A stretch of 60,272 bases of DNA, counting the filler. It is 4 parts of 4 records of this genome, joined end to end, with 100 filler letters (N's around TTAATTAATTAA, not from the genome) between each part and the next. Parts side by side here need not be neighbours in the genome. Positions count along the whole stretch, not along the records: positions 53,170 to 60,272 come from DRR723986_10618; 3 more parts are not named here. One strand, given 5' to 3'. Below, in pieces: positions 1 through 60,272 of this stretch. Under the pieces are notes generated by a model that saw nothing but the letters and a program-made list of their open reading frames with translations, ran no database searches and was not told the DNA's origin. Positions within the stretch are counted from its first letter, which is position 1; each line of letters starts with the position of its first letter. The position numbers were made by a program, and so were the translations under genes.

Positions 1-332
1 CCCTAAGGGCTCGACCCTGTTGTAAAAATTAAATTCTCAAAAATTTTGGGCCTTTACTGCGAAATATCGACCCGCTTATCACGCATTACTGACCAGTAGT
101 TTGTTTTACCTTGGATGTTTGCGTCGCTTGACATCCCTGTGAAAAAGGCTGTTTAAGCCAGAAAATATTAAATCAAAGCATAATAAATCATGCGACTATC
201 TTAATTATCTGGGTTGGTGTTTTTGGCTGGCCGAGCGATTGTTTGGCAAATGGACACGGTCTTGACCCTTGAACTTGCTGTCTAGCACGTTAGTTCTTTT
301 TTGAGCTGCTCAAAAGACTTCTTGCTTTTTCG

Positions 333-1367
333 TTATTCAAACAGTCCCGGTGTTTTGGGATTGGGTTTATATCCAAAGTGTCTGTACGCCAAGGGAGTTG
401 CCTCACGTCCACGAGGTGTGCGGTTCAGAAAACCCTGCTGGATAAGGAAGGGCTCGTAGACTTCCTCAAGTGTGCCGGACTCCTCGCCAACTGCCACGGC
501 CAGTGTGTTAAGTCCCACGGGGCCGCCCGAAAACTTTTCGATGATTGAAATCAGAATGCGTTTGTCCATCTCATCAAAGCCGAACTCATCTACTTCGAGC
601 GCCGTCAGCGCCATGTTGGCGATTTTCTTGTCAATTGTTCCGTCGCCTTTAACTTCGGCAAAGTCGCGCGTGCGCCGCAGCAGGCGATTCGCAATCCGCG
701 GCGTGCCGCGCGAACGCCGTGCAATTTCAAACGAGCCCTCCGGCAGAATTTCGGTTCCCAGAATCCCGGCTGAGCGTTCGATGACTTTTTTGAGCTGCTC
801 GGCGTGATAATAGTCCAGGCGGCTGATCACCCCAAAACGCGAGCGCAGCGGAGCTGTTAACAATCCGGCGCGCGTGGTTGCGCCAACAAGCGTAAAACGC
901 GGAAGCGAGAGTTTAATCGATCGCGCCGACGGACCTGAGTCGATCATGATGTCGAGCTCAAAGTCTTCCATCGCCGAATACAGATATTCTTCAACAACGG
1001 GAGAAAGGCGGTGAATCTCGTCGATAAACAGAATATCGCGCTCTTCAAGATTTGTGAGCAGGCCGGCCAGGTCTCCCGGCTTTTCCAGCACTGGTCCCGA
1101 AGTGACCTTGATGTCGGATTTCATTTCATTGGAAATGATATAACTCAAAGTTGTTTTGCCAAGGCCCGGCGGGCCTGTCAGCAGAACGTGATCGAGCGCT
1201 TCTTCGCGTTGCTGCGCTGCGGCGATAAACACTTTTAGGTTTTCGACGATTTTATCCTGGCCAACAAATTCACCAAAACCGCCAGGACGCAGACTCTTTT
1301 CTGGGTCTTCTTCCTGGCGCATATTGTTGGGGTTTGTCATCATCGATGATCGTTGCTGATCGGACAT
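333..1367 (-). CDS. ruvB: Holliday junction branch migration helicase RuvB
   Basis: SLRP..F.EFVGQ N-terminus, Walker [10 protein letters not shown], Walker [57 protein letters not shown]. True start may be one of the Met codons a few residues downstream. Confidence 0.98.
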
Positions 1368-1960
1368 ACTGATTTCCGCTCTTCTGTTGCTCCCGCTGCA
1401 TTTCCGCTAAGATACGAAAGTACGCGCAGTTCACTGACTGCAGGACGGATTAAGCGACTGACTGATTTTTGACTCGATTGTGGACTGCGTGGATTTTGGC
1501 TTGGGACTCAGTGAATAACAAAAGAAAAAAGGGCGTCACGAAGTAAGCCCGGCTTGGCCTCAGCCCTCCGCCAAAAATCGAAATCTCAACTGCAAGACAA
1601 CTTCCCTTGGCTGTGTAAAAACGTCGGAGCCAGCTGTTAATCAACTCAAAAATCAGGACCATTTACACGAATTCCCGGCCGTTTAAGCGCGAATCCCGTC
1701 CGTTTACCAAATTCGATGTGAAATAGTTTGACCGGCAGTTGCATGTTGCATAAGTGCAAACAAGGCGACCGATTCGGATTCACAGCAATACGCAGGTCGC
1801 AAACAAATAGATGATCAAAAAACATGTTGGACCAAGCGGAGAGAAGCCTTTGTACATGCAGCCCAAATCAGCAATTGGATGACCAGTGCGGCAGGCAGTC
1901 AAAAAGGTGTCGCTTACACGCTGTATAAAGTTTGATTTGCGTCGGATTTGTAGTGTTGGC

Positions 1961-2959
1961 CTATCCATCAAGATCGCGATTGCTACGCAGCACATGGATG
2001 GGGCAGTGGCGTTTGCCTTCGTGTTCACACTCGTGATTACAGGGTTCCACATACATGCGCACAATTGCATTGGGGTATTTGCCGGTCAGCTCGCGCTGAA
2101 TATGTGCTTCAATCTCAAAGGCCTGCTCCAGTGTGTGATCAAAGGGCAGGATTACGTCCAGCTCCATAAACAGGTCACGCCCGGAGCGCCGCGTGTGGAT
2201 GTTCTTGAACTCGCAGATGTGCGCAATATTTTCGCCAATAACGGTGATAATGTCCAGCTGTACTTCTTCCGGCAGCGTTTTGTCCAGCAGCTGTGAAAGC
2301 GCGTGGCGTGCATGCGTAATTGGAACACGCAGGGAGTAGACCAGGATCGCGATTGCCGTCATGGAGTCAATGAACTGCGCCGGCCCGTTCAGATCAAAGA
2401 CGTGCAGCAGGAAGCCGAGAATCAGGTTGGCCAGCACGCCGGCTTCAGCCAGTGAGTCGACACGCCAAAGGTCCGCGTCGTACTGCAGAATCTCCATGCC
2501 GTAGTGCTCGGCATAACGCGCCTGTAAACGCGACATCAGACGCATGGCAGCAAATGATGCCGCCGAAAACATCAGGAGCAGGGGATAGTTGACGTCGGTA
2601 AAGTCCGTCTGGCCAATGCCCTGGACTGCCTGTATCAAAGTAAAAACGAGTACAATCATCAGGAGGATTGTACTGAAAAGTATGCCCAGGCTCTCGTACT
2701 TGCCGTACCCGTAGTTGTGGATGACGTCCGCCGAGCGCATGCCCTGCTTTACCGCGGTAAGGAAGAGCAGGGAGATCAGAATGTCAACAGCTGAGATATA
2801 ACCACTGGTCTGCACCGCCAACGACTCTTCGATACGGCCAAGCGCGATGCCGCCGGCCGCCATCAGAATCGTGACAAGCAGGCCCATACGTGACGCGTAA
2901 AGCTCCGAGTCACGATTGAACCAGGTGCGTATCCATCGAGATACGGAAGTAAACCCCAT
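1961..2959 (-). CDS. Cation diffusion facilitator (CDF/FieF-like) transporter
   Basis: About six hydrophobic segments, H.YGYGKYESL motif and C-terminal dimerisation domain (IHTRRSG..LFMELDV..P...TLEQAFEI..VEP). Start placed at ATG 2959 because the upstream part of the 443-aa ORF overlaps the next gene. Confidence 0.9.
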   Translation of the reverse strand: MGFTSVSRWIRTWFNRDSELYASRMGLLVTILMAAGGIALGRIEESLAVQTSGYISAVDILISLLFLTAVKQGMRSADVIHNYGYGKYESLGILFSTILLMIVLVFTLIQAVQGIGQTDFTDVNYPLLLMFSAASFAAMRLMSRLQARYAEHYGMEILQYDADLWRVDSLAEAGVLANLILGFLLHVFDLNGPAQFIDSMTAIAILVYSLRVPITHARHALSQLLDKTLPEEVQLDIITVIGENIAHICEFKNIHTRRSGRDLFMELDVILPFDHTLEQAFEIEAHIQRELTGKYPNAIVRMYVEPCNHECEHEGKRHCPIHVLRSNRDLDG

Positions 2960-3017
2960 GTAAACTCGAGCGAAAAGGACCAGCTGGGCAGGACAGTTTG
3001 CGCCAAGCCGGACATGT

Positions 3018-3953
3018 TTACAGCAGTTGTGAGCGGAAGTAGTCGAGCGTACGCTGCAGCCCTTCCAGGCGATCGATTTTTGGCTTCCAATCCAGAAGTT
3101 TGGCAGCCTTGCTGATATCGGGCTGGCGGATTTTGGGGTCGTCCAGCGGTAGCTCTTTAAACACGATCTTACTCGAAGAGCCGGAAAGCTTGATGACCTC
3201 ATGTGCCAGCTGCAGCATTGAGAGTTCGTCCGGATTGCCGATGTTGACGGGATCACTCTCGTCAGACATAAGCAAGCGGTAGATGCCGTCAATCAGGTCT
3301 TCCACATAACAGATTGAGCGTGTCTGCTCACCTGTGCCGAAGACCGGAACATCTTCCCCACGTACGGCATTCGACATGAACGCAGGAATTGCACGTCCAT
3401 CGTTGATCCGCATTCGCGGACCATATGTATTGAATATACGCGCAATTCGGCATTCCAGCGAATGATAGCGATGATACGCCATCGTGATAGCCTCAGCAAA
3501 ACGCTTGGCTTCATCGTAGACACCGCGAACCCCAATTGGGTTAACGTTGCCCCAATAATCTTCTGGTTGAGGGTGAATCAATGGGTCGCCATATACCTCG
3601 CTCGTGCTTGCGAGCAGGAAACGGGCATTCTTGGCCAGCGCCAAACCCAAAGCTATATGTGTGCCCAGTGATCCGACCTTAAGCGTCTGAATCGGCAGCT
3701 TCAAATAGTCTATTGGTGAGGCCGGAGAGGCGAAGTGTAGAATATAATCCAGTTCTCCAGCAACATGGACATAATTCGTTACGTCGTGCCGCACAAATTC
3801 AAAACGTTCATGGCCAAATAAATGTGAGATATTGTCTGGAGAGCCCGTGATCAGGTTATCCATGCAAATGACGGAATGCCCTTCGGCAATAAACTTGTCA
3901 CACAAATGTGAACCAAGGAAGCCAGCGCCTCCCATTATTAGTACACGACCCAT
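3018..3953 (-). CDS. UDP-glucuronate decarboxylase (UDP-xylose synthase) family NAD-dependent epimerase/dehydratase
   Basis: [10 protein letters not shown] Rossmann motif, [18 protein letters not shown], catalytic [16 protein letters not shown]. Start placed at ATG 3953 (MGRVLI). Confidence 0.93.
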
Positions 3954-4062
3954 ACACGTGGATTCCATTTGATTGGTTTGTTGCCAACGATGAACGTTTG
4001 TCCGGCGCAAAATTAGCATTTTGGCGGTTAATACGGAAAGTGTCTTGCTCTGGTGAGGAATT

Positions 4063-4995
4063 GTGATTCATAAAGAAATGGCAGACAAGCCTTTCGGGAA
4101 AGAGGCGAAGCGTGGTTTTTGGGCCATGTGGGGGGGCGTGTTCGCGGTATTGCGGCACCTGAGTCTGGATGTTGTCCTCGGCAGTGTTTGCATGGGTTGG
4201 CTGGCTGTATTTGTTACGTCAGCCCAGCTGCCGATCGTTTGGTGGTTTTTTCTGCCGGTTGGCGTTTGGCTCGTGTATTCGCTGGATCATTTGGTTGATG
4301 CGGCGCGAATTGGCCCCGACGCACAAACTATGCGCCACCGCTTCCACGCCCACTACTTTACGCAGATTCGCCTGGCTGCAACTCTGCTGGCAGTCCTTAC
4401 GGCGATTGCGGCTTTCCTGATGCTCTCGCCAACTTTGCTCGTGTTCGGTGCTTGGATGGTTACCGCCAGTATGCTGCACGTTTGGCTGGCGCGCAAAATC
4501 GGTGGACGCGTGCGTCCCTGGCTTACCAAGGAGTTGGCAGTTGCGTTTGTGTATACGCTCGGGATCTGGGGTGGTCCATTGCTCTATAGTCGCTCAATTG
4601 ATACGACTGTCTGGCATACCCTGTTCTCATCCTTTTGTCTGGCGGCCGCGAACCTGGTATTTTTTGCACGAATGGAAATCGAGAACGATCAGCGCGACGG
4701 CCACAGCTCGCTGGCCCGTGTCCTTGGCGTGCGCGGCAGTGATTTTCTGGCGCTCACCTTTTGTCTGCTGCCACTACTGTCGTTTTTACTTAGCGGCATC
4801 TCATTGCTTTCCGGCGATATTCGCATTTGGGGGAGCTTTGTCATACTAATGTTGATGGCTACCGCATCATTGGCGTTAATTCTTGGGGCACAGAAAAGCC
4901 TTGTTAAACGCAATTACCGCACCTGGGGTGATGCGATATTTTTCTTCCCGGTTTTGCTGTATGTCCTCTGGTTTATAGCGTGGCAGTTCCCATGA
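4063..4995 (+). CDS. Polytopic membrane protein, UbiA prenyltransferase-like
   Basis: 8-9 hydrophobic segments with two Asp-rich loops (YSLDHLVDA and [14 protein letters not shown]) placed as in the UbiA superfamily. Start could be ATG 4078 or later. Confidence 0.6.
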
Positions 4996-5684
4996 CGCGG
5001 CAGGATCTGATTAGTAAGCGTTTTTCGCGTCTTGCTGCTTTTTATGATCTGGCGGCGGCAGTTGGTAGTTTTGGCGCAATTCGGCGCGCGCAGTTAACAT
5101 TTTTGCCGCAGATTACAGAGTCTGCAAACAAGAACCTCAAAGCCGCGACTAAATCCCAGCATATTTTGATTATCGGTGGCGGTACAGGGCAGTTACTGGA
5201 GGCTTTCAGCGCAGCACCTGCCACGCTCAAGATATCTTTTCTTGAGCCTGCCGCCGGAATGTTAAGTCGCGCCCGGCGTCGCGCGCAAAAACTGAATCTG
5301 AACGTGGAGTTTATAGCGACGCCGCTCGAAAGTACCCAGCTACCCGGAAATGTGGATGTGATTTGCACACCGTTTGTGCTGGATCTGTTCACAACTGCCC
5401 AGGCGCGCGAACAAATGCGGCGTTTGAGTGCTTGTTTGCCGGCGGGTGGAATCTGGGTCGAAGCCGACTTTCGCACAGTTGACCAAGGTGTTCTGCACTG
5501 GCCTGTGCGTTTATATTTATCGGGGCTTTATTGGTTTTTTGGCTTGGCTTGTGGTATTGAGGCTCGTGAATTACCGCGCACGGCGGAGATATTTGGCTCA
5601 ATGGATTATCATCTGCAGGCGTGTCGTACGTTTCTGGGTGGAGTGATTGAAACGCGTGTCTATCGCAAGGGGCGTAAATGTTAA
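4992..5684 (+). CDS. Class I SAM-dependent methyltransferase
   Basis: Motif I ILIIGGGTG, post-I LEPAAGML, DVICTPFVLD, GGIW..ADF. ATG overlaps the upstream TGA (ATGA at 4992-4995). Confidence 0.88.
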   Translation: MTRQDLISKRFSRLAAFYDLAAAVGSFGAIRRAQLTFLPQITESANKNLKAATKSQHILIIGGGTGQLLEAFSAAPATLKISFLEPAAGMLSRARRRAQKLNLNVEFIATPLESTQLPGNVDVICTPFVLDLFTTAQAREQMRRLSACLPAGGIWVEADFRTVDQGVLHWPVRLYLSGLYWFFGLACGIEARELPRTAEIFGSMDYHLQACRTFLGGVIETRVYRKGRKC

Positions 5685-6775
5685 AGTTCTTGAGTCTCAT
5701 GCTCTTACTGCTTGGCTTGTTACTTGTGGCGGGCTGTGATGATGCTGGACTTGACGCTGAATTGCCGGCTGCAGACATTCAGCTCAAGGGCTTTTCGCTT
5801 GCGTCGTTTTACGACGGCGCATATCGCGATGCGGCCCAGACGGGGAGCCTGCAAGACTTAAGTGATCAGACCGGCACTGAGTGGGTCGCGCTCTGTGTTT
5901 TTGAGTTTCAGGAAAATGTGCAGTCAAGTCTTATCGGCCCAGACTTCAGTGGCGTAAATCCACTGAGCGGCCGGCCCTTTTTGTCCACCAGTTCTCCAAC
6001 GGATATCCGCCGCGGCATTCAGGCCGCGCGCGACTTAAACATGCGGATAATGCTCAAACCACATGTTGATCTCTACGACGGCAGCTGGCGCGGCCACATC
6101 CAGCCACGGGATATCGCTGCCTGGTTCGCAAGTTACACGCAGATGTTAACAAAGTACGCCGCAATCGCCGAAGCCGAACAGGTTGAAATGTTCTGTATCG
6201 GAGTTGAAATGGTCGGCGTGACTGCTGCAGAAAATAGTTCGGCCTGGCGCGCATTAATCGCAAATATCCGCGAAGTGTATTCCGGTCAGTTAACATATTC
6301 GGCAAATTGGACACGTGCAGGTGACGGCACCCTGCCCGAGTATCGGCGCATTGAGTTCTGGCCAGAGCTCGACTATGTGGGCGTCAGTCTCTACGCACCC
6401 TTGCAGGACGCCGTCGAAGAAGGCTTGCCCGACTTAAATATGGCCAAGCTGCGCTTATTGCCGATCGCCGCCGACCTGGAAATTCTGTCGCGCGAGATTG
6501 GCCGTCCATTTTTGTTAACTGAAGTTGGTATGCGTTCAACGCGAGGTGCTCTGGTGAGTCCCTGGAGTCTGTCGGCCCCCTCGCCCGACCTGGTTGTCGA
6601 CGAAGCCGCGCAGGCCATGTATTACCGTGCTGTTCTGGAGTCTTTTGCTTCTCGCCCACGTTGTCACGGTTTCTTCTGGTGGAACTGGCCGACGGACGTG
6701 GCGGGTGCGCCGGGCACGGATTATGGGGTGCAGGGGAAAGCGGCGGCACGTGTTTTGGCTGAGTGGTATCGCTGA
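5678..6775 (+). CDS. Glycoside hydrolase family 113-like lipoprotein (TIM barrel)
   Basis: Lipobox LVAG-C; MLKPHVD, WRGHI, WFASY, IGVE (putative acid/base), TYSANW, IEFW..LDYVGVSLY.PL, LTEVG (putative nucleophile), GFFWWNW. Confidence 0.82.
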   Translation: MLKFLSLMLLLLGLLLVAGCDDAGLDAELPAADIQLKGFSLASFYDGAYRDAAQTGSLQDLSDQTGTEWVALCVFEFQENVQSSLIGPDFSGVNPLSGRPFLSTSSPTDIRRGIQAARDLNMRIMLKPHVDLYDGSWRGHIQPRDIAAWFASYTQMLTKYAAIAEAEQVEMFCIGVEMVGVTAAENSSAWRALIANIREVYSGQLTYSANWTRAGDGTLPEYRRIEFWPELDYVGVSLYAPLQDAVEEGLPDLNMAKLRLLPIAADLEILSREIGRPFLLTEVGMRSTRGALVSPWSLSAPSPDLVVDEAAQAMYYRAVLESFASRPRCHGFFWWNWPTDVAGAPGTDYGVQGKAAARVLAEWYR

Positions 6776-7148
6776 TTTTTGGGCGCGCCGCAGTTGCAAC
6801 GCTCCGTTCTCGTCTCCGTACATCGCCCCATCCCACCAACCCGAAATACCTACAGTCATGCACTTCTGGGCGGATCCAGAGTTGTTATGCACGGAAAATT
6901 ACAGCCATTTTTGTTTATCGCTATGCATAGCTTCTTTTACTTCTGATCCTACGCCTATATTTTATTGTCGTTTTCTGCTGGTTGGAATAAAATGTATATT
7001 GAGTGCTTCGGTCTCCTCTAAGAAAAGGAAACTGATCGAAGAAGAACGGCCTTGGTGCGCCGGTATGTTGTGCTGCAAACGCAAGGCTGCACACCAGAGT
7101 TGATTCGTTCAGCTTGTGCACAAGAATTCTGCCTTATTGGAGTGATAA

Positions 7149-9506
7149 ATGTCCAAGTCGAAATGTATGATCTTGTGTTTGATGAATTTGTGTTTCCTAT
7201 TCGCCGGCACAGAAGTTAAAGCGCAAGAGCCTGGATTTCTGTATGGTTTTGAACGCGAAACAGTTGTAGATCCTGAAACAAATGACTCCAGGGTTGTTGT
7301 CTCCTTCGGCCGCTTTAATCCTTTGACCGGCGAAGCCGAAACCCTGGCAGAAGATGTGACCTACCCTTTCTCGACCAATAAAGCTGTCATAGACCGCCGC
7401 CGAGGACACTACTGTTACGTAACGTCCCAACGCAAGTTAGTACGAATAGATTTAACGAATGGACAGCTGGTTTCAATTACTGATGTACAACTTCAGTTTG
7501 CTGATAAGTTGCAAAACCGCAATTATTTTAACCTACGCTACTCTTACAAGGCCGATGAGTTTTATACTATGTATAGTTACCTTGATCATCCGCAAGCTGA
7601 TTGGCCCAAGGTGAATTTTGTAAAGATTGATGCAAGCGATTTTAGCATCTCGGAAAGCTTGTGGCTCAATTTGGGAGATTATAGTTTTCATGATGCTAGC
7701 TTGTTTTTCGAGTGCGGTTGGACGGTGGACGAAGACAATGGATGGTTGCTGGTTGCCGGTCTGGTTAGTAGTTTGCTTAAAAGAGATATTGCAACATTGC
7801 AACCAATTGGTAGTGTCAATATTCAGGGCGGTGATTTTCGCGATATTCACTATAACGTCCATGATCAAAAGCTCTATTTGTTTTACCTTGGCCTGAACAG
7901 CATTGATCTTGTTGCCAACCGCGCTGAGACTGTGGAAGTCAAATGGGACCCGAGTCTGGGACGAGCCAAGCCCTGCGGTCCTGGGTTGGACGAGATAGGC
8001 CGCAAATTCTATCGAGTATTTGAAAATGGAGAGCTTGCGCTTATTGATTTTGGTGGCAACATAGTGTCAATCATCGCCGAGAGCGAATTCCGATTCAGTT
8101 TTAACGCGACGGCCTACAACCCAATGTTAACAACCCGGCAGCTTTCCGGCCGCGTAGTTGCTGACTCGAATAATGACTGCATAGCTGGACCTGAAGAACT
8201 TCCACTACTTAACAGAACGGTCTTTTTCCGGCCTGGCAATCAACAGGCAAATACCGACGAGAATGGTCGCTTTGTTGTAAACCTCTTGCCTGGGGAGTAC
8301 ACCGTTGAGTTTTCCGATTCAGACCTGTGGGCCTCTGCGTGCAATGACGAGTTGCTGACCATTACTGTCACCGAAAATGCAATTTTAGATGCAGATGGGA
8401 ATCCGATCGATGCAGTTGAGTATGTGTTGCAGGCAGATGAAGAAATTTCCAGATTAAATGTTGATGTCCTCGCCGGTGTTCCACGTCCAGGTTTTGAGCA
8501 GGAGTACATCATAGCATATTCCAACTCCGGGACTGTGCCCTTCTCTGGGTCGGTAGTATTTAAACCAGATAATCTGTTAACAGATTTTAGCGCAACTACG
8601 ACACCTGACTTGTCTGCCCAGGATAGATATGAGTGGTTCGTAGAAGATTTACCGGTCGGGACTCGGGGCCGTCTGGTAATTACGATGCAGTTGACACCGG
8701 ATGAGGCTCTACTCGGCCAGGAATTGTGTGCCGAAGCTTTTGCGCTTGACCAAAATAAAGAAGAGCTGTCCTGGGAAACGCATGCTGAAGCGTGTGCCGT
8801 AATTGTCGGTTCCTACGACCCAAACAGCATCAGTGTGACGCCACGTGGCATTGGTGAGTCTGGCGCAATAACCATTTCCGATTCTGTGTTAACGTACACG
8901 GTTCATTTTCAGAATGAAGGCACTGCTTCGGCTGTTAACGTGCGCGTACGCTGTGTACTTAATGCGAACCTGGATGTTGAACACTTACAGTTTGGTGCTG
9001 CTACGCACCCCTATTCCGTTTCCGCACTTGACGAACGCACAATTGAATTTGAATTTGTGGACATCAATTTACCCCATAAAGAATTGGATGAAGCCGCCAG
9101 CCAGGGGAGTGTTCAGTTCAAAGTTAAGCTAAAACAAGAGCTGCAAAAAGGCGACGAGATACGGCAGATAGCCTTAATATACTTTGATTTTAATTCACCA
9201 ATTTTTACCAATGTTGCGCTTAATACCATTGCTGAACCCACAACGCACGTTTCGTCTGAGCTGCCGGCGCCGAAGGTGAATTTGTTGTATAGGCCCGATT
9301 CCAACGAGCTTCAAATTACATCTGACGGCCTGCTAAATGGTAATGTCAGTATCGTTTCAGTCCGCGGTTTGACAGTTGTGCAAGAAGAGTTTATACATGC
9401 AAGAGGACAATCACTAAACCTTGCCGGATTGAGTAGCGGCATTTATTTTGTGATGTTTGAATCAAACGGTATACAAAAAGTAGAGTCAATTAACATTGTT
9501 CGTTAA
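7149..9506 (+). CDS. Secreted protein with N-terminal propeller-like region, Ig-like modules and T9SS type A-like C-terminal domain
   Basis: Signal peptide; G.V..DSNNDC and TDENGRF (SdrD/CnaB-like); RPGF..Y.I.YSN.GT; GSYDPN...YTVHFQNEGT..A..V...IYFDFNSPIFTN module typical of Bacteroidota T9SS cargo; ends NLAGLSSGIYFV...INIVR. Confidence 0.85.
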   Translation: MSKSKCMILCLMNLCFLFAGTEVKAQEPGFLYGFERETVVDPETNDSRVVVSFGRFNPLTGEAETLAEDVTYPFSTNKAVIDRRRGHYCYVTSQRKLVRIDLTNGQLVSITDVQLQFADKLQNRNYFNLRYSYKADEFYTMYSYLDHPQADWPKVNFVKIDASDFSISESLWLNLGDYSFHDASLFFECGWTVDEDNGWLLVAGLVSSLLKRDIATLQPIGSVNIQGGDFRDIHYNVHDQKLYLFYLGLNSIDLVANRAETVEVKWDPSLGRAKPCGPGLDEIGRKFYRVFENGELALIDFGGNIVSIIAESEFRFSFNATAYNPMLTTRQLSGRVVADSNNDCIAGPEELPLLNRTVFFRPGNQQANTDENGRFVVNLLPGEYTVEFSDSDLWASACNDELLTITVTENAILDADGNPIDAVEYVLQADEEISRLNVDVLAGVPRPGFEQEYIIAYSNSGTVPFSGSVVFKPDNLLTDFSATTTPDLSAQDRYEWFVEDLPVGTRGRLVITMQLTPDEALLGQELCAEAFALDQNKEELSWETHAEACAVIVGSYDPNSISVTPRGIGESGAITISDSVLTYTVHFQNEGTASAVNVRVRCVLNANLDVEHLQFGAATHPYSVSALDERTIEFEFVDINLPHKELDEAASQGSVQFKVKLKQELQKGDEIRQIALIYFDFNSPIFTNVALNTIAEPTTHVSSELPAPKVNLLYRPDSNELQITSDGLLNGNVSIVSVRGLTVVQEEFIHARGQSLNLAGLSSGIYFVMFESNGIQKVESINIVR

Positions 9507-9667
9507 ACAGAATCAGCTGTTTAAGTTGTAGATGCCCTTCTGATTTGACTTTACAACTTCCTTGAGCGCTTCGCCCCTTTATGAAAAGTGGCTTGCTGGT
9601 TCTTTTTGTTTGTCTCTGAGACCAAAATGTTAAACAGTGTAGTCTGTCTCCGATCAGAAATAGACCA

Positions 9668-9692
9668 AGCTGTTAGCCTAAGGCTAACAGCT
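9668..9692. repeat. Perfect inverted repeat (12-bp arms, 1-nt centre) between convergent genes
   Basis: AGCTGTTAGCCT-A-AGGCTAACAGCT read directly. Confidence 0.8.
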
Positions 9693-9720
9693 ATGTGATT
9701 TTGAATTCCAACTGTGAAAT

Positions 9721-11271
9721 TTAACCCTCTCCACTCTCAGCCAGCGCACTCCTATCCACAAAACGATTCACACCGCCAGACCAGGTGCCGAGGACTTTAG
9801 CTTGGGTGATCTCCGCATCCGGACATGTTAACAGATTGCGATCGTGAATCACAAAGTCGGCGTCGAACTTTTCTTTGAGTTTGCCGCGCCGGTAAGTCAT
9901 ATCGGCTGCAGCGTGGCCCCACTCGGTATATGCCAGCAGCGCTTCTTCGCGCGTGATACATTCCTGCGCGTTCCATGATTCGGATTCTCCGAAAGGAATG
10001 CGGCGCACAAATGCGTCAATTCCAATCAGCGGATTCGGTGATTCAATCGGTGCGTCCGAGCCGCCCGCCAATATCGCACCGTTGTTGCGCAGGCTGCGCC
10101 AGGGATAGGCAAACTCACAGCGTGCACCCAAACGTGCGCGCGCCATCGGCGCGTCGGACACACAATGTGAGGCCTGTACTGCCGGAATGATTCCGAGCTT
10201 GCCGATGCGCTCCTGATCCGCCGGCTGCACGATCTGTGCATGTTCGATACGCAGGATCGTCTGCTCGTCCGCCAGGTGATCGCGTCGAGCAACTTCATAA
10301 GCGTCAATCACGGCGCGATTGGCAGCATCACCAATTGCGTGGATGCTGACGTTCCAGCCAAATTCCAGAATATTTTTGACTTTAGTCAGAATCTCGGCCG
10401 GTGTTAACAGTGCCAGTCCGCGCGTGTCGGGCGCGTCGCTGTACGGATCAAGTAGTTCAGCACCGCGCGAACCCAGGGCGCCGTCCGCATAAAGTTTAAC
10501 AGCGTAGACGCGCAGGAACTCGCCACCGGCAGGCAGCAGGCGTTCATGCAGCCATTCGTTGTTTTGTCCGCTGATATGCGATTGCACACGCACGGCCAGG
10601 CGGCCGCGCTCGGCCAATTCTCTGAAGTGATCGAGCATCGATGGATGCACATCCATGTCGTGCACTTCGGTAACGCCGTGGCGTGCATACTCGCTTGCCG
10701 CAGCTTCTATGTTGCGGCGCATTTGTTCGGGGCTGGGGGTGGGCATCAGGTTCAGGACCAGCTCCATCGCATTGTCTACCAGGATTCCAGTTGCCTGTTT
10801 TTTGTCGTCGCGCACAATCACACCACCGGGAGGGTCGGGCGTTTCAGCTGTAATGCCGGCGCGCTCCAGCGCCTTGGAGTTAACCCAGATCGCGTGCCCG
10901 TCGGCGCGGCGGAACACCACCGGCCTGTCCGCAAAAGCCTCGTCCAGCGGAGCTTTGGTCGGCATCGCTGAATCATTCCACTTCTCCTGATTCCAGCCCA
11001 TTCCAAAGAGCCATTCACCATCGTTAAGGTGGTCCAGGCCCGCCTGAACACATTCGTCGGAGCTGGTGCAGTCGTACAGGCGCAAGCCCAACAGCCGCTG
11101 CCCCAGGCCATGCAGGTGTGCATGCGACTCAACCAGGCCGGGCATCACCCATGCATCGCGGAAGTGATGAATCTTATCGCGTTCATCCACAATCGTAACA
11201 CCACCAAACTGAGGCTCAATCTTTTGAATGCGGCCGCCGGCGATTTTGATTCGTGCTTGCATTACCTGCAT
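9721..11271 (-). CDS. Amidohydrolase 3 family (YtcJ-like) metal-dependent hydrolase
   Basis: PGLVESHAHL, DGHAIWVNSKAL, KLYADGALGSRGA, HAIGD, RIEHAQ, GGSDAP. Confidence 0.92.
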   Translation of the reverse strand: MQVMQARIKIAGGRIQKIEPQFGGVTIVDERDKIHHFRDAWVMPGLVESHAHLHGLGQRLLGLRLYDCTSSDECVQAGLDHLNDGEWLFGMGWNQEKWNDSAMPTKAPLDEAFADRPVVFRRADGHAIWVNSKALERAGITAETPDPPGGVIVRDDKKQATGILVDNAMELVLNLMPTPSPEQMRRNIEAAASEYARHGVTEVHDMDVHPSMLDHFRELAERGRLAVRVQSHISGQNNEWLHERLLPAGGEFLRVYAVKLYADGALGSRGAELLDPYSDAPDTRGLALLTPAEILTKVKNILEFGWNVSIHAIGDAANRAVIDAYEVARRDHLADEQTILRIEHAQIVQPADQERIGKLGIIPAVQASHCVSDAPMARARLGARCEFAYPWRSLRNNGAILAGGSDAPIESPNPLIGIDAFVRRIPFGESESWNAQECITREEALLAYTEWGHAAADMTYRRGKLKEKFDADFVIHDRNLLTCPDAEITQAKVLGTWSGGVNRFVDRSALAESGEG

Positions 11272-11358
11272 GGGTGTTTAACTCCCGCTAGTCAGCTGTG
11301 AATAGATAGTGAAGACCGGCTGCAATTTAATGCCTGCCACCGTCAGAATCTCAGATAC

Positions 11359-11393
11359 AAAAAACGCCGATTGCGTTGAAACGTAATCGGCGT
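11359..11393 (-). terminator. Rho-independent terminator after ferredoxin
   Basis: Minus strand reads ACGCCGATTACG-TTTCAA-CGCAATCGGCGT (one mismatch) followed by a T run, about 28 nt after the stop codon. Confidence 0.75.
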
Positions 11394-11420
11394 CAAAATT
11401 AACACTTGCCGTACGCAGGC

Positions 11421-11768
11421 TTAGTCGCGCAGACGCTCAGAGTCGATCTCATCCAGATACTTGACCTTGCTTTCCAACTGCTCCTTCGTCTCAACATTGT
11501 TGGTGTCCGGCAGGCAGCAGTCTACAGGGCAGACGGCCGCACACTGTGGCTCATCGTGGAAGGTCTCACACTCCGTGCATTTGTCCGGCACGATGTAGTA
11601 GAAATCTTCGGTGTAGAATTCACCTTTGAAGTTGCCCGGAGATGTTGAGTCCGAATACTCTTTGCCCGCCAGCGCCCAGGGGGCTCCCGGCTCATAGATG
11701 GCCGTATTCGGGCATTCGGGTTCACAAGCGCCGCAATTGATGCAGTCATCAGTTATATAGATGGCCAT
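11421..11768 (-). CDS. 2[4Fe-4S] ferredoxin (YfhL family)
   Basis: MAIYITDDCINCGACEPECPN and CTEC......PQCAAVCPVDCC. Start placed at ATG 11768. Confidence 0.95.
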   Translation of the reverse strand: MAIYITDDCINCGACEPECPNTAIYEPGAPWALAGKEYSDSTSPGNFKGEFYTEDFYYIVPDKCTECETFHDEPQCAAVCPVDCCLPDTNNVETKEQLESKVKYLDEIDSERLRD

Positions 11769-11877
11769 TGGGGAAGTCCTTTCTGACGATGTGACGGCGC
11801 CCGCCGGCGCGTCTGAAGGCTCACGCGGAGCATCCTGTCTAAAAAACAAGAATCGAAAATTACGGTTTTAGCTGCTC

Positions 11878-13908
11878 TTACGCAACCGACTCAAGTCGCT
11901 CAATCTCGTCGCGCAGCTCCGCTGCACGCTCAAAATCAAGGCTGACAGCCGCAGTTTTCATCTCCTGCTTCATTTGTTCGATCAGCTCACCGCGCTGCTC
12001 CGGAGTCATGAACTTGACAGTTGGGTCAGCGGCGGCCTTGCGTCGTTGTTTTTCTTCGGCGGCATCCTGGCGGCGCTCGTTGCGTTTGCGGCTCACATCG
12101 GCAATCGACGTGCTACTCAGAATTTCCTCGATTGACTTGTAGACGGTTTTAGGATCAATTCCATGTTCCTTGTTGTACGCTTTTTGAATGCGCCTACGCC
12201 GATTCGTTTCGTCGATCAATACCTGCATTGACCTCGTGATTTTGTCGGCGTACAAAATCACCAGTCCCTCAGCATTCCGCGCCGTCCGGCCGGCCGTTTG
12301 CAGCAGCGAACGTTCGCTGCGCAGGAAACCCTCCTTGTCGGCATCCAGAATCGCAACCAGCGAAACTTCAGGCAGGTCAAGTCCTTCCCGCAGCAGGTTC
12401 ACACCAATCAGCACGTCGTACTCACCCAAACGGAAGTCGCGCAGAATCTCGACGCGTTCCAGCGAATCGATGTCGGAGTGGATGTACGCGGCTTTGATGT
12501 TCAGGTTCGTCAGGTAGTCCGTCAGGTCTTCCGCCATGCGTTTTGTGAGTGTTGTCACCAGCACACGCTCGTTCTTTTTTATGCGAATCCTGACTTCACC
12601 AAGCAGATCATCCACCTGCGTGGCAATCGGGCGCATGCTCAATTGCGGATCCAGAAGACCCGTGGGGCGAATGATTTGCTCAACAACCACGCCGTCCGTC
12701 GCCTCCAGCTCGTAGTCGGCCGGGGTGGCGCTGATGTAGACCGCCTGGTTGATCAATTTCTCATATTCGGCAAACTTGAGCGGCCGATTGTCGAGTGCCG
12801 ACGGCAAACGGAAACCGTGTTCCACCAGCGTGATTTTGCGCATGCGGTCACCATTGTACATCGCACGGATCTGCGGCAGCGTCACGTGGCTCTCATCGAT
12901 CAGCAGCAGGAAGTCTTCGGGGAAATAGTCGAAAAGGCAGGCAGGCCGCTCGCCGGGCTTGCGGCCCGAGAGATGCCGCGAATAGTTCTCAACACCCGAA
13001 CAATAGCCGACTTCGCGCATCATCTCCAGGTCAAACAGGGTTCGCTGCTCTAATCTCTGCGCCTCCAGCAGTTTGCCCATGTCGCGCAGCTCCGTCAGCC
13101 GCTCGCGCAGCTCAACTTCTATGCCCACAATTGCGCGCTTCTGTTCTTCCTTGGAGGTCACGAAGATTTTAGCCGGATAGATTACAATCGATGGGATGTC
13201 TTCAATCACGCGGCCTTCCAGGCGGCTGATGTAGCAGATCCGGTCAATTTCGTCGCCAAAGAGTTCTACGCGAATCGCGGTTTCCGTCTCAAAACCAGGC
13301 ATAATGTCAATCACGTCACCACGCACGCGGAAGGTACCGCGCGTGAAGTCAAAGTCATTGCGCGAAAACTGGATGTCCGTCAGCTTGTAAAGTAGTTTCT
13401 GGCGGTCGATTTGCATGCCGACGCGCAGCGCCAGCAGCAAACTCTTGAACGTTTCTTTGTTGCCGATACCGTAAATGCAGCTTACGGAGGCGACTACAAT
13501 CACGTCGCGCCGGCCTTCAATCAAAGAACTCGTCGCTTTCAGGCGCAGCCGGTCAATCTCGTCATTAATCGAAAAGTCTTTTTCGATAAACGTGTCGGAC
13601 TTGGGGATGTAGGCTTCCGGTTGATAGTAATCGTAGTAGGAAATGAAGTACTCAACCGCGTTGTCCGGAAAGAAGTTGCGGAACTCGGCGTAGAGCTGCG
13701 CCGCCAGCGTTTTGTTGTGAGAGATAATCAGCGTCGGCCGCTGGACTTGCTGAATCACGTTGGACATCGTGAAGGTTTTACCGGAGCCGGTCACCCCCAG
13801 AAGGCACTGATGTTGGTCTCCGCGTTCCAGCCCTTGTTTCAATTGTTCAATCGCCTGCGGTTGATCACCCGCAGGTTTGTATTGAGATTCCAGCTTAAAT
13901 GGAGGCAT
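11878..13908 (-). CDS. uvrB: Excinuclease ABC subunit B
   Basis: [43 protein letters not shown]-like motif, C-terminal UVR domain ([11 protein letters not shown]). Confidence 0.99.
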
Positions 13909-14021
13909 GTTACTCCTGAATGTTCAGTCCGCAGAAACTCAGTGTGATAGCGTCAAGAGGCGATTGGGAGGCCTGCATATTGTGGTCAAATTTTGTCCCT
14001 AAAAGCCGGCGGGCTGCTTTA

Positions 14022-14057
14022 AAATCAGAACGCCTTTCTCCGCTGGGAAAAAGGCGT
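14022..14057 (-). terminator. Possible terminator hairpin after the 140-aa secreted protein
   Basis: ACGCCTTT...AAAGGCGT arms (14030-14037/14050-14057); only a weak T-rich tail on the minus strand. Confidence 0.4.
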
Positions 14058-14105
14058 CAACAATACTGAACGTAGCCGCAGGGGGTGCTAATTCTGGCGT
14101 AAAGC

Positions 14106-14528
14106 TTAACGGAACATTTCCTTGATCATACCCCAGGTTTGGCGCACACTTGAAACAGTGTGTGTAACTGGTGTATGGTCTGTAAAACTTTCGCTGCCGT
14201 CCACGGCTACTACGCGTATGCGGTAGAAGTACATGGTACCGGTTATTTCATCCTGATCGCCTTTCATAAAGGCGTTCTCATCCACATAACGGTAATAGCT
14301 GTTAGCGCCACGTGAATCAACTGTGCCGATCGTTTTGAAGTTACGCGTGGTTTGCACCGAACGCTGGACTTCATACCGTTCTACACCGTCCTCAACATTG
14401 GCACGCCACTCAACCGTGATGTTGGCGTCATCGGAGCGCGCATCCAGCGACGTGATTTCCACCGTCGCCGCAGCAAACGCAGCTGCCGAAACAATGCAAA
14501 CAAGAAAGCTTGCAATCAAAAATCTCAT
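14106..14528 (-). CDS. Small secreted FN3/Ig-like protein ending in a TWGxIKxMFR motif
   Basis: Signal peptide (…SAAAFA); V.W..N.E.GV.RYEVQRS…F..IG.V…Y.YVD…Y.YRIR.V..DGS pattern; C-terminus SSVRQTWGMIKEMFR. Confidence 0.8.
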   Translation of the reverse strand: MRFLIASFLVCIVSAAAFAAATVEITSLDARSDDANITVEWRANVEDGVERYEVQRSVQTTRNFKTIGTVDSRGANSYYRYVDENAFMKGDQDEITGTMYFYRIRVVAVDGSESFTDHTPVTHTVSSVRQTWGMIKEMFR

Positions 14529-14966
14529 ACCTTATCCTGGCCTCTGACGTATTGAAAGAATCGTCCTACGGTGTTTGGCCCCGAGCAGCAAGCAAAATGC
14601 AGTTTGAATGTTCTCCAGACAAGGCCCAAATTCGGATCTTGGCTGAGCGTTTCTGCAGTCTGCGCTGATTGAGACGGAGGAGTCTCAATCACAAGTGTGT
14701 ATACGTATCAAAGCTAATCCCCAAAATTACAAAACTTTCGGTCTAATAGTTGTTATCATTCCAAAAAAATTGCATGAACTGGAGATTTTCCTGCCTGAAA
14801 GACCCATTTACGGGCATTTGGATACAGGTAAAAATCCGGTAGCACATTGAAATGTCGGGGAATGGCGGGTCTCAGCCCAACCATATAGCAGATAATCTTG
14901 TCAATTCCTGGCTTTCAGGTGTGGCATTGCAGCCGGAATCACCCCCAGAATTTCTCCAGAATCACC

Positions 14967-15980
14967 TCAAGCCTGATGCTCAACCATCGATGCGATAGTC
15001 TCGGCGATACGCAAAGCCTCTGCGCCTTCTTCCGCCGTCACGGGAATCGGAGCGTCATTCAGGATCGCGCGCATAAATGCGTCCTGCTCACCCAGAATTG
15101 CATTGGCCGAAAGTACTTCAGGCTGTTCGTAAACGATATTGCGTTTGTGTGTGCCTTCTTCAATCTGGCCGAGCATCATCGCCGGTACGGCACTGTCGCG
15201 CTCCTCGTCTTCGCGAATGCGGAAGACGTCAACCGTCGTATTGCCCAGGTCCAGTGAGATATAAGCGTTCTTCTGGAAGAGGCGAATTTTGCGCATTTGT
15301 TTGACGGACATCCGCGAAGCCGTCAGGTTGGCAACACAGCCATTGCGGAACTTCAGGCGCGCATTTGCAATGTCGGGCGTGTTCGTCAGGACGGCTACGC
15401 CACTGGCCTCAATCGATTCGACTTTGTCTTTGACCAGCCAGGTCACGATGTCAATGTCGTGAATCATCAGATCATGCACTACCGAGACGTCCGTGGCACG
15501 TGGTTTGAACTGCGCCAGCCTGTGTGCTTCAATGAACATCGGCTGCGGCTCGTAGTCGCGCAGGGCTTCCAGCACTGGATTAAAGCGCTCTACATGCCCA
15601 ACCTGTACCTTGCACTTGGTCTCTTCGATGACTTTGAGCAGTTCCAGCGCTTCGGCATATGTGGCTGTAATCGGCTTTTCGATCAGGCAGTGTTTGCCGG
15701 CTCGCAGACATTCTTCGGCAACTTTGAAGTGTGTTGTAGTTGGGGAGGCGATCGTTACCGCGTCCACATCTGCAAGCATGTCAGGCAGCGAATCATATGC
15801 ACGGCAGCCCAACGCGGCGGCCTCAGCGGTAGCGGACTCCTTATCTATGTCATAGATGCCTTTGAGTTCGGCGCGGTCGATGCGTTGCCAAAGTCCGGCG
15901 TGGATCTTCCCCAGGTGTCCAATTCCAATGATGCCTATGCGCAATTTTTTTTCCGTCTGCTCCATATCCTGCTGCTCCAA
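14967..15980 (-). CDS. Gfo/Idh/MocA family oxidoreductase (UDP-GlcNAc 3-dehydrogenase GnnA-like)
   Basis: IGIIGIGHLG, LIEKP, VGHVERFNP, FIEAHRL, DVSVVHDLMIHDID, DIANARL.F.NGCVANLTASR. Start may be ATG about 15 nt downstream (MEQTEKK). Confidence 0.9.
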   Translation of the reverse strand: MEQQDMEQTEKKLRIGIIGIGHLGKIHAGLWQRIDRAELKGIYDIDKESATAEAAALGCRAYDSLPDMLADVDAVTIASPTTTHFKVAEECLRAGKHCLIEKPITATYAEALELLKVIEETKCKVQVGHVERFNPVLEALRDYEPQPMFIEAHRLAQFKPRATDVSVVHDLMIHDIDIVTWLVKDKVESIEASGVAVLTNTPDIANARLKFRNGCVANLTASRMSVKQMRKIRLFQKNAYISLDLGNTTVDVFRIREDEERDSAVPAMMLGQIEEGTHKRNIVYEQPEVLSANAILGEQDAFMRAILNDAPIPVTAEEGAEALRIAETIASMVEHQA

Positions 15981-16262
15981 TTCGTTCTGTCGCTGGGTTT
16001 ATTCGCTGCTCTATGACTCATGTCTGTGCGTTAGACTCGCAATTTACGCAATTGCGTTTCGGTGGACAACAGAAGAAAAAAGAGCTAGCCGCAAAATCAC
16101 CTGCATCGGAACCAAAATATCAATGCCTTTTGTGCGGCGCGGCGCTGCCTTTTAAAAATGACTTAAACATGTAAACGCTGTGGAATTAATATGTGCGGCG
16201 GTCACTAAAAATTGTGTGATTCAACTCAAAAACGGCAGGTGCGGAATTAAACGGAGTGTGAA

Positions 16263-17180
16263 CTAGTCGCCACGTGGGTGTGATTTTTTGTAAACAGATT
16301 TAAGGCGTTCCACTGAGACGTGTGTGTAAATTTGTGTGGTAGAAAGTGAAGCGTGGCCGAGCATTTCACTTACGGCGTTAATATCCGCACCCTGGTCGAG
16401 TAGATGTGTCGCAAAGCTGTGACGTAAAACGTGCGGGCTTTTTTGGCGGGATTCCGTGACGTTCTGCATAGCCATGTTAATAATTCGGTAAACACCGGCG
16501 GCACCCAGCGGTCCACCACGCACACCCAGGAAAAGTGCGTCACCAGAATGTTTACGCGTCAATGTTACGCGTTTTTGCAAATAATTATTAAGTGCGTCGA
16601 GCGCTTTGGCACCAATCGGCACGATGCGTTCCTTGCCACCTTTACCCACAATTCTGACTTGGCCGGTGGGGATATTGATGCTCGAAGTTGTTAAAGCCAG
16701 CAGTTCGCTTACGCGTAAACCGGAGCTGTAGAGTAGTTCTGTTAAAGCCAGATCGCGCGCGCCAACGGGGTCCGTCCTGTCAAACTGCAGCATTAACTCT
16801 TCGACTTCGTTGGCCTGTAAAAACGCCGGTAGTTTGCGTTCGCGTTTGGGAATATGTGTGCCCGCAGCGGGGTCGCCGTCCAGATAAGCGCGTTTGCGCA
16901 GGAACTTCACAAAAGATTTAAGGGCGGCGGTTTTAGCGCGAATACTGTTAATTTTTTGACCGCGGTCGTGCAGGTAACCACTAAACTGGCGGATCGCTTC
17001 CGTGTCGATATCGGCGGGCAGGGGAATCTCACCATACCACTCCTTTAAGCTGTCGGCAAACTGCTCCAGGGCCAACCTGTAACTGTCGATTGTACGCTCG
17101 GAGTAAACGCGCACCACCTCACAATATTCCAGGAATTCGCGCATGGCATTGGCATAGGATATGGAATTGGGCTGGGCCAC
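16263..17180 (-). CDS. xerC: Tyrosine recombinase XerC-like
   Basis: Catalytic residues intact: LYSSGLRVSE, GKGGKERIVP, SPHVLRHSFATHLL, LGHASLSTTQIYTHV. XerC rather than XerD judged from the LGHASLSTTQ motif. Confidence 0.85.
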   Translation of the reverse strand: MAQPNSISYANAMREFLEYCEVVRVYSERTIDSYRLALEQFADSLKEWYGEIPLPADIDTEAIRQFSGYLHDRGQKINSIRAKTAALKSFVKFLRKRAYLDGDPAAGTHIPKRERKLPAFLQANEVEELMLQFDRTDPVGARDLALTELLYSSGLRVSELLALTTSSINIPTGQVRIVGKGGKERIVPIGAKALDALNNYLQKRVTLTRKHSGDALFLGVRGGPLGAAGVYRIINMAMQNVTESRQKSPHVLRHSFATHLLDQGADINAVSEMLGHASLSTTQIYTHVSVERLKSVYKKSHPRGD

Positions 17181-17617
17181 GACGCTCCGGCAGGTGTATA
17201 AAACTTAAACAGACTGGCGCGTAAAATACGGATTGTCAGCACCCGAACAAATCATGCTGTCGTGACAGCGACTTTTGGTGGACGCTAAAAATTTGACCTG
17301 CTGTACAAAAAAAGAGGGCTTGAGCGCTGCGCCTCTCCGCCAGGCCTACGGGCTTACTCTTCCTCTTGTTTGTCGCTGGGGTAGAAGTTTGATTGCATTG
17401 ATCGCCGTGCGAACGTGGACGCAAGAGTGGTTATAGTTGAGAAATTGATAGGTAGCTAGAATCCAGTTGCTACAGGATGTAGCCCATTTTCCACAGGTAA
17501 AGCTTGTGCCTTACTTCGTCGGCGCGCAGCTAATGAATTGCCAATGTTTGTACCGCTGAATCATTTTGCCTTGTGCCGTGTAGTTGTATACTTTCACTTT
17601 GTAGGTGGGTGCCGATC

Positions 17618-17717
17618 NNNNNNNNNNNNNNNNNNNNNNNNNNNNNNNNNNNNNNNNNNNNTTAATTAATTAANNNNNNNNNNNNNNNNNNNNNNNNNNN
17701 NNNNNNNNNNNNNNNNN
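17618..17717. other. Artificial contig spacer
   Basis: 44 N + TTAATTAATTAA (stops in all six frames) + 44 N. Confidence 0.99.
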
Positions 17718-17794
17718 GCCAGTTCCAGCGTCGTTACCAAAGCTTCGCGCAGGTCGTGGTCATCTTCCACAATCAGAATCTGGGCCTTTGCCAT
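17718..17794 (-). CDS. fleR: 5' fragment of sigma54-dependent response regulator FleR (truncated by contig end)
   Basis: Translates MAKAQILIVEDDHDLREALVTTLEL (receiver domain start), has a GGAGG RBS and lies directly downstream of fleS. Confidence 0.8.
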
Positions 17795-17817
17795 GCTATG
17801 CACCTCCAACCTGTTCT

Positions 17818-19053
17818 TTAAAACCGGGCTGTCAGAATAGGCAGCCGAACTATCGCGTCGGCGCCTTGCTGTCCGGGGGATGAAATCGAAAACTCGCCCT
17901 GATGGGCCTTGACCACAGCCTGCACCACGGCCAGCCCGAGGCCGGTGCCATGGGACTTGGTGGTGTAGAAGGCTTCCATAATCCGACCTGCCTCACCAGG
18001 CTCGAACCCAGGTCCATTATCGGAAACCCGGATTTCCAGGCGGCCAGAGGTAGCGGAAACGACGATTGAAACGTCGGCTGCCCCCGCCTCCAGACTGTTA
18101 TTCACAAGATTGGTACAGGCGCCGACCAGGGCATCGCGATTGCACATCAGCCGGCAAGGCGTCTGCACCTGGTTGTCCAGGGTCACCTGCACGCCTGGCG
18201 CAAGCTTGAGTCCATCAACAGCAGACTCGAGCGCTTCCACCAGGCGCGACGAATCCAGCTCTTCCGCCAGTCGGGTTTCACCGCGGGCGAAGATCAACAT
18301 GTCACGAACCTGCTGTTCCAGATGGGTCAGGCGGGACATCAGCCGGGAAGCGCAACGTTGACGTAGCTCCTCATCGAGATCCGGCTGGCTCAGATGGCCA
18401 CCATAGAGAATGGCAGCAGACAGCGGTGTGCGAATCTGGTGGGCCAGGGACGCAACCATCTTGCCCATGGCAGAGAGGCGCTGGGCATGAGCCAGTTGCG
18501 ACTGGAGCTGGCGCGTTTCAGTCAGATCGGTCAGCAGGATCAACTGACCCGGCTGATTCTCCATGGTACGGATCTCAATGCTAACCCGGCGACCATCCTT
18601 CAGGGACACCTCATGGCCATCATCGTTACGGGGCGCGAAACAGCGGCGGATAACGTCAATCCAGCGCTCGCCCTCAAGCGGCTCGCCTAGCAAGGCAATG
18701 GCGGCCGGGTTGCTCTGACTGACAGTGCCATGTTTGTCCAGCACCACCACACCCGCAGGCAGGGCATTGAGCAAGGTAGACAGGCGATCTGCCAGCTGCT
18801 CTTTCTGCTCCAGCTCCTGCTGGCGCTGTCGCGATTCATAAGACAGCTCACCGGACAGCTGGTTCACCCGAGACTCGAGTGTGCGATAGGAATCGGTAAT
18901 CTGGCGAGACATGCGATTGAACAGTTCCAGCGCAGAATCTACAGCCTCATCGTCCTGCTGTGGAAACAGTGCTGTCACCTTGTCGTTGACATCAGCCGCA
19001 GCGTTGGCATCCGGCTGGTGGCGGGACTCCATAACGACATGTGCGTGGCTCAT
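17818..19053 (-). CDS. fleS: Flagellar sensor histidine kinase FleS (PAS + HisKA + HATPase)
   Basis: FNRMSRQITDSYRTLE, PAS region, H-box LAHQIRTPLSAA, N-box NLVNNS, DNGPG, FYTTK..GTGLGL; lies between fleQ and fleR. Start placed at ATG 19053. Confidence 0.92.
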   Translation of the reverse strand: MSHAHVVMESRHQPDANAAADVNDKVTALFPQQDDEAVDSALELFNRMSRQITDSYRTLESRVNQLSGELSYESRQRQQELEQKEQLADRLSTLLNALPAGVVVLDKHGTVSQSNPAAIALLGEPLEGERWIDVIRRCFAPRNDDGHEVSLKDGRRVSIEIRTMENQPGQLILLTDLTETRQLQSQLAHAQRLSAMGKMVASLAHQIRTPLSAAILYGGHLSQPDLDEELRQRCASRLMSRLTHLEQQVRDMLIFARGETRLAEELDSSRLVEALESAVDGLKLAPGVQVTLDNQVQTPCRLMCNRDALVGACTNLVNNSLEAGAADVSIVVSATSGRLEIRVSDNGPGFEPGEAGRIMEAFYTTKSHGTGLGLAVVQAVVKAHQGEFSISSPGQQGADAIVRLPILTARF

Positions 19054-19111
19054 AACCTTTCCCCCTGACAGGCCCGGCGGGGCCATCAATACTTTTGTTC
19101 GGAAAGGTTAA

Positions 19112-19127
19112 AGCTAACAGCGTGCCA
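19112..19127 (-). promoter_or_regulatory. Sigma54 (-24/-12) promoter of fleSR
   Basis: Minus strand TGGCACGCTGTTAGCT fits TGGCACG-N4-TTGCW with correct GG/GC spacing. fleSR is a known FleQ/RpoN target in Pseudomonas. Confidence 0.8.
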
Positions 19128-19266
19128 ATTAGTATTTATTGTTTATTTTCAAATAGTAACGAAACCAACGATACCCGGGGTGACGAATTACCGTCGGCCA
19201 GAAACAACAATGGCGTCGCAGGTTACAAACCTTTGACGCCACCTTTTACCGGCCACCCCGGTGTCA

Positions 19267-20715
19267 TCAGGCTTCTTCTGAGTCGTCCCTCAGACCATAC
19301 TTTCGCACTTTCTCCACCAGCGTAGTGCGCCGTATCCGCAGCTTCTCGGCAGCGCGGGCGACTACGCCGCTGGCTTCATCAAGAGCCTGCTGAATCAACT
19401 GCTTTTCAAGATTGGAGAGATAATCCTTCAGATCAATGCCGTTCACCGGCAGCAACGCTGGCGCATCCAGCCCCACCAGGCCTGGTATGGAAGAGGGCAT
19501 ACCGGAATCCTCTACCGGGCGATTCTCGTCATAATCATCCACATAGCGGAACTTCTTCGGCAATTCCTGCACTCCGATCACGCCATAGGGATGCATGATG
19601 GCAAGACGCTCCACCAGGTTAGCCAGCTCACGGACATTGCCCGGCCAATCATGACGACACAGGCTCATGATGGCCGCCGAGTTCATCCGCAATGAACCAC
19701 GCTTCTCTTTTTCCATCCGGGAAATCAGCTCGTTGATCAACAGTGGAATGTCTTCGACTCGCTCCCGGAGTGCCGGCATTTCGATGGGGAACACGTTCAG
19801 CCGGTAGTACAGATCCTCCCGGAAATCACCGGATTCAATCATGTCCTCAAGATGCTTGTGGGTCGCCGCAATCACCCGTACGTCAGCGGTCTGGGTGCGG
19901 TTACTGCCCACTTTTTCAAAGGTGCGCTCTTGCAGAACCCGCAGTATCTTCACCTGCATGTTCAGGGGCATATCGCCAATTTCATCCAGGAACAAGGTGC
20001 CGCCTTCCGCCATCTCAAAGCGCCCTACCCTCGCCGTAATGGCACCGGTAAACGCGCCTTTCTCATGGCCAAAGAGCTCGCTTTCCAGCAGCTCTGCCGG
20101 AATGGCACCACAGTTCACCGGCACAAAGGGCTTATCGCGGCGGGAAGAATGGTAATGCAGATTGCGAGCAACCACTTCCTTCCCAGTACCGGACTCTCCG
20201 GTAATCAGCACGCTCACATCCTTGTCGGCCACCTGCTCCATCAACTGGCGCACTTGCTGGACTTTACGACTGGTTCCCACAAGGCTGCGGAACAGCTGCA
20301 CACCACGCTGCTGGCCGCGCTGCTGGTTGCGGCTGAACTGGTCCCGATAGATCTGTGCGCGGTACAGGGAATCCACGAACTTGGTGTAGTTCAGCGGCCA
20401 TTCCATCCGCGCAATCACTCGTGCCGCATCGTCCTCTGACAAACCCTTGAGCTCAGGGTCGCCAACCAGCAACACTGGCACACCCGTCATGGCTCGGCAT
20501 ACCTGCTCTATGGCGGAACAGGCGCCGGATTCGGTGCCGTTGACGACCGCCACTGAAACACTATCCCAGGCCTGATCATCGTCACTCGCCAAAAGCGCCA
20601 AAGCCTCGTCGCCGGAAATCACCTGCTCTTCACCGACAAACTCCAGAATGGTGACCAGATCTCGTCGCCTGGTTTCATCCTCACTCAGCACCAGCACTTT
20701 GTTATTTTTGGACAT
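19267..20715 (-). CDS. fleQ: Sigma54-dependent flagellar master regulator FleQ/FlrA
   Basis: FleQ N-domain, [35 protein letters not shown], Fis-type HTH ([13 protein letters not shown]). Confidence 0.96.
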
Positions 20716-20770
20716 TCACAGGAATCTCTTCATGGATTTGTGCGGTATTTAAGACCGTATGCCGGCCCGA

Positions 20771-20784
20771 GTCAATTTTATGAC
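20771..20784. promoter_or_regulatory. Candidate FleQ box overlapping a TTGACT -35 element upstream of fleQ
   Basis: GTCATAAAATTGAC (minus strand) closely matches the Pseudomonas FleQ consensus GTCAnTAAAtTGAC. Confidence 0.55.
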
Positions 20785-20785
20785 G

Positions 20786-21115
20786 CTATCTTTGACGATT
20801 CGAGGAGACGTTCTGATAGGTTTTGGCGGCGTTACGGTTCTGGCTGACCCCCTTCAATGAGGCTTTCGCCTCGTCGCGGGCCTTCACAGCGGCGGCATCG
20901 GCCTCGGCCACAAAACGATTCAGCGCTTCCAGTCGCTCTCGCACCAGTGTGGCATCAAGTCGGCCCTGCTCGAGCTCAGCCATCAACGGTTCCACCGTCG
21001 GTCGAACCCGAGCATTAAGCTGGCCCAATCGTTCCCAATCCTGGTTGTCCAGGGCCAGGGTTAATTCGTCTTGAAGCTGATCCAGATCGGAAAGGAGGTT
21101 TTCAGGGTTGGCCAT
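20786..21115 (-). CDS. FliT-like flagellar helical protein
   Basis: 109 aa, helical, ALDNQDWERL motif and C-terminal AAKTYQN typical of FliT-like chaperones; directly upstream of fleQ. Start placed at ATG 21115. Confidence 0.6.
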   Translation of the reverse strand: MANPENLLSDLDQLQDELTLALDNQDWERLGQLNARVRPTVEPLMAELEQGRLDATLVRERLEALNRFVAEADAAAVKARDEAKASLKGVSQNRNAAKTYQNVSSNRQR

Positions 21116-21195
21116 CAGCAATCTCCGTGGTCTGCGGGACAGACTGGCCAACGAAAGGGCACCACCGGAAGCGATGGCGCCCCGCAAGCGGACGG

Positions 21196-22554
21196 TTAAC
21201 GCCGTGCAGCGCGACGGGCCGCAGAGGCGGTAAACTCGTTACCACGATACCCCGGCGCGAAATCATAGGCGGGGTAACCATTGTCCAGACCATCAATGTA
21301 ATAACGGTTTGCCTTCAGATCATACGTCATTTCCATGGTGGTCCAGAAGACCGGCTCGCTGTAGTAGCTGATATTGTGAGCCTCGGAAACGCGCCATAGC
21401 TCGCCTTTCTCGTTGTACTCCTCAGAGACCAGAATCTGCCAGCTATCTTCGTCAATGTAGAACACACGGCGCTCGTAAATATGGCCGATACCGGTACGAC
21501 GCTTGGCCTCTACCACCCACACCCGATGCAGCTCATAGCGAGCAAGACTCTGGTTGATGTGGTTGGGGCGGATGACATCCTCAGGGCGAACACTGGAATC
21601 GTGAAGCTTGTATCCGTTGTAGGGAACCAGCAGCTCCCGTTTACCTTTGAGTTCCCAGTCATACTGGTTTGGAGCGCCGTTATACATATCTTTCTGGTCT
21701 ACCGAACGCAGAGAGGACGAATTCGGCAGGTCTGTCTCGTAGGCCAGGTTCGGAGAACGGCGCAGGCGTCGGGAACCGGCGTCATAACGCCATGCAAGGC
21801 GAGGTGAACGAACCTGGTCCAGAGTCTCGTGTACCAGGGTGATGGTGCCCGCCAGCGTGGTCGGGGCGATAGTCTCTGTTTTCAGGTAGAAGATCTTGTT
21901 GTCGATATCGGCAAGATCCGCGCCTACCTGACTGTACGCGAAGAAATAATCGTAGTGGTTGACCACCGGGTTGAAAGAACCGTCTTCCTGAGGAGTGGCT
22001 GAAGCACTTCGGAAGGACACTTCCTCACCGCGATACCGGAGAATGTGGTTCCAGATCGCTTCCAGACCATTCTTCGGAATGGGGAACGGGCTGGTCATGA
22101 TGGTGTCTCTTACCCCGTTACCATTATCCAAAAGCTCGGCGGTCAGAGCATTCTGGCGAAACTTCTCGTATACATGTTCGGGAAACGCCGCTGTCCGACG
22201 TGTTTCATACACCGGCATGAAAAATGCCGGGCCATATTGCTCCAGCATCCGGATGTGGCCGTCCGACAACTTGTCCCGATAAAGATCCAGGTTATCCCCT
22301 GTCACCACATACAGGGCGTCATCGCCAGGGAACGGATTGATTTCTACAGAACCCTCGCGCCAATTCCCCGGTGGCGTGGCAAGCCCGCCATCCCAGGCTG
22401 GAATGGTGCCCGCCGCGTTGCCCGCGCGTTCGGCACCAACCGGTGTCAGCTCATTGTTCAGGCGCGCGGCTTCAGCCTGTGTTACCTTTGCCAGCAGCGG
22501 ACTGGACGCCCCCATAACAGCAACTGCGATGGCAGCAATTAATCGGTTTCGCAT
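21196..22554 (-). CDS. DUF1329 family exported protein
   Basis: Signal peptide, LTPVGAERAGNAAGTIPAWDGG, PFPIP.NG.E.IWNH..RYRG, R.AW.Y..G.RR.RR.P, RYELHRVWVVEA, R.FY.DEDSW. ATG 22554 with GGAGG RBS. Confidence 0.9.
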   Translation of the reverse strand: MRNRLIAAIAVAVMGASSPLLAKVTQAEAARLNNELTPVGAERAGNAAGTIPAWDGGLATPPGNWREGSVEINPFPGDDALYVVTGDNLDLYRDKLSDGHIRMLEQYGPAFFMPVYETRRTAAFPEHVYEKFRQNALTAELLDNGNGVRDTIMTSPFPIPKNGLEAIWNHILRYRGEEVSFRSASATPQEDGSFNPVVNHYDYFFAYSQVGADLADIDNKIFYLKTETIAPTTLAGTITLVHETLDQVRSPRLAWRYDAGSRRLRRSPNLAYETDLPNSSSLRSVDQKDMYNGAPNQYDWELKGKRELLVPYNGYKLHDSSVRPEDVIRPNHINQSLARYELHRVWVVEAKRRTGIGHIYERRVFYIDEDSWQILVSEEYNEKGELWRVSEAHNISYYSEPVFWTTMEMTYDLKANRYYIDGLDNGYPAYDFAPGYRGNEFTASAARRAARR

Positions 22555-22773
22555 CCTCAACCTCCAGCGTGAGTCACATGAGTGGTCAATACTCACCCAA
22601 TTTGACGCTCTTTTTGCCAGTTTCAAACGCCCGTTTCAAGTGGTTGTTTGTAGTTTCTTGTGACAAGAGCATTTCCACAAAGCGGACAGAGCGAGAAATA
22701 AACAGCCAAAAATGGTAGACTCCCAAAGTTTTACCGGCCCTGTTTCTCTGATTTTTCGCTCGCAGGTTTCCTC

Positions 22774-23256
22774 ATGGCATCACAATGGCACACCCTGGTT
22801 TCGCAAAAGCTGTTTCTGGCCAAAACGTTACTAGTCCGGGTTGAGCAAGACGAAGCGGCGACTGCACCAGAACGAGAAGCCCAACTGCAAGGTGCCATTG
22901 AGTTGTTGCTGCGGGCTCGCGAACTCCTGCTGGTAATGATTGCCCGATGTCACCAGAACAAAGTCGACAGACCGGCCTCCATTGACGAGCTGGAGGCGTT
23001 GTTTCCCTATGCGATTGCAGAAGGCGGGATGTTGAAGGAACTGGCTGAAACACCAGGCAGTTGGTGGCAACAGCTGAATCAGTTGGAGGCTGCCGCTGGA
23101 GAACCGCCCAAGACACGGAAAACCGTGACGGAAGAAAACATCATTGCGGTTTCGGCGGATCAGGGGCCAGATCGGTCCGTTCAGGCTCTGAACAAGATAC
23201 TGGCTGCCATGACCGTATTGACCAGAGAGATAGACGAGCAACACAGCGAGTGGTAA
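22774..23256 (+). CDS. Conserved hypothetical protein (DUF6586-like)
   Basis: QKLFLA N-terminal motif, EL.E.PGSWW..L, C-terminal ...SEW; resembles the family found beside lexA-sulA in pseudomonads (from recall). Confidence 0.65.
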   Translation: MASQWHTLVSQKLFLAKTLLVRVEQDEAATAPEREAQLQGAIELLLRARELLLVMIARCHQNKVDRPASIDELEALFPYAIAEGGMLKELAETPGSWWQQLNQLEAAAGEPPKTRKTVTEENIIAVSADQGPDRSVQALNKILAAMTVLTREIDEQHSEW

Positions 23257-23313
23257 TCCGCCTGCCGGAGCCAATCCATTAACATACGCTGACAGCAGAT
23301 ATAGGTTGAATGA

Positions 23314-23574
23314 ATGTCACCTTCGTTTTTTGAAATTGTACAACTCGCCGACGGCGACTACGCGCTTCGCCGGATTGATGACGACGCAGCTCCACTTGTG
23401 CGCATCTCATTCTCTGATGAGGCCAGAGAAATGCTGGAAGACCGGGACATGAACGTCGCCAAGGCGATGATTGCCGCTGGCATCGAGGCCGCTGGCAACA
23501 TCAGCCACGACATTGACTGGGAAGAGGACGAAAGCGAGTTCGCCGACAATCAGCCCCACTACACCTTGCATTGA
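23314..23574 (+). CDS. Conserved small acidic hypothetical protein
   Basis: SFFEIVQL.DG..ALRR.DD...PLV.ISFS.EA...VAKAMI.AG pattern seen in small gammaproteobacterial proteins; acidic tail ending TLH. Confidence 0.75.
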   Translation: MSPSFFEIVQLADGDYALRRIDDDAAPLVRISFSDEAREMLEDRDMNVAKAMIAAGIEAAGNISHDIDWEEDESEFADNQPHYTLH

Positions 23575-23581
23575 GCACCCG

Positions 23582-24076
23582 TTATCTCTGGCGCAACACC
23601 ACACCGTGGCTATTACCCTTGGCAGATGCCTTTTGCAACGCTTCCAGCGCCGCACGGCCCAGCTTGTGAGTCCAGAGCACAACGGCATGGCAGGTGCCTG
23701 CGCCCAGCGCCCGCTCAGCCAGCTCTTGTGCTGGGAATTCTGTCGTTGACCGCAACACCAGAATCTCACTGGCCACAATGCCGTGCATTTTCTGCCACTT
23801 GGCCACCAGGGACTGGGGAGGATCAATCCACGCCAGCCAACGTTTCTCCTGGTTGAGTTGTGTGAGCATTGGCAGCAGCAACTGGAAATTCTCCACCTGC
23901 TCCTCCGGAAGAATAATCTCGGTAACATTGCCACCGAAGCCAGACGCTGAACGTCGCTCCGAACCGGACGCTGCTACCCTGGCCGCCGGTGCCCTTTGGC
24001 CAGAGGAAACCGCGCCAGCCGCAACAACAGCTGCCGGCTGAAATGCCATGTTCTGAGTGAAGCTCAACTGTTCCAT
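23582..24076 (-). CDS. sulA: SOS cell division inhibitor SulA
   Basis: LLLPML.QL.QE.RWLAWIDPP, ERAL.AGTCHAVV.W, L..A...GN; directly downstream of lexA. Confidence 0.9.
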   Translation of the reverse strand: MEQLSFTQNMAFQPAAVVAAGAVSSGQRAPAARVAASGSERRSASGFGGNVTEIILPEEQVENFQLLLPMLTQLNQEKRWLAWIDPPQSLVAKWQKMHGIVASEILVLRSTTEFPAQELAERALGAGTCHAVVLWTHKLGRAALEALQKASAKGNSHGVVLRQR

Positions 24077-24115
24077 TACTCACCTACCTGCGCCATGCGC
24101 TGCCGAATACGGTAT

Positions 24116-24724
24116 TCAGTGAAGATCGGAGCGGCGGATAACGCCTACGCCGAGACCTTCAATAAACAATTCCTGCTCCGCAAGATCGACCTCAATCGGA
24201 GCAAACTCCTCATTCTCTGCAATCAACCAGACCTTGTTGCCTTCCCTGCGGAAACGCTTGACGGTGACCTCCTCTCCGACACGAGCGACAACGATCTGAC
24301 CGTTATGGACATCCTGGGTACTGTGCACCGCCAGTAAGTCACCATCCAGAATCCCGATGTCTTTCATGCTCATCCCCCGTACCCGCAAAAGGTAATCTGC
24401 TGAAGGAGAGAAGAAGCCCGGCTGCAGCGTGCAGTGATCTTCAATATGTTCCTGCGCCAGAATCGGGCTACCGGCGGCAACCTGCCCGATGACAGGGAGG
24501 CCCAGATCTTCTTCGGCCTCCGGCAGGCGAATGCCCCGACTGGCTCCCGGGACCATCTCGATGGCGCCTTTCCTTGCCAGAGCCCTCAGATGTTCTTCCG
24601 CCGCGTTGGCGGAACGGAATCCCAGCTCTGCGGCAATTTCAGCCCTGGTGGGCGGGTAGCCGGTTTCATCCACGTAACGTCGGATAATGTCCAGCACCTG
24701 GGATTGTCTTGCGGTCAGTTTCAT
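24116..24724 (-). CDS. lexA: SOS repressor LexA
   Basis: [21 protein letters not shown], cleavage site VAAG, catalytic Ser (GMSM) and Lys (TVKR). Confidence 0.98.
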
Positions 24725-24748
24725 CAGTCGGGCTCCGGAATTTCGATC

Positions 24749-24764
24749 CTGTTTTTTTATACAG
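24749..24764. promoter_or_regulatory. LexA binding site (SOS box)
   Basis: CTGTTTTTTTATACAG = CTG-N10-CAG, 24 nt upstream of the lexA start; further half-sites CTGTATATA and CTGGATAAA lie upstream on the minus strand. Confidence 0.9.
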
Positions 24765-24771
24765 TGAACCG

Positions 24772-24800
24772 ACTATATACAGTGTTTTATCCAGTGTAAA
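24772..24800 (-). promoter_or_regulatory. Sigma70 promoter of lexA-sulA
   Basis: Minus strand TTTACA-17 nt-TATAGT, immediately upstream of the SOS box. Confidence 0.7.
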
Positions 24801-24893
24801 GCCCTCTCCGTTTCGTTTCCTTCCTGTAACGGGCGACCAACAGCCTGTATGTTATGGTGACGCAAACCAGACACAGGGAAGCCACACACAACC

Positions 24894-25895
24894 ATGACCG
24901 TACACGACCGCTGCAAGATGCCGGAACAAACGACAAACCGGGACGGCCAGGAACGAAAAGTCGGGGTTGAGATTGAACTGTCCGGCCTGACCTACAAGGC
25001 CCTGGTCCAGCATGCTGCCCGACTGCTTGGGGGAGAGCCTGAGCTGACATCCCGTTATGTCACCCGACTGGATACGGACGCCGGGGCTTTCACCATTGAG
25101 CTGGACTCTGATCCTATCAAAGACCTGGATCTTGCCGACGAGCGGCTCCCGGAATCCATTCGGGAACTCGGCAACCACGCCATGGACGTCATTGATTTTG
25201 CCGCCGAGAAGATTGTGCCATTAGAGATTGTGGGACCACCGCTCGCAATGTCGGCTCTGGGCATGATCGAGAATCTGGTAGACGAGCTGCGAGACCTTGG
25301 TGCTGAAGGCAGCCGGGAGGCCATCTACTTTGCGTTCGGGCTTCAACTTAACCCGGAACTGCCCGATCTTGAACCCGAGACCCTGGTACGTTATCTGCAG
25401 GCGTTCGCACTGCTGTATGACTGGCTCAAGTCCCGGCATCAGCTGGATATCAGCCGGAAGTTCACCACCTACATCGAGCCCTGGAGCAGCCGCTACACAG
25501 ACAAGCTGATGGCGGACGATTACCGTCCTGACCTGGACACACTGATGAGGGACTATCTGCACTACAACCCTACCCGGAACAAGGCATTGGATCTTCTGCC
25601 ACTGTTCGCTCATCTGAACGAATCGCTGTTGTCCGAATACGTTCAGGACCCCAGGATCAAAAGTCGTCCTACTCTGCACTACCGGCTGCCGGATTGTGAT
25701 ATCGACAATCCCAATTGGCACTTCTCCACAGTCTGGAACGATTGGGTAGTGCTGGAGCAGCTTGCCAACAACCGTCAGGATCTTGATGCCCTGCGGGGCG
25801 AATTCCACGAATCCCGGAAGTTCAGCTTCCGCAATCTCACCCGCTCCTGGCGTGAGACCACCGATGAATGGCTGCATCAGCACGGTTATGTCTGA
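24894..25895 (+). CDS. Putative amidoligase (Amidoligase_2, COOH-NH2 ligase fold)
   Basis: VGVEIE, PLEIVGPP, AFGLQLNPE, NPTRN.ALDLLPLF, RPTLHYRLPDC. Start may be ATG 24918. Confidence 0.85.
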   Translation: MTVHDRCKMPEQTTNRDGQERKVGVEIELSGLTYKALVQHAARLLGGEPELTSRYVTRLDTDAGAFTIELDSDPIKDLDLADERLPESIRELGNHAMDVIDFAAEKIVPLEIVGPPLAMSALGMIENLVDELRDLGAEGSREAIYFAFGLQLNPELPDLEPETLVRYLQAFALLYDWLKSRHQLDISRKFTTYIEPWSSRYTDKLMADDYRPDLDTLMRDYLHYNPTRNKALDLLPLFAHLNESLLSEYVQDPRIKSRPTLHYRLPDCDIDNPNWHFSTVWNDWVVLEQLANNRQDLDALRGEFHESRKFSFRNLTRSWRETTDEWLHQHGYV

Positions 25896-26625
25896 CTGGG
25901 AAAGCGAAACGGACATCCCCGGCCTCACCATCGGCATCAGTGGCCCGGCCCGGCGAAGTATGGCCCATCGGCTGATCAGTCTGGGCCTGCGCCTGCATGG
26001 CGCCAGAACACACTACATCCGCCCGGGCGACCGAACCAACGTCGAACTACTGGACGGGCTGGTACTCTCGGGCGGCACCCACGTGCATCCGTGCCGCTAT
26101 GGTCAACAACCCCAGGTGACGGCCAGGTATGACCTGAAACGGGATGCAACCGACACCGAGCTTCTCCGCCAGGCGGAGGCGATTAACATTCCGGTGCTGG
26201 GTATCTGCCGCGGTGCACAGTTTATCAACGTCTTTCACGGCGGGTCCCTGTGCCAGAACGTTACCCCGTTGCGGGTACATACCCGACATCGACCTTTGTT
26301 ATTACCCCTCCAAACGGTTCGCCTGGTCCGGGACAGCCGTCTGGGAGGCCTGATGTACAGCCACGTGATTGGCGCCAACCGCATTCACAGCCAGGCCATC
26401 AAGCGCCTTGGACAGAATCTCAGAGTGACGGCCGTGGACAACGACCTGTTTGTGCAGGCCATCGAAAACACCGGCCGACAATGGTTGATGGGAGTGCAAT
26501 GGCACCCCGAATACCTGCTTTACCACACCGGGCACCGTCGCATCTTCAGCCACTTTGTGCACGCCGCCCGGGCCCGGAAACTGGAACGACTGGATAACCG
26601 GGAAGGCCCGGAGTTCCACTCATAA
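25888..26625 (+). CDS. Peptidase C26 / class I glutamine amidotransferase-like (PuuD family) protein
   Basis: DGLVLSGG..V.P..YG, nucleophile PVLGICRGAQ, H.QAI..LG, GVQWHPE triad. ATG 25888 overlaps the end of the amidoligase gene. Confidence 0.9.
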   Translation: MSDWESETDIPGLTIGISGPARRSMAHRLISLGLRLHGARTHYIRPGDRTNVELLDGLVLSGGTHVHPCRYGQQPQVTARYDLKRDATDTELLRQAEAINIPVLGICRGAQFINVFHGGSLCQNVTPLRVHTRHRPLLLPLQTVRLVRDSRLGGLMYSHVIGANRIHSQAIKRLGQNLRVTAVDNDLFVQAIENTGRQWLMGVQWHPEYLLYHTGHRRIFSHFVHAARARKLERLDNREGPEFHS

Positions 26626-26630
26626 GGAGA

Positions 26631-27320
26631 ATGACCATGATCAAACGTCGACTGCCACTTGCGCTCGCCGCCGCCGTCACCGTAATACCCGCGGCAGCCA
26701 GTGCCGGAGAAGTGAGCCTGAATGGAGAGGGTATTGTTCGTTACGAACCAGACAGCGCCAGACTGCAGTTCTCAGTCACGGCCGAGCACCCGGATGCCGC
26801 AAAGGCCTCTGAACAGGTGTCCGACACCATGGACGAATGGCGCCAGGCCATTGCGGCCTATCGTAATGAGCTGGACGACTATTCTGATGCCGATCTCAGT
26901 GTTTACACTCGCATGCTTCCTGTACGGGAACAAGGCCAGGATCCCAAGCGAGTATCGGTGGCAAGCCAGACCGTCAGCTTCTCGATCAACGATCTGGATC
27001 TGCTGAATCCGTTGATTGGTGAAGCCAACAAGCTGGGGCTGCAATATCATCTTGGCAGCCACCAGTTTTTCCACTCAGACGAGCAGGGGCTGGAACGCGA
27101 GGCTCTGGCAAGGGCCATCGCCGATGCCAGAAGCCGCTGCGAGTTTGTCGCCAAGCAACTCGAGCAACGTTGTGGCGAAGTGGTCAGTCTGAATGTGAAC
27201 GGCGGCCATCGTCCGGTACCGATGATGCAAGCGGAATCGAAAATGGTCGGTGACGCCGTTTCAAGCGTGGGCCCCAGGGAAATCCAGGCCACCGTCAGCG
27301 CCACCTTCGAGCTGGACTGA
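26631..27320 (+). CDS. SIMPL (DUF541) domain periplasmic protein
   Basis: Signal peptide, V.LNGEG.V..EPD.A.LQFSV, AL..AI.DAR.R, C-terminal I.ATVSATFEL; AAGGAG RBS. Confidence 0.88.
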   Translation: MTMIKRRLPLALAAAVTVIPAAASAGEVSLNGEGIVRYEPDSARLQFSVTAEHPDAAKASEQVSDTMDEWRQAIAAYRNELDDYSDADLSVYTRMLPVREQGQDPKRVSVASQTVSFSINDLDLLNPLIGEANKLGLQYHLGSHQFFHSDEQGLEREALARAIADARSRCEFVAKQLEQRCGEVVSLNVNGGHRPVPMMQAESKMVGDAVSSVGPREIQATVSATFELD

Positions 27321-27329
27321 CCTGGCCAC

Positions 27330-29354
27330 TCAGAAGTTCCGTGTATAGAAAATATCCAGTGAGGCCGCCAGACCACTGGCGGCCTCCAGATAGAAGTAGC
27401 GGCCCAAATCGTAGCGCAGGGCTACCGTGGTAATGGGTTCAAATATGCCAACACCATAACGGAGGCTTAGTTCGTCTGTGATATAGCCGCTCGCCACCAC
27501 GGACGCCTGCTCCCCTGAACCCTCCGCCTCCAATGTCAGGTTACGGATACCCAGCTCGTTTCCAATACCTTGTGTGATCTTGCTGGCCTGGGTAAGACCC
27601 AGTGACAACGCAGCCCGGCTCATCTGCCCCTCATCCCCCTGGCCCCGGGGCGGACGGCCAAGAATAACGTACGACAAGGCATCACTCTGCGGCATCGACG
27701 GTTCCGAGAACACTTCCGTTTCCGGCTCATCCACCGGGCCGGACAACCGGATCCCGGCGACCACCGTATCAACTTCACGGACTGCCTCAATGTCCAAATA
27801 CGGTCGGGTCAGCGCACCTACAAAGAGAATCCGTGCCCGGCGCAGGTCCAGTTCCTGGCCAAAGGCTTCATAGCGACCATTCACTAACTGCAGCGCACCC
27901 CGCGTATCCATGTTGTTGCCAATGCGCAACGTGCCTTCGAGGTTGCCGGTGACACCAAACGCGGCAAACGACACCTCATCCTCACCGACCACCACAGTCA
28001 CATCCATCAGCATCGACCGAATGGCAGGTTCTTCCCGTTCGACACCCACGATGACTTCATCCTCGGAAACCGATACCGCCGATGGGGGGACGCTCTGGAC
28101 TTCGATTTCGCCTCTGGGCACCTCAACGCGGCCGGAGACCGACAGCTCTCCAGATTTGAAGGCAATATCCAGATCCGGCGCCACCTCCAACCGGGCATAA
28201 GGTTCCAGCGTCACCGGCAGCCGTTCGCCTTTCAGGTTGATCGCGACTTGCGGCGACTGTGCCCACTCCAAGCTCCCGGAGACCTGGCCCTTACTGCGAT
28301 CATTGCTTTTCCAGCGCCCGCTGATATCGGCCGACTGCCCCCTAAACTCAAGCACTACAAGCAATTCCTCCAGTGGCAGGGGAAGGCCAGGATCAAACAC
28401 TCGCCCTTCACTAAGCACCAGCTCGCCGGTGACGTCAGGCTTCATCAAGGGACCGTTCAAACGACCACTGCCATTAACCCGCCCCTGAATGTCTTCAATA
28501 CCGGTAAATGCCGAGAGGAAGGCAAGATTAAGGGCCTGGAGCCGGAATTCACCATCAACCGTGCGGTCACTGGCCAGAGGATCCACAGCAAGATCCAGGT
28601 CAAACTGGCCAAGTTCCGGGCCGCTGAAATCCAGGCTGACATTGGCCTCATCCGGTTTAAGATTAGCCTCAACCACTAGCTGGTCATGAGTGATGGGCTG
28701 CCAGTCGTCCAGCACCAGAACCCCGAACTCGCCGGCGCCGGCATCAATCCGGATAGTGCCATCAGGACCCGCATCCGTGAGAGTTACGGCAATGTCGGCG
28801 TCTATAGTCGATTGCCACCGAAAAGTCTCTGGAAACAACGGTGCCAAAGCACTGGCCGGGAAACCTCGCACTTCATAAGCAATGCGGGAGTCTGGCCACA
28901 GTCTCTGGTCAGCCGCACAGACCGAGCTTTGCTGCCAGCGCCAGCAGTGACTGCCAAGTTCAAGAGCCCCGGCCACGTAGGTGAGATCCGCTCTCGTATC
29001 CAGCTGCCAGATCTGCCCTGGCTCTGGTACGGAAATCCGGCCCCGGGTCAGCTGTCCGCGCCAACCCGGTAGTTTCTCTCCCAGCCCGCCCGCGAATTCC
29101 AGCTCAACCGAAGCTTCAGGATGATCGACTTGCAAAGCCAGGGTGTGGCGCTCCCGGGTGCCGCTGAGGGACGCTACAACCTTGTCGAGTTCCTGGCCAG
29201 CGAGACGCAGCTCAGTGCCCGACAGATCAAGGTCCAGCACCCCGTCACTATCAAGTCCCGCCTCAAGCTGCGCCTCGGTAACCAGGAATTGATCCTGCCA
29301 GGCCAGATTGCCCGCCGTCAGTGAGAGCTCAGCTTCCGGAGCTTCCGGCGAGCC
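27330..29354 (-). CDS. tamB: Translocation and assembly module TamB (3' part; 5' truncated by contig end)
   Basis: DUF490-type C-terminus: G.YEAFGQEL.L.R..ILF.G...PYLDIEAVR, FSEP.M.Q.DALSY.ILGR, SGYIT..L..RYGVGIF...LRY.L. The frame is open to the contig edge at 29354. Confidence 0.93.
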   Translation of the reverse strand, partial: GSPEAPEAELSLTAGNLAWQDQFLVTEAQLEAGLDSDGVLDLDLSGTELRLAGQELDKVVASLSGTRERHTLALQVDHPEASVELEFAGGLGEKLPGWRGQLTRGRISVPEPGQIWQLDTRADLTYVAGALELGSHCWRWQQSSVCAADQRLWPDSRIAYEVRGFPASALAPLFPETFRWQSTIDADIAVTLTDAGPDGTIRIDAGAGEFGVLVLDDWQPITHDQLVVEANLKPDEANVSLDFSGPELGQFDLDLAVDPLASDRTVDGEFRLQALNLAFLSAFTGIEDIQGRVNGSGRLNGPLMKPDVTGELVLSEGRVFDPGLPLPLEELLVVLEFRGQSADISGRWKSNDRSKGQVSGSLEWAQSPQVAINLKGERLPVTLEPYARLEVAPDLDIAFKSGELSVSGRVEVPRGEIEVQSVPPSAVSVSEDEVIVGVEREEPAIRSMLMDVTVVVGEDEVSFAAFGVTGNLEGTLRIGNNMDTRGALQLVNGRYEAFGQELDLRRARILFVGALTRPYLDIEAVREVDTVVAGIRLSGPVDEPETEVFSEPSMPQSDALSYVILGRPPRGQGDEGQMSRAALSLGLTQASKITQGIGNELGIRNLTLEAEGSGEQASVVASGYITDELSLRYGVGIFEPITTVALRYDLGRYFYLEAASGLAASLDIFYTRNF

Positions 29355-29454
29355 NNNNNNNNNNNNNNNNNNNNNNNNNNNNNNNNNNNNNNNNNNNNTT
29401 AATTAATTAANNNNNNNNNNNNNNNNNNNNNNNNNNNNNNNNNNNNNNNNNNNN
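29355..29454. other. Artificial contig spacer
   Basis: 44 N + TTAATTAATTAA + 44 N. Confidence 0.99.
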
Positions 29455-29965
29455 TTTCCACGAGTTTTGCGCCATGCCCACCAGAATCACATGCACGGCT
29501 CACACCCGGTATGTGCGCCGTACACCACTATTTTAAGGCTTAAGTCAATACAATTTTCAGCTAATATCATCAACGGCGCATATTCGTAGGTGAGCGGCCG
29601 GTAATTAACGACAAGCGGACCCTAGTTGCTGGGGTACCAGGGCGGCGCAGCGCAAAGCTGGCAGCGGTTCAAACGGCCATTTGGCACGCTGGATTGTGAG
29701 CTTAGACCCAGCGCGGCGCGGTGCATCTTGGTTGAAGTTCTGAATGGATTGGGACAGGCTCAACTGCCGCAAGTTGACGTTTCAGCGACTAACAAGAGAA
29801 AAAAGCAAGCCCAACCGAATCGCGATTAGCGGGAGGGAGGCGAAGCGAGGCGTTTTCAAGAGTGACCGAAAGAGCGTATTTTCCCGCGTTGGGGCGAACC
29901 TGCGACGAAAGCATTACTCAGGTTTCTCTTTAGCAGACAATTTTTACGGCTTGTAGGACTCAACG

Positions 29966-32900
29966 GTGATCAACTTCCCCCCGCAAAAATGCTGTCCGGC
30001 TGTGATGGCGCTGACAGTAATAGTATTCTGTTGTTGTTTTGGCAATGAGCTATCTGCCACAGATTCGCCTGCGATTAGAACTGCAGGGTTTGTGGCAAAT
30101 GAAGGGCAATGGCCCCGGGAAGTGCATGCGCGTGTCCAGACAAATGGCATGACGGCATGGATTACCGCAGACGGCGTTACCTACGATTATTTCCGCAGAG
30201 TAGCACGTGAGAGTCCTGTAGATGCAGCCCGATCCGGCAGCGAACACCACAACAATACGGATCTGAATTCTGCCAAAAGTGAGCTGGAACTCCAAAATCC
30301 TCAAGATCGATTTGGCCGCGAAGGGCACGTTCTGCGAACGCGTTTTGCAGGTGCTGCTACTGAAGTCGTTGGCCAATCGCGCCGTGCCGAATACAGCAAT
30401 TTTTTCTATGGAATAAGCGCTGAAAAGCAGATTGTAAATGTCCCGATCTACGATCGTTTTATCCAGAAATCGGTAGCGCCCGGCGTTGATATCGAATACA
30501 TGCTGCAGGATGGGCGTGTGCGTTATGACGTGCATTTGGCGCCAATGGCAGATGTGCGCGCCGTGCAATTCCGCGTGGATGGTGCGCTGGGAATCCGCGT
30601 AAGTGAAGACGGTAAACTGCTGGTGCAAACGAGTTTAGGCGAAATCGCTCACCAGGGACTTTATGCATTTCAGACGGTAGACGGTCGCGAGCAGGAAGTT
30701 GAGTGCCGCTTTGCTGTGCAGGCCGGAAATATTGTGGGATTTGAAGTCGGCACGTATAACCGGACGCTGCCGCTGGTGATTGATCCGATTGTGTATTCGA
30801 CCATTATTGGCGGTGAAGCGCAGGACGACCCGAACGACATTGTGGTAGACGACACGGGTGCAGCGTTCCTGACCGGCTCTACAAATTCAAGCGACTTTCC
30901 GACGACTGCGGGTGCCTATGATGAGACGATTTCGGGTACAACCGAAAGTGATGTTTTTGTACTGAAATTAGATCCGTCCGGAACTTCAATTGTTTGGTCC
31001 ACATATGTTGGTGAGCAGTTTGCGGAGTCCGGAACCGGAATCGATTTGGATCCTGACGGCAATGTTGTTGTTGCCGGGTGGACGCGCTCGGATGCTTTTC
31101 CGGTGATGGTGACTGCCTATGACGCAAGCCACAACGGCGATCGCGATGTCTTTGTGCTCAAGTTGAGCCCGGCGGGGAATACACTGCTCGCGAGCACATT
31201 TATGGGTTCGGCTGGACTTGAGGAGTGCCGCGCCCTGGACGTGGATCGCCTTGGCAACAACTATATCGGCGGTTTTACGAACTCCCGACTGTTTCCGTCA
31301 GACGGTATCTACCGCGGTGCGCGCGAAGCGTTTGTGGCCAAACTCGCTCCCGATTTGACTGCACGTACCTGGTCGACCTTTATGGGTGGATCGGCTGACG
31401 ACGCAATTTTTTCGATTGCAGTCGACGCAGACCAAAGTGTGTTTGTGGGCGGCACAACTACCTCTCAGGATTTCTTTCTGGTTAATCCCTGGGATGACAG
31501 CCCGAATGGGCTGAGAGACGCTTTTCTTGGGCGGATTGCACCCGACGGACAATCGGAGATTTTTAGCACCTATATTGGCGGGCGTCTGGACGAATCCATG
31601 GGCGGCATTGTGTTGGACAACATTGGCGACCTGTACTTTTGTGGAACGACATTTTCGAACGACTTTCCGATGACGCCCGCGACCTTTGACCCGAATTACA
31701 AAGGCGGCGGCGACGGTTATTATGGCAAGATGCTGCGCGACGGCAGCGACATGGTCTACACCAGTTTCCTGGGAGCCGAGAGCGGCGAAGATGCACATGA
31801 TATTGCAGTGACAGAGAATCGCGAGCCGGTCATTTTTGGGTTGTCGCGTTCGGTGGCATTCCCGGTAACCGCCGGCGCCTGTGCACCCGACCTGAGCGGT
31901 GCATCGGATTTGTTTGTGGCTCAAATGAACGCCGCCGGCAATCGCCTCGTATGCAGCTCATTTATAGGCGGCAAAGGCGAAAATGAATTTAGCCGCGCGA
32001 TTGATATCGGGCCGGACGGCAATTTCTTTCTGGCCGGGCGCACGCTGGACGATGAGTTTCCGACGACAGATTTCACGGAAGGCAAGGGCGGCACAGACCT
32101 GTTTATTGTTAAGTACAATTGCAATCCGACGGACCTGGATGTAGATGCCGGTCCCGACCAAATCATCTGTTTTGGCGACCCCGTTACGATTGGTCGGGAA
32201 GCGATTGGCGGCACGCCCGGCTATAGCTATCAGTGGGAGCCGGAAGCCGGATTAAGTGATCCGAATGCTGCACGACCGCGCGCAAATCCTGCACAAGATA
32301 CTGAGTACATTGTGTTTGTGACCGATGCCACCGGCTGCCGGGTTTTGGACCGTGTGGTTGTCCTGGTTCGCGAACGACTTTTTGCGGAAGCCGGGGAGGA
32401 AATCGAGGCCTGTTTCGGTGACGACGTCACGATTGGTGGCGCTCCGACTGGAAGCGGCGGCGTTGGTACATTGACCTACTCATGGTCACCGACTCTAAAT
32501 CTTGATGATCCGACACTTGCCAATCCAACTGTGACGGTCTCTTCCGTCAGGCCAACAACATATCGTGTCACAATAACCGACGGTCAGGGCTGTACGACTA
32601 CGGACAGCATTCGTGTGGTTTTTAATGTACCACCGGATGTAAATCCCGGCGAGGATAAACTGGTGTGTGCCAGTGCAGTTGCAGTCCTGGGTGGTTCGCC
32701 GACGGCGGACGGGCCTACCGGACCATTCACATATTTGTGGGAACCTCCCCTGGGGCTCGACGATCCAACCTCGCCCAACCCACTTGCGGAGTTATCGACG
32801 AATGCCAACTTCACAGTCAAATACAGGCTTACGGTCACGGATAGCAAGAATTGTTCGACGACGGACAGCGTCACGATCCGCTACAATTCGCTGCGGATTG

Positions 32901-35428
32901 AACCGCCGGAAGAACGGATTGTCTGTCCCAACGAAAGTGTTTCTCTGGGCGTAACCGTTCTCGGATTTGCCGGAGATGAGAATGACTTGTTGTACAATTG
33001 GTCGCCGCAAACGGGACTGACAGGCTCTAATACGGCCAACCCAACTTTTGAAGAGACATTGCCGCGGCGATACTCATATGTTGTGACTGTCACAGATCCG
33101 GTGGACGGGTGCCAGGTGAGTGAAACAGTTGTTGTGCGCATTCCGGGGCAGCCCAGCCTGACAACCTCGCCGCTGATTGTCAACTTTCCAACGCTGGGCG
33201 GTTGTGACAACTCAGCCGTAGAGCGGCTGACTGTGCGCAACACGAACGGGCGCGCCTTTGAGATTAAGCGGATTGAGTTTGAAGGTCCGTTTGCTTTGGC
33301 GCAGCCTTTCAACGGAATACTTTTGGGCGATAATCAGACGCTGGATCTGGACATTGTGTACAATCCATTGGCCCCCGGCACGGATGAAGGCGCCATAATT
33401 CTGATTCTGACGGATTGTGAATACAAAGTGGAAGTGCAGCTGCGCGGCCGTAAAACTGCGGCGGACATTGCAATTTCAACAACTGTGCTTGACTTTGGGA
33501 CTTCAGTGATTTGCCGGGATGCAGATGTATTCCGCTCTTTCTGGATCTATAATCTGGGCGACGGCGATGTTGAGATTCAGGAAAGTGACGCTCAAAATCC
33601 ATTTGAGACTTCGACCTTCCTGCCGCAGCGGCTTGCGGCTGGGGACTCACTGGAAATTGCCGTTCGATTTTCCGCCTGGCAGGCCGCGACGCCCGACGTC
33701 AATGCTGTGATCAGCCTGCCATTTACTTCCGAAGCTTGCAGTGATACGCTGCGTGTAAGTGTTTTTGGGCGTGCGCTAAATGCCACGCTTACACCTCCAA
33801 TCAGTCAAATTGACTTCCCGGCCCTGACGGGCTGTGAGCAGGAGCGCGATACGACTTTAACGCTGCGCAATGACTCAGAGATTGACATTGAGTTGCGCAG
33901 GCTGGATGATGCATCGATTCTGACGACTGTTCCGCCTTTGCCGCTGACAATTGGACCGGGCGACGAGCAGGAAATTCGCATCCGGTTCCGGCCTGTTGGC
34001 GAAGGTGATTTCAGCGGTTCACTTGACTTTGAATATGGGCATTGTGACTCGACTTTTGCGATTGCATTTAGCGGCGCTAAACGCGGAGTGACGTTTGGAA
34101 CGGATGCTGAGGTAGATTTAGGCACTCTTGTTAGTTGTTCAGCTGGAACACTGGAGTCTGTGATCCGGCTTGAGTACACGGGCGACGCTGACGTGGATGG
34201 AGAAATACGGAATGTGCGTGTCACTGGACCGTTTGAGCAAGACCTGGTGATTGGAACGCTCTTACCGCGCGACGGGACGAGCGTCACGGGGGCTGTGCGG
34301 CTGGACCGCGCAGCACTGGGCGCGCAGCGCGGAATAATCACCGGCAGCGTTTTTGTTCTGGTGGAACCATGTAATATTGAACTGGAGATAGCCCTGGTTG
34401 CCGAGGTTTTGGATGCTGAGCTGACGCTGAGCGCGGCATCTGCGGCTGAACAGGCGACACTATTGGCTGCGGGCGAAGAACGCGTAATCGAATTTGTGAA
34501 CAGTGGCACAGCTCCAATTACGCTCGGTACGGCGGTTCTGGACTTGCCGGGCGTCTTCACTATAATCGATCTGGACCCGGCTGCTGGTTCCAGTCTGGCG
34601 GCCGGTGCGAGTGTGCGCGTGCGCGTGCGCTACGAGGGAGATGCCGCCGAACGCCAGACTACCATGACACTTGCGAGCGACGCACCCTGTGCTGGACTTA
34701 CAGCAAGTGTGATATTGCGCGGCGAAGCCAACGATATAATCGACCCACCGACCGGCAGCGTGACGATATCTGTTAATGAAATGCGCCGAGCGGTTGGTGA
34801 AGTTTTTGATGTGGTGATCACACTGGAAGAATCCGAGAATCTTGTAGAGAGCGGCGCTGAATCCTATACGTTTGATCTGCGTTTTCATCGTTCAATGATG
34901 GTTCCGCTGGATGCGGCTTTTGCCGGTCTGTTTGACGGTGAGGACCGCGTCATCAGTTTTAGTGGTGCTACGCCTGCGGCTCCCGGAGTTCTGCATCGTT
35001 TTGCGGTGCGCAGCTTGTGGGGGTATGATTCCTGCGACATCGTGGAGATTGACACTGTACTCTGGACGGGGGGCGATGTTATCAGCACAGAGGAATCTGG
35101 ATCTATCTGTTTGACCGATCTCTGTGATGTTGGGGATCACACGCGTCTGTTTTTGAGCGGCGCCCCTACGGCACTGCGAATCAATACGCAGGTGCCCGTG
35201 CGTAGCGGGGTTCTGGACTTCTCACTGGAAGGCCTGGAGCGTGGCGAACACAAGGTGTACCTGCTGGATGCTGCCGGACGCACCAGATATCCGATTTTAG
35301 ACCAGGAGTTCAACTCATCGAATCTGGATATTCAGGCTCCGCTGGGCAGTGTGCCAAATGGCGCATACATTTTGGTAGTCGAAACTCCGCGCTTGCGACT
35401 GACTGAAATGCTCACGATTCTGCGCTGA
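29966..35428 (+). CDS. Very large secreted multidomain protein: SBBP beta-propeller repeats, Ig/PKD-like repeats, ASH/choice-of-anchor-D-like Ig domains, cohesin-like domain, T9SS-like CTD
   Basis: GFVANEGQW...YNRTLPLVIDP N-module; repeated 'STxxGG..D...I.VD..G..Y..G.T.S.DFP..D.FV.KL'; repeated 'AG.D..C...Y.W.P..GL.DP...P......Y.V.VTD..GC.TTD'; repeated 'DFG/DFP..C......L.N.G'; ends VPNGAYILVVETP......LTILR. Start could be ATG 30005. Confidence 0.85.
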   Translation: MINFPPQKCCPAVMALTVIVFCCCFGNELSATDSPAIRTAGFVANEGQWPREVHARVQTNGMTAWITADGVTYDYFRRVARESPVDAARSGSEHHNNTDLNSAKSELELQNPQDRFGREGHVLRTRFAGAATEVVGQSRRAEYSNFFYGISAEKQIVNVPIYDRFIQKSVAPGVDIEYMLQDGRVRYDVHLAPMADVRAVQFRVDGALGIRVSEDGKLLVQTSLGEIAHQGLYAFQTVDGREQEVECRFAVQAGNIVGFEVGTYNRTLPLVIDPIVYSTIIGGEAQDDPNDIVVDDTGAAFLTGSTNSSDFPTTAGAYDETISGTTESDVFVLKLDPSGTSIVWSTYVGEQFAESGTGIDLDPDGNVVVAGWTRSDAFPVMVTAYDASHNGDRDVFVLKLSPAGNTLLASTFMGSAGLEECRALDVDRLGNNYIGGFTNSRLFPSDGIYRGAREAFVAKLAPDLTARTWSTFMGGSADDAIFSIAVDADQSVFVGGTTTSQDFFLVNPWDDSPNGLRDAFLGRIAPDGQSEIFSTYIGGRLDESMGGIVLDNIGDLYFCGTTFSNDFPMTPATFDPNYKGGGDGYYGKMLRDGSDMVYTSFLGAESGEDAHDIAVTENREPVIFGLSRSVAFPVTAGACAPDLSGASDLFVAQMNAAGNRLVCSSFIGGKGENEFSRAIDIGPDGNFFLAGRTLDDEFPTTDFTEGKGGTDLFIVKYNCNPTDLDVDAGPDQIICFGDPVTIGREAIGGTPGYSYQWEPEAGLSDPNAARPRANPAQDTEYIVFVTDATGCRVLDRVVVLVRERLFAEAGEEIEACFGDDVTIGGAPTGSGGVGTLTYSWSPTLNLDDPTLANPTVTVSSVRPTTYRVTITDGQGCTTTDSIRVVFNVPPDVNPGEDKLVCASAVAVLGGSPTADGPTGPFTYLWEPPLGLDDPTSPNPLAELSTNANFTVKYRLTVTDSKNCSTTDSVTIRYNSLRIEPPEERIVCPNESVSLGVTVLGFAGDENDLLYNWSPQTGLTGSNTANPTFEETLPRRYSYVVTVTDPVDGCQVSETVVVRIPGQPSLTTSPLIVNFPTLGGCDNSAVERLTVRNTNGRAFEIKRIEFEGPFALAQPFNGILLGDNQTLDLDIVYNPLAPGTDEGAIILILTDCEYKVEVQLRGRKTAADIAISTTVLDFGTSVICRDADVFRSFWIYNLGDGDVEIQESDAQNPFETSTFLPQRLAAGDSLEIAVRFSAWQAATPDVNAVISLPFTSEACSDTLRVSVFGRALNATLTPPISQIDFPALTGCEQERDTTLTLRNDSEIDIELRRLDDASILTTVPPLPLTIGPGDEQEIRIRFRPVGEGDFSGSLDFEYGHCDSTFAIAFSGAKRGVTFGTDAEVDLGTLVSCSAGTLESVIRLEYTGDADVDGEIRNVRVTGPFEQDLVIGTLLPRDGTSVTGAVRLDRAALGAQRGIITGSVFVLVEPCNIELEIALVAEVLDAELTLSAASAAEQATLLAAGEERVIEFVNSGTAPITLGTAVLDLPGVFTIIDLDPAAGSSLAAGASVRVRVRYEGDAAERQTTMTLASDAPCAGLTASVILRGEANDIIDPPTGSVTISVNEMRRAVGEVFDVVITLEESENLVESGAESYTFDLRFHRSMMVPLDAAFAGLFDGEDRVISFSGATPAAPGVLHRFAVRSLWGYDSCDIVEIDTVLWTGGDVISTEESGSICLTDLCDVGDHTRLFLSGAPTALRINTQVPVRSGVLDFSLEGLERGEHKVYLLDAAGRTRYPILDQEFNSSNLDIQAPLGSVPNGAYILVVETPRLRLTEMLTILR

Positions 35429-35490
35429 TACCGGAACAAAATGGCAAAAAATCACTACGTGTATATTATGCTTTGACTGATATTTATAAA

Positions 35491-35518
35491 AATTTACAAT
35501 GTCCACTCATTGTAAATT
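35491..35518. repeat. AT-rich inverted repeat (11-bp arms, 6-nt spacer)
   Basis: AATTTACAATG-TCCACT-CATTGTAAATT read directly. Confidence 0.75.
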
Positions 35519-36123
35519 GTGGAATTATTCATAATATGTACTGTCTTCCAAAAGGTTGAACCAGAAAGTTCCGAGCTTCTGGTATAAACGAACGGGAAAA
35601 AATGACGGCTTGGAGCGCGCTCGAAGAACATCCAGCATGGATGTTAACATTGTGTGTAACCTGAGTAAGAGACAATAATAGATATAGGAGCCTCTTGGCC
35701 GGCTCCGCTTACTCCGATCCAAACTTTGGGTCGGCTATACGTGAGTGACTGGCCAGGGGCTGGCCCAAAACGGGAAAACAATGGCCACAAACCATTCCCA
35801 CTCCAAATCAAACCTGATATACAGTTGAGTAAGTAAACAAATTGGAACAACGCCAGGATGGGAGCATTTACTCAGCACTGTTAGTTGAATGTTTCTACTG
35901 CAAAGAGCATGTCTTTGTCTTTTCGCAGCCAGGCGAATAATTCGCTTTAGGTTCAGCAGGGTAAAACCATTCCGCCGCCAGTTCGATTCACTTGTTCGAG
36001 CTATTGTTTGCATCGGCGCCTTAAGCATGCGTTTTCCAGCAGAAGTGCGTGGAAGCGCGAAGCACCGTTACCAGTTTACCCGAACTGCCTGGAACCGTTT
36101 AAAGCACAACACCATCCCAATCA

Positions 36124-37965
36124 ATGGAGTCAGTCATGACTGCAGAACATTCTTCCGGAATGCGGAACTGGCGAAATCTACATCTCGCTGGAAAGGCCGT
36201 TGGACCACAGAATTATAAAAAGACTTCTGTGGCAAAGTATTACAAGATTGCCCGTGTTCTATTTGAGCAGGCAAAACTTGGGACGGCATTTAGTGCTCTG
36301 GAACAAGCCAGGATTGAGAGTAGCACTTTAGAAGGTCTGACAAGGGAGGAAGAGCGGAACGTTCATTTGTTACGCGCCGAACTGTTGGTTGCGATGGGCA
36401 CGCCATTGAGAGCGATGCGCGAGTTTGAGTTGCAATCGCGGCAGGCACTTCCCGAGGGATCAACCAGGGAGCGCCAGCTGCATTTGCTGAGTGGTGCAAA
36501 GATTGCTCTGGCGATGGACCGGTTCGCTGATGCCAGTGATTATGTAAAGCGCGTCCAGGCCGTAAAGAAAATCGATGACCGGCAACTGGCAGCCGAGCTG
36601 AAATTGATTGAAGGACAGATTTTCCTGCACCGTGGTGACCTTTCCAAAAGTTATTCTGCTCTGGTTGATGCACATGGCCAATGCAAAAATTACCAATTGC
36701 TTTCGGAGATTAGATTAAGTCTGGCGGATGTGTATCTGCTTGCGGGTGACTGCACGGAGGCCTTTGCACAGCTCCTGCATGCCGACCGCCATGCACTGCA
36801 TGCGCAACTGCCGCGCCAGACGGTTCGAGTGGCCCTGCAGCGTGTTATGACGCTTCTACAGTGTGGCTACCGCGGCGAGGCAAGAATCGCAATCAATAAG
36901 TTAAATGACACTCTGCAGAACGTGGACCTTCCCGTGGAACAGGCCCGCGGCCGCGCGCTGATGGGATTACTTGCCATGGACTGTGGACGGCCTGAAGAGT
37001 CCCAGTCTCACTTCCTGGCATCGAGGCGCAACACTGAAAAAATCGATTCAAAATCGGTGAATGTCTTTACGCAATTTAGTGAAGCAATTGCTTGTGATTT
37101 TGCGGAAGCGGGCGAATGCAAAAAGCGCAAAGCCGCCGTGCAGGCCGAACTGCTTGCAGCATGGAATCATATGCAACACTCCGGAAATATTGCCAAAGCC
37201 CTGGTTTGGGCAATGAACATTCTGCGGGCCAACCGTCGTTATCTGCAGGATCAAAGTACGCGCAATCTGTCTGAACGCATCTGCACATTTCTGGACGTGC
37301 ATTTACCGAACGAACTGCGCCATTGGTTGGACAGAATTGAGTGTGGCGACGCTGGAAACTATGCGACGACACTGTTCAGAGGCCCGCAGGATGGCCCCTT
37401 AGCCTGCTTTACACTGCCGCAACTTGTGGATTGTAATGGACCAAACACGGCTTTGCAGCTGCGCCTAATGCAATCGCGAATAGACAACCTGACGATGCGG
37501 GCCGAACTGCAACAACTGCGCCATCAGACCAGCGGCTTAAAGCCGCAGTTGCAGGGACCGGATTTTGGTGCAGCTGAATACGAGCATGAAACAGCGCCCG
37601 CTACCGTGAATGCTCCCGCCCCAGAGCCGGCTAACCACCATCCGGCTACCCACCAGCCGGCGACGCAACATCCGGCTACACAACATCCGGCTACGCAACA
37701 GAGCAACAGTGCCGGCAAAAACACCAGCAAATACGAAGAAAATATGCAGCATCCGCTGGCAGGCAGATTGAGCAGCATATACCCTGAATTAACCGCAGCT
37801 GAGATATCGATTTGCATCGATATCTACAACAACCGAAACACCAAAGATATAGCCAACAAGTATTACCTTGCCGTTAGAACAGTAGAGAAACATCGATACA
37901 ATATTCGTCGCAAAATGTTTTTAACTCGTTACGAAGACCTGTACAATTTGCTCACCGGTCTTTAA
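36124..37965 (+). CDS. TPR-like helical protein with C-terminal LuxR-type HTH (transcriptional regulator)
   Basis: Helical repeats with small-residue periodicity, a coiled-coil segment, then YPELTAAE..IC..I.....TKDIA......RTVEKHRYNIRRK. Start codon uncertain. Confidence 0.8.
   Translation: MESVMTAEHSSGMRNWRNLHLAGKAVGPQNYKKTSVAKYYKIARVLFEQAKLGTAFSALEQARIESSTLEGLTREEERNVHLLRAELLVAMGTPLRAMREFELQSRQALPEGSTRERQLHLLSGAKIALAMDRFADASDYVKRVQAVKKIDDRQLAAELKLIEGQIFLHRGDLSKSYSALVDAHGQCKNYQLLSEIRLSLADVYLLAGDCTEAFAQLLHADRHALHAQLPRQTVRVALQRVMTLLQCGYRGEARIAINKLNDTLQNVDLPVEQARGRALMGLLAMDCGRPEESQSHFLASRRNTEKIDSKSVNVFTQFSEAIACDFAEAGECKKRKAAVQAELLAAWNHMQHSGNIAKALVWAMNILRANRRYLQDQSTRNLSERICTFLDVHLPNELRHWLDRIECGDAGNYATTLFRGPQDGPLACFTLPQLVDCNGPNTALQLRLMQSRIDNLTMRAELQQLRHQTSGLKPQLQGPDFGAAEYEHETAPATVNAPAPEPANHHPATHQPATQHPATQHPATQQSNSAGKNTSKYEENMQHPLAGRLSSIYPELTAAEISICIDIYNNRNTKDIANKYYLAVRTVEKHRYNIRRKMFLTRYEDLYNLLTGL
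37627..37701 (+). repeat. Five tandem 15-bp coding repeats (PANHH PATHQ PATQH PATQH PATQQ)
   Basis: ccggctaaccaccat ccggctacccaccag ccggcgacgcaacat ccggctacacaacat ccggctacgcaacag. Confidence 0.92.
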
Positions 37966-38455
37966 CATTTTAATGCTCCGCACCTGATAAAATACAGTGG
38001 CGCCTGCGGCCGAATTTGTATTAAGTACCTTGTTATGCACACGCAACATTAGCTACGCTTTGCTGATGTTGCGTTTTTATTTCGATGAAAAAAAATACTG
38101 ATAAACACTTGACTTGTTTTGGAATTAGTTGTATCTACGCCCAGGCACAAGACGAAAGAAGACGCTCAACAACGATTGTCCTTCGCGTTGTTTAAGTGAG
38201 CGTACAGTCCGATTTCACACGCATTTACGTGACTTACATTCGGTTCAGTTATTAAGCGGCATCGTATTCGATGAGAGAGCTGCGGTCGCCACACACGACC
38301 AATGCGACTTCTGCCCGTGATGTTAGTGTCGGCGAACACCGATCACGAGATCGTTAATTAGATACGTATCAATACCCATGAAGAGTCCTTGCGCGGGACT
38401 CCACAGTTGACCCTTGCCCGAATAGTCGTTTTAACAAATTGTGAAAGGTATTGAA

Positions 38456-38800
38456 GTGAAAAAGCTCACACAAATTTTTGTGCGCGCCATGGGCGTGCTA
38501 TGTCTGATGTTTGTAGTCGTAGTCAGTGCTTACGCGATTTGTAACCCATATACCGGCAACTCAAGTGACCTAACGATAACCGTAGAGCTGTTGCCCGGTG
38601 GTGACTGCGATGATGTAGAACCCATGCTCTTTGACCATTCTGAGGGATCTTCTCAAACGGTTGACCTTGGGTGTAGTTGTACTTCGATTACCGGAATAAA
38701 AATTAATGGTGGAGCATTGTTAACACCAGGCTTCTCTGGTGTACACTCTTCCTGGAACGTAACGGTATCATCTACATCGTATACAATCACAGGTATATGA
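38456..38800 (+). CDS. Small secreted beta-rich protein with four mature-region cysteines
   Basis: GTG start (MKKLTQIF…SAYA signal peptide); mature region ICNP…GDCDD…GCSCT…WNVTV; alternative GTG at 38441. Confidence 0.7.
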   Translation: MKKLTQIFVRAMGVLCLMFVVVVSAYAICNPYTGNSSDLTITVELLPGGDCDDVEPMLFDHSEGSSQTVDLGCSCTSITGIKINGGALLTPGFSGVHSSWNVTVSSTSYTITGI

Positions 38801-38888
38801 CAAAGCTCACATATTTCAGATTGTTTAAACAGGGGGAGTCTATACAGAAAACTACAGATCCATTGAGTAAACAACTCTTGAACTTAAC

Positions 38889-40511
38889 TTAGTTGACTTC
38901 AGGGATGTTATACATCTTGTTTGCCAGACTGCGGGCGACGTTAACACCGTCAAGTGCCGCGGATATAATGCCGCCTGCATAGCCGGCTCCTTCGCCGCAG
39001 GGAAACAGTTGTTTAACAGTAATGTGCTCGCGCGTGTCGTTCCTCCGCGGAATACGCACCGGGGAACTGGTGCGTGACTCTACGCCGACGACAAGTGCTT
39101 CTGAAGTGTTAAAGCCGCGCAAGGTTTGCCCAAAACGTTTAATGGCAGCGCGCAAGCGTTCTGTTATCAGGCCCGGTAACAAGTCATGTATCGGAGCCGA
39201 ATACAAGCCCGGGATGTATGAGCTCGGCGGCAGGTGCCCGGATTGACGGCCTTGTAAAAAATCCGTCAATCCTTGTGCTGGAGCCTGCTGCGAGCCATTT
39301 CCGGCTTTAAACATTGTGCGTTCTATTTCGCGCTGGAATCGCAGGCCGGCCATTTCTCCGTGGCGGGCCAGTTCCGGAAAGTCTTCCAGCTCCAGGGCTA
39401 CTACAATGCCAGAGTTAGCAAATGCAGAATCGCGCCGCGACATCGACATGCCGTTAACAACTATCTCTCCGGGAGCGGTAGCTGCCGGAACGATAAGGCC
39501 TCCAGGGCACATGCAAAAGGAAAAGACTCCGCGTCCGCCTACATGTGTTACCAGCTTATAACTGGCTGCCGGCAGGAACTCTGATCGCGGCCGCTGTTTG
39601 TACTGAATCTCGTCAATCAATGCTTGCGGGTGTTCGATCCGAATCCCGATTCCGAAGGGTTTTGCTTCGATTTCTATACCGCGGCGTTGCAGCAGACTAA
39701 ACATATCACGTGCCGAATGGCCGGTAGCCAAAATGACTGCATCTCCGCGCAGTATTTGGCTGTTGGCAGCAGCTGTGGTTTCGGCTGAATCAGCGCCTGC
39801 GCTCAGGTGTTCTACATGCACGCCCTTGACGGCGCCGTCTTCCAGAATGAAATCATTTACCAGTGCATTAAAGTGTACCTCGCCGCCGTGCGCTTCAATT
39901 GTTTCGCGCAGCTGCTGAACTACTTTAGGCAACTTGTTGGAGCCGATATGCGGATGTGCGTCAATCAGGATATCCTGCTGGGCACCATGTTCTACCAGCA
40001 GTTGCAGAATTCGACCAATATCACCGCGTTTGCGTGAATTAGTGTAAAGTTTACCATCCGAATACGTCCCGGCGCCACCTTCGCCAAAACAATAGTTTGA
40101 GTGTGGATTTACCTGGCCAAACTGCTGAATTGCACGCAGGTCCCGCCTTCGTGCGCGTACGTCCTTACCCCGATCCAAAACAATTGGTTTGATTCCAAAA
40201 CGCAACAACTCCAGCGCCGCAAAGTAGCCCGCAGGCCCTGCGCCAACCACAATGACGCGTTTGTCCGGATCTGCAGACTTGAGTTGGCTGATTTCCGTCG
40301 GGGTGTCGGTCTGGTCCGCTTTGGTGGAGTGCACACGCACCGAGAGCACAACTTTAGGTGAATGTTTGCGCGCATCAATCGAACGGCGCCGGATTTCTAC
40401 CTCGGCAGGTCCGCGCATACTTTTGCCTGCGCGGCGCATCGCCAGATGCCTGACCTTTTGGCTATCTGCCGCGTCTTCTGGTGAAAGTTTTAATACTACG
40501 TCACGTTCCAT
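38889..40511 (-). CDS. NAD(P)/FAD-dependent oxidoreductase (uncharacterised FAD-dependent dehydrogenase family)
   Basis: RRSIDARK, VVGAGPAG, FGEGGAGTYSDGKL, PHIGSN.L, LATGHSARD, FCMCPGG, ESRTSSPVRI, PCGEGAGYAGGI.SAA.DG. Start placed at ATG 40511. Confidence 0.92.
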   Translation of the reverse strand: MERDVVLKLSPEDAADSQKVRHLAMRRAGKSMRGPAEVEIRRRSIDARKHSPKVVLSVRVHSTKADQTDTPTEISQLKSADPDKRVIVVGAGPAGYFAALELLRFGIKPIVLDRGKDVRARRRDLRAIQQFGQVNPHSNYCFGEGGAGTYSDGKLYTNSRKRGDIGRILQLLVEHGAQQDILIDAHPHIGSNKLPKVVQQLRETIEAHGGEVHFNALVNDFILEDGAVKGVHVEHLSAGADSAETTAAANSQILRGDAVILATGHSARDMFSLLQRRGIEIEAKPFGIGIRIEHPQALIDEIQYKQRPRSEFLPAASYKLVTHVGGRGVFSFCMCPGGLIVPAATAPGEIVVNGMSMSRRDSAFANSGIVVALELEDFPELARHGEMAGLRFQREIERTMFKAGNGSQQAPAQGLTDFLQGRQSGHLPPSSYIPGLYSAPIHDLLPGLITERLRAAIKRFGQTLRGFNTSEALVVGVESRTSSPVRIPRRNDTREHITVKQLFPCGEGAGYAGGIISAALDGVNVARSLANKMYNIPEVN

Positions 40512-40542
40512 GCCTAATTCCGCGCTAATGAATATCCGCGCC

Positions 40543-40584
40543 AAAAATACGAACGCCGGAACTTGCAAAGAAGTCCGGCGTTCG
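40543..40584 (-). terminator. Probable intrinsic terminator downstream of pruA
   Basis: 11-bp arms CGAACGCCGGA / TCCGGCGTTCG followed on the minus strand by TATTTTT. Confidence 0.6.
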
Positions 40585-40741
40585 ATTCAGTCATTTATGT
40601 CGAGTCTGTCAGCTGCTGAATCCAGGTCTGAATGCAGGGGAGTGGGATTAAGCCTTTAGATAATCTTTGGGCCCGTCAGACACTCAGAATTCAGCCGGGA
40701 GCAGCGGATTCTCACTGCAGATTCAGCGCCAAACAAAAAAA

Positions 40742-42382
40742 TCATGCTTCGTCAAGGAAAGGGTAACGGTAATCCGTAGCCGGAACCATTGTTTCCTTAA
40801 TTGTACGCGGGGAGATCCAGCGCAGCAGGTTAAACAGCGAACCGGCTTTGTCGTTCGTGCCCGAAAGACGCGAACCACCAAAGGGCTGCTGGCCAACAAC
40901 AGCGCCCGTAGGTTTGTCATTGATGTAATAGTTGCCGGCTGCATGACGCAGACGACGGCCGGCCGATTCAACAACCTGGCGGTCATTGGCGAACAAACCA
41001 CCGGTCAATCCAAATTCAGACGTTGTGTCTACCAGATCGAGAGTTTCTTCAAACTTGTCATCCTCGTAGACATATACGGTCAGGACCGGTCCAAAAATCT
41101 CTTCGGACATTGTGCGGTAGCGCGGGTCCTTAACAACAATTACGGTTGGCTCAATGAAGTAACCCTCCGATTTGTCGTGATTTCCGCCGTGGATGATTTC
41201 CACCGTGCCGTCGGCCGAGTCAGCTTTTGCCTGGTCGATGAATGCACTGATTTTGTCAAATGCGCGCTCATCAATCACGGCATTAACAAAATTGCGGAAG
41301 TCTTCCACGCCACCCATTTTGATCGAATCCAGGTCTTCGACGAGGAAAGTTTTGACGTCGTTCCACAAACTCTGGGGAATATAAGCGCGCGAAGCCGCTG
41401 AACATTTCTGTCCCTGGTATTCGAACGCGCCACGCGTCATTGCCGTTGCAACCTCTTTGGCTTTTGCCGTTGGGTGTGCCACGATAAAGTCTTTGCCACC
41501 GGCTTCGCCAACCAGACGTGGGAAGGTCTTGTAGAGATTGATGTTCTCGCCGACAGTTTTCCACAGGTGACGGAAGGTATCCAGCGAACCTGTGAAGTGC
41601 AGACCTGCAAAGTCAGGGTGTTTAAGTGCGATGTCACTCGTTGCAGGGCCATCGGTAAAGACCATGTTGATGACGCCGTCGGGCAAACCGCACTCGTGCA
41701 GAATTTCCATCATCAGCGAACAGGCGTAATTTGTCTGCGGTGATGGTTTCCAGACGATGGTATTACCCATCAGTGCCGGCGCAATTGCCAGGTTGGCAGC
41801 GATAGATGTAAAGTTAAACGGCGGAATCGCCAGGATAAATCCTTCGAGTGCGCGGTACTCAAGTCTGTTCCACATTCCATCAGGTGAAAACGGCTGCTCC
41901 TGATAGATTTGTGTCATGTATTCAACGTTAAATCGCAGAAAGTCGATAAGTTCACAGACGGCGTCAATTTCCGCCTGATAAACGTTCTTCGATTGGCCAA
42001 GCATTGTGATCGCATTAAACTGTGCGCGATATGGACCTGCCAGCAGGTCAGCTGCACGCAGGAAAATCGCAGCGCGATCCTGCCATGGCATTTCTTCCCA
42101 TGCCGGACGAGCGCGCAGGGCAGCGTCAATCGCCTGCTGAACATGCTCGCCCGTGCCTACATGGTAACGCGCCAGCAGATGTGCGTGTTCATGTGGCGGA
42201 TGCATCGTCTCAAGCACGCCTGTGCGCACTTCCTTACCGTCGATGATCATTGGCAAATCGGCTACGCCTGCACGAATGTCAGAAAGTGCTTGTTTTACGG
42301 CATCTTTCTCAGGTGAACCGGGTTCATATGCCAGGACAGGCTCATTAATAGCAGCGGGGACCACAAAACTTGCGTTGCTCAT
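40742..42382 (-). CDS. pruA: L-glutamate gamma-semialdehyde (1-pyrroline-5-carboxylate) dehydrogenase
   Basis: NEPVL.Y.PGSPE, QAEIDA.CELIDFLRFN, PFNFTSI, HFTGS, GEAGGKDF, AFEYQGQKCSAASR, EEIFGP, INDKPTGAVVGQQPFGG. Confidence 0.96.
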   Translation of the reverse strand: MSNASFVVPAAINEPVLAYEPGSPEKDAVKQALSDIRAGVADLPMIIDGKEVRTGVLETMHPPHEHAHLLARYHVGTGEHVQQAIDAALRARPAWEEMPWQDRAAIFLRAADLLAGPYRAQFNAITMLGQSKNVYQAEIDAVCELIDFLRFNVEYMTQIYQEQPFSPDGMWNRLEYRALEGFILAIPPFNFTSIAANLAIAPALMGNTIVWKPSPQTNYACSLMMEILHECGLPDGVINMVFTDGPATSDIALKHPDFAGLHFTGSLDTFRHLWKTVGENINLYKTFPRLVGEAGGKDFIVAHPTAKAKEVATAMTRGAFEYQGQKCSAASRAYIPQSLWNDVKTFLVEDLDSIKMGGVEDFRNFVNAVIDERAFDKISAFIDQAKADSADGTVEIIHGGNHDKSEGYFIEPTVIVVKDPRYRTMSEEIFGPVLTVYVYEDDKFEETLDLVDTTSEFGLTGGLFANDRQVVESAGRRLRHAAGNYYINDKPTGAVVGQQPFGGSRLSGTNDKAGSLFNLLRWISPRTIKETMVPATDYRYPFLDEA

Positions 42383-42551
42383 AGGAGATTCTGCGAATAG
42401 TGTTTTGGTTCTTATACTTAGAAAATGCGCCGCGCCGCGGCGGCTCCATGCTCATAACTTGAAAACAGCAAAAATATTGCACATGGCATCCATCTACCGC
42501 TCCAACTGTTTCTCACACAAGTCATCGTCTCGCGCACTTCAGTGTTTTAGC

Positions 42552-45266
42552 ATGAAGCCGGGGCAGACCTGGCTCAGGCTGCTCGGGGTTCTGCTGCTCC
42601 TCACAGGTACATCCTGTCTGTTGCCGCTGCAGGCGACTGCCGCCGAAGAACCGCAGACTCCCGCCTGGCAGGCGCGCTTCAATCATTGGCAGGCCCGTCA
42701 GATTTCGAGCGACGGCAGCGGACCCAATCCGCAGGATTATATGCAGGCCTACTACGCCATCCAGAAAATGCGGCGTGGTGCGGACCGGCTGACGATGGAA
42801 GGTGAAGGTTGGTCGCCGATCGGTCCCTACGGTCCGGCACTGCACCTTGATCCCAATCACATCTCGGGCGCCGGGCGCATCAATTGTGTGACGTTTCATC
42901 CAACTGACGTGCAGACATTATGGGTTGGCGTTGGACAGGGAGGCATCTGGCGCAGTAGCGACGGCGGCCAAAACTGGATGCCGCTGGGTGATCAGCTGCC
43001 GATTCTGCGAATTTCCGACATAGCCGTTGATCCGCGTGACACCGATGTCCTCTATGTTTCGCTGGGTGACTATGCCTACCTGGGCGCCGACCTGGAACAT
43101 CAGAATCGCAAGCGGCATACACATTACGGCATGGGCGTTTACAAAAGTAGTGACGGCGGCCTGAGTTGGGCGCCGACGGGCCTGACGTTTGTGACCCAGG
43201 ACCGCGACGGGACGCTGATTCGCCGCGTCCTGATTGATCCGCGCGACTCGCGCCGCCTGACGGCGCTCGGAAGCTCAGGCATTTTCCACTCAACTGATGC
43301 GGGCGAGACCTGGAGCAGCGGCGAACTCGAGAATATCATCTGGGACGTAGAAGTTAATCCGACGGACTCATCCGAGATTTACGTTTCAAGTGGATATCTG
43401 GCCGCTCAAAACATCGGACGCGGCGGGCTCTATAAATCCAATGACTATGGCATGTCATGGCGCAAACTGGAAATCAGTCCCTGGCCCAACGATCGCGCCA
43501 TGCAGCGCATTGAAATTGCCGTGGCTCCCAGCCAACCCAATCGCGTCTATGCGCTGGCCTGTAATTTACAGCGCACATTCTTTGGGCTGATTCGCTCGGA
43601 TGACCGCGGTGAATCCTGGGAAAATGTTGATGTCTCCCCACAAAATATTCTGGGCGGCTCCTCCGGCAGCGGCAACGACAATCGCGGGCAGGGCACATAT
43701 GATCTCTACCTGGAGGTTGATCCACAAAACCACGACTGCATCTACGCCGGCGGGATTAACAGCTGGAAAAGCGCAGACGCCGGACGGACTTTTGAAGCCC
43801 TGTCATACTGGCGTGGCGACTACGGAGCAAGTGTGCATGCCGATCATCACTTTATGGACTACAACCCACTCGATCAGCAATTCTACTTATGCCACGACGG
43901 TGGCCTGGACCGCACTCCGGAATTGATTGCGGGCTCCTGGTTGCAGGCTGTTGAAAATGAAAACTATACCTGGCCCACACAATGGGAAAATCTCTCGCAG
44001 GCAATGGCGATAACGTCTTTCTACCGCCTGGGGGTTAACCCGCTCGATCAGCGTCTGGTGATTGCCGGAGCGCAGGACAACGCTACGTTTATCCGCCGTG
44101 AAAATCTGGATTGGTTTAATGTCTTTGGCGGCGATGGCATGGATTGTCAGTTTGCAGATCGTGGTACGCAGACGATCTTTGGCTCACTGCAGTACGCGCA
44201 GCTGCTCTACTTTTCGCGCGATTTGGGGCTGAATGAGCGCCGTAATTCATCGCGTGTTGATGACCTGAATGATTTTGGTGAATGGGTCTCGCCGCTCAAA
44301 GCCGTTCCCGGAACGGATGATGAGTACATTATCGCCAAGCGCCAGATATACAAATTTAGACTTCAGGGAGAGGGTATCCAGGGAGTGCGCATATCCGAGT
44401 TTGGCAGCCTGGATAGTATTGGATTTACAGCTCCAAGCACCGCATTTGATCTCAGTTATGCGGATCCGGACGTCATGTACGTTGCCAAACGGCTGGACTT
44501 CCTGACCGATCAGCCGATTCAGGTCTTCCGCACGTTGGACGGTGGACAGGTCTGGACAGATGTCTCGGCCGGTCTACCCGAATTTCTGTACGTCACGGAC
44601 ATGGAAGTGCATCCGCGCGACCCCATGATCGCATGGTTAACATTGGGTGGTTATGACAGCGGTCAAAAAGTGTACGAAACGCGTGACGGCGGTGTAAACT
44701 GGGATAATATCTCCGCCAATTTGCCCAACCTGCCTGTTAACTGTGTGGTGCAGGACTCATCCAGCCTGCACAACGACCTCTACGTTGGTGCCGACCTCGG
44801 AATTTATGTGCGCAATGATCAGTTTCCGGAGTGGCGCCTCTACACGGAAAATATTCCAAATGTGATTGTTTCCGACCTGGCCATACATGTTAAAAGCTCC
44901 AAAATTTTTGCCTCAACTTTTGGGCGCGGAATTTGGGAGGCACCACTGGCAGACCTGCGTATTCCCAGTGATATTGCTGAGGATCAGGCTGGCGCGGGGC
45001 AGGGCGCCGGCACTGAAATTTCCGCTCCACGAATCTTTCCAAATCCAGGCAGTCAGTTTAACATTTCGCTGCCGGCGCGTTTTCTGCCAGGTGGGCAAAG
45101 CGATTATCAAATTGTTGACGTCATGGGCCGCCAGGTTCAGGCCGGAATTCTCACAATGCCACGCGCGGAGTTGCGTCTGCAGGCCGGAATATCGCCTGGA
45201 GTCTACTACCTGCGTTTGCAGGGCGGCGCTCAGCAGGCGGCACTGCGATTTGTATTCCAACCTTGA
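42552..45266 (+). CDS. Secreted BNR/Asp-box (VPS10-like) beta-propeller protein with T9SS type A CTD
   Basis: Signal peptide from ATG 42552; W.PIGP, GRIN...FHP, many SxDGGxxW Asp-boxes, HADHH, GAQDN, GGDG, ASTFGRGIW; CTD IFPNP...DVMGR.V...PGVYYLRL. Confidence 0.88.
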   Translation: MKPGQTWLRLLGVLLLLTGTSCLLPLQATAAEEPQTPAWQARFNHWQARQISSDGSGPNPQDYMQAYYAIQKMRRGADRLTMEGEGWSPIGPYGPALHLDPNHISGAGRINCVTFHPTDVQTLWVGVGQGGIWRSSDGGQNWMPLGDQLPILRISDIAVDPRDTDVLYVSLGDYAYLGADLEHQNRKRHTHYGMGVYKSSDGGLSWAPTGLTFVTQDRDGTLIRRVLIDPRDSRRLTALGSSGIFHSTDAGETWSSGELENIIWDVEVNPTDSSEIYVSSGYLAAQNIGRGGLYKSNDYGMSWRKLEISPWPNDRAMQRIEIAVAPSQPNRVYALACNLQRTFFGLIRSDDRGESWENVDVSPQNILGGSSGSGNDNRGQGTYDLYLEVDPQNHDCIYAGGINSWKSADAGRTFEALSYWRGDYGASVHADHHFMDYNPLDQQFYLCHDGGLDRTPELIAGSWLQAVENENYTWPTQWENLSQAMAITSFYRLGVNPLDQRLVIAGAQDNATFIRRENLDWFNVFGGDGMDCQFADRGTQTIFGSLQYAQLLYFSRDLGLNERRNSSRVDDLNDFGEWVSPLKAVPGTDDEYIIAKRQIYKFRLQGEGIQGVRISEFGSLDSIGFTAPSTAFDLSYADPDVMYVAKRLDFLTDQPIQVFRTLDGGQVWTDVSAGLPEFLYVTDMEVHPRDPMIAWLTLGGYDSGQKVYETRDGGVNWDNISANLPNLPVNCVVQDSSSLHNDLYVGADLGIYVRNDQFPEWRLYTENIPNVIVSDLAIHVKSSKIFASTFGRGIWEAPLADLRIPSDIAEDQAGAGQGAGTEISAPRIFPNPGSQFNISLPARFLPGGQSDYQIVDVMGRQVQAGILTMPRAELRLQAGISPGVYYLRLQGGAQQAALRFVFQP

Positions 45267-45317
45267 TGCAGCTTGGCTGCAATCGTCCAAACCTGTTAAC
45301 ATTCTCAGGATCAGCTC

Positions 45318-46325
45318 ATGACCGTTTCGCTGCAATCTCCGCTGGATATGCATATTCATTTTCGTGAAGGTGACATGCTTGAACTGGTAGCGCCGCTCAG
45401 TGCCGACCCCTTTGCCGGTGGAGTCATCATGCCTAACCTTGTGCCACCGGTCGATAATATCACACGTCTGGATTCCTATCGCGCTGAGGTTGATGCAGCT
45501 ATCAAGGGCAGAGGTTTTGAGCCTTACATGACACTCTTTTTCCGCAATTACAGCGCTGCCGAACTGATGGCCGCCAAGGATAAGATCCTTGGAATTAAAC
45601 TATACCCGGTTGGCGTAACTACAAATTCCGAAGCTGGTGTGCGCGGGCTGGATGAAGCCGACGCTACCCTGCAAATGATGCAGGAACTACAGATTCCCTT
45701 GATGGTTCACGGTGAGACTTCGGGATTTGTGATGGATCGTGAACGCGATTTTATCAGCACGTATGACGAACTGGCGCGCCGTTATCCAGGATTGCGCATT
45801 ACGATGGAACATATTACCACGCGCGATGCCGTTGAATTCCTGGACCGCCATCCCAACGTTTTTGCAACGGTCACGCTCCAGCATTTAGTGATTACACTTG
45901 ATGACGTTGCCGGTGGAATGTTGCAGCCGCATTTGTTCTGTAAACCGATTGCAAAACGCCCTGAGGACCGCGATGCCTTGCTGCAGGCGGCACTTAACGC
46001 ACATCCGCGATTGATGTTTGGTAGCGATTCAGCGCCACACCCGCGTTCAAACAAGGAAGCCGCAGGCTGTGCTGCCGGAGTATTTACTGCACCTTTGGCA
46101 TTACAACGTCTGGCCGCACTCTTTGATAAACACGGCGCACTTAACAATTTGCAGGCTTTTATCTCAGACAACGCACAAAATATCTATGGTGTTAAACCAC
46201 CGGCAAAAACTGTAACACTTAAGAAATCCGACTGGATTGTGCCTGATCGCTACGGTGATGTCGTTCCCATGTATGCCGGTCAAACCCTCGAATGGTCGAT
46301 TGATTCAATCTCTCTGGACGCGTAG
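45318..46325 (+). CDS. pyrC: Dihydroorotase, homodimeric (type II)
   Basis: [58 protein letters not shown]. Confidence 0.96.
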
Positions 46326-46558
46326 TTAAACAGACCGTCCTTTAGCCGGAATAATATTATATCCGGCAGGCAATTGATTAACGTACTGATGTATAGCGGG
46401 GCGCAGCAATCGATAAACTTCGGAGCTGCGCTTTGAGCTGCCACTTCGTGTTGCTCAGGCTTGGGGTTTCTTCTTGTTTGTCATACATTCAGCAGTCAGA
46501 ATCCTGCTGTTAACTATTTGAGTGTGGCAGTCGTGCAGCCAGTGACAGGAGCCGGCGC

Positions 46559-48076
46559 TTACTTGCGCTCAAAACGTTTGTACAGCGGACTGTCTTTCAT
46601 GCGCTTTATGCGCTCAGCGTCTATCTTTTTCAATTCCGCAGTGAAGTCACCATCAAACTGCGCAATTACTTCGTTCTGCTCCAATTTGTCCAGGCAGTAA
46701 ATATAATGCACCAGCAGGATTTCGCGCGGTGGCACGTCCGGTCTCTGTGGTGCATTTGTTAAAATTATCCAGAGCAACTCAGCTGCAAAGGCATATTCTC
46801 CAACATCCAATGCGATGTCGGAGTACATAAACAAATCTAGGTAAACGTTTTTGGGGTCTTTAAAGAGGCTGTTAACCTGGTTGCGCCGCGAAATCAGATA
46901 AGCTTCACGGCCGGAATAGACACGTGCCTGCACCGGATAGAGCGCATCGGCAGCAAAGATTTTTTTGACGCTTTTGGCCCAGGCAGCGCTATCGGCCTTG
47001 ATGTCTGCTTCTCCGCCGTTCTTCTCTTTGCGCAGCTCACTTGAAGTGTAAAAGCGCTCGTAGTGAATCCATGCCGAATGCTGTTTGTTGACTCGTGAAA
47101 GTGAGTCAAAAAGCCCCAGAGCTGTTTTATACTCCTTGTTGTCGGTCATGACCATGCCACGCCGCACTTCGTCATTGAGGCTCTTGTAATATTCCGTAAA
47201 ACGCCACGAGAGTTCATTCATCGCATCGCCGGCCACAGTCTTGTCGTTAGAGAAAATGTTCATGACAAAGAGGTGACGATTGGCCCAGTCAAACTTGCCT
47301 TCGGCCGTCAGGCAGAACAGCTTAACAGCCGGAATCAGGAAGTTGGCTGAACGCAGTTGCGTTACTCCACGCCAGTAGTCAGGGTTTGTATTGCAGAGTC
47401 TGTCAACCTGGTAGAAATTCCCGGCAATGGCACCTTTAATGCGTGTGCCCAATTTGTTAAGTCCAAAGAAGGATGAATCGGCGCGTTCCGCAATTTCAGC
47501 CAGCAGCGGCAAGACTTCTTTGCGTGCCCAATCGCGCAGCAACTTGCGTTTGCCGGCAATATCCTGATGCAGAAACTCCAGGCGTTTGCGTTCTTTGGGT
47601 AAAATTATCGGCGGCGTGAATTTTAGCGTGGTATCCTGATTGCCGCCGTTAAGTTCAATATTGAGCAGGACGGAATATTCACTGACACTGGGAGTGGGTG
47701 CCGGAATGGAGTTAAGCAGGGCCTGGGCGAACTGCAATACCGAATCCGGTGCCGCCGGGCGGGCGGCAGCCTGCACACCACCTGGTCCCTGTGGCATAAA
47801 GGTTATCAAAAGGGCAATATCCTGCTGGGTGGGAATCACCCGCATGTATTTCTCAACGGCGTCTTTGAAGTTGCGCAGCCAGTCGACCAGGTCCTTGCGC
47901 TCAAAGTTAATATCCGCTACAAGGTCGCTTTCCAGGAGGGTGACAGCTACAGCGGTTCTATTTGTGTCGGCTTCAGGTGCCTGTGCCCAACTTTGCTGAA
48001 AGCTTGCGGCAAGTACAAAACAAACACCACATAATAATTTCGGCAATAATCGCCGGAGTTTCAGTCCAGTCTGCAT
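46559..48076 (-). CDS. Hypothetical exported protein with helical (TPR-like) C-terminal region
   Basis: Long uninterrupted ORF; signal peptide (…QQSWA) after ATG 48076; no catalytic motif recognised. Confidence 0.7.
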   Translation of the reverse strand: MQTGLKLRRLLPKLLCGVCFVLAASFQQSWAQAPEADTNRTAVAVTLLESDLVADINFERKDLVDWLRNFKDAVEKYMRVIPTQQDIALLITFMPQGPGGVQAAARPAAPDSVLQFAQALLNSIPAPTPSVSEYSVLLNIELNGGNQDTTLKFTPPIILPKERKRLEFLHQDIAGKRKLLRDWARKEVLPLLAEIAERADSSFFGLNKLGTRIKGAIAGNFYQVDRLCNTNPDYWRGVTQLRSANFLIPAVKLFCLTAEGKFDWANRHLFVMNIFSNDKTVAGDAMNELSWRFTEYYKSLNDEVRRGMVMTDNKEYKTALGLFDSLSRVNKQHSAWIHYERFYTSSELRKEKNGGEADIKADSAAWAKSVKKIFAADALYPVQARVYSGREAYLISRRNQVNSLFKDPKNVYLDLFMYSDIALDVGEYAFAAELLWIILTNAPQRPDVPPREILLVHYIYCLDKLEQNEVIAQFDGDFTAELKKIDAERIKRMKDSPLYKRFERK

Positions 48077-48430
48077 GGAGTTTCCTGGTTCACGCACGCT
48101 TATCCGTATTAATGCGCGCCAATATGCATGGCAGGCTGCGGAGTTCCAAATTGAAGGGCGCGTCAAATCGCACAATTTGGCGCAGAAATCAAGATTTGGG
48201 GCATCTATGTTCGAATGCGTAACAAATTCGGCAAGATGTATTCACTGATTGGCACTTTCAGTCTATTACGCTGAGCAATTGAGTAAGAACTACAAATTCA
48301 GTATAAAAAGGTTGGAAATCCAAATTAGAGCCTGAAGTTGGCCGTTTTGGTGTCAGTGATTCACAACGTAACTTGGCTAAGATGGTGCACAAAGGCCCGT
48401 TTCCAAGGTATATCTTTCCAGTACATTTAC

Positions 48431-50239
48431 ATGCTCTCAACTCCAGGTTCTGCCACTCCTGGTTTCCTCAATAGTTCATTCAGAACCTGGTCCTGGCGCG
48501 TAGGCCTGGTGATTGTTGCTGCCCTCATTATTACACCCGTCTTCTGGTTTGTACGGCACAGCTTCGCTCCCAAGTTTAGTGATGATTTCCAGGTAAAACA
48601 TATGCTGCAGTGGCGGCTGGACCTGGCCAACATCCACGCGAGTACGCTGGAGCTGCACGCCCTGTTTGACGCAGACACTTCTGCGGCGGCTTTTGACACC
48701 GTCACAGACATTTTGCTGGCAATCGAAGCGAATTCCATGCAGGCATTTGGACAGGCGCAGTTGGATAGTCTGGAATATCTGAGTTATACACAGCAAGCCC
48801 AGCGACCGCGCACGCGCCTCTTATTTCAAATTCCTGTGCAAACGGCGGCGGGTTGGGAGTGGCCCAACCTGAGTCTTTTCAGGCAGCTGCCGGACGCTGA
48901 CTATTGTGATGGCCTGATTATTGACATGCGCGATTATCCGCAGCTGCCGCCGCCGAATTCCAGCGCCAGGCGTCTGCTGGATGAAGTGCGTCAGGCTGGA
49001 AAACTCAGCGGTCTGCGCCTGGCCGGAATCCAGGGCGTCGGTCTGGCAGCCAAACTCTACGCTGCAGGCGTGGAAGGCAAAGTCAGCCAACAAGCTGAGC
49101 GGCTGGTTCTGCATTTGGATCCCGACTATGTAATTCTGGATGGCGGCGCCGGTTTGCTTCCAAACTGGATCATAGATGCACAGCAGATTGAGCAGACGGG
49201 CCAACTTCTGCGGCGCGCAACCTATTCGACCATCTTTCTGGCACGCGAACCGCAAGGTGATGCACAGGCGGACAGCGTTTACGCTAATAGTCTATTCCGC
49301 ACTGCTCTGGCGGCCCTGCCGACTGCGCAACACTGTGAGATTGGATTGTTATCGGCTGCAGCGCCCGGCTCAGGGACATTTGGTGTGGGGCTGGGCGGGC
49401 CTCAGGCTGTGGCGCAGCAGATCAGCGGTCAGCGCATCAAAAATGGTAAAATGCTTCTGATGGGTGGCGGACCCTTGGAGTCCGGCGGACTGATGGATAC
49501 ACTGGTGGCGCACATGCCCAACCGCGACTCACTCATCGTAGTGATTCCGAGTGCGATGAGCGGCAAGAATTTTAACCTGAAGTGGCCCAGCACTGCAATT
49601 CTGACCAGCCGTGGAGTCAATAATATTCACGTCATGCACACACGAGATCGCCTGGAAGCGGACAGTCCCGAGTTTGCCGCGCCGCTCTTCCGCGCACATG
49701 CCGTTTTGATTCTTGGTGGGCGCCAGTGGCGCTTAACACAGGCCTATGGCGGCACGCGCGTTGTTGAAGGCCTGGAATCGGTGCTGGAGCGCGGCGGAAT
49801 AGTCGCCGGAACTTCGGCGGGAGCCAGCGCCTTGGCGTCGTTTTTAGTGCGCGGCCATCCCGGCGATAATGCGATTATGATTGGCGAATACACGGCCGGA
49901 TTTGGCCTGCTGGAGAACATTGCGGTGGATCAGCATCTGTTCCGGCGCGGCCGTGAGCGCGACCTGATTGGCGTTTTGCGCACCTATCCGCAGCTGCTTG
50001 GAATCGGCATCGACGAAGAAGCCGGCATCCTGGTAGAGGCCGATACTTTTAGGGTCGTCGGCAATTCTAACGTTGCGGTTTACGACAGCGGCAACTGGTG
50101 TCTTTGGCCGGGCAGGTTTCAGCTCCTGCCGCCGGGCAGTGTCTACAACATGCGGCAGCGACGTTCGCTTACTTTGCCGGGGGAGCAGGCGCAGGTGCCG
50201 CGCATGCAGGCAATTGACACGAAATTGACACGAAATTGA
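48431..50239 (+). CDS. Membrane-anchored protein with C-terminal cyanophycinase (peptidase S51) domain
   Basis: N-terminal TM (VGLVIVAALIITPVFW); C-terminal LLMGGG, IVVIPSA, HTRDR.EAD, GGRQWRL, nucleophile GTSAGA, DQH..RRGR, GIGIDE. Confidence 0.82.
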   Translation: MLSTPGSATPGFLNSSFRTWSWRVGLVIVAALIITPVFWFVRHSFAPKFSDDFQVKHMLQWRLDLANIHASTLELHALFDADTSAAAFDTVTDILLAIEANSMQAFGQAQLDSLEYLSYTQQAQRPRTRLLFQIPVQTAAGWEWPNLSLFRQLPDADYCDGLIIDMRDYPQLPPPNSSARRLLDEVRQAGKLSGLRLAGIQGVGLAAKLYAAGVEGKVSQQAERLVLHLDPDYVILDGGAGLLPNWIIDAQQIEQTGQLLRRATYSTIFLAREPQGDAQADSVYANSLFRTALAALPTAQHCEIGLLSAAAPGSGTFGVGLGGPQAVAQQISGQRIKNGKMLLMGGGPLESGGLMDTLVAHMPNRDSLIVVIPSAMSGKNFNLKWPSTAILTSRGVNNIHVMHTRDRLEADSPEFAAPLFRAHAVLILGGRQWRLTQAYGGTRVVEGLESVLERGGIVAGTSAGASALASFLVRGHPGDNAIMIGEYTAGFGLLENIAVDQHLFRRGRERDLIGVLRTYPQLLGIGIDEEAGILVEADTFRVVGNSNVAVYDSGNWCLWPGRFQLLPPGSVYNMRQRRSLTLPGEQAQVPRMQAIDTKLTRN

Positions 50240-50307
50240 CCAACTCTTCGTTGTAGTCAGCTGTACTCTTAGGTGTTCCGGCTTCTTCAACTTTTCTGTA
50301 GCATACC

Positions 50308-51147
50308 ATGATTGACTCCTTGCAACGCGCCAGACTTGGCGTTTTCCTGGCTTTTGCACTTCTGGCAATTTGCGGCCCATCGCTTAGTGCGCAGCAGGAT
50401 GATGCACTATTGCAGCAGGCCGAAGAGCTGTTTGTAAAAGAAAACTTCGTTGAAGCCGCGAAGTTATTTCGTCAAATTCTTGAGAAGGACGGCCAGGATT
50501 TTAATGCCAACTTTAAGCTGGGCCTGTGTGAGTTAACACAGAAAAATTACGGAGATGCGGTTGTGATGTTAACCGCCGCCGCAGAGTCCGAAAGTGATTT
50601 AATGCACGAAGTCTATTTTTACCGCGGCTTTTCGTATTTCAGGCTCAAAAAATCGGAACAGGCATTGGAAGACTACGGCAAGGCTCTGGAGATAAAACCA
50701 GATTACCTGGATGCTTTTAATAACCGGGCGCAGGTTTTTGAGCAGGTTAATAATCCAGGCGCAGCCATTGCTGATTACCAGTCAGCACTCAAAATTGATT
50801 CTACGAACCCGGGCCTGTGGTATAATGTAGGCCGTCTTTTTGCACTCGTAGAAAAGTGTCCTGAGGCGATTACGGCGTTTAACACAGCCCTGAAATTTGA
50901 GCCACAGTACGGACAGGCGCTGCTGCTGCGCGGCAATTGCCATCTGCTGATTAAACGCCTGGACAAAGCCACAGAAGATTTTGAGGCATTGGTAGCGCTG
51001 GTTCCCGACAATGCCGAAGCAATTGCAAAGCTGGGCTACTGCCAGGTGTTAAGTGGCAATACCGACGAGGGTTGTGCCAACATTAAGCGAGCGCTGGAGG
51101 CGGGTTATGCACCGGCGGCACAAATGCGCGGAAGTCAGTGCGACTAA
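50308..51147 (+). CDS. Exported tetratricopeptide repeat protein
   Basis: Signal peptide then about seven TPR units (YFYRG…ALEDYGKALE.KPDY.DAFNNRA). Confidence 0.92.
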   Translation: MIDSLQRARLGVFLAFALLAICGPSLSAQQDDALLQQAEELFVKENFVEAAKLFRQILEKDGQDFNANFKLGLCELTQKNYGDAVVMLTAAAESESDLMHEVYFYRGFSYFRLKKSEQALEDYGKALEIKPDYLDAFNNRAQVFEQVNNPGAAIADYQSALKIDSTNPGLWYNVGRLFALVEKCPEAITAFNTALKFEPQYGQALLLRGNCHLLIKRLDKATEDFEALVALVPDNAEAIAKLGYCQVLSGNTDEGCANIKRALEAGYAPAAQMRGSQCD

Positions 51148-51702
51148 AGTGCTCGATTGTGTTACTCTTACAGTGCCGCCGCCGGCACGTGGCTCAAACC
51201 GGTGAATTCCAGTTTGTGGAGCAGTGCAAAACAAAAAGCGGCTGTTGCAGAAAAGGCGGACAAGGATTGGCCGGCTGCATAGAAAAGTACTGTTCCTGAA
51301 TGTTAATGTTATGTTAAACTTTGAGGCAGGGGATTTGTTTAAGTGTTTAACACGGACAATTCAAAACCCTCAATTCCCGCAGGCAATTCTACAGCCTGTA
51401 CCTAAGCGTCTGGAGCCAGACTTTGGATCTGATCTGAAGCTCGGGCCGGACACCCCCGTAATCCATTGCCGCACAATCAACGGGGATTTGTTAACGATTG
51501 TGCAACAAACCGCACAGCCATGGCACAGCGCCAAATATGGTTAATAGTGCAATAATCGCTATTATTGTAGGCCGTGATTCAAATAAAAGTCGAAGCTGCA
51601 ATGATGCAAGACCGATTGAAAAGTCATCCTCATTGCCAATAACATTGCCATGGTCTTGGCACGCGACCTTCACGGTCCTCTGTATACTTTGATTAAGAAC
51701 GT

Positions 51703-53069
51703 ATGAGCAAAACACGGAAAAAGAGCGACACTACCGCAACCGATGCGGGTCAGGAAGTCGCCAACGACGATTCAGCAGCCAAGAAAACAACAAGCAAACG
51801 AACAACCAGCAAGCGCACACCAGCCAAGAAGGCGGCGGGAACGACTACGAGACGTTCTACTCGCAAAAGTGCAGCGTCGGCAGAGGAAGCCGAAGCCACA
51901 CCGCCCAAAAAGCGCAAAGCGCCTGCTAAAGCTGCTCCCAAAGCCAAAGCGGCTACACGCAAGGCACCTGCCAAATCGCGTGCAACTGCTAAAAAGGATG
52001 TGAAAGCCGCAGAGCCTACGCAGGACGATCTGTTCACTGCTGATGCTGCTGCCGAAGAAACACCGGCTCCCAAAGCCAAACGTGCGCCGCGCAAAAAAGC
52101 TGCCGCCGCACCAAAAGCTACGCGAGCTAAAGCGAAACCAAAAGCCAAAGCTGCCAAAGCCGCGCCGGCCGAAGCGGATGTGGAGACTCAGGAAACTGAA
52201 GAAACACCCGCTCCAAAGGCCAAACGCGCCCCACGCAAAGCTGCAAGCCCCAAACGCACAACGCGGACTACAAAAGCCAAGGCTGCCGCAGAGCCGGACA
52301 TAGAGGCCGCCAGTGATGAGGCGGACGAAGCACCTGCACCGAAAACACGTGCAAGCTCGCGAACCAGCACGCGCGCCAAAGCTGCGCCGAAAGTCAAAAC
52401 TACACGCAGCAAGTCCGAAACGGCGGACCAGGAGCAGGCTGAGCAGGAGGATACTCCCGCAAGGTCTTCCGGCCGCGCCAGACCAAAAGCCAAAGCCGCG
52501 CCGAAAACTCCGAGCAAATCTACGGGTCGGCATTCCTCTGCCGCACGTCGTAATGAAGAAGCCGCCGAAGATGAACGTTATCGCGATGAAGACCTGCAGG
52601 ATGACTCCGTGCAGGATGAACGTTCCGAGGAATCGGATTCCAAACGCGAAAAATCTGGACGCGGCAGCCGCTCCGGTTCACGTGGACGTGGACGTTCGGG
52701 CCGCGGCCGTTCTCAGGCTGACGACAACTATTACACAGACGACGAGCAAGACGACGTAGACGATCGTGGCCGTGACGAGCGCGAGGACGAGCGTGACGAT
52801 CGCCGTGAATCCGGACGTGGACAGTCAAAAACGCGCCGTGGAGGCCGCCGTTCCGACAGCCGCCGCCGTGATGACAGGCGCGATGACCGTCGTGACGATG
52901 AGCGTGACGACCGTCGAGAAGAAGAGCGCGATGATCGCCGTGACGACCGCCGAGATGATCGTCGCTACCGCGATGACGAAGAGCGCGACGATCGCCGTGA
53001 CGATGAACGTGACGAGCGCGATGATCGTCGTGGTTCCGTTCGTGGGCAGTCGAAGTCACGCCGTGGAGG
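51703..53069 (+). CDS. N-terminal low-complexity region (K/A/R/P-rich, then R/D/E-rich) of a protein truncated by the contig end
   Basis: Open frame of about 455 codons from ATG 51703 to the gap with no folded domain visible; internal repeats ETPAPKAKRAPRK x2, RDDRR x many, RGQSK.RRG x2. Confidence 0.8.
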
Positions 53070-53169
53070 NNNNNNNNNNNNNNNNNNNNNNNNNNNNNNN
53101 NNNNNNNNNNNNNTTAATTAATTAANNNNNNNNNNNNNNNNNNNNNNNNNNNNNNNNNNNNNNNNNNNN
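53070..53169. other. Artificial contig spacer
   Basis: 44 N + TTAATTAATTAA + 44 N. Confidence 0.99.
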
Positions 53170-53746
53170 ACCCGCTCACGGCAATTAGCACACAGCTGTT
53201 TTCCTCAAGCCGCCGCACCTGATGGCGAAGGGGGCCGGGAAACTGGACGGAATCGCCCTTGCCGAGGACAAGATTCTGGTCCGGAAAGCGGATCTCAACC
53301 TTGCCTGAGACGACGAAGAGCAGTTCCTCGCCCCTATGTTCGGCGTCCGGCTCGTCGGCGAGCTCGACCGGCGGATACATGAGGAAAACCTCGAGACCGG
53401 AACTCGTGTCGCTCTGGGTCAGAAGGCGCATGACATAGTTACCGTCGTCGGCGGTAAGCTCGTTGGCGTCTTCCGCACGGGTGACGAAAAGCAGATCATG
53501 GTTCTCGGCGGCGCCGAAAAGCTGTGCAGCGGACACTTCCAGAACCGTTGAGATACGCAGGATGATGGCGACCGACGGAACCTTGAGGCCACGCTCGACG
53601 CGAGAGAGATAACCCTTGTCGAGAGATGCTGCCAGTGCGAGTTGCGACAGAGACATGTCTTTCTCGGTCCGCATGGCACGGATCGCCCGACCCAGGCTGA
53701 CGCCTGCCGGAAAGTCCATTTTGCGGGCAGTACCCTTGAGTGCCAT
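53170..53746 (-). CDS. XRE-family HTH regulator with C-terminal cupin sensor (3' end at contig edge)
   Basis: IR.MR....MSL.QLA....LDKGYLSRVERG..VPS; cupin H.GEE..FV.SG...L..GDS..F....H. ATG 53746 with GGAGG RBS. Confidence 0.92.
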
Positions 53747-53887
53747 GTTCACCAACCTCCCAGTTCTGGCGAATTGTTCATCTCAAATCTCTCCCGTCAA
53801 CTGACTGTAGCGCCCGCAAACGCCGTCATCCAATACCTGATCAAACAGTCACGCAATCCAGCGTTGCCATGAATCAACGTTGTTTTT

Positions 53888-53902
53888 TTGTCTTATAGGC
53901 AA
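53888..53902. promoter_or_regulatory. Candidate operator 1 (TTGYCT-N3-AGRCAA)
   Basis: TTGTCT-TAT-AGGCAA in the divergent intergenic region. Confidence 0.55.
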
Positions 53903-54007
53903 AACACCTGGTTTCGTCCATAGTTGGATCAGTGGATTTCATCGCCTATTTATCTATGATGTTTATTTTTTCATCACTTCCGCACATATTTCGCGCATGC
54001 TGCATAA

Positions 54008-54031
54008 TTGCCTTTTAGACAACGTTGTCTA
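54008..54031. promoter_or_regulatory. Candidate operator 2 (TTGYCT-N3-AGRCAA plus adjoining half-site)
   Basis: TTGCCT-TTT-AGACAA (54008-54022) overlapping the perfect palindrome TAGACAACGTTGTCTA (54016-54031). Confidence 0.55.
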
Positions 54032-54063
54032 TCATCCACTTCATACAACAGAAGGGGACCATT

Positions 54064-55116
54064 ATGAAACTCACCAATCTGCTCTGCGCGACAGCCTTGA
54101 GCGTTGCGTCGGTTCTGCCGCTGGCATCCACCGCATTTGCGCAAGATGCTCCGGTCAAATGGAAGATGGCAGGGACGTTCTCAAGCTCCCTGCCGCAGCT
54201 CGGAACACTCGGCAAGCGCCTTGAGGAAAAGATCGCTGTAGTCTCCGGCGGCAAAATCGAGCTGCGCTTCTACGAACCCAATGCACTGGTGCCGCCCCTG
54301 GAAACCTTCGATGCTGTCTCGCTCGGGGCGGTGGATGCGGCATTTTCCACGCCAGGCTTCTGGGGTGGCAAGGTGCCGGCGCTGCAGGTATTTGCCGCGC
54401 TGCCGTTCGGCCCGTCGGCTCCGGAATACATGGCATGGTTTTATTTCGGTGGCGGCAAGGAGATCTTCGACGAGATCTACGGCAAATACGGAATCAAGTC
54501 GGTGATGTGCGGCATGCTGGCACCAGAAGGCTCCGGCTGGTTTCGCGAAGAGGTCAAGAGCGTCGACGACCTCAAAGGTATGAAGCTGCGCTTCTTCGGC
54601 CTTGGCGCCAAGGCGCTCGGCAAGTTTGGCGTCTCCGCCCAACTACTGGCAGCCCCCGATGTCTATCCCGCGCTTGATCGTGGAGTGATCGACGGCTTGG
54701 AATTCGTCCAACCAGCAATCGACCTGAAAATGGGCTTTTACCAGATCGCCAAACATTACTATTTCCCTGGATGGCATCAGCAGTCGACCTTCTTCGATCT
54801 GATGATGAACAAGGACAAGTGGGATGCGCTCAGCGAGACCCAGCAGGCCCAGATCGAAGCTGTCTGTGGTGACAACGTCCGTTATGGTATCGCGGAAGGC
54901 GAGGCCATCCAGATTCCCGCCCTCAAGGAGCTTCAGGAAAAGGGCGTCCAGATTCACAAGTGGTCCGATGAGGATCTTGCGAAGCTGAAAGGCGCTGTCG
55001 ATGAGGTTATTGCCGAACAGGTTGCGACCGATCCCGACTTCGCACGAGCCTACGAGAGCTTCTCTACGTTCCGGGAAGAATATACGACCTGGCGCGAAAT
55101 CGGGTACCTGAAGTAA
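54064..55116 (+). CDS. dctP: TRAP transporter substrate-binding protein (DctP, TakP/FcbT1-like)
   Basis: Signal peptide, V.WKMA, LVPPLE.FDAVS.G, PFGP, GWFR.E.KS.DDLKG.KLRFFGLG (conserved Arg), YYFPGWHQ. ATG 54064 with RBS. Confidence 0.94.
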   Translation: MKLTNLLCATALSVASVLPLASTAFAQDAPVKWKMAGTFSSSLPQLGTLGKRLEEKIAVVSGGKIELRFYEPNALVPPLETFDAVSLGAVDAAFSTPGFWGGKVPALQVFAALPFGPSAPEYMAWFYFGGGKEIFDEIYGKYGIKSVMCGMLAPEGSGWFREEVKSVDDLKGMKLRFFGLGAKALGKFGVSAQLLAAPDVYPALDRGVIDGLEFVQPAIDLKMGFYQIAKHYYFPGWHQQSTFFDLMMNKDKWDALSETQQAQIEAVCGDNVRYGIAEGEAIQIPALKELQEKGVQIHKWSDEDLAKLKGAVDEVIAEQVATDPDFARAYESFSTFREEYTTWREIGYLK

Positions 55117-55122
55117 CAAAAA

Positions 55123-55674
55123 ATGACCGCACTTCTGGCTTCTGCCCGTTTTCTCAAGGCGGTCGCGCGGCGTATCGGTCAGGTCTCTGCATGGCTCATC
55201 GTGCTTTTGATCCTGACCGTCGTCCTCGACGTGATCACCCGCCGCTTCGTGGTTCTCGGATCCACGAAGCTTCAGGATCTGGAGTGGCACTTTCATGCCG
55301 CCCTGTTTCTGCTGTCCCTCGGATATGCCTATGTCGAAGGTGAGCATGTCAGGATCGACGTCCTGCTTGAGCGCTTCGGCCTGAAAACCGCCGCGGCGAT
55401 CGAGTTTCTCGGCGCGGCCCTTTTTCTGGTGCCATTCTGCGTGATCGTACTCTACTTCGGCTGGACCTTTGTCGAACGGTCGTTTCTCCTCAGCGAAGGG
55501 TCCGCCACTCAGACAGGACTTCCGTACCGCTGGATCATCAAGACGTCCCTCCTGATAGGCTTCTTCACGCTGTTCCTTGCTGCGCTCGGTGTCATTGCGG
55601 ACAGTCTGGCAACGCTTCTTGGCGCCAAACGGAAACCGGGACCGAATACCCATTACGACGAGGTGGGGCTGTGA
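55123..55674 (+). CDS. dctQ: TRAP transporter small permease (DctQ)
   Basis: Four TMs, LQDLEWH, HVRID, SEGS...GLPYRW.IK. Confidence 0.93.
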   Translation: MTALLASARFLKAVARRIGQVSAWLIVLLILTVVLDVITRRFVVLGSTKLQDLEWHFHAALFLLSLGYAYVEGEHVRIDVLLERFGLKTAAAIEFLGAALFLVPFCVIVLYFGWTFVERSFLLSEGSATQTGLPYRWIIKTSLLIGFFTLFLAALGVIADSLATLLGAKRKPGPNTHYDEVGL

Positions 55675-57035
55675 CCGCATTCGAGACTGTGCTCCCTCTG
55701 ACAATGATGGGCATCCTCATCTTCATCCTGTTCACAGGCTATCCGGTGGCATTCTGCCTTGCCGGTGTCGGCCTGATGTTCACTGTCGTCGGCGGCATGT
55801 TTGACATGTTCCACCCGATGCAACTCTTCCTGATCGTCAGCCGCATCTGGGGCTCCATCGCGGAAAACCTGGTACTTGTCGCGATTCCCATGTTCATCTT
55901 CATGGGCATCATGCTTGAACGCAGCGGCGTTGCCCGCCATCTTCTGGAAATCCTGTCAGTTCTTCTCCGTCGGGTACCGGGCGGACTGGCCCTGGCGGTC
56001 GTTCTCATGGGGACGATCATGGCGGCAACCACCGGCATCGTCGGCGCCTCGGTGGTCATGCTGTCGCTTCTGGCCCTTCCGGTCATGATGGATCGGGACT
56101 ACGACAAGAAAATCACCGCAGGCGTCATTTCCGCGTCTGGCACACTTGGCATCCTCATTCCCCCGTCAATCATGCTTGTGATCATGGGCGACATGCTGGC
56201 CGTGCCGGTCGGTGATCTTTTTGCCGGGGCCGTCATCCCGGGCCTCGTCCTTTCCGGTCTCTACCTCGTCTACCTCGTCTTCATGGCAATGACCAAGCCC
56301 GAGCGCATGCCAAAGCTTGAGCAGAGCGACGCTGATGACGACCGGCCCTTGTTGGGGCTCATCCTGCGGGGCTTCCTGCCCCCCACGCTTCTCGTAGTGA
56401 TGGTTCTGGGCTCGATCATCGGCGGACTTGCAACGCCAACGGAAGCGGCCGGTGTCGGGGCTTTTGGCGCGACACTGCTAGCGGTCTACAACCGAACCTT
56501 CAGCCTGAGCCTGCTCCGGGACGTTGTCCGCGGAACCGCACTCACCAACGCCATGATCTTCGGCATTTTCTGCGGTGCGACGCTGTTTTCCTACGTCTTC
56601 CGCGAACTTGGTGGAGACGACGCTATCATCCACGTGATCGAGGTTCTGGACCTCCATGACTGGACGCTTCTGATCCTGCTTATGGCGATCATCTTCCTTT
56701 TGGGTTTCTTCTTCGACTGGCTTGAAATCACGCTGATCATCCTGCCGGTGTTTCGCCCGATCGTCATGTCGCTGGACCTCGGCAGCGCGGTTCCTACAGA
56801 CCATCTGCTGCTCTGGTTCGCAATTGCCGTCGCGGTCAATCTGCAGACTTCCTACCTGACGCCGCCTTTCGGCCCCGCGCTCTTCTATCTGCGTCAGGCT
56901 GGGCAGGGGTATCTGTCGCTCGGTGACATCTACAAGGGCGTTATTCCCTTCACGCTTCTGCAGCTCACCGGACTGGTTCTGTGCCTGCTGTTCCCCGCAC
57001 TCGTTCTCTGGCTGCCGAACTACCTCGGCTACTGA
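55671..57035 (+). CDS. dctM: TRAP transporter large permease (DctM)
   Basis: GYPVAF, AIPMFIFMG, GTLGILIPPSI, ATPTEAAGVG, NLQTSYLTPPFG; GTGA overlap with dctQ stop. Confidence 0.96.
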   Translation: MTAFETVLPLTMMGILIFILFTGYPVAFCLAGVGLMFTVVGGMFDMFHPMQLFLIVSRIWGSIAENLVLVAIPMFIFMGIMLERSGVARHLLEILSVLLRRVPGGLALAVVLMGTIMAATTGIVGASVVMLSLLALPVMMDRDYDKKITAGVISASGTLGILIPPSIMLVIMGDMLAVPVGDLFAGAVIPGLVLSGLYLVYLVFMAMTKPERMPKLEQSDADDDRPLLGLILRGFLPPTLLVVMVLGSIIGGLATPTEAAGVGAFGATLLAVYNRTFSLSLLRDVVRGTALTNAMIFGIFCGATLFSYVFRELGGDDAIIHVIEVLDLHDWTLLILLMAIIFLLGFFFDWLEITLIILPVFRPIVMSLDLGSAVPTDHLLLWFAIAVAVNLQTSYLTPPFGPALFYLRQAGQGYLSLGDIYKGVIPFTLLQLTGLVLCLLFPALVLWLPNYLGY

Positions 57036-57078
57036 GCCAGACATCGGACAACCCTAACAACGTCAAGAGAGGAAACTC

Positions 57079-57462
57079 ATGTCCCGCACCGTAATCGCAC
57101 CACCGTCTCTGACAGCTCCCGGCGTGCCTCTGTCTCCGGGCATTGCTTTGGAAAATCTCGTCTTCGTCTCCGGGCAACTCCCGGTCGACACCGAAACGGG
57201 CTCCTTTCCCGAGGGTGTTGCTGCGCAGACAAAGGCATCACTGGCGAACCTGAAAACCGTTCTGGAAGCTGCCGGTGCCAGCATGGGAGGCGTCGTCAAG
57301 ACAACGGTCTTTCTGAAAGACATGAATGATTTTGCAGCCATGAACGCGGTTTATGCGGAGGCTTTTCCAAGCGAACCGCCAGCTCGTTCGGCCATCGAAG
57401 TCGCTCGTCTTCCCAAAGACGCACTCGTTGAAATCGAAGCCGTCGCCATTCGTACGCGTTGA
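57079..57462 (+). CDS. RidA/YjgF family enamine/imine deaminase
   Basis: VFVSGQLP, VVKTTVFLKDMNDFAAMN.VY..F, PARS (catalytic Arg), LP..ALVEIE. Confidence 0.95.
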   Translation: MSRTVIAPPSLTAPGVPLSPGIALENLVFVSGQLPVDTETGSFPEGVAAQTKASLANLKTVLEAAGASMGGVVKTTVFLKDMNDFAAMNAVYAEAFPSEPPARSAIEVARLPKDALVEIEAVAIRTR

Positions 57463-57471
57463 GTTTGAGCC

Positions 57472-58038
57472 ATGACAGACCAAATACCCGAAATGACCGC
57501 AGCCTTCGACCACCCGGCGGCAAAAGCCGCCCTTGAAACCGAAGGCGGCACGACCGACTGGAAGGGCGTGTTGCTGCACATCCATATCGCGCCGATGGCA
57601 AGTTTCGAAATGGAGGAACTCCCCGAGGCGGAATGCGTTCCTGGCCGCGGCATCGTTGGAGACAGGTACTATCTCGGCACAGGCACCTATTCTCCCCGTC
57701 CGGATGTGCGTGAAGTGACGTTGATCGAGCAGGAAGCACTTGATGCGATAGCCCGGAACGACCCCCCGCTTCAGGAAGGTCCCATCGAACTGAAACCTAT
57801 CGATCACCGACGAAACCTGACCGTGCGCGGTGTACCGCTCAATCACCTGGTTGGCCGCAGGTTCCGCGTCGGGGAGGTTATCCTGCGCGGCGGGCGACTG
57901 AACTTTCCGTGTAAATACCTGGAAAACCTGTTGGATTTCCCAGTTTTCCTCCCGCTCTACAACCGCTCGGGCCTGAACTGCGGCATCGAAAAAGGGGGGA
58001 CCATCCGCCCAGGCGACGAAATCGAGCTAATGGACTGA
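57472..58038 (+). CDS. Stand-alone MOSC domain protein (putative molybdenum-cofactor enzyme)
   Basis: GRGIVGDRY, REVTLIE.E, RRNL.VRGV.LN.LVGRRFRVGEV, PC (conserved Cys), GG.IRPGD. Confidence 0.92.
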   Translation: MTDQIPEMTAAFDHPAAKAALETEGGTTDWKGVLLHIHIAPMASFEMEELPEAECVPGRGIVGDRYYLGTGTYSPRPDVREVTLIEQEALDAIARNDPPLQEGPIELKPIDHRRNLTVRGVPLNHLVGRRFRVGEVILRGGRLNFPCKYLENLLDFPVFLPLYNRSGLNCGIEKGGTIRPGDEIELMD

Positions 58039-58042
58039 ACCC

Positions 58043-58990
58043 ATGGCAGACCGCTTGATCATGAAACTCTCGGTCCGCGATGTGCGGACCGAAACACGGG
58101 ATGTTATTGTTATAAACTTCTTGCACCCACGACGGCCGGAGCTCCCGGCGTGGAGCGCGGGTGCACATGTCGACGTACATCTGCCAGACGGTTCAGTTCG
58201 GCAGTACTCGCTGTGTGGTGACCCGAAGGACAGGTCAGTTTACACGATCGCAGTAAAGCGGGAAGCGGACAGCCGCGGTGGATCGGCATGGCTTCACGAC
58301 AATGCAGTTGCAGGATTGGGACTTCAAGTCTCCGCGCCAAGGAACCATTTCGATTTCGATCCGGAAAGGGGGCGTCACGTTCTCGTCGCAGGTGGGATAG
58401 GCATCACGCCGTTCGTGCCGATGGTCAGTCAGCTTGTGGAAACAGGCCAGGACTTTGTTCTCCATTATTGCATGCGAAGCCGGGTAACAGCACCGCTCGT
58501 CACGGAACTCGAGGAGATCTGCGGGGCAAAGCTCCGTTGTTGGATTTCAGAGGAGGGGACCCGACTGGACGTAGCAACGCTTCTTTCTGCTGAAGGGAAT
58601 TCCGAACTTTATGTCTGCGGGCCACTTAAACTGATTTCGGCCGTCGAGGATGCGGCGCTGCACGCCAACTGGCCGGAAGAACGCCTCCACATGGAACGTT
58701 TCACAGCTCTTGAGGACGGCGATTTCCAGCCCGAGCCATTTGACGTCGTAATCGCGTCAACTGGCAAGGAGTTCGAAGTACCGGCGGACAGGAGCCTGCT
58801 CTCGGTTCTGCACGAGAACGGATTTGCTATCCAGTCCACCTGCGAGACCGGTGTCTGCGGCACCTGCGAATGCAAGTATCTCGAGGGAACGGTTCAGCAT
58901 CGCGATGTCGTGTTGACACCTCAGAAGCGGAAATCAAAGTTGATGGCTTGTGTCTCCAGGGGAACAGGAACACTGGTGCTGGATCTCTGA
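58043..58990 (+). CDS. PDR/VanB family flavin + [2Fe-2S] oxidoreductase
   Basis: GAHVD, RQYSL, SRGGS, AGGIGITP, YVCGP, ERF, CETGVCGTC…C plant-type [2Fe-2S] motif. Confidence 0.95.
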   Translation: MADRLIMKLSVRDVRTETRDVIVINFLHPRRPELPAWSAGAHVDVHLPDGSVRQYSLCGDPKDRSVYTIAVKREADSRGGSAWLHDNAVAGLGLQVSAPRNHFDFDPERGRHVLVAGGIGITPFVPMVSQLVETGQDFVLHYCMRSRVTAPLVTELEEICGAKLRCWISEEGTRLDVATLLSAEGNSELYVCGPLKLISAVEDAALHANWPEERLHMERFTALEDGDFQPEPFDVVIASTGKEFEVPADRSLLSVLHENGFAIQSTCETGVCGTCECKYLEGTVQHRDVVLTPQKRKSKLMACVSRGTGTLVLDL

Positions 58991-59059
58991 TCCGTGAAGC
59001 GGGAGAATAATTTTCTCCCACTGAAGTGGTCCGCCGTTATGTTTAGGAAAACGGAGGGT

Positions 59060-59350
59060 AATCTCCGGCCATCGTTGGCGCAAGTGACGGCGACCATCTT
59101 GCTTTCGACCCGATGCACGATGTGACCAATCATTTGCAACAGGGCATTGAGCGCGGTCATTTCAGGGCGAAAAAGAACATGCTGAAGGTCGGCTGGTTCC
59201 GCTCGTTCAACTCAGTCAGAAAATGCGTCGCTGGTTTTGAAGCCATGCTTAAGCTCAAGAAGAGTTTCGGCTTTTATGGTCACGGGTGTGTCCGCCAACA
59301 AAACGATCTGCTGGCGATGCCCTCGGGGAATGCAAAAGTTAACGAAAGTT
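59060..59350 (+). mobile_element. Degenerate IS6-family transposase C-terminal remnant
   Basis: VTNHLQQGIERGHFRAKKNM.KVG.FRSFNS.R…AGFEAML.LKK.FGF.G…V.QQNDLLA resembles the C-terminus of alphaproteobacterial IS6 transposases; the N-terminal part is missing and no intact terminal repeat is seen. Confidence 0.75.
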
Positions 59351-59558
59351 TCGACAGGTCCGTTGATTTCCATGCAGAACTGAGTCCGCCTATACTGTGA
59401 AAAGGCCGAGTTTGTTTGCAAGAAAAAAGGGCAGCTAGGAATTAGGATATTGTGGTTGATGTTTGTAGCGACGCGGACTGATCCGCGGCTCGAATTTCTT
59501 TCAAACGGCCGCACTGTGAACAAACCGGACTTGCTCCGGTCTGTCCATCGTAGTTTCC

Positions 59559-60272
59559 CTACAGCTGAATTAATCCAAGAGCTTTGACTACTTCGTGCTT
59601 TGTGGTTTCTGTGCGATCACGTGCACGTCTGGTCCCCCGTCGAATAATCTCCACGACGTGACTTCGATCTTTGGCTAGTTGTTCGCGGCGTTCACGGATC
59701 GGGGCAAGAAGCGCCTGCAATTTCTCTTCCAGCCGCTTCTTGATGTTCCCATCACCGAGCCCACCGCGTTGGTAATGGGCTTTGATCTCATCCAGTCCCT
59801 GTTCGTCGTCATCAAAAGCGTCAAGATAAGCGAATACGACATTACCCTCGACCTTCCCAGGATCCTCGACGCGCAAGTGGTTCGGGTCAGTGAACATAGC
59901 CCGCACAGCCGCACGGATTGCATCAGGTGAGGCGGAAAGCGGAATGGCATTGCCCCCGGATTTTGACATTTTGCTTGTTCCGTCAATACCCGGCAGTCTC
60001 CCGCTTCTGGGTATGACAGCCTGCGCTTCGGGGAGAACGTCGACGCCGGCGGTAGCATTTATTCGGCGTACGATCTCGTTAGTTTGCTCAATGAGCGGCG
60101 CCTGGTCCTCTCCCACAGGCACAACGGTTGCGCGGAACGCAGTGATATCGGCCGCTTGAGCTGCAGGATAGCAGAGGAAGCCGGCGGGAATGTCCCGACC
60201 GAAACCGCGTGACCGGATCTCGTCCTTAATGGTTGGGTTTCTTTCCAGACGCGAGACGGTAACAAAATTCAG
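59559..60272 (-). CDS. trpS: Tryptophanyl-tRNA synthetase (3' part; runs off the window)
   Basis: RLERNPTIKDEI, YPAAQAADI, VPVGEDQ, KMSKS, MFTDPNH, HYQRGGLGD. The frame is open to 60272. Confidence 0.96.
   Translation of the reverse strand: MNFVTVSRLERNPTIKDEIRSRGFGRDIPAGFLCYPAAQAADITAFRATVVPVGEDQAPLIEQTNEIVRRINATAGVDVLPEAQAVIPRSGRLPGIDGTSKMSKSGGNAIPLSASPDAIRAAVRAMFTDPNHLRVEDPGKVEGNVVFAYLDAFDDDEQGLDEIKAHYQRGGLGDGNIKKRLEEKLQALLAPIRERREQLAKDRSHVVEIIRRGTRRARDRTETTKHEVVKALGLIQL

Follow-up and report, generated by a model that had tools for sequence, protein, structure and literature searches.

What is a MOSC protein doing in an operon that otherwise encodes an importer, a RidA deaminase and a PDR/VanB-type reductase? 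The question is raised by a locus in a stretch of DNA of 60,272 nucleotides (the window), a scaffold with N44-TTAATTAATTAA-N44 joins at 17618-17717, 29355-29454 and 53070-53169. The last of these cuts off the 3' end of the regulator gene, and the genes to the left of 53070 are no true neighbours of the operon. A preliminary description had read the locus as a candidate pathway for uptake and reductive deamination of an oxime-type acid, encoded by six co-oriented genes with gaps of 6, -4, 43, 9 and 4 nt and preceded by an XRE-cupin regulator. The ORF coordinates bear out this layout. DctP, DctQ, DctM, RidA, MOSC and the PDR-type reductase follow one another on the + strand with precisely these gaps (the start of dctM overlaps the stop of dctQ by 4 nt), and the regulator, with its HTH_3 and Cupin_2 domains, lies upstream and divergent to the operon. 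The features are as follows:

53170-53746, - strand: XRE-cupin regulator, 3' end cut by the join (Pfam HTH_3 E 6.7e-10, Cupin_2 E 2.9e-10)
53888-53902, no strand: distal operator-like palindrome TTGTC-N5-GGCAA (pattern TTGYY-N5-GRCAA)
54008-54031, no strand: proximal operator-like element TTGCCTTTTAGACAACGTTGTCTA, overlapping the promoter-like site at 54008-54035
54064-55116, + strand: DctP, TakP-family TRAP solute-binding protein with a signal peptide (Pfam DctP E 1e-43)
55123-55674, + strand: DctQ, TRAP small permease (Pfam DctQ E 1e-16)
55671-57035, + strand: DctM, TRAP large permease (Pfam DctM E 1.9e-68)
57079-57462, + strand: RidA, canonical imine/enamine deaminase family (Pfam Ribonuc_L-PSP E 1.6e-38)
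57472-58038, + strand: MOSC, YuaD-type stand-alone protein of 188 aa, putative molybdenum-cofactor reductase subunit (Pfam MOSC)
58043-58990, + strand: PDR/VanB-type reductase, putative electron donor to MOSC (Pfam Fer2 and NAD_binding_1)
59001-59019, + strand: 7-bp hairpin GGGAGAA-TAATT-TTCTCCC without a T tract, read from the sequence, just after the operon
59113-59400, + strand: 3' remnant of an IS6-family transposase gene (NCBIfam NF033587 E 9.2e-5)

Conservation of the cluster and its surroundings

We checked the conservation of the six-gene cluster in the loci of the best 80 of 199 relatives, with the 4585 ORFs around them. MOSC and the reductase were adjacent and co-oriented in 78 of the 80, from many genera, with the reductase directly downstream. 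Of the proteins encoded in the unit, MOSC shows the strongest conservation (74-94% identity vs 49-70% for the reductase). Such adjacency in so many genera, with a reductase only 49-70% identical, goes far beyond what chance would produce. MOSC and the reductase form the conserved core, and the cluster is a genuine functional unit that has been conserved. Among the same best 80 of 199, RidA was encoded within 6 kb of MOSC in 59 loci (directly upstream in 53) and was not found near it in 21, 13 loci having short flanks. An XRE-cupin gene was nearby in 66 and an importer in 69, namely a ShiA-like MFS protein in 55 and a system with a DctP in 14; TakP-type TRAP systems were found in ca. 13 of the 80. 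The TRAP importer, which had been counted as part of the unit, is thus present here but does not belong to its core, since an MFS protein replaces it in most loci. A DJ-1/isocyanide-hydratase-like (DJ-1/PfpI) protein, in which the nucleophile-elbow cysteine Cys101 is invariant, was encoded in 38 of the 80; no gene for it was detected in the 12 full TRAP-type loci.

The unit is present in many soil, plant and marine Alphaproteobacteria, with a patchy distribution, having been found in 3 of the 401 genomes sampled from the class and in 6 of the 132 from the family, and it is often plasmid-borne; here it lies on a plasmid of Roseibium aggregatum. The cluster-carrying genomes hold other MOSC paralogues too. 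Downstream of the operon, homology to a related locus (L001) stops at 58993, beyond which L001 has purU and sarcosine-oxidase-like genes on the opposite strand. The "IS6 scar" mentioned earlier does correspond to a transposase remnant, although the match is weak, covering the last 48 positions of the model (155-202 of 202), and the DNA is ca. 71% identical to IS6 transposase genes annotated as such (blastn). Plasmid NZ_CP128603.1 holds the same remnant (94.6% over 58991-59560), and on the complete plasmid the same trpS comes after.

The regulator has a PuuR-like architecture (Pfam), with HTH_3 at the N-terminus and the cupin domain at the C-terminus, and is 96% identical to that of L001; its start is likely the ATG at 53746 rather than the TTG at 53755. 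PuuR itself was rejected (model NF007408, 38.9 bits vs a cut-off of 211). The proximal operator-like element coincides with a promoter-like match, TTGCCT-16-TATCAT at 54008-54035, and a distal copy of the palindrome is found ca. 120 bp upstream of it in seven TRAP-type loci (L001, L002, L003, L009, L010, L012 and the window). When 8 TRAP-type intergenic regions from at least six genera were aligned, all 8 had the block GCAACGTTGTCTA without a change; in MFS-type loci, the pattern TTGYY-N5-GRCAA was not found ahead of the cluster. We consider the two conserved sites candidate operators of the XRE-cupin regulator.

The encoded proteins

The MOSC protein matches Pfam PF03473 over residues 80-185 (36.3 bits vs a cut-off of 22.7, E 6.2e-9), and its AF2 model (pLDDT 89.7) has the MOSC beta-barrel fold. 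Foldseek gave a probability of 1.00 for YuaD (1oru), YiiM (1o65, 5yhi and 5yhh) and mARC1 (6fw2). The top match was YuaD (E 1.4e-10, TM 0.68/0.71, 21% identity over 183 columns), which gives no sequence match with phmmer, while the match to mARC1 spans only 142-144 columns of 444 residues (TM 0.43-0.44 on the query). The YiiM/YcbX/mARC-like character initially attributed to this protein is not borne out. The YiiM subfamily was rejected because the protein ends at residue 188, after the barrel, without the C-terminal 3-alpha bundle (Pfam and model), and the YcbX/mARC subfamily because Pfam detects MOSC only, with neither MOSC_N nor Fer2. Judging from the closest fold and from its length, which lies within the ca. 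180-190 aa of such MOSC-only proteins, it is instead a YuaD-like stand-alone MOSC. Bacillus subtilis YuaD shares this architecture and, in the portion of PMC5818509 available to us, is presented as lacking known function, partner or context, activity and Moco binding never having been shown for the type. Across 64 sequences, residues D64, R113, C147 and G167 do not vary, and several arginines vary little or not at all. C147 aligns, in a weak profile match (E 0.71), with the QPRQPC cysteine of gsYiiM (5yhh), and the MOSC cysteine is described as absolutely conserved (gsYiiM C119, ecYiiM C120) in the same portion of PMC5818509. The Moco genes MoeA and MoaE were present in all three cluster-carrying genomes searched. 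Relatives at 40-56% identity are fused to QueG-like Fe-S, FGE-sulfatase, DsbA, AhpC, SnoaL, NUDIX or PNPOx domains.

The reductase has the domain order of class IA PDR/VanB enzymes: flavin, NAD(H) and a C-terminal 2Fe-2S domain. It matches phthalate dioxygenase reductase (2pia, E 4.6e-55, residues 8-315) and the reductase domain of the P450 fusion 6laa (E 9.9e-75); the Hcr model NF007964 reaches 89.5 bits, far under its cut-off of 383. Invariant in 33 sequences are R53-Q-Y55-S56, G117-G-I-G-x-T-P and C267/C272/C275/C303, which we take to be the flavin site RxYS, the NAD site GGxGxxP and the plant-type 2Fe-2S Cys4, respectively. The absence of a Rieske partner, already pointed out for the six-gene operon, holds beyond it, as no Rieske gene recurs across the best 80 of 199 loci and the Rieske-type CxH...CxxH motif appears in only 5 of the 4585 ORFs, scattered over five loci. 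Because of this, and of its adjacency to MOSC, the reductase is the dedicated neighbour of MOSC and not itself an orphaned oxygenase partner. Such a pairing has precedents: some YiiM-like MOSC proteins include flavin and 2Fe-2S domains as fusions (PMC10637980), and YcbX, which has a Fer2 domain of its own, acts together with CysJ (PMC5818509), according to the accessible parts of both papers.

RidA is canonical, as had been proposed (TIGR00004, 134.8 bits vs a cut-off of 106.25; E 1.2e-33 to E. coli YjgF, 1qu9). All 56 of 56 sequences keep Arg103 of its PAR motif, the substrate-carboxylate arginine (Arg105 in enteric RidA).

DctP proved to be as TakP-like as first suggested. Its closest solved relative is TakP of the Rhodobacter sphaeroides TakPQM system (2hzk/2hzl; E 5.5e-60 to 2hzk, ca. 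32% identity), and the model superimposes on 2hzk with TM 0.83/0.86 and on 7ug8, with alpha-ketovalerate and Ca, with TM 0.80-0.82. The nearest solved relatives (2hzl, 7ug8 and 2zzv) hold alpha-keto or alpha-hydroxy acids with a cation. The pyruvate-binding residues of TakP (Arg177, Gln156, Glu214 and Glu240; PMC1839085, consulted in part), mapped by hand on an alignment, correspond to R176, E155, E213 and Q239, invariant in 13 of 13 orthologues. The carboxylate arginine and three-residue cation site are therefore common to both, with the Gln/Glu pair swapped in DctP (E155, Q239) and the three oxygen ligands retained. Unlike in TakP, however, the ligand contacts Tyr100 and Trp215 are Phe (F99 and F214) in all 13, and thus the pocket differs. 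The physiological ligand of TakP itself is given as unknown in that part of PMC1839085. DctM exceeds the cut-off of TIGR00786 (293.1 vs 268.45 bits). The importer of the MFS-type loci is a metabolite/H+ symporter (TIGR00883, 428-433 bits; ShiA model, 406-410 bits). The importers are of two types, both from families that carry carboxylates. Two Acetobacteraceae loci have a second, far closer TakP relative (E 9.6e-123) beside the reductase.

A proposed pathway and its alternatives

Taken together, the unit most likely frees nitrogen from N-oxygenated acids such as oximes, as far as can be predicted from sequence. The complete reading, which we offer tentatively and with somewhat less than even confidence, is that a 2-substituted monocarboxylate would be taken up on induction, its N-O bond reduced by the reductase and MOSC at the expense of NADH, and the imine hydrolysed by RidA; what it proposes for cofactor, electron path and substrate builds on the observed gene content, conservation, folds and key residues. 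The XRE-cupin protein would bind the two palindromes, one of which overlaps the dctP promoter, and would release them once its cupin domain binds substrate or product. The TRAP system, to judge from its family and residues, would import a small monocarboxylate, whose carboxylate would pair with Arg176 and whose C2 substituent would share the bound cation with Glu155, Glu213 and Gln239; the ShiA-like MFS symporter would take over uptake in most other genera. Electrons would then pass from NAD(P)H to the reductase flavin, its 2Fe-2S cluster and the YuaD-type MOSC, where a molybdenum cofactor at Cys147 would cleave the N-O bond in a two-electron reduction. The product would be a 2-imino acid, which RidA would convert into a 2-oxo acid and ammonia. 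Candidate substrates, in keeping with every component, are 2-(hydroxyimino) acids, e.g., the hydroxylamine oximes of pyruvate, glyoxylate and longer 2-oxo acids, and the net reaction would be oxime + NAD(P)H + H+ + H2O -> 2-oxo acid + NH3 + NAD(P)+ + H2O.

The interpretation in the preliminary description survives here in modified form: the conserved unit, the reductase-MOSC pairing, the canonical RidA, the TakP-like DctP and the conserved candidate operators favour it, while the assignment of MOSC to YiiM, YcbX or mARC and the TRAP importer as core had to be abandoned. mARC reduces oximes, amidoximes, hydroxylamines, hydroxamates/hydroxamic acids and N-hydroxyguanidines (PMC10637980, in its accessible part). 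We favour the oxime because, among these reductions, only that of oxime to imine would provide RidA with a substrate, and 2-oximino acids would fit best as a class given RidA and the TakP-like importer. Against this reading stand the 21 of the best 80 of 199 loci where RidA was not found near MOSC, the marginal sequence similarity to YiiM (profile E 0.71) and the DJ-1-like enzyme of 38 loci, which has no role in the model. In addition, plain 2-oxo acids are what the nearest characterised relatives of DctP bind, so that an ordinary keto acid may be what is imported.

It is possible, though unlikely, that the unit salvages N-hydroxy amino acids, hydroxamates or hydroxylamino acids, such as compounds derived from the degradation of hydroxamate siderophores or plant N-hydroxy acids. 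In that case MOSC would yield an amine or amide, the DJ-1-like protein, with its invariant cysteine, would hydrolyse the amide, and RidA, dispensable in 21 of 80 loci, would mop up side products; mARC-type enzymes do reduce hydroxylamines, hydroxamic acids and N-hydroxyguanidines (PMC10637980, same part). However, RidA is steadier than DJ-1 (59 vs 38 of 80) and sits directly upstream of MOSC in 53 loci, none of the 12 full TRAP-type loci showed a DJ-1 gene, such reductions give no imine, and a cation site of the TakP type speaks for a small monocarboxylate with a lone-pair donor at C2.

We also regard it as improbable that MOSC and the reductase carry out chemistry other than N-O reduction on an imported 2-oxo-acid-like compound, be it S-oxide or peroxide reduction, sulfur transfer or some unknown reaction. 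YuaD-type proteins may be no Moco N-reductases at all, YuaD being uncharacterised (PMC5818509, as above), and the very different fusion partners of the 40-56% relatives point to varied chemistry in this branch. On the other hand, little or no variation is seen at the MOSC cysteine and several arginines, the linkage to RidA points to an imine or enamine product, and all MOSC proteins assayed so far show N-reductive activity, according to the accessible part of PMC10637980.

For bacterial MOSC proteins such as E. coli YcbX and YiiM, the one physiological role demonstrated is detoxification (PMC10637980 and PMC5818509, both in part). A similar role here, directed at mutagenic N-hydroxylated bases or free hydroxylamine and with the transporter incidental, seems very unlikely. 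TRAP systems and MHS symporters are importers, they share a conserved gene order with the enzymes and are putatively co-transcribed with them under a ligand-sensing regulator, and the module is a patchy, often plasmid-borne accessory in genomes that hold other MOSC paralogues. That the reductase belongs to an oxygenase (Rieske or P450) whose gene has disappeared from this locus, e.g., at the IS6 remnant following the operon, with MOSC an accidental neighbour, is close to refuted: PDR/VanB reductases usually serve oxygenases, and the best PDB matches are P450-fusion reductase domains and phthalate dioxygenase reductase, but against this stand the 78 of the best 80 of 199 loci with the reductase directly downstream of MOSC, the lack of any recurring oxygenase there, the rarity of the Rieske-type motif, the opposite-strand genes downstream in L001 and the same trpS on the complete plasmid.

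Known systems and the use of a MOSC protein

Among the closest known systems are E. coli YcbX (with CysJ) and YiiM, which reduce N-hydroxylated base analogues. They have in common with the MOSC described here the beta-barrel fold and the invariant cysteine and, by analogy, the flavin/Fe-S electron supply and two-electron N-O reduction expected of it. Unlike them, our MOSC has neither the YiiM helical bundle nor the MOSC_N and Fer2 domains of YcbX, and a PDR-type reductase gene adjoins it, whereas the partner of YiiM is given as unknown in the accessible part of PMC5818509. The system of mARC, cytochrome b5 and b5 reductase has the logic (NADH to electron carrier to MOSC molybdoenzyme) that the pair described here would follow, but with an additional MOSC_N domain and a haem carrier where a single FMN/2Fe-2S protein would transfer the electrons here. 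In YiiM-like fusions (UniProt Q89NR8, named in PMC10637980), compared by their partial description, the same MOSC and flavin/2Fe-2S functions form one unit; these are YiiM-type proteins with the 3-alpha domain, whereas here there are two genes and a YuaD-type MOSC. Hcp-Hcr is a two-gene NADH-dependent N-O reductase, and Hcr is a flavin/2Fe-2S oxidoreductase like the one here, but its catalytic partner is a hybrid-cluster protein. The pyruvic oxime dioxygenase (POD) of heterotrophic nitrifiers would share this kind of substrate, pyruvic oxime, and regenerates pyruvate; according to the partial account available, it is an Fe(II) dioxygenase resembling class II aldolases and sets nitrite free, whereas the route proposed here would be reductive, Mo-dependent and release ammonia. 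None of the genes described here for the cluster is POD-like.

Our literature searches found no description of a MOSC-reductase-RidA-importer system. The setting of MOSC in an operon with an importer, RidA and a regulator implies nutrient use rather than detoxification. The whole would constitute a self-contained, ligand-induced catabolic or salvage module, carried by a plasmid in the lineage of Roseibium aggregatum.

The operon and its setting

The preliminary description had read this stretch as an operon of six co-oriented genes beside an XRE-cupin regulator, and that is what we found: six plus-strand ORFs separated by gaps of 6, -4, 43, 9 and 4 nt, with a regulator carrying HTH_3 and Cupin_2 domains (Pfam) upstream on the opposite strand. 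The relevant features of the window are:

17618-17717, 29355-29454 and 53070-53169: three copies of the spacer N44-TTAATTAATTAA-N44, a six-frame stop linker
48338-51147 (separate contig): 633-aa Peptidase_S51-domain protein, then a 279-aa TPR protein; unrelated to the operon
51703-53069 (+): long ORF (472 aa as listed) whose end runs into the join
53888: second, upstream palindrome
54008-54031: palindrome before dctP
54064-58990 (+): operon dctP, dctQ, dctM, RidA, MOSC, reductase
59559-60272 (-): tryptophan-tRNA ligase gene (trpS), directly after the operon; 14087-15088 in the record L081

The binding protein DctP and the membrane components DctQ and DctM were identified with Pfam and NCBIfam. 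The RidA protein is canonical (TIGR00004, 134.8 bits against a cut-off of 106.25; E. coli YjgF at E 1.2e-33), and the arginine of its PAR motif was invariant in 56 out of 56 sequences. The fifth gene encodes 188 aa with MOSC as the sole domain (36.3 bits, cut-off 22.7) and the last one 315 aa, with an NAD-binding domain and a C-terminal 2Fe-2S domain. The current annotation of this pair is generic ("MOSC domain-containing protein" and "PDR/VanB family oxidoreductase").

Since at least four contigs were joined to make the window, gene neighbourhoods across the spacers are artificial. The spacer at 53070-53169 removes the last few codons of the regulator and, because of this scaffold join, the genes left of 53070 are not true neighbours of the operon. 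The match of the window to L001, a Roseibium locus, spans only 53170-58993. We rejected the idea of a cassette with sharp borders on both sides, as the left one was created artificially by the join; the right one is genuine and lies 3 nt beyond the stop of the reductase. The protein encoded by 51703-53069 is charged and of very low complexity, Lys/Ala/Pro-rich in its first half and with Arg-Asp/Glu repeats in the second, and gave no match in Pfam and NCBIfam searches.

The operon contig is ca. 98% identical (over the parts compared) to the 348.7-kb plasmid NZ_CP128603.1 of Roseibium aggregatum S1616, with 98.4% identity for the MOSC protein and 94.6% for the 570 bases 3' of the operon, which include an IS6 remnant and the end of trpS. 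On this plasmid a BCCT transporter gene is followed by the regulator, the operon and trpS. The trpS gene, plasmid-borne in R. aggregatum S1616, is presumably a second copy. The start of the reductase is annotated later there, but the full 315-codon frame is open.

Conservation of the MOSC-reductase pair

A scan with the MOSC protein, one genome per species, gave 199 stretches with a relative, and the best 80 (74-94% identity) were fetched and queried with the seven proteins of the window together with two from the loci themselves, an MFS and a DJ-1 protein. The cluster proved conserved in its MOSC-reductase core, which recurs in 78 of these 80 loci.

Table. Features accompanying the MOSC gene in the best 80 of 199 loci
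Reductase directly downstream of MOSC, same strand: 78/80
XRE-cupin gene nearby: 66/80
RidA within 6 kb of MOSC: 59/80
RidA directly upstream of MOSC: 53/80
MFS transporter: 55/80
DJ-1/PfpI protein: 38/80
DctP / DctM / DctQ: 14 / 13 / 12 of 80

The reductase is absent beside MOSC in L071 and L079, two of the fetched loci, and absences may partly reflect truncation, as flanks were short in 13 of the 80. Among these best 80 of 199, the commonest layout (25 loci) combines MFS, DJ-1, RidA, reductase and regulator, 15 loci have the same set minus DJ-1, and 12 have TRAP, RidA, reductase and regulator. The TRAP layout was found in Stappiaceae, Xanthobacter, Ancylobacter, Aurantimonas, Jiella and Hoeflea, and the MFS layouts in Bradyrhizobium, Methylobacterium, Bosea, Chelatococcus, Azospirillum and others. 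Other neighbours (SDR, ABC ATPase, aldehyde dehydrogenase, SBP_bac_3) were sporadic, in at most 10 loci each, and were not counted as parts of the unit.

The DJ-1/PfpI protein lies alongside the MOSC-reductase pair at 6918-7538 of locus L016 and in 37 other loci of the best 80; in those of full TRAP type it was not detected. Its closest solved relative is isocyanide hydratase (E 6.2e-14); D15 and the nucleophile elbow S-V-C101-T102-G are kept (39 sequences), and we take D15, C101 and T102 to resemble the catalytic Asp17, Cys101 and Thr102 of that enzyme.

The MOSC orthologue is a patchy accessory gene: with a threshold of E 1e-50, it turned up in 3 of the 401 genomes sampled from the class and in 6 of the 132 from the family. 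A relative at E 1e-40 or better occurs in 53 plasmid records, among them Methylobacterium megaplasmids with the full MFS-type cluster. The plasmid MOSC genes of Rhizobium, Mesorhizobium and Sinorhizobium (ca. 60-69% identity) were set aside as a different branch because, in the one record inspected, no reductase is annotated beside the gene and a MocR-type regulator and a PLP enzyme adjoin it. In that record (L082, R. leguminosarum pRltTA1A, 7047-10579) the paralogue, ca. 60% identical, sits beside a MocR-type regulator of the "PLP-dependent aminotransferase family", with a divergent PLP-dependent transferase adjoining and no reductase gene annotated next door; plasmids of clover rhizobia may often show this arrangement.

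Within the unit, identity to the window was highest for MOSC (74-94%) and was 49-70% for the reductase (best 80 of 199). Between the two Roseibium lineages (window and L001) the reductase protein is 70% identical and the rest of the unit 90-96%; at the DNA level the values are 60-74% in the reductase gene (58167-58966) and ca. 84-93% over most of the unit. Either faster evolution or an old recombination tract would account for this.

The nearest solved structures to the reductase are the reductase domains of self-sufficient P450s (6laa, E 9.9e-75) and phthalate dioxygenase reductase (2pia, E 4.6e-55). Invariant in 33 orthologues are R53-Q-Y55-S56 and G117-G-I-G-x-T-P, which we take to be the flavin and nucleotide motifs, and C267, C272, C275 and C303. 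One explanation for such a protein here would be that it once served an oxygenase, removed at the IS6 remnant, in which case related clusters could be expected to contain a Rieske oxygenase routinely. They do not: among 4585 ORFs around the 80 loci a Rieske-type motif occurs in five, one each in five different loci, and what follows the reductase in L001 is purU together with sarcosine-oxidase-like genes, all on the opposite strand, so a lost oxygenase is very nearly excluded. The constant position of the reductase, 3-25 nt after MOSC, argues instead that it is the putative electron donor of MOSC. A complex prediction of the two (score 0.02, mark 0.34), run without supplied alignments, carries weight neither way.

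MOSC protein, importers and regulation

The MOSC protein was placed among solved proteins by fold search alone, not by sequence: phmmer against PDB chains found no solved relative, and a 64-sequence profile reached only gsYiiM, at a marginal E of 0.71. The AlphaFold model is confident (pLDDT 89.7), and its top Foldseek match is Bacillus subtilis YuaD (1oru, E 1.4e-10, TM 0.68/0.71), followed by YiiM (1o65, 5yhi, 5yhh) and then human mARC1. Unlike YiiM, the protein has no C-terminal helical bundle and, unlike YcbX and mARC, no MOSC_N domain, and for these reasons we consider it a YuaD-type stand-alone protein. D64, R113, C147 and G167 are invariant in 64 sequences. In the weak profile match (E 0.71) C147 pairs with the cysteine of the YiiM motif QPRQPC, called invariant across the family in the accessible part of PMC5818509, where YuaD is uncharacterised and the electron partner of YiiM unidentified. 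According to the portions of PMC10637980 at hand, N-reduction was seen for every MOSC protein assayed, oximes are among the many N-oxygenated groups reduced by mARC, and there are YiiM-like proteins that carry fused flavin and 2Fe-2S domains. The fusion partners of the wider MOSC relatives were too varied to indicate one substrate. Three cluster-carrying genomes have MoeA and MoaE genes and two to four MOSC paralogues each.

The nearest solved relative of DctP is TakP (E 5.5e-60), on which its model (pLDDT 72) superposes with TM 0.83/0.86. Two other structures to which the model can be fitted are a lactate-calcium receptor and a receptor from Synechococcus solved together with alpha-ketovalerate and calcium. 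The sodium-pyruvate site of TakP, as described in the available part of PMC1839085, comprises Arg177, Tyr100, Gln156, Glu214, Trp215 and Glu240, which correspond (alignment, mapped by hand) to R176, F99, E155, E213, F214 and Q239 of DctP, all six invariant in 13 orthologues. By this mapping the carboxylate clamp and a three-oxygen cation site are kept, with Gln and Glu exchanged, and two aromatic contacts of TakP (Tyr100, Trp215) are altered (F99, F214). Two Acetobacteraceae loci have another layout (DJ-1, regulator, MOSC, reductase, DctP), with a binding protein far closer to TakP (E 9.6e-123) and a TakP-like Q/E/E set. This near-orthologue follows the reductase gene in Rhodovarius and Belnapia (L058, 9613-10749; L066, about 9659-10750); there is no DctQ or DctM next to it in either locus, and the next ORF in L058 is GlmU-like. 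The MFS protein of other loci is a metabolite/H+ symporter, for which the nearest model, that of the shikimate transporter, gives 406-410 bits (cut-off 538). The three importer types agree in indicating a small carboxylate, and both TakP-type proteins indicate a 2-substituted monocarboxylate.

Eight intergenic regions of TRAP-type loci, representing no fewer than six genera, share an invariant GCAACGTTGTCTA block inside a TTGYY-N5-GRCAA palindrome ca. 35-55 nt before dctP. The copy in the window overlaps a promoter-like TTGCCT-16-TATCAT, and the second palindrome lies ca. 120 bp further upstream. The motif was not found in the MFS-type loci, whose XRE-cupin proteins are 22-37% identical to that of the window; their regulators are therefore analogous, not orthologous. 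Five sequencing runs, four of them labelled RNA and all kept as contigs, contain the operon stretch, in a strain with ca. 74 differences in 5.2 kb from the window. Three of them (X1, X2, X4, compared over 53800-59000), labelled metatranscriptomic RNA, have contigs of up to 79 kb; one contig of 22 kb runs across the entire operon with even depth, which suggests genomic DNA in these libraries. Being assembled contigs of flat depth, the runs bear on the existence of the strain only, not on transcription or co-transcription.

Proposed function and significance

Our verdict is that this is a putative MOSC N-reductive system, with its own reductase, within a mobile nutrient-uptake operon. The pair probably reduces an imported N-oxygenated acid of some kind. 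The preliminary description had gone further, proposing that an oxime-type acid is imported, reduced by MOSC with the reductase, and hydrolysed as the imine by RidA. Our results support this interpretation in part: the anatomy alone is observed, while the cofactor, the electron path and the substrate we infer. Once the system is induced the substrate would be imported, electrons would pass from NAD(P)H by way of the flavin and then the 2Fe-2S cluster to the Moco of MOSC, MOSC would split the N-O bond in a two-electron reduction, and RidA would hydrolyse the resulting 2-imino acid. The oxime is chosen by elimination, since among known MOSC reactions only that from oxime to imine yields a RidA substrate, and 2-(hydroxyimino) acids fit best because the RidA arginine and the TakP-type site both need a carboxylate adjoining the reacting carbon. 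We also considered 3-nitropropionate, N-hydroxypipecolate, canavanine or hydroxyguanidine, isoxazolinone amino acids and sulfoxides. The full chain, from import of a 2-(hydroxyimino) acid through reductase-fed reduction on MOSC to hydrolysis by RidA, is the mechanism we favour, though a tentative one that may well be wrong in some step.

More speculative, and in our opinion rather doubtful, is the wider proposal of a catabolic role, as oxime reductases, for YuaD-type MOSC proteins served by a PDR-type reductase of their own; with these enzymes heterotrophic Alphaproteobacteria of soil, leaf, nodule and sea would import 2-oximino acids, formed from keto acids and the hydroxylamine leaked by nitrifiers and other ammonia oxidisers, and convert them reductively to keto acid and ammonia.

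To our knowledge, the sole role established for bacterial MOSC enzymes is to detoxify N-hydroxylated bases, and no function has been assigned to the YuaD branch. The cluster had been thought undescribed, and neither it nor a dedicated bacterial oxime reductase appeared in the literature searched, which leaves out most subscription journals. The pyruvic oxime literature, in the parts available, treats the dioxygenase route, and enzymatic oxime reduction is presented in the accessible part of PMC9942197 as a recently found side activity of ene-reductases.

The module is a concrete and widely conserved test case (Bradyrhizobium, Methylobacterium, Xanthobacter, Azospirillum, Stappia/Roseibium and others), often plasmid-borne, that displays a MOSC enzyme together with its own reductase, importer, product-handling enzyme and sensor. 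Should an oxime or some related N-oxygenated acid prove to be the substrate, such compounds would be nutrients, and a reductive route would join the known dioxygenase one. Were the oxime-reductase reading true, the system would be a molybdenum-dependent, ammonia-yielding counterpart of pyruvic oxime dioxygenase and a return path that has so far gone unnoticed in the nitrogen cycle; it would also give the YuaD-type MOSC branch its first physiological role and be the first case in which a small bacterial MOSC enzyme is known to have a dedicated electron donor.
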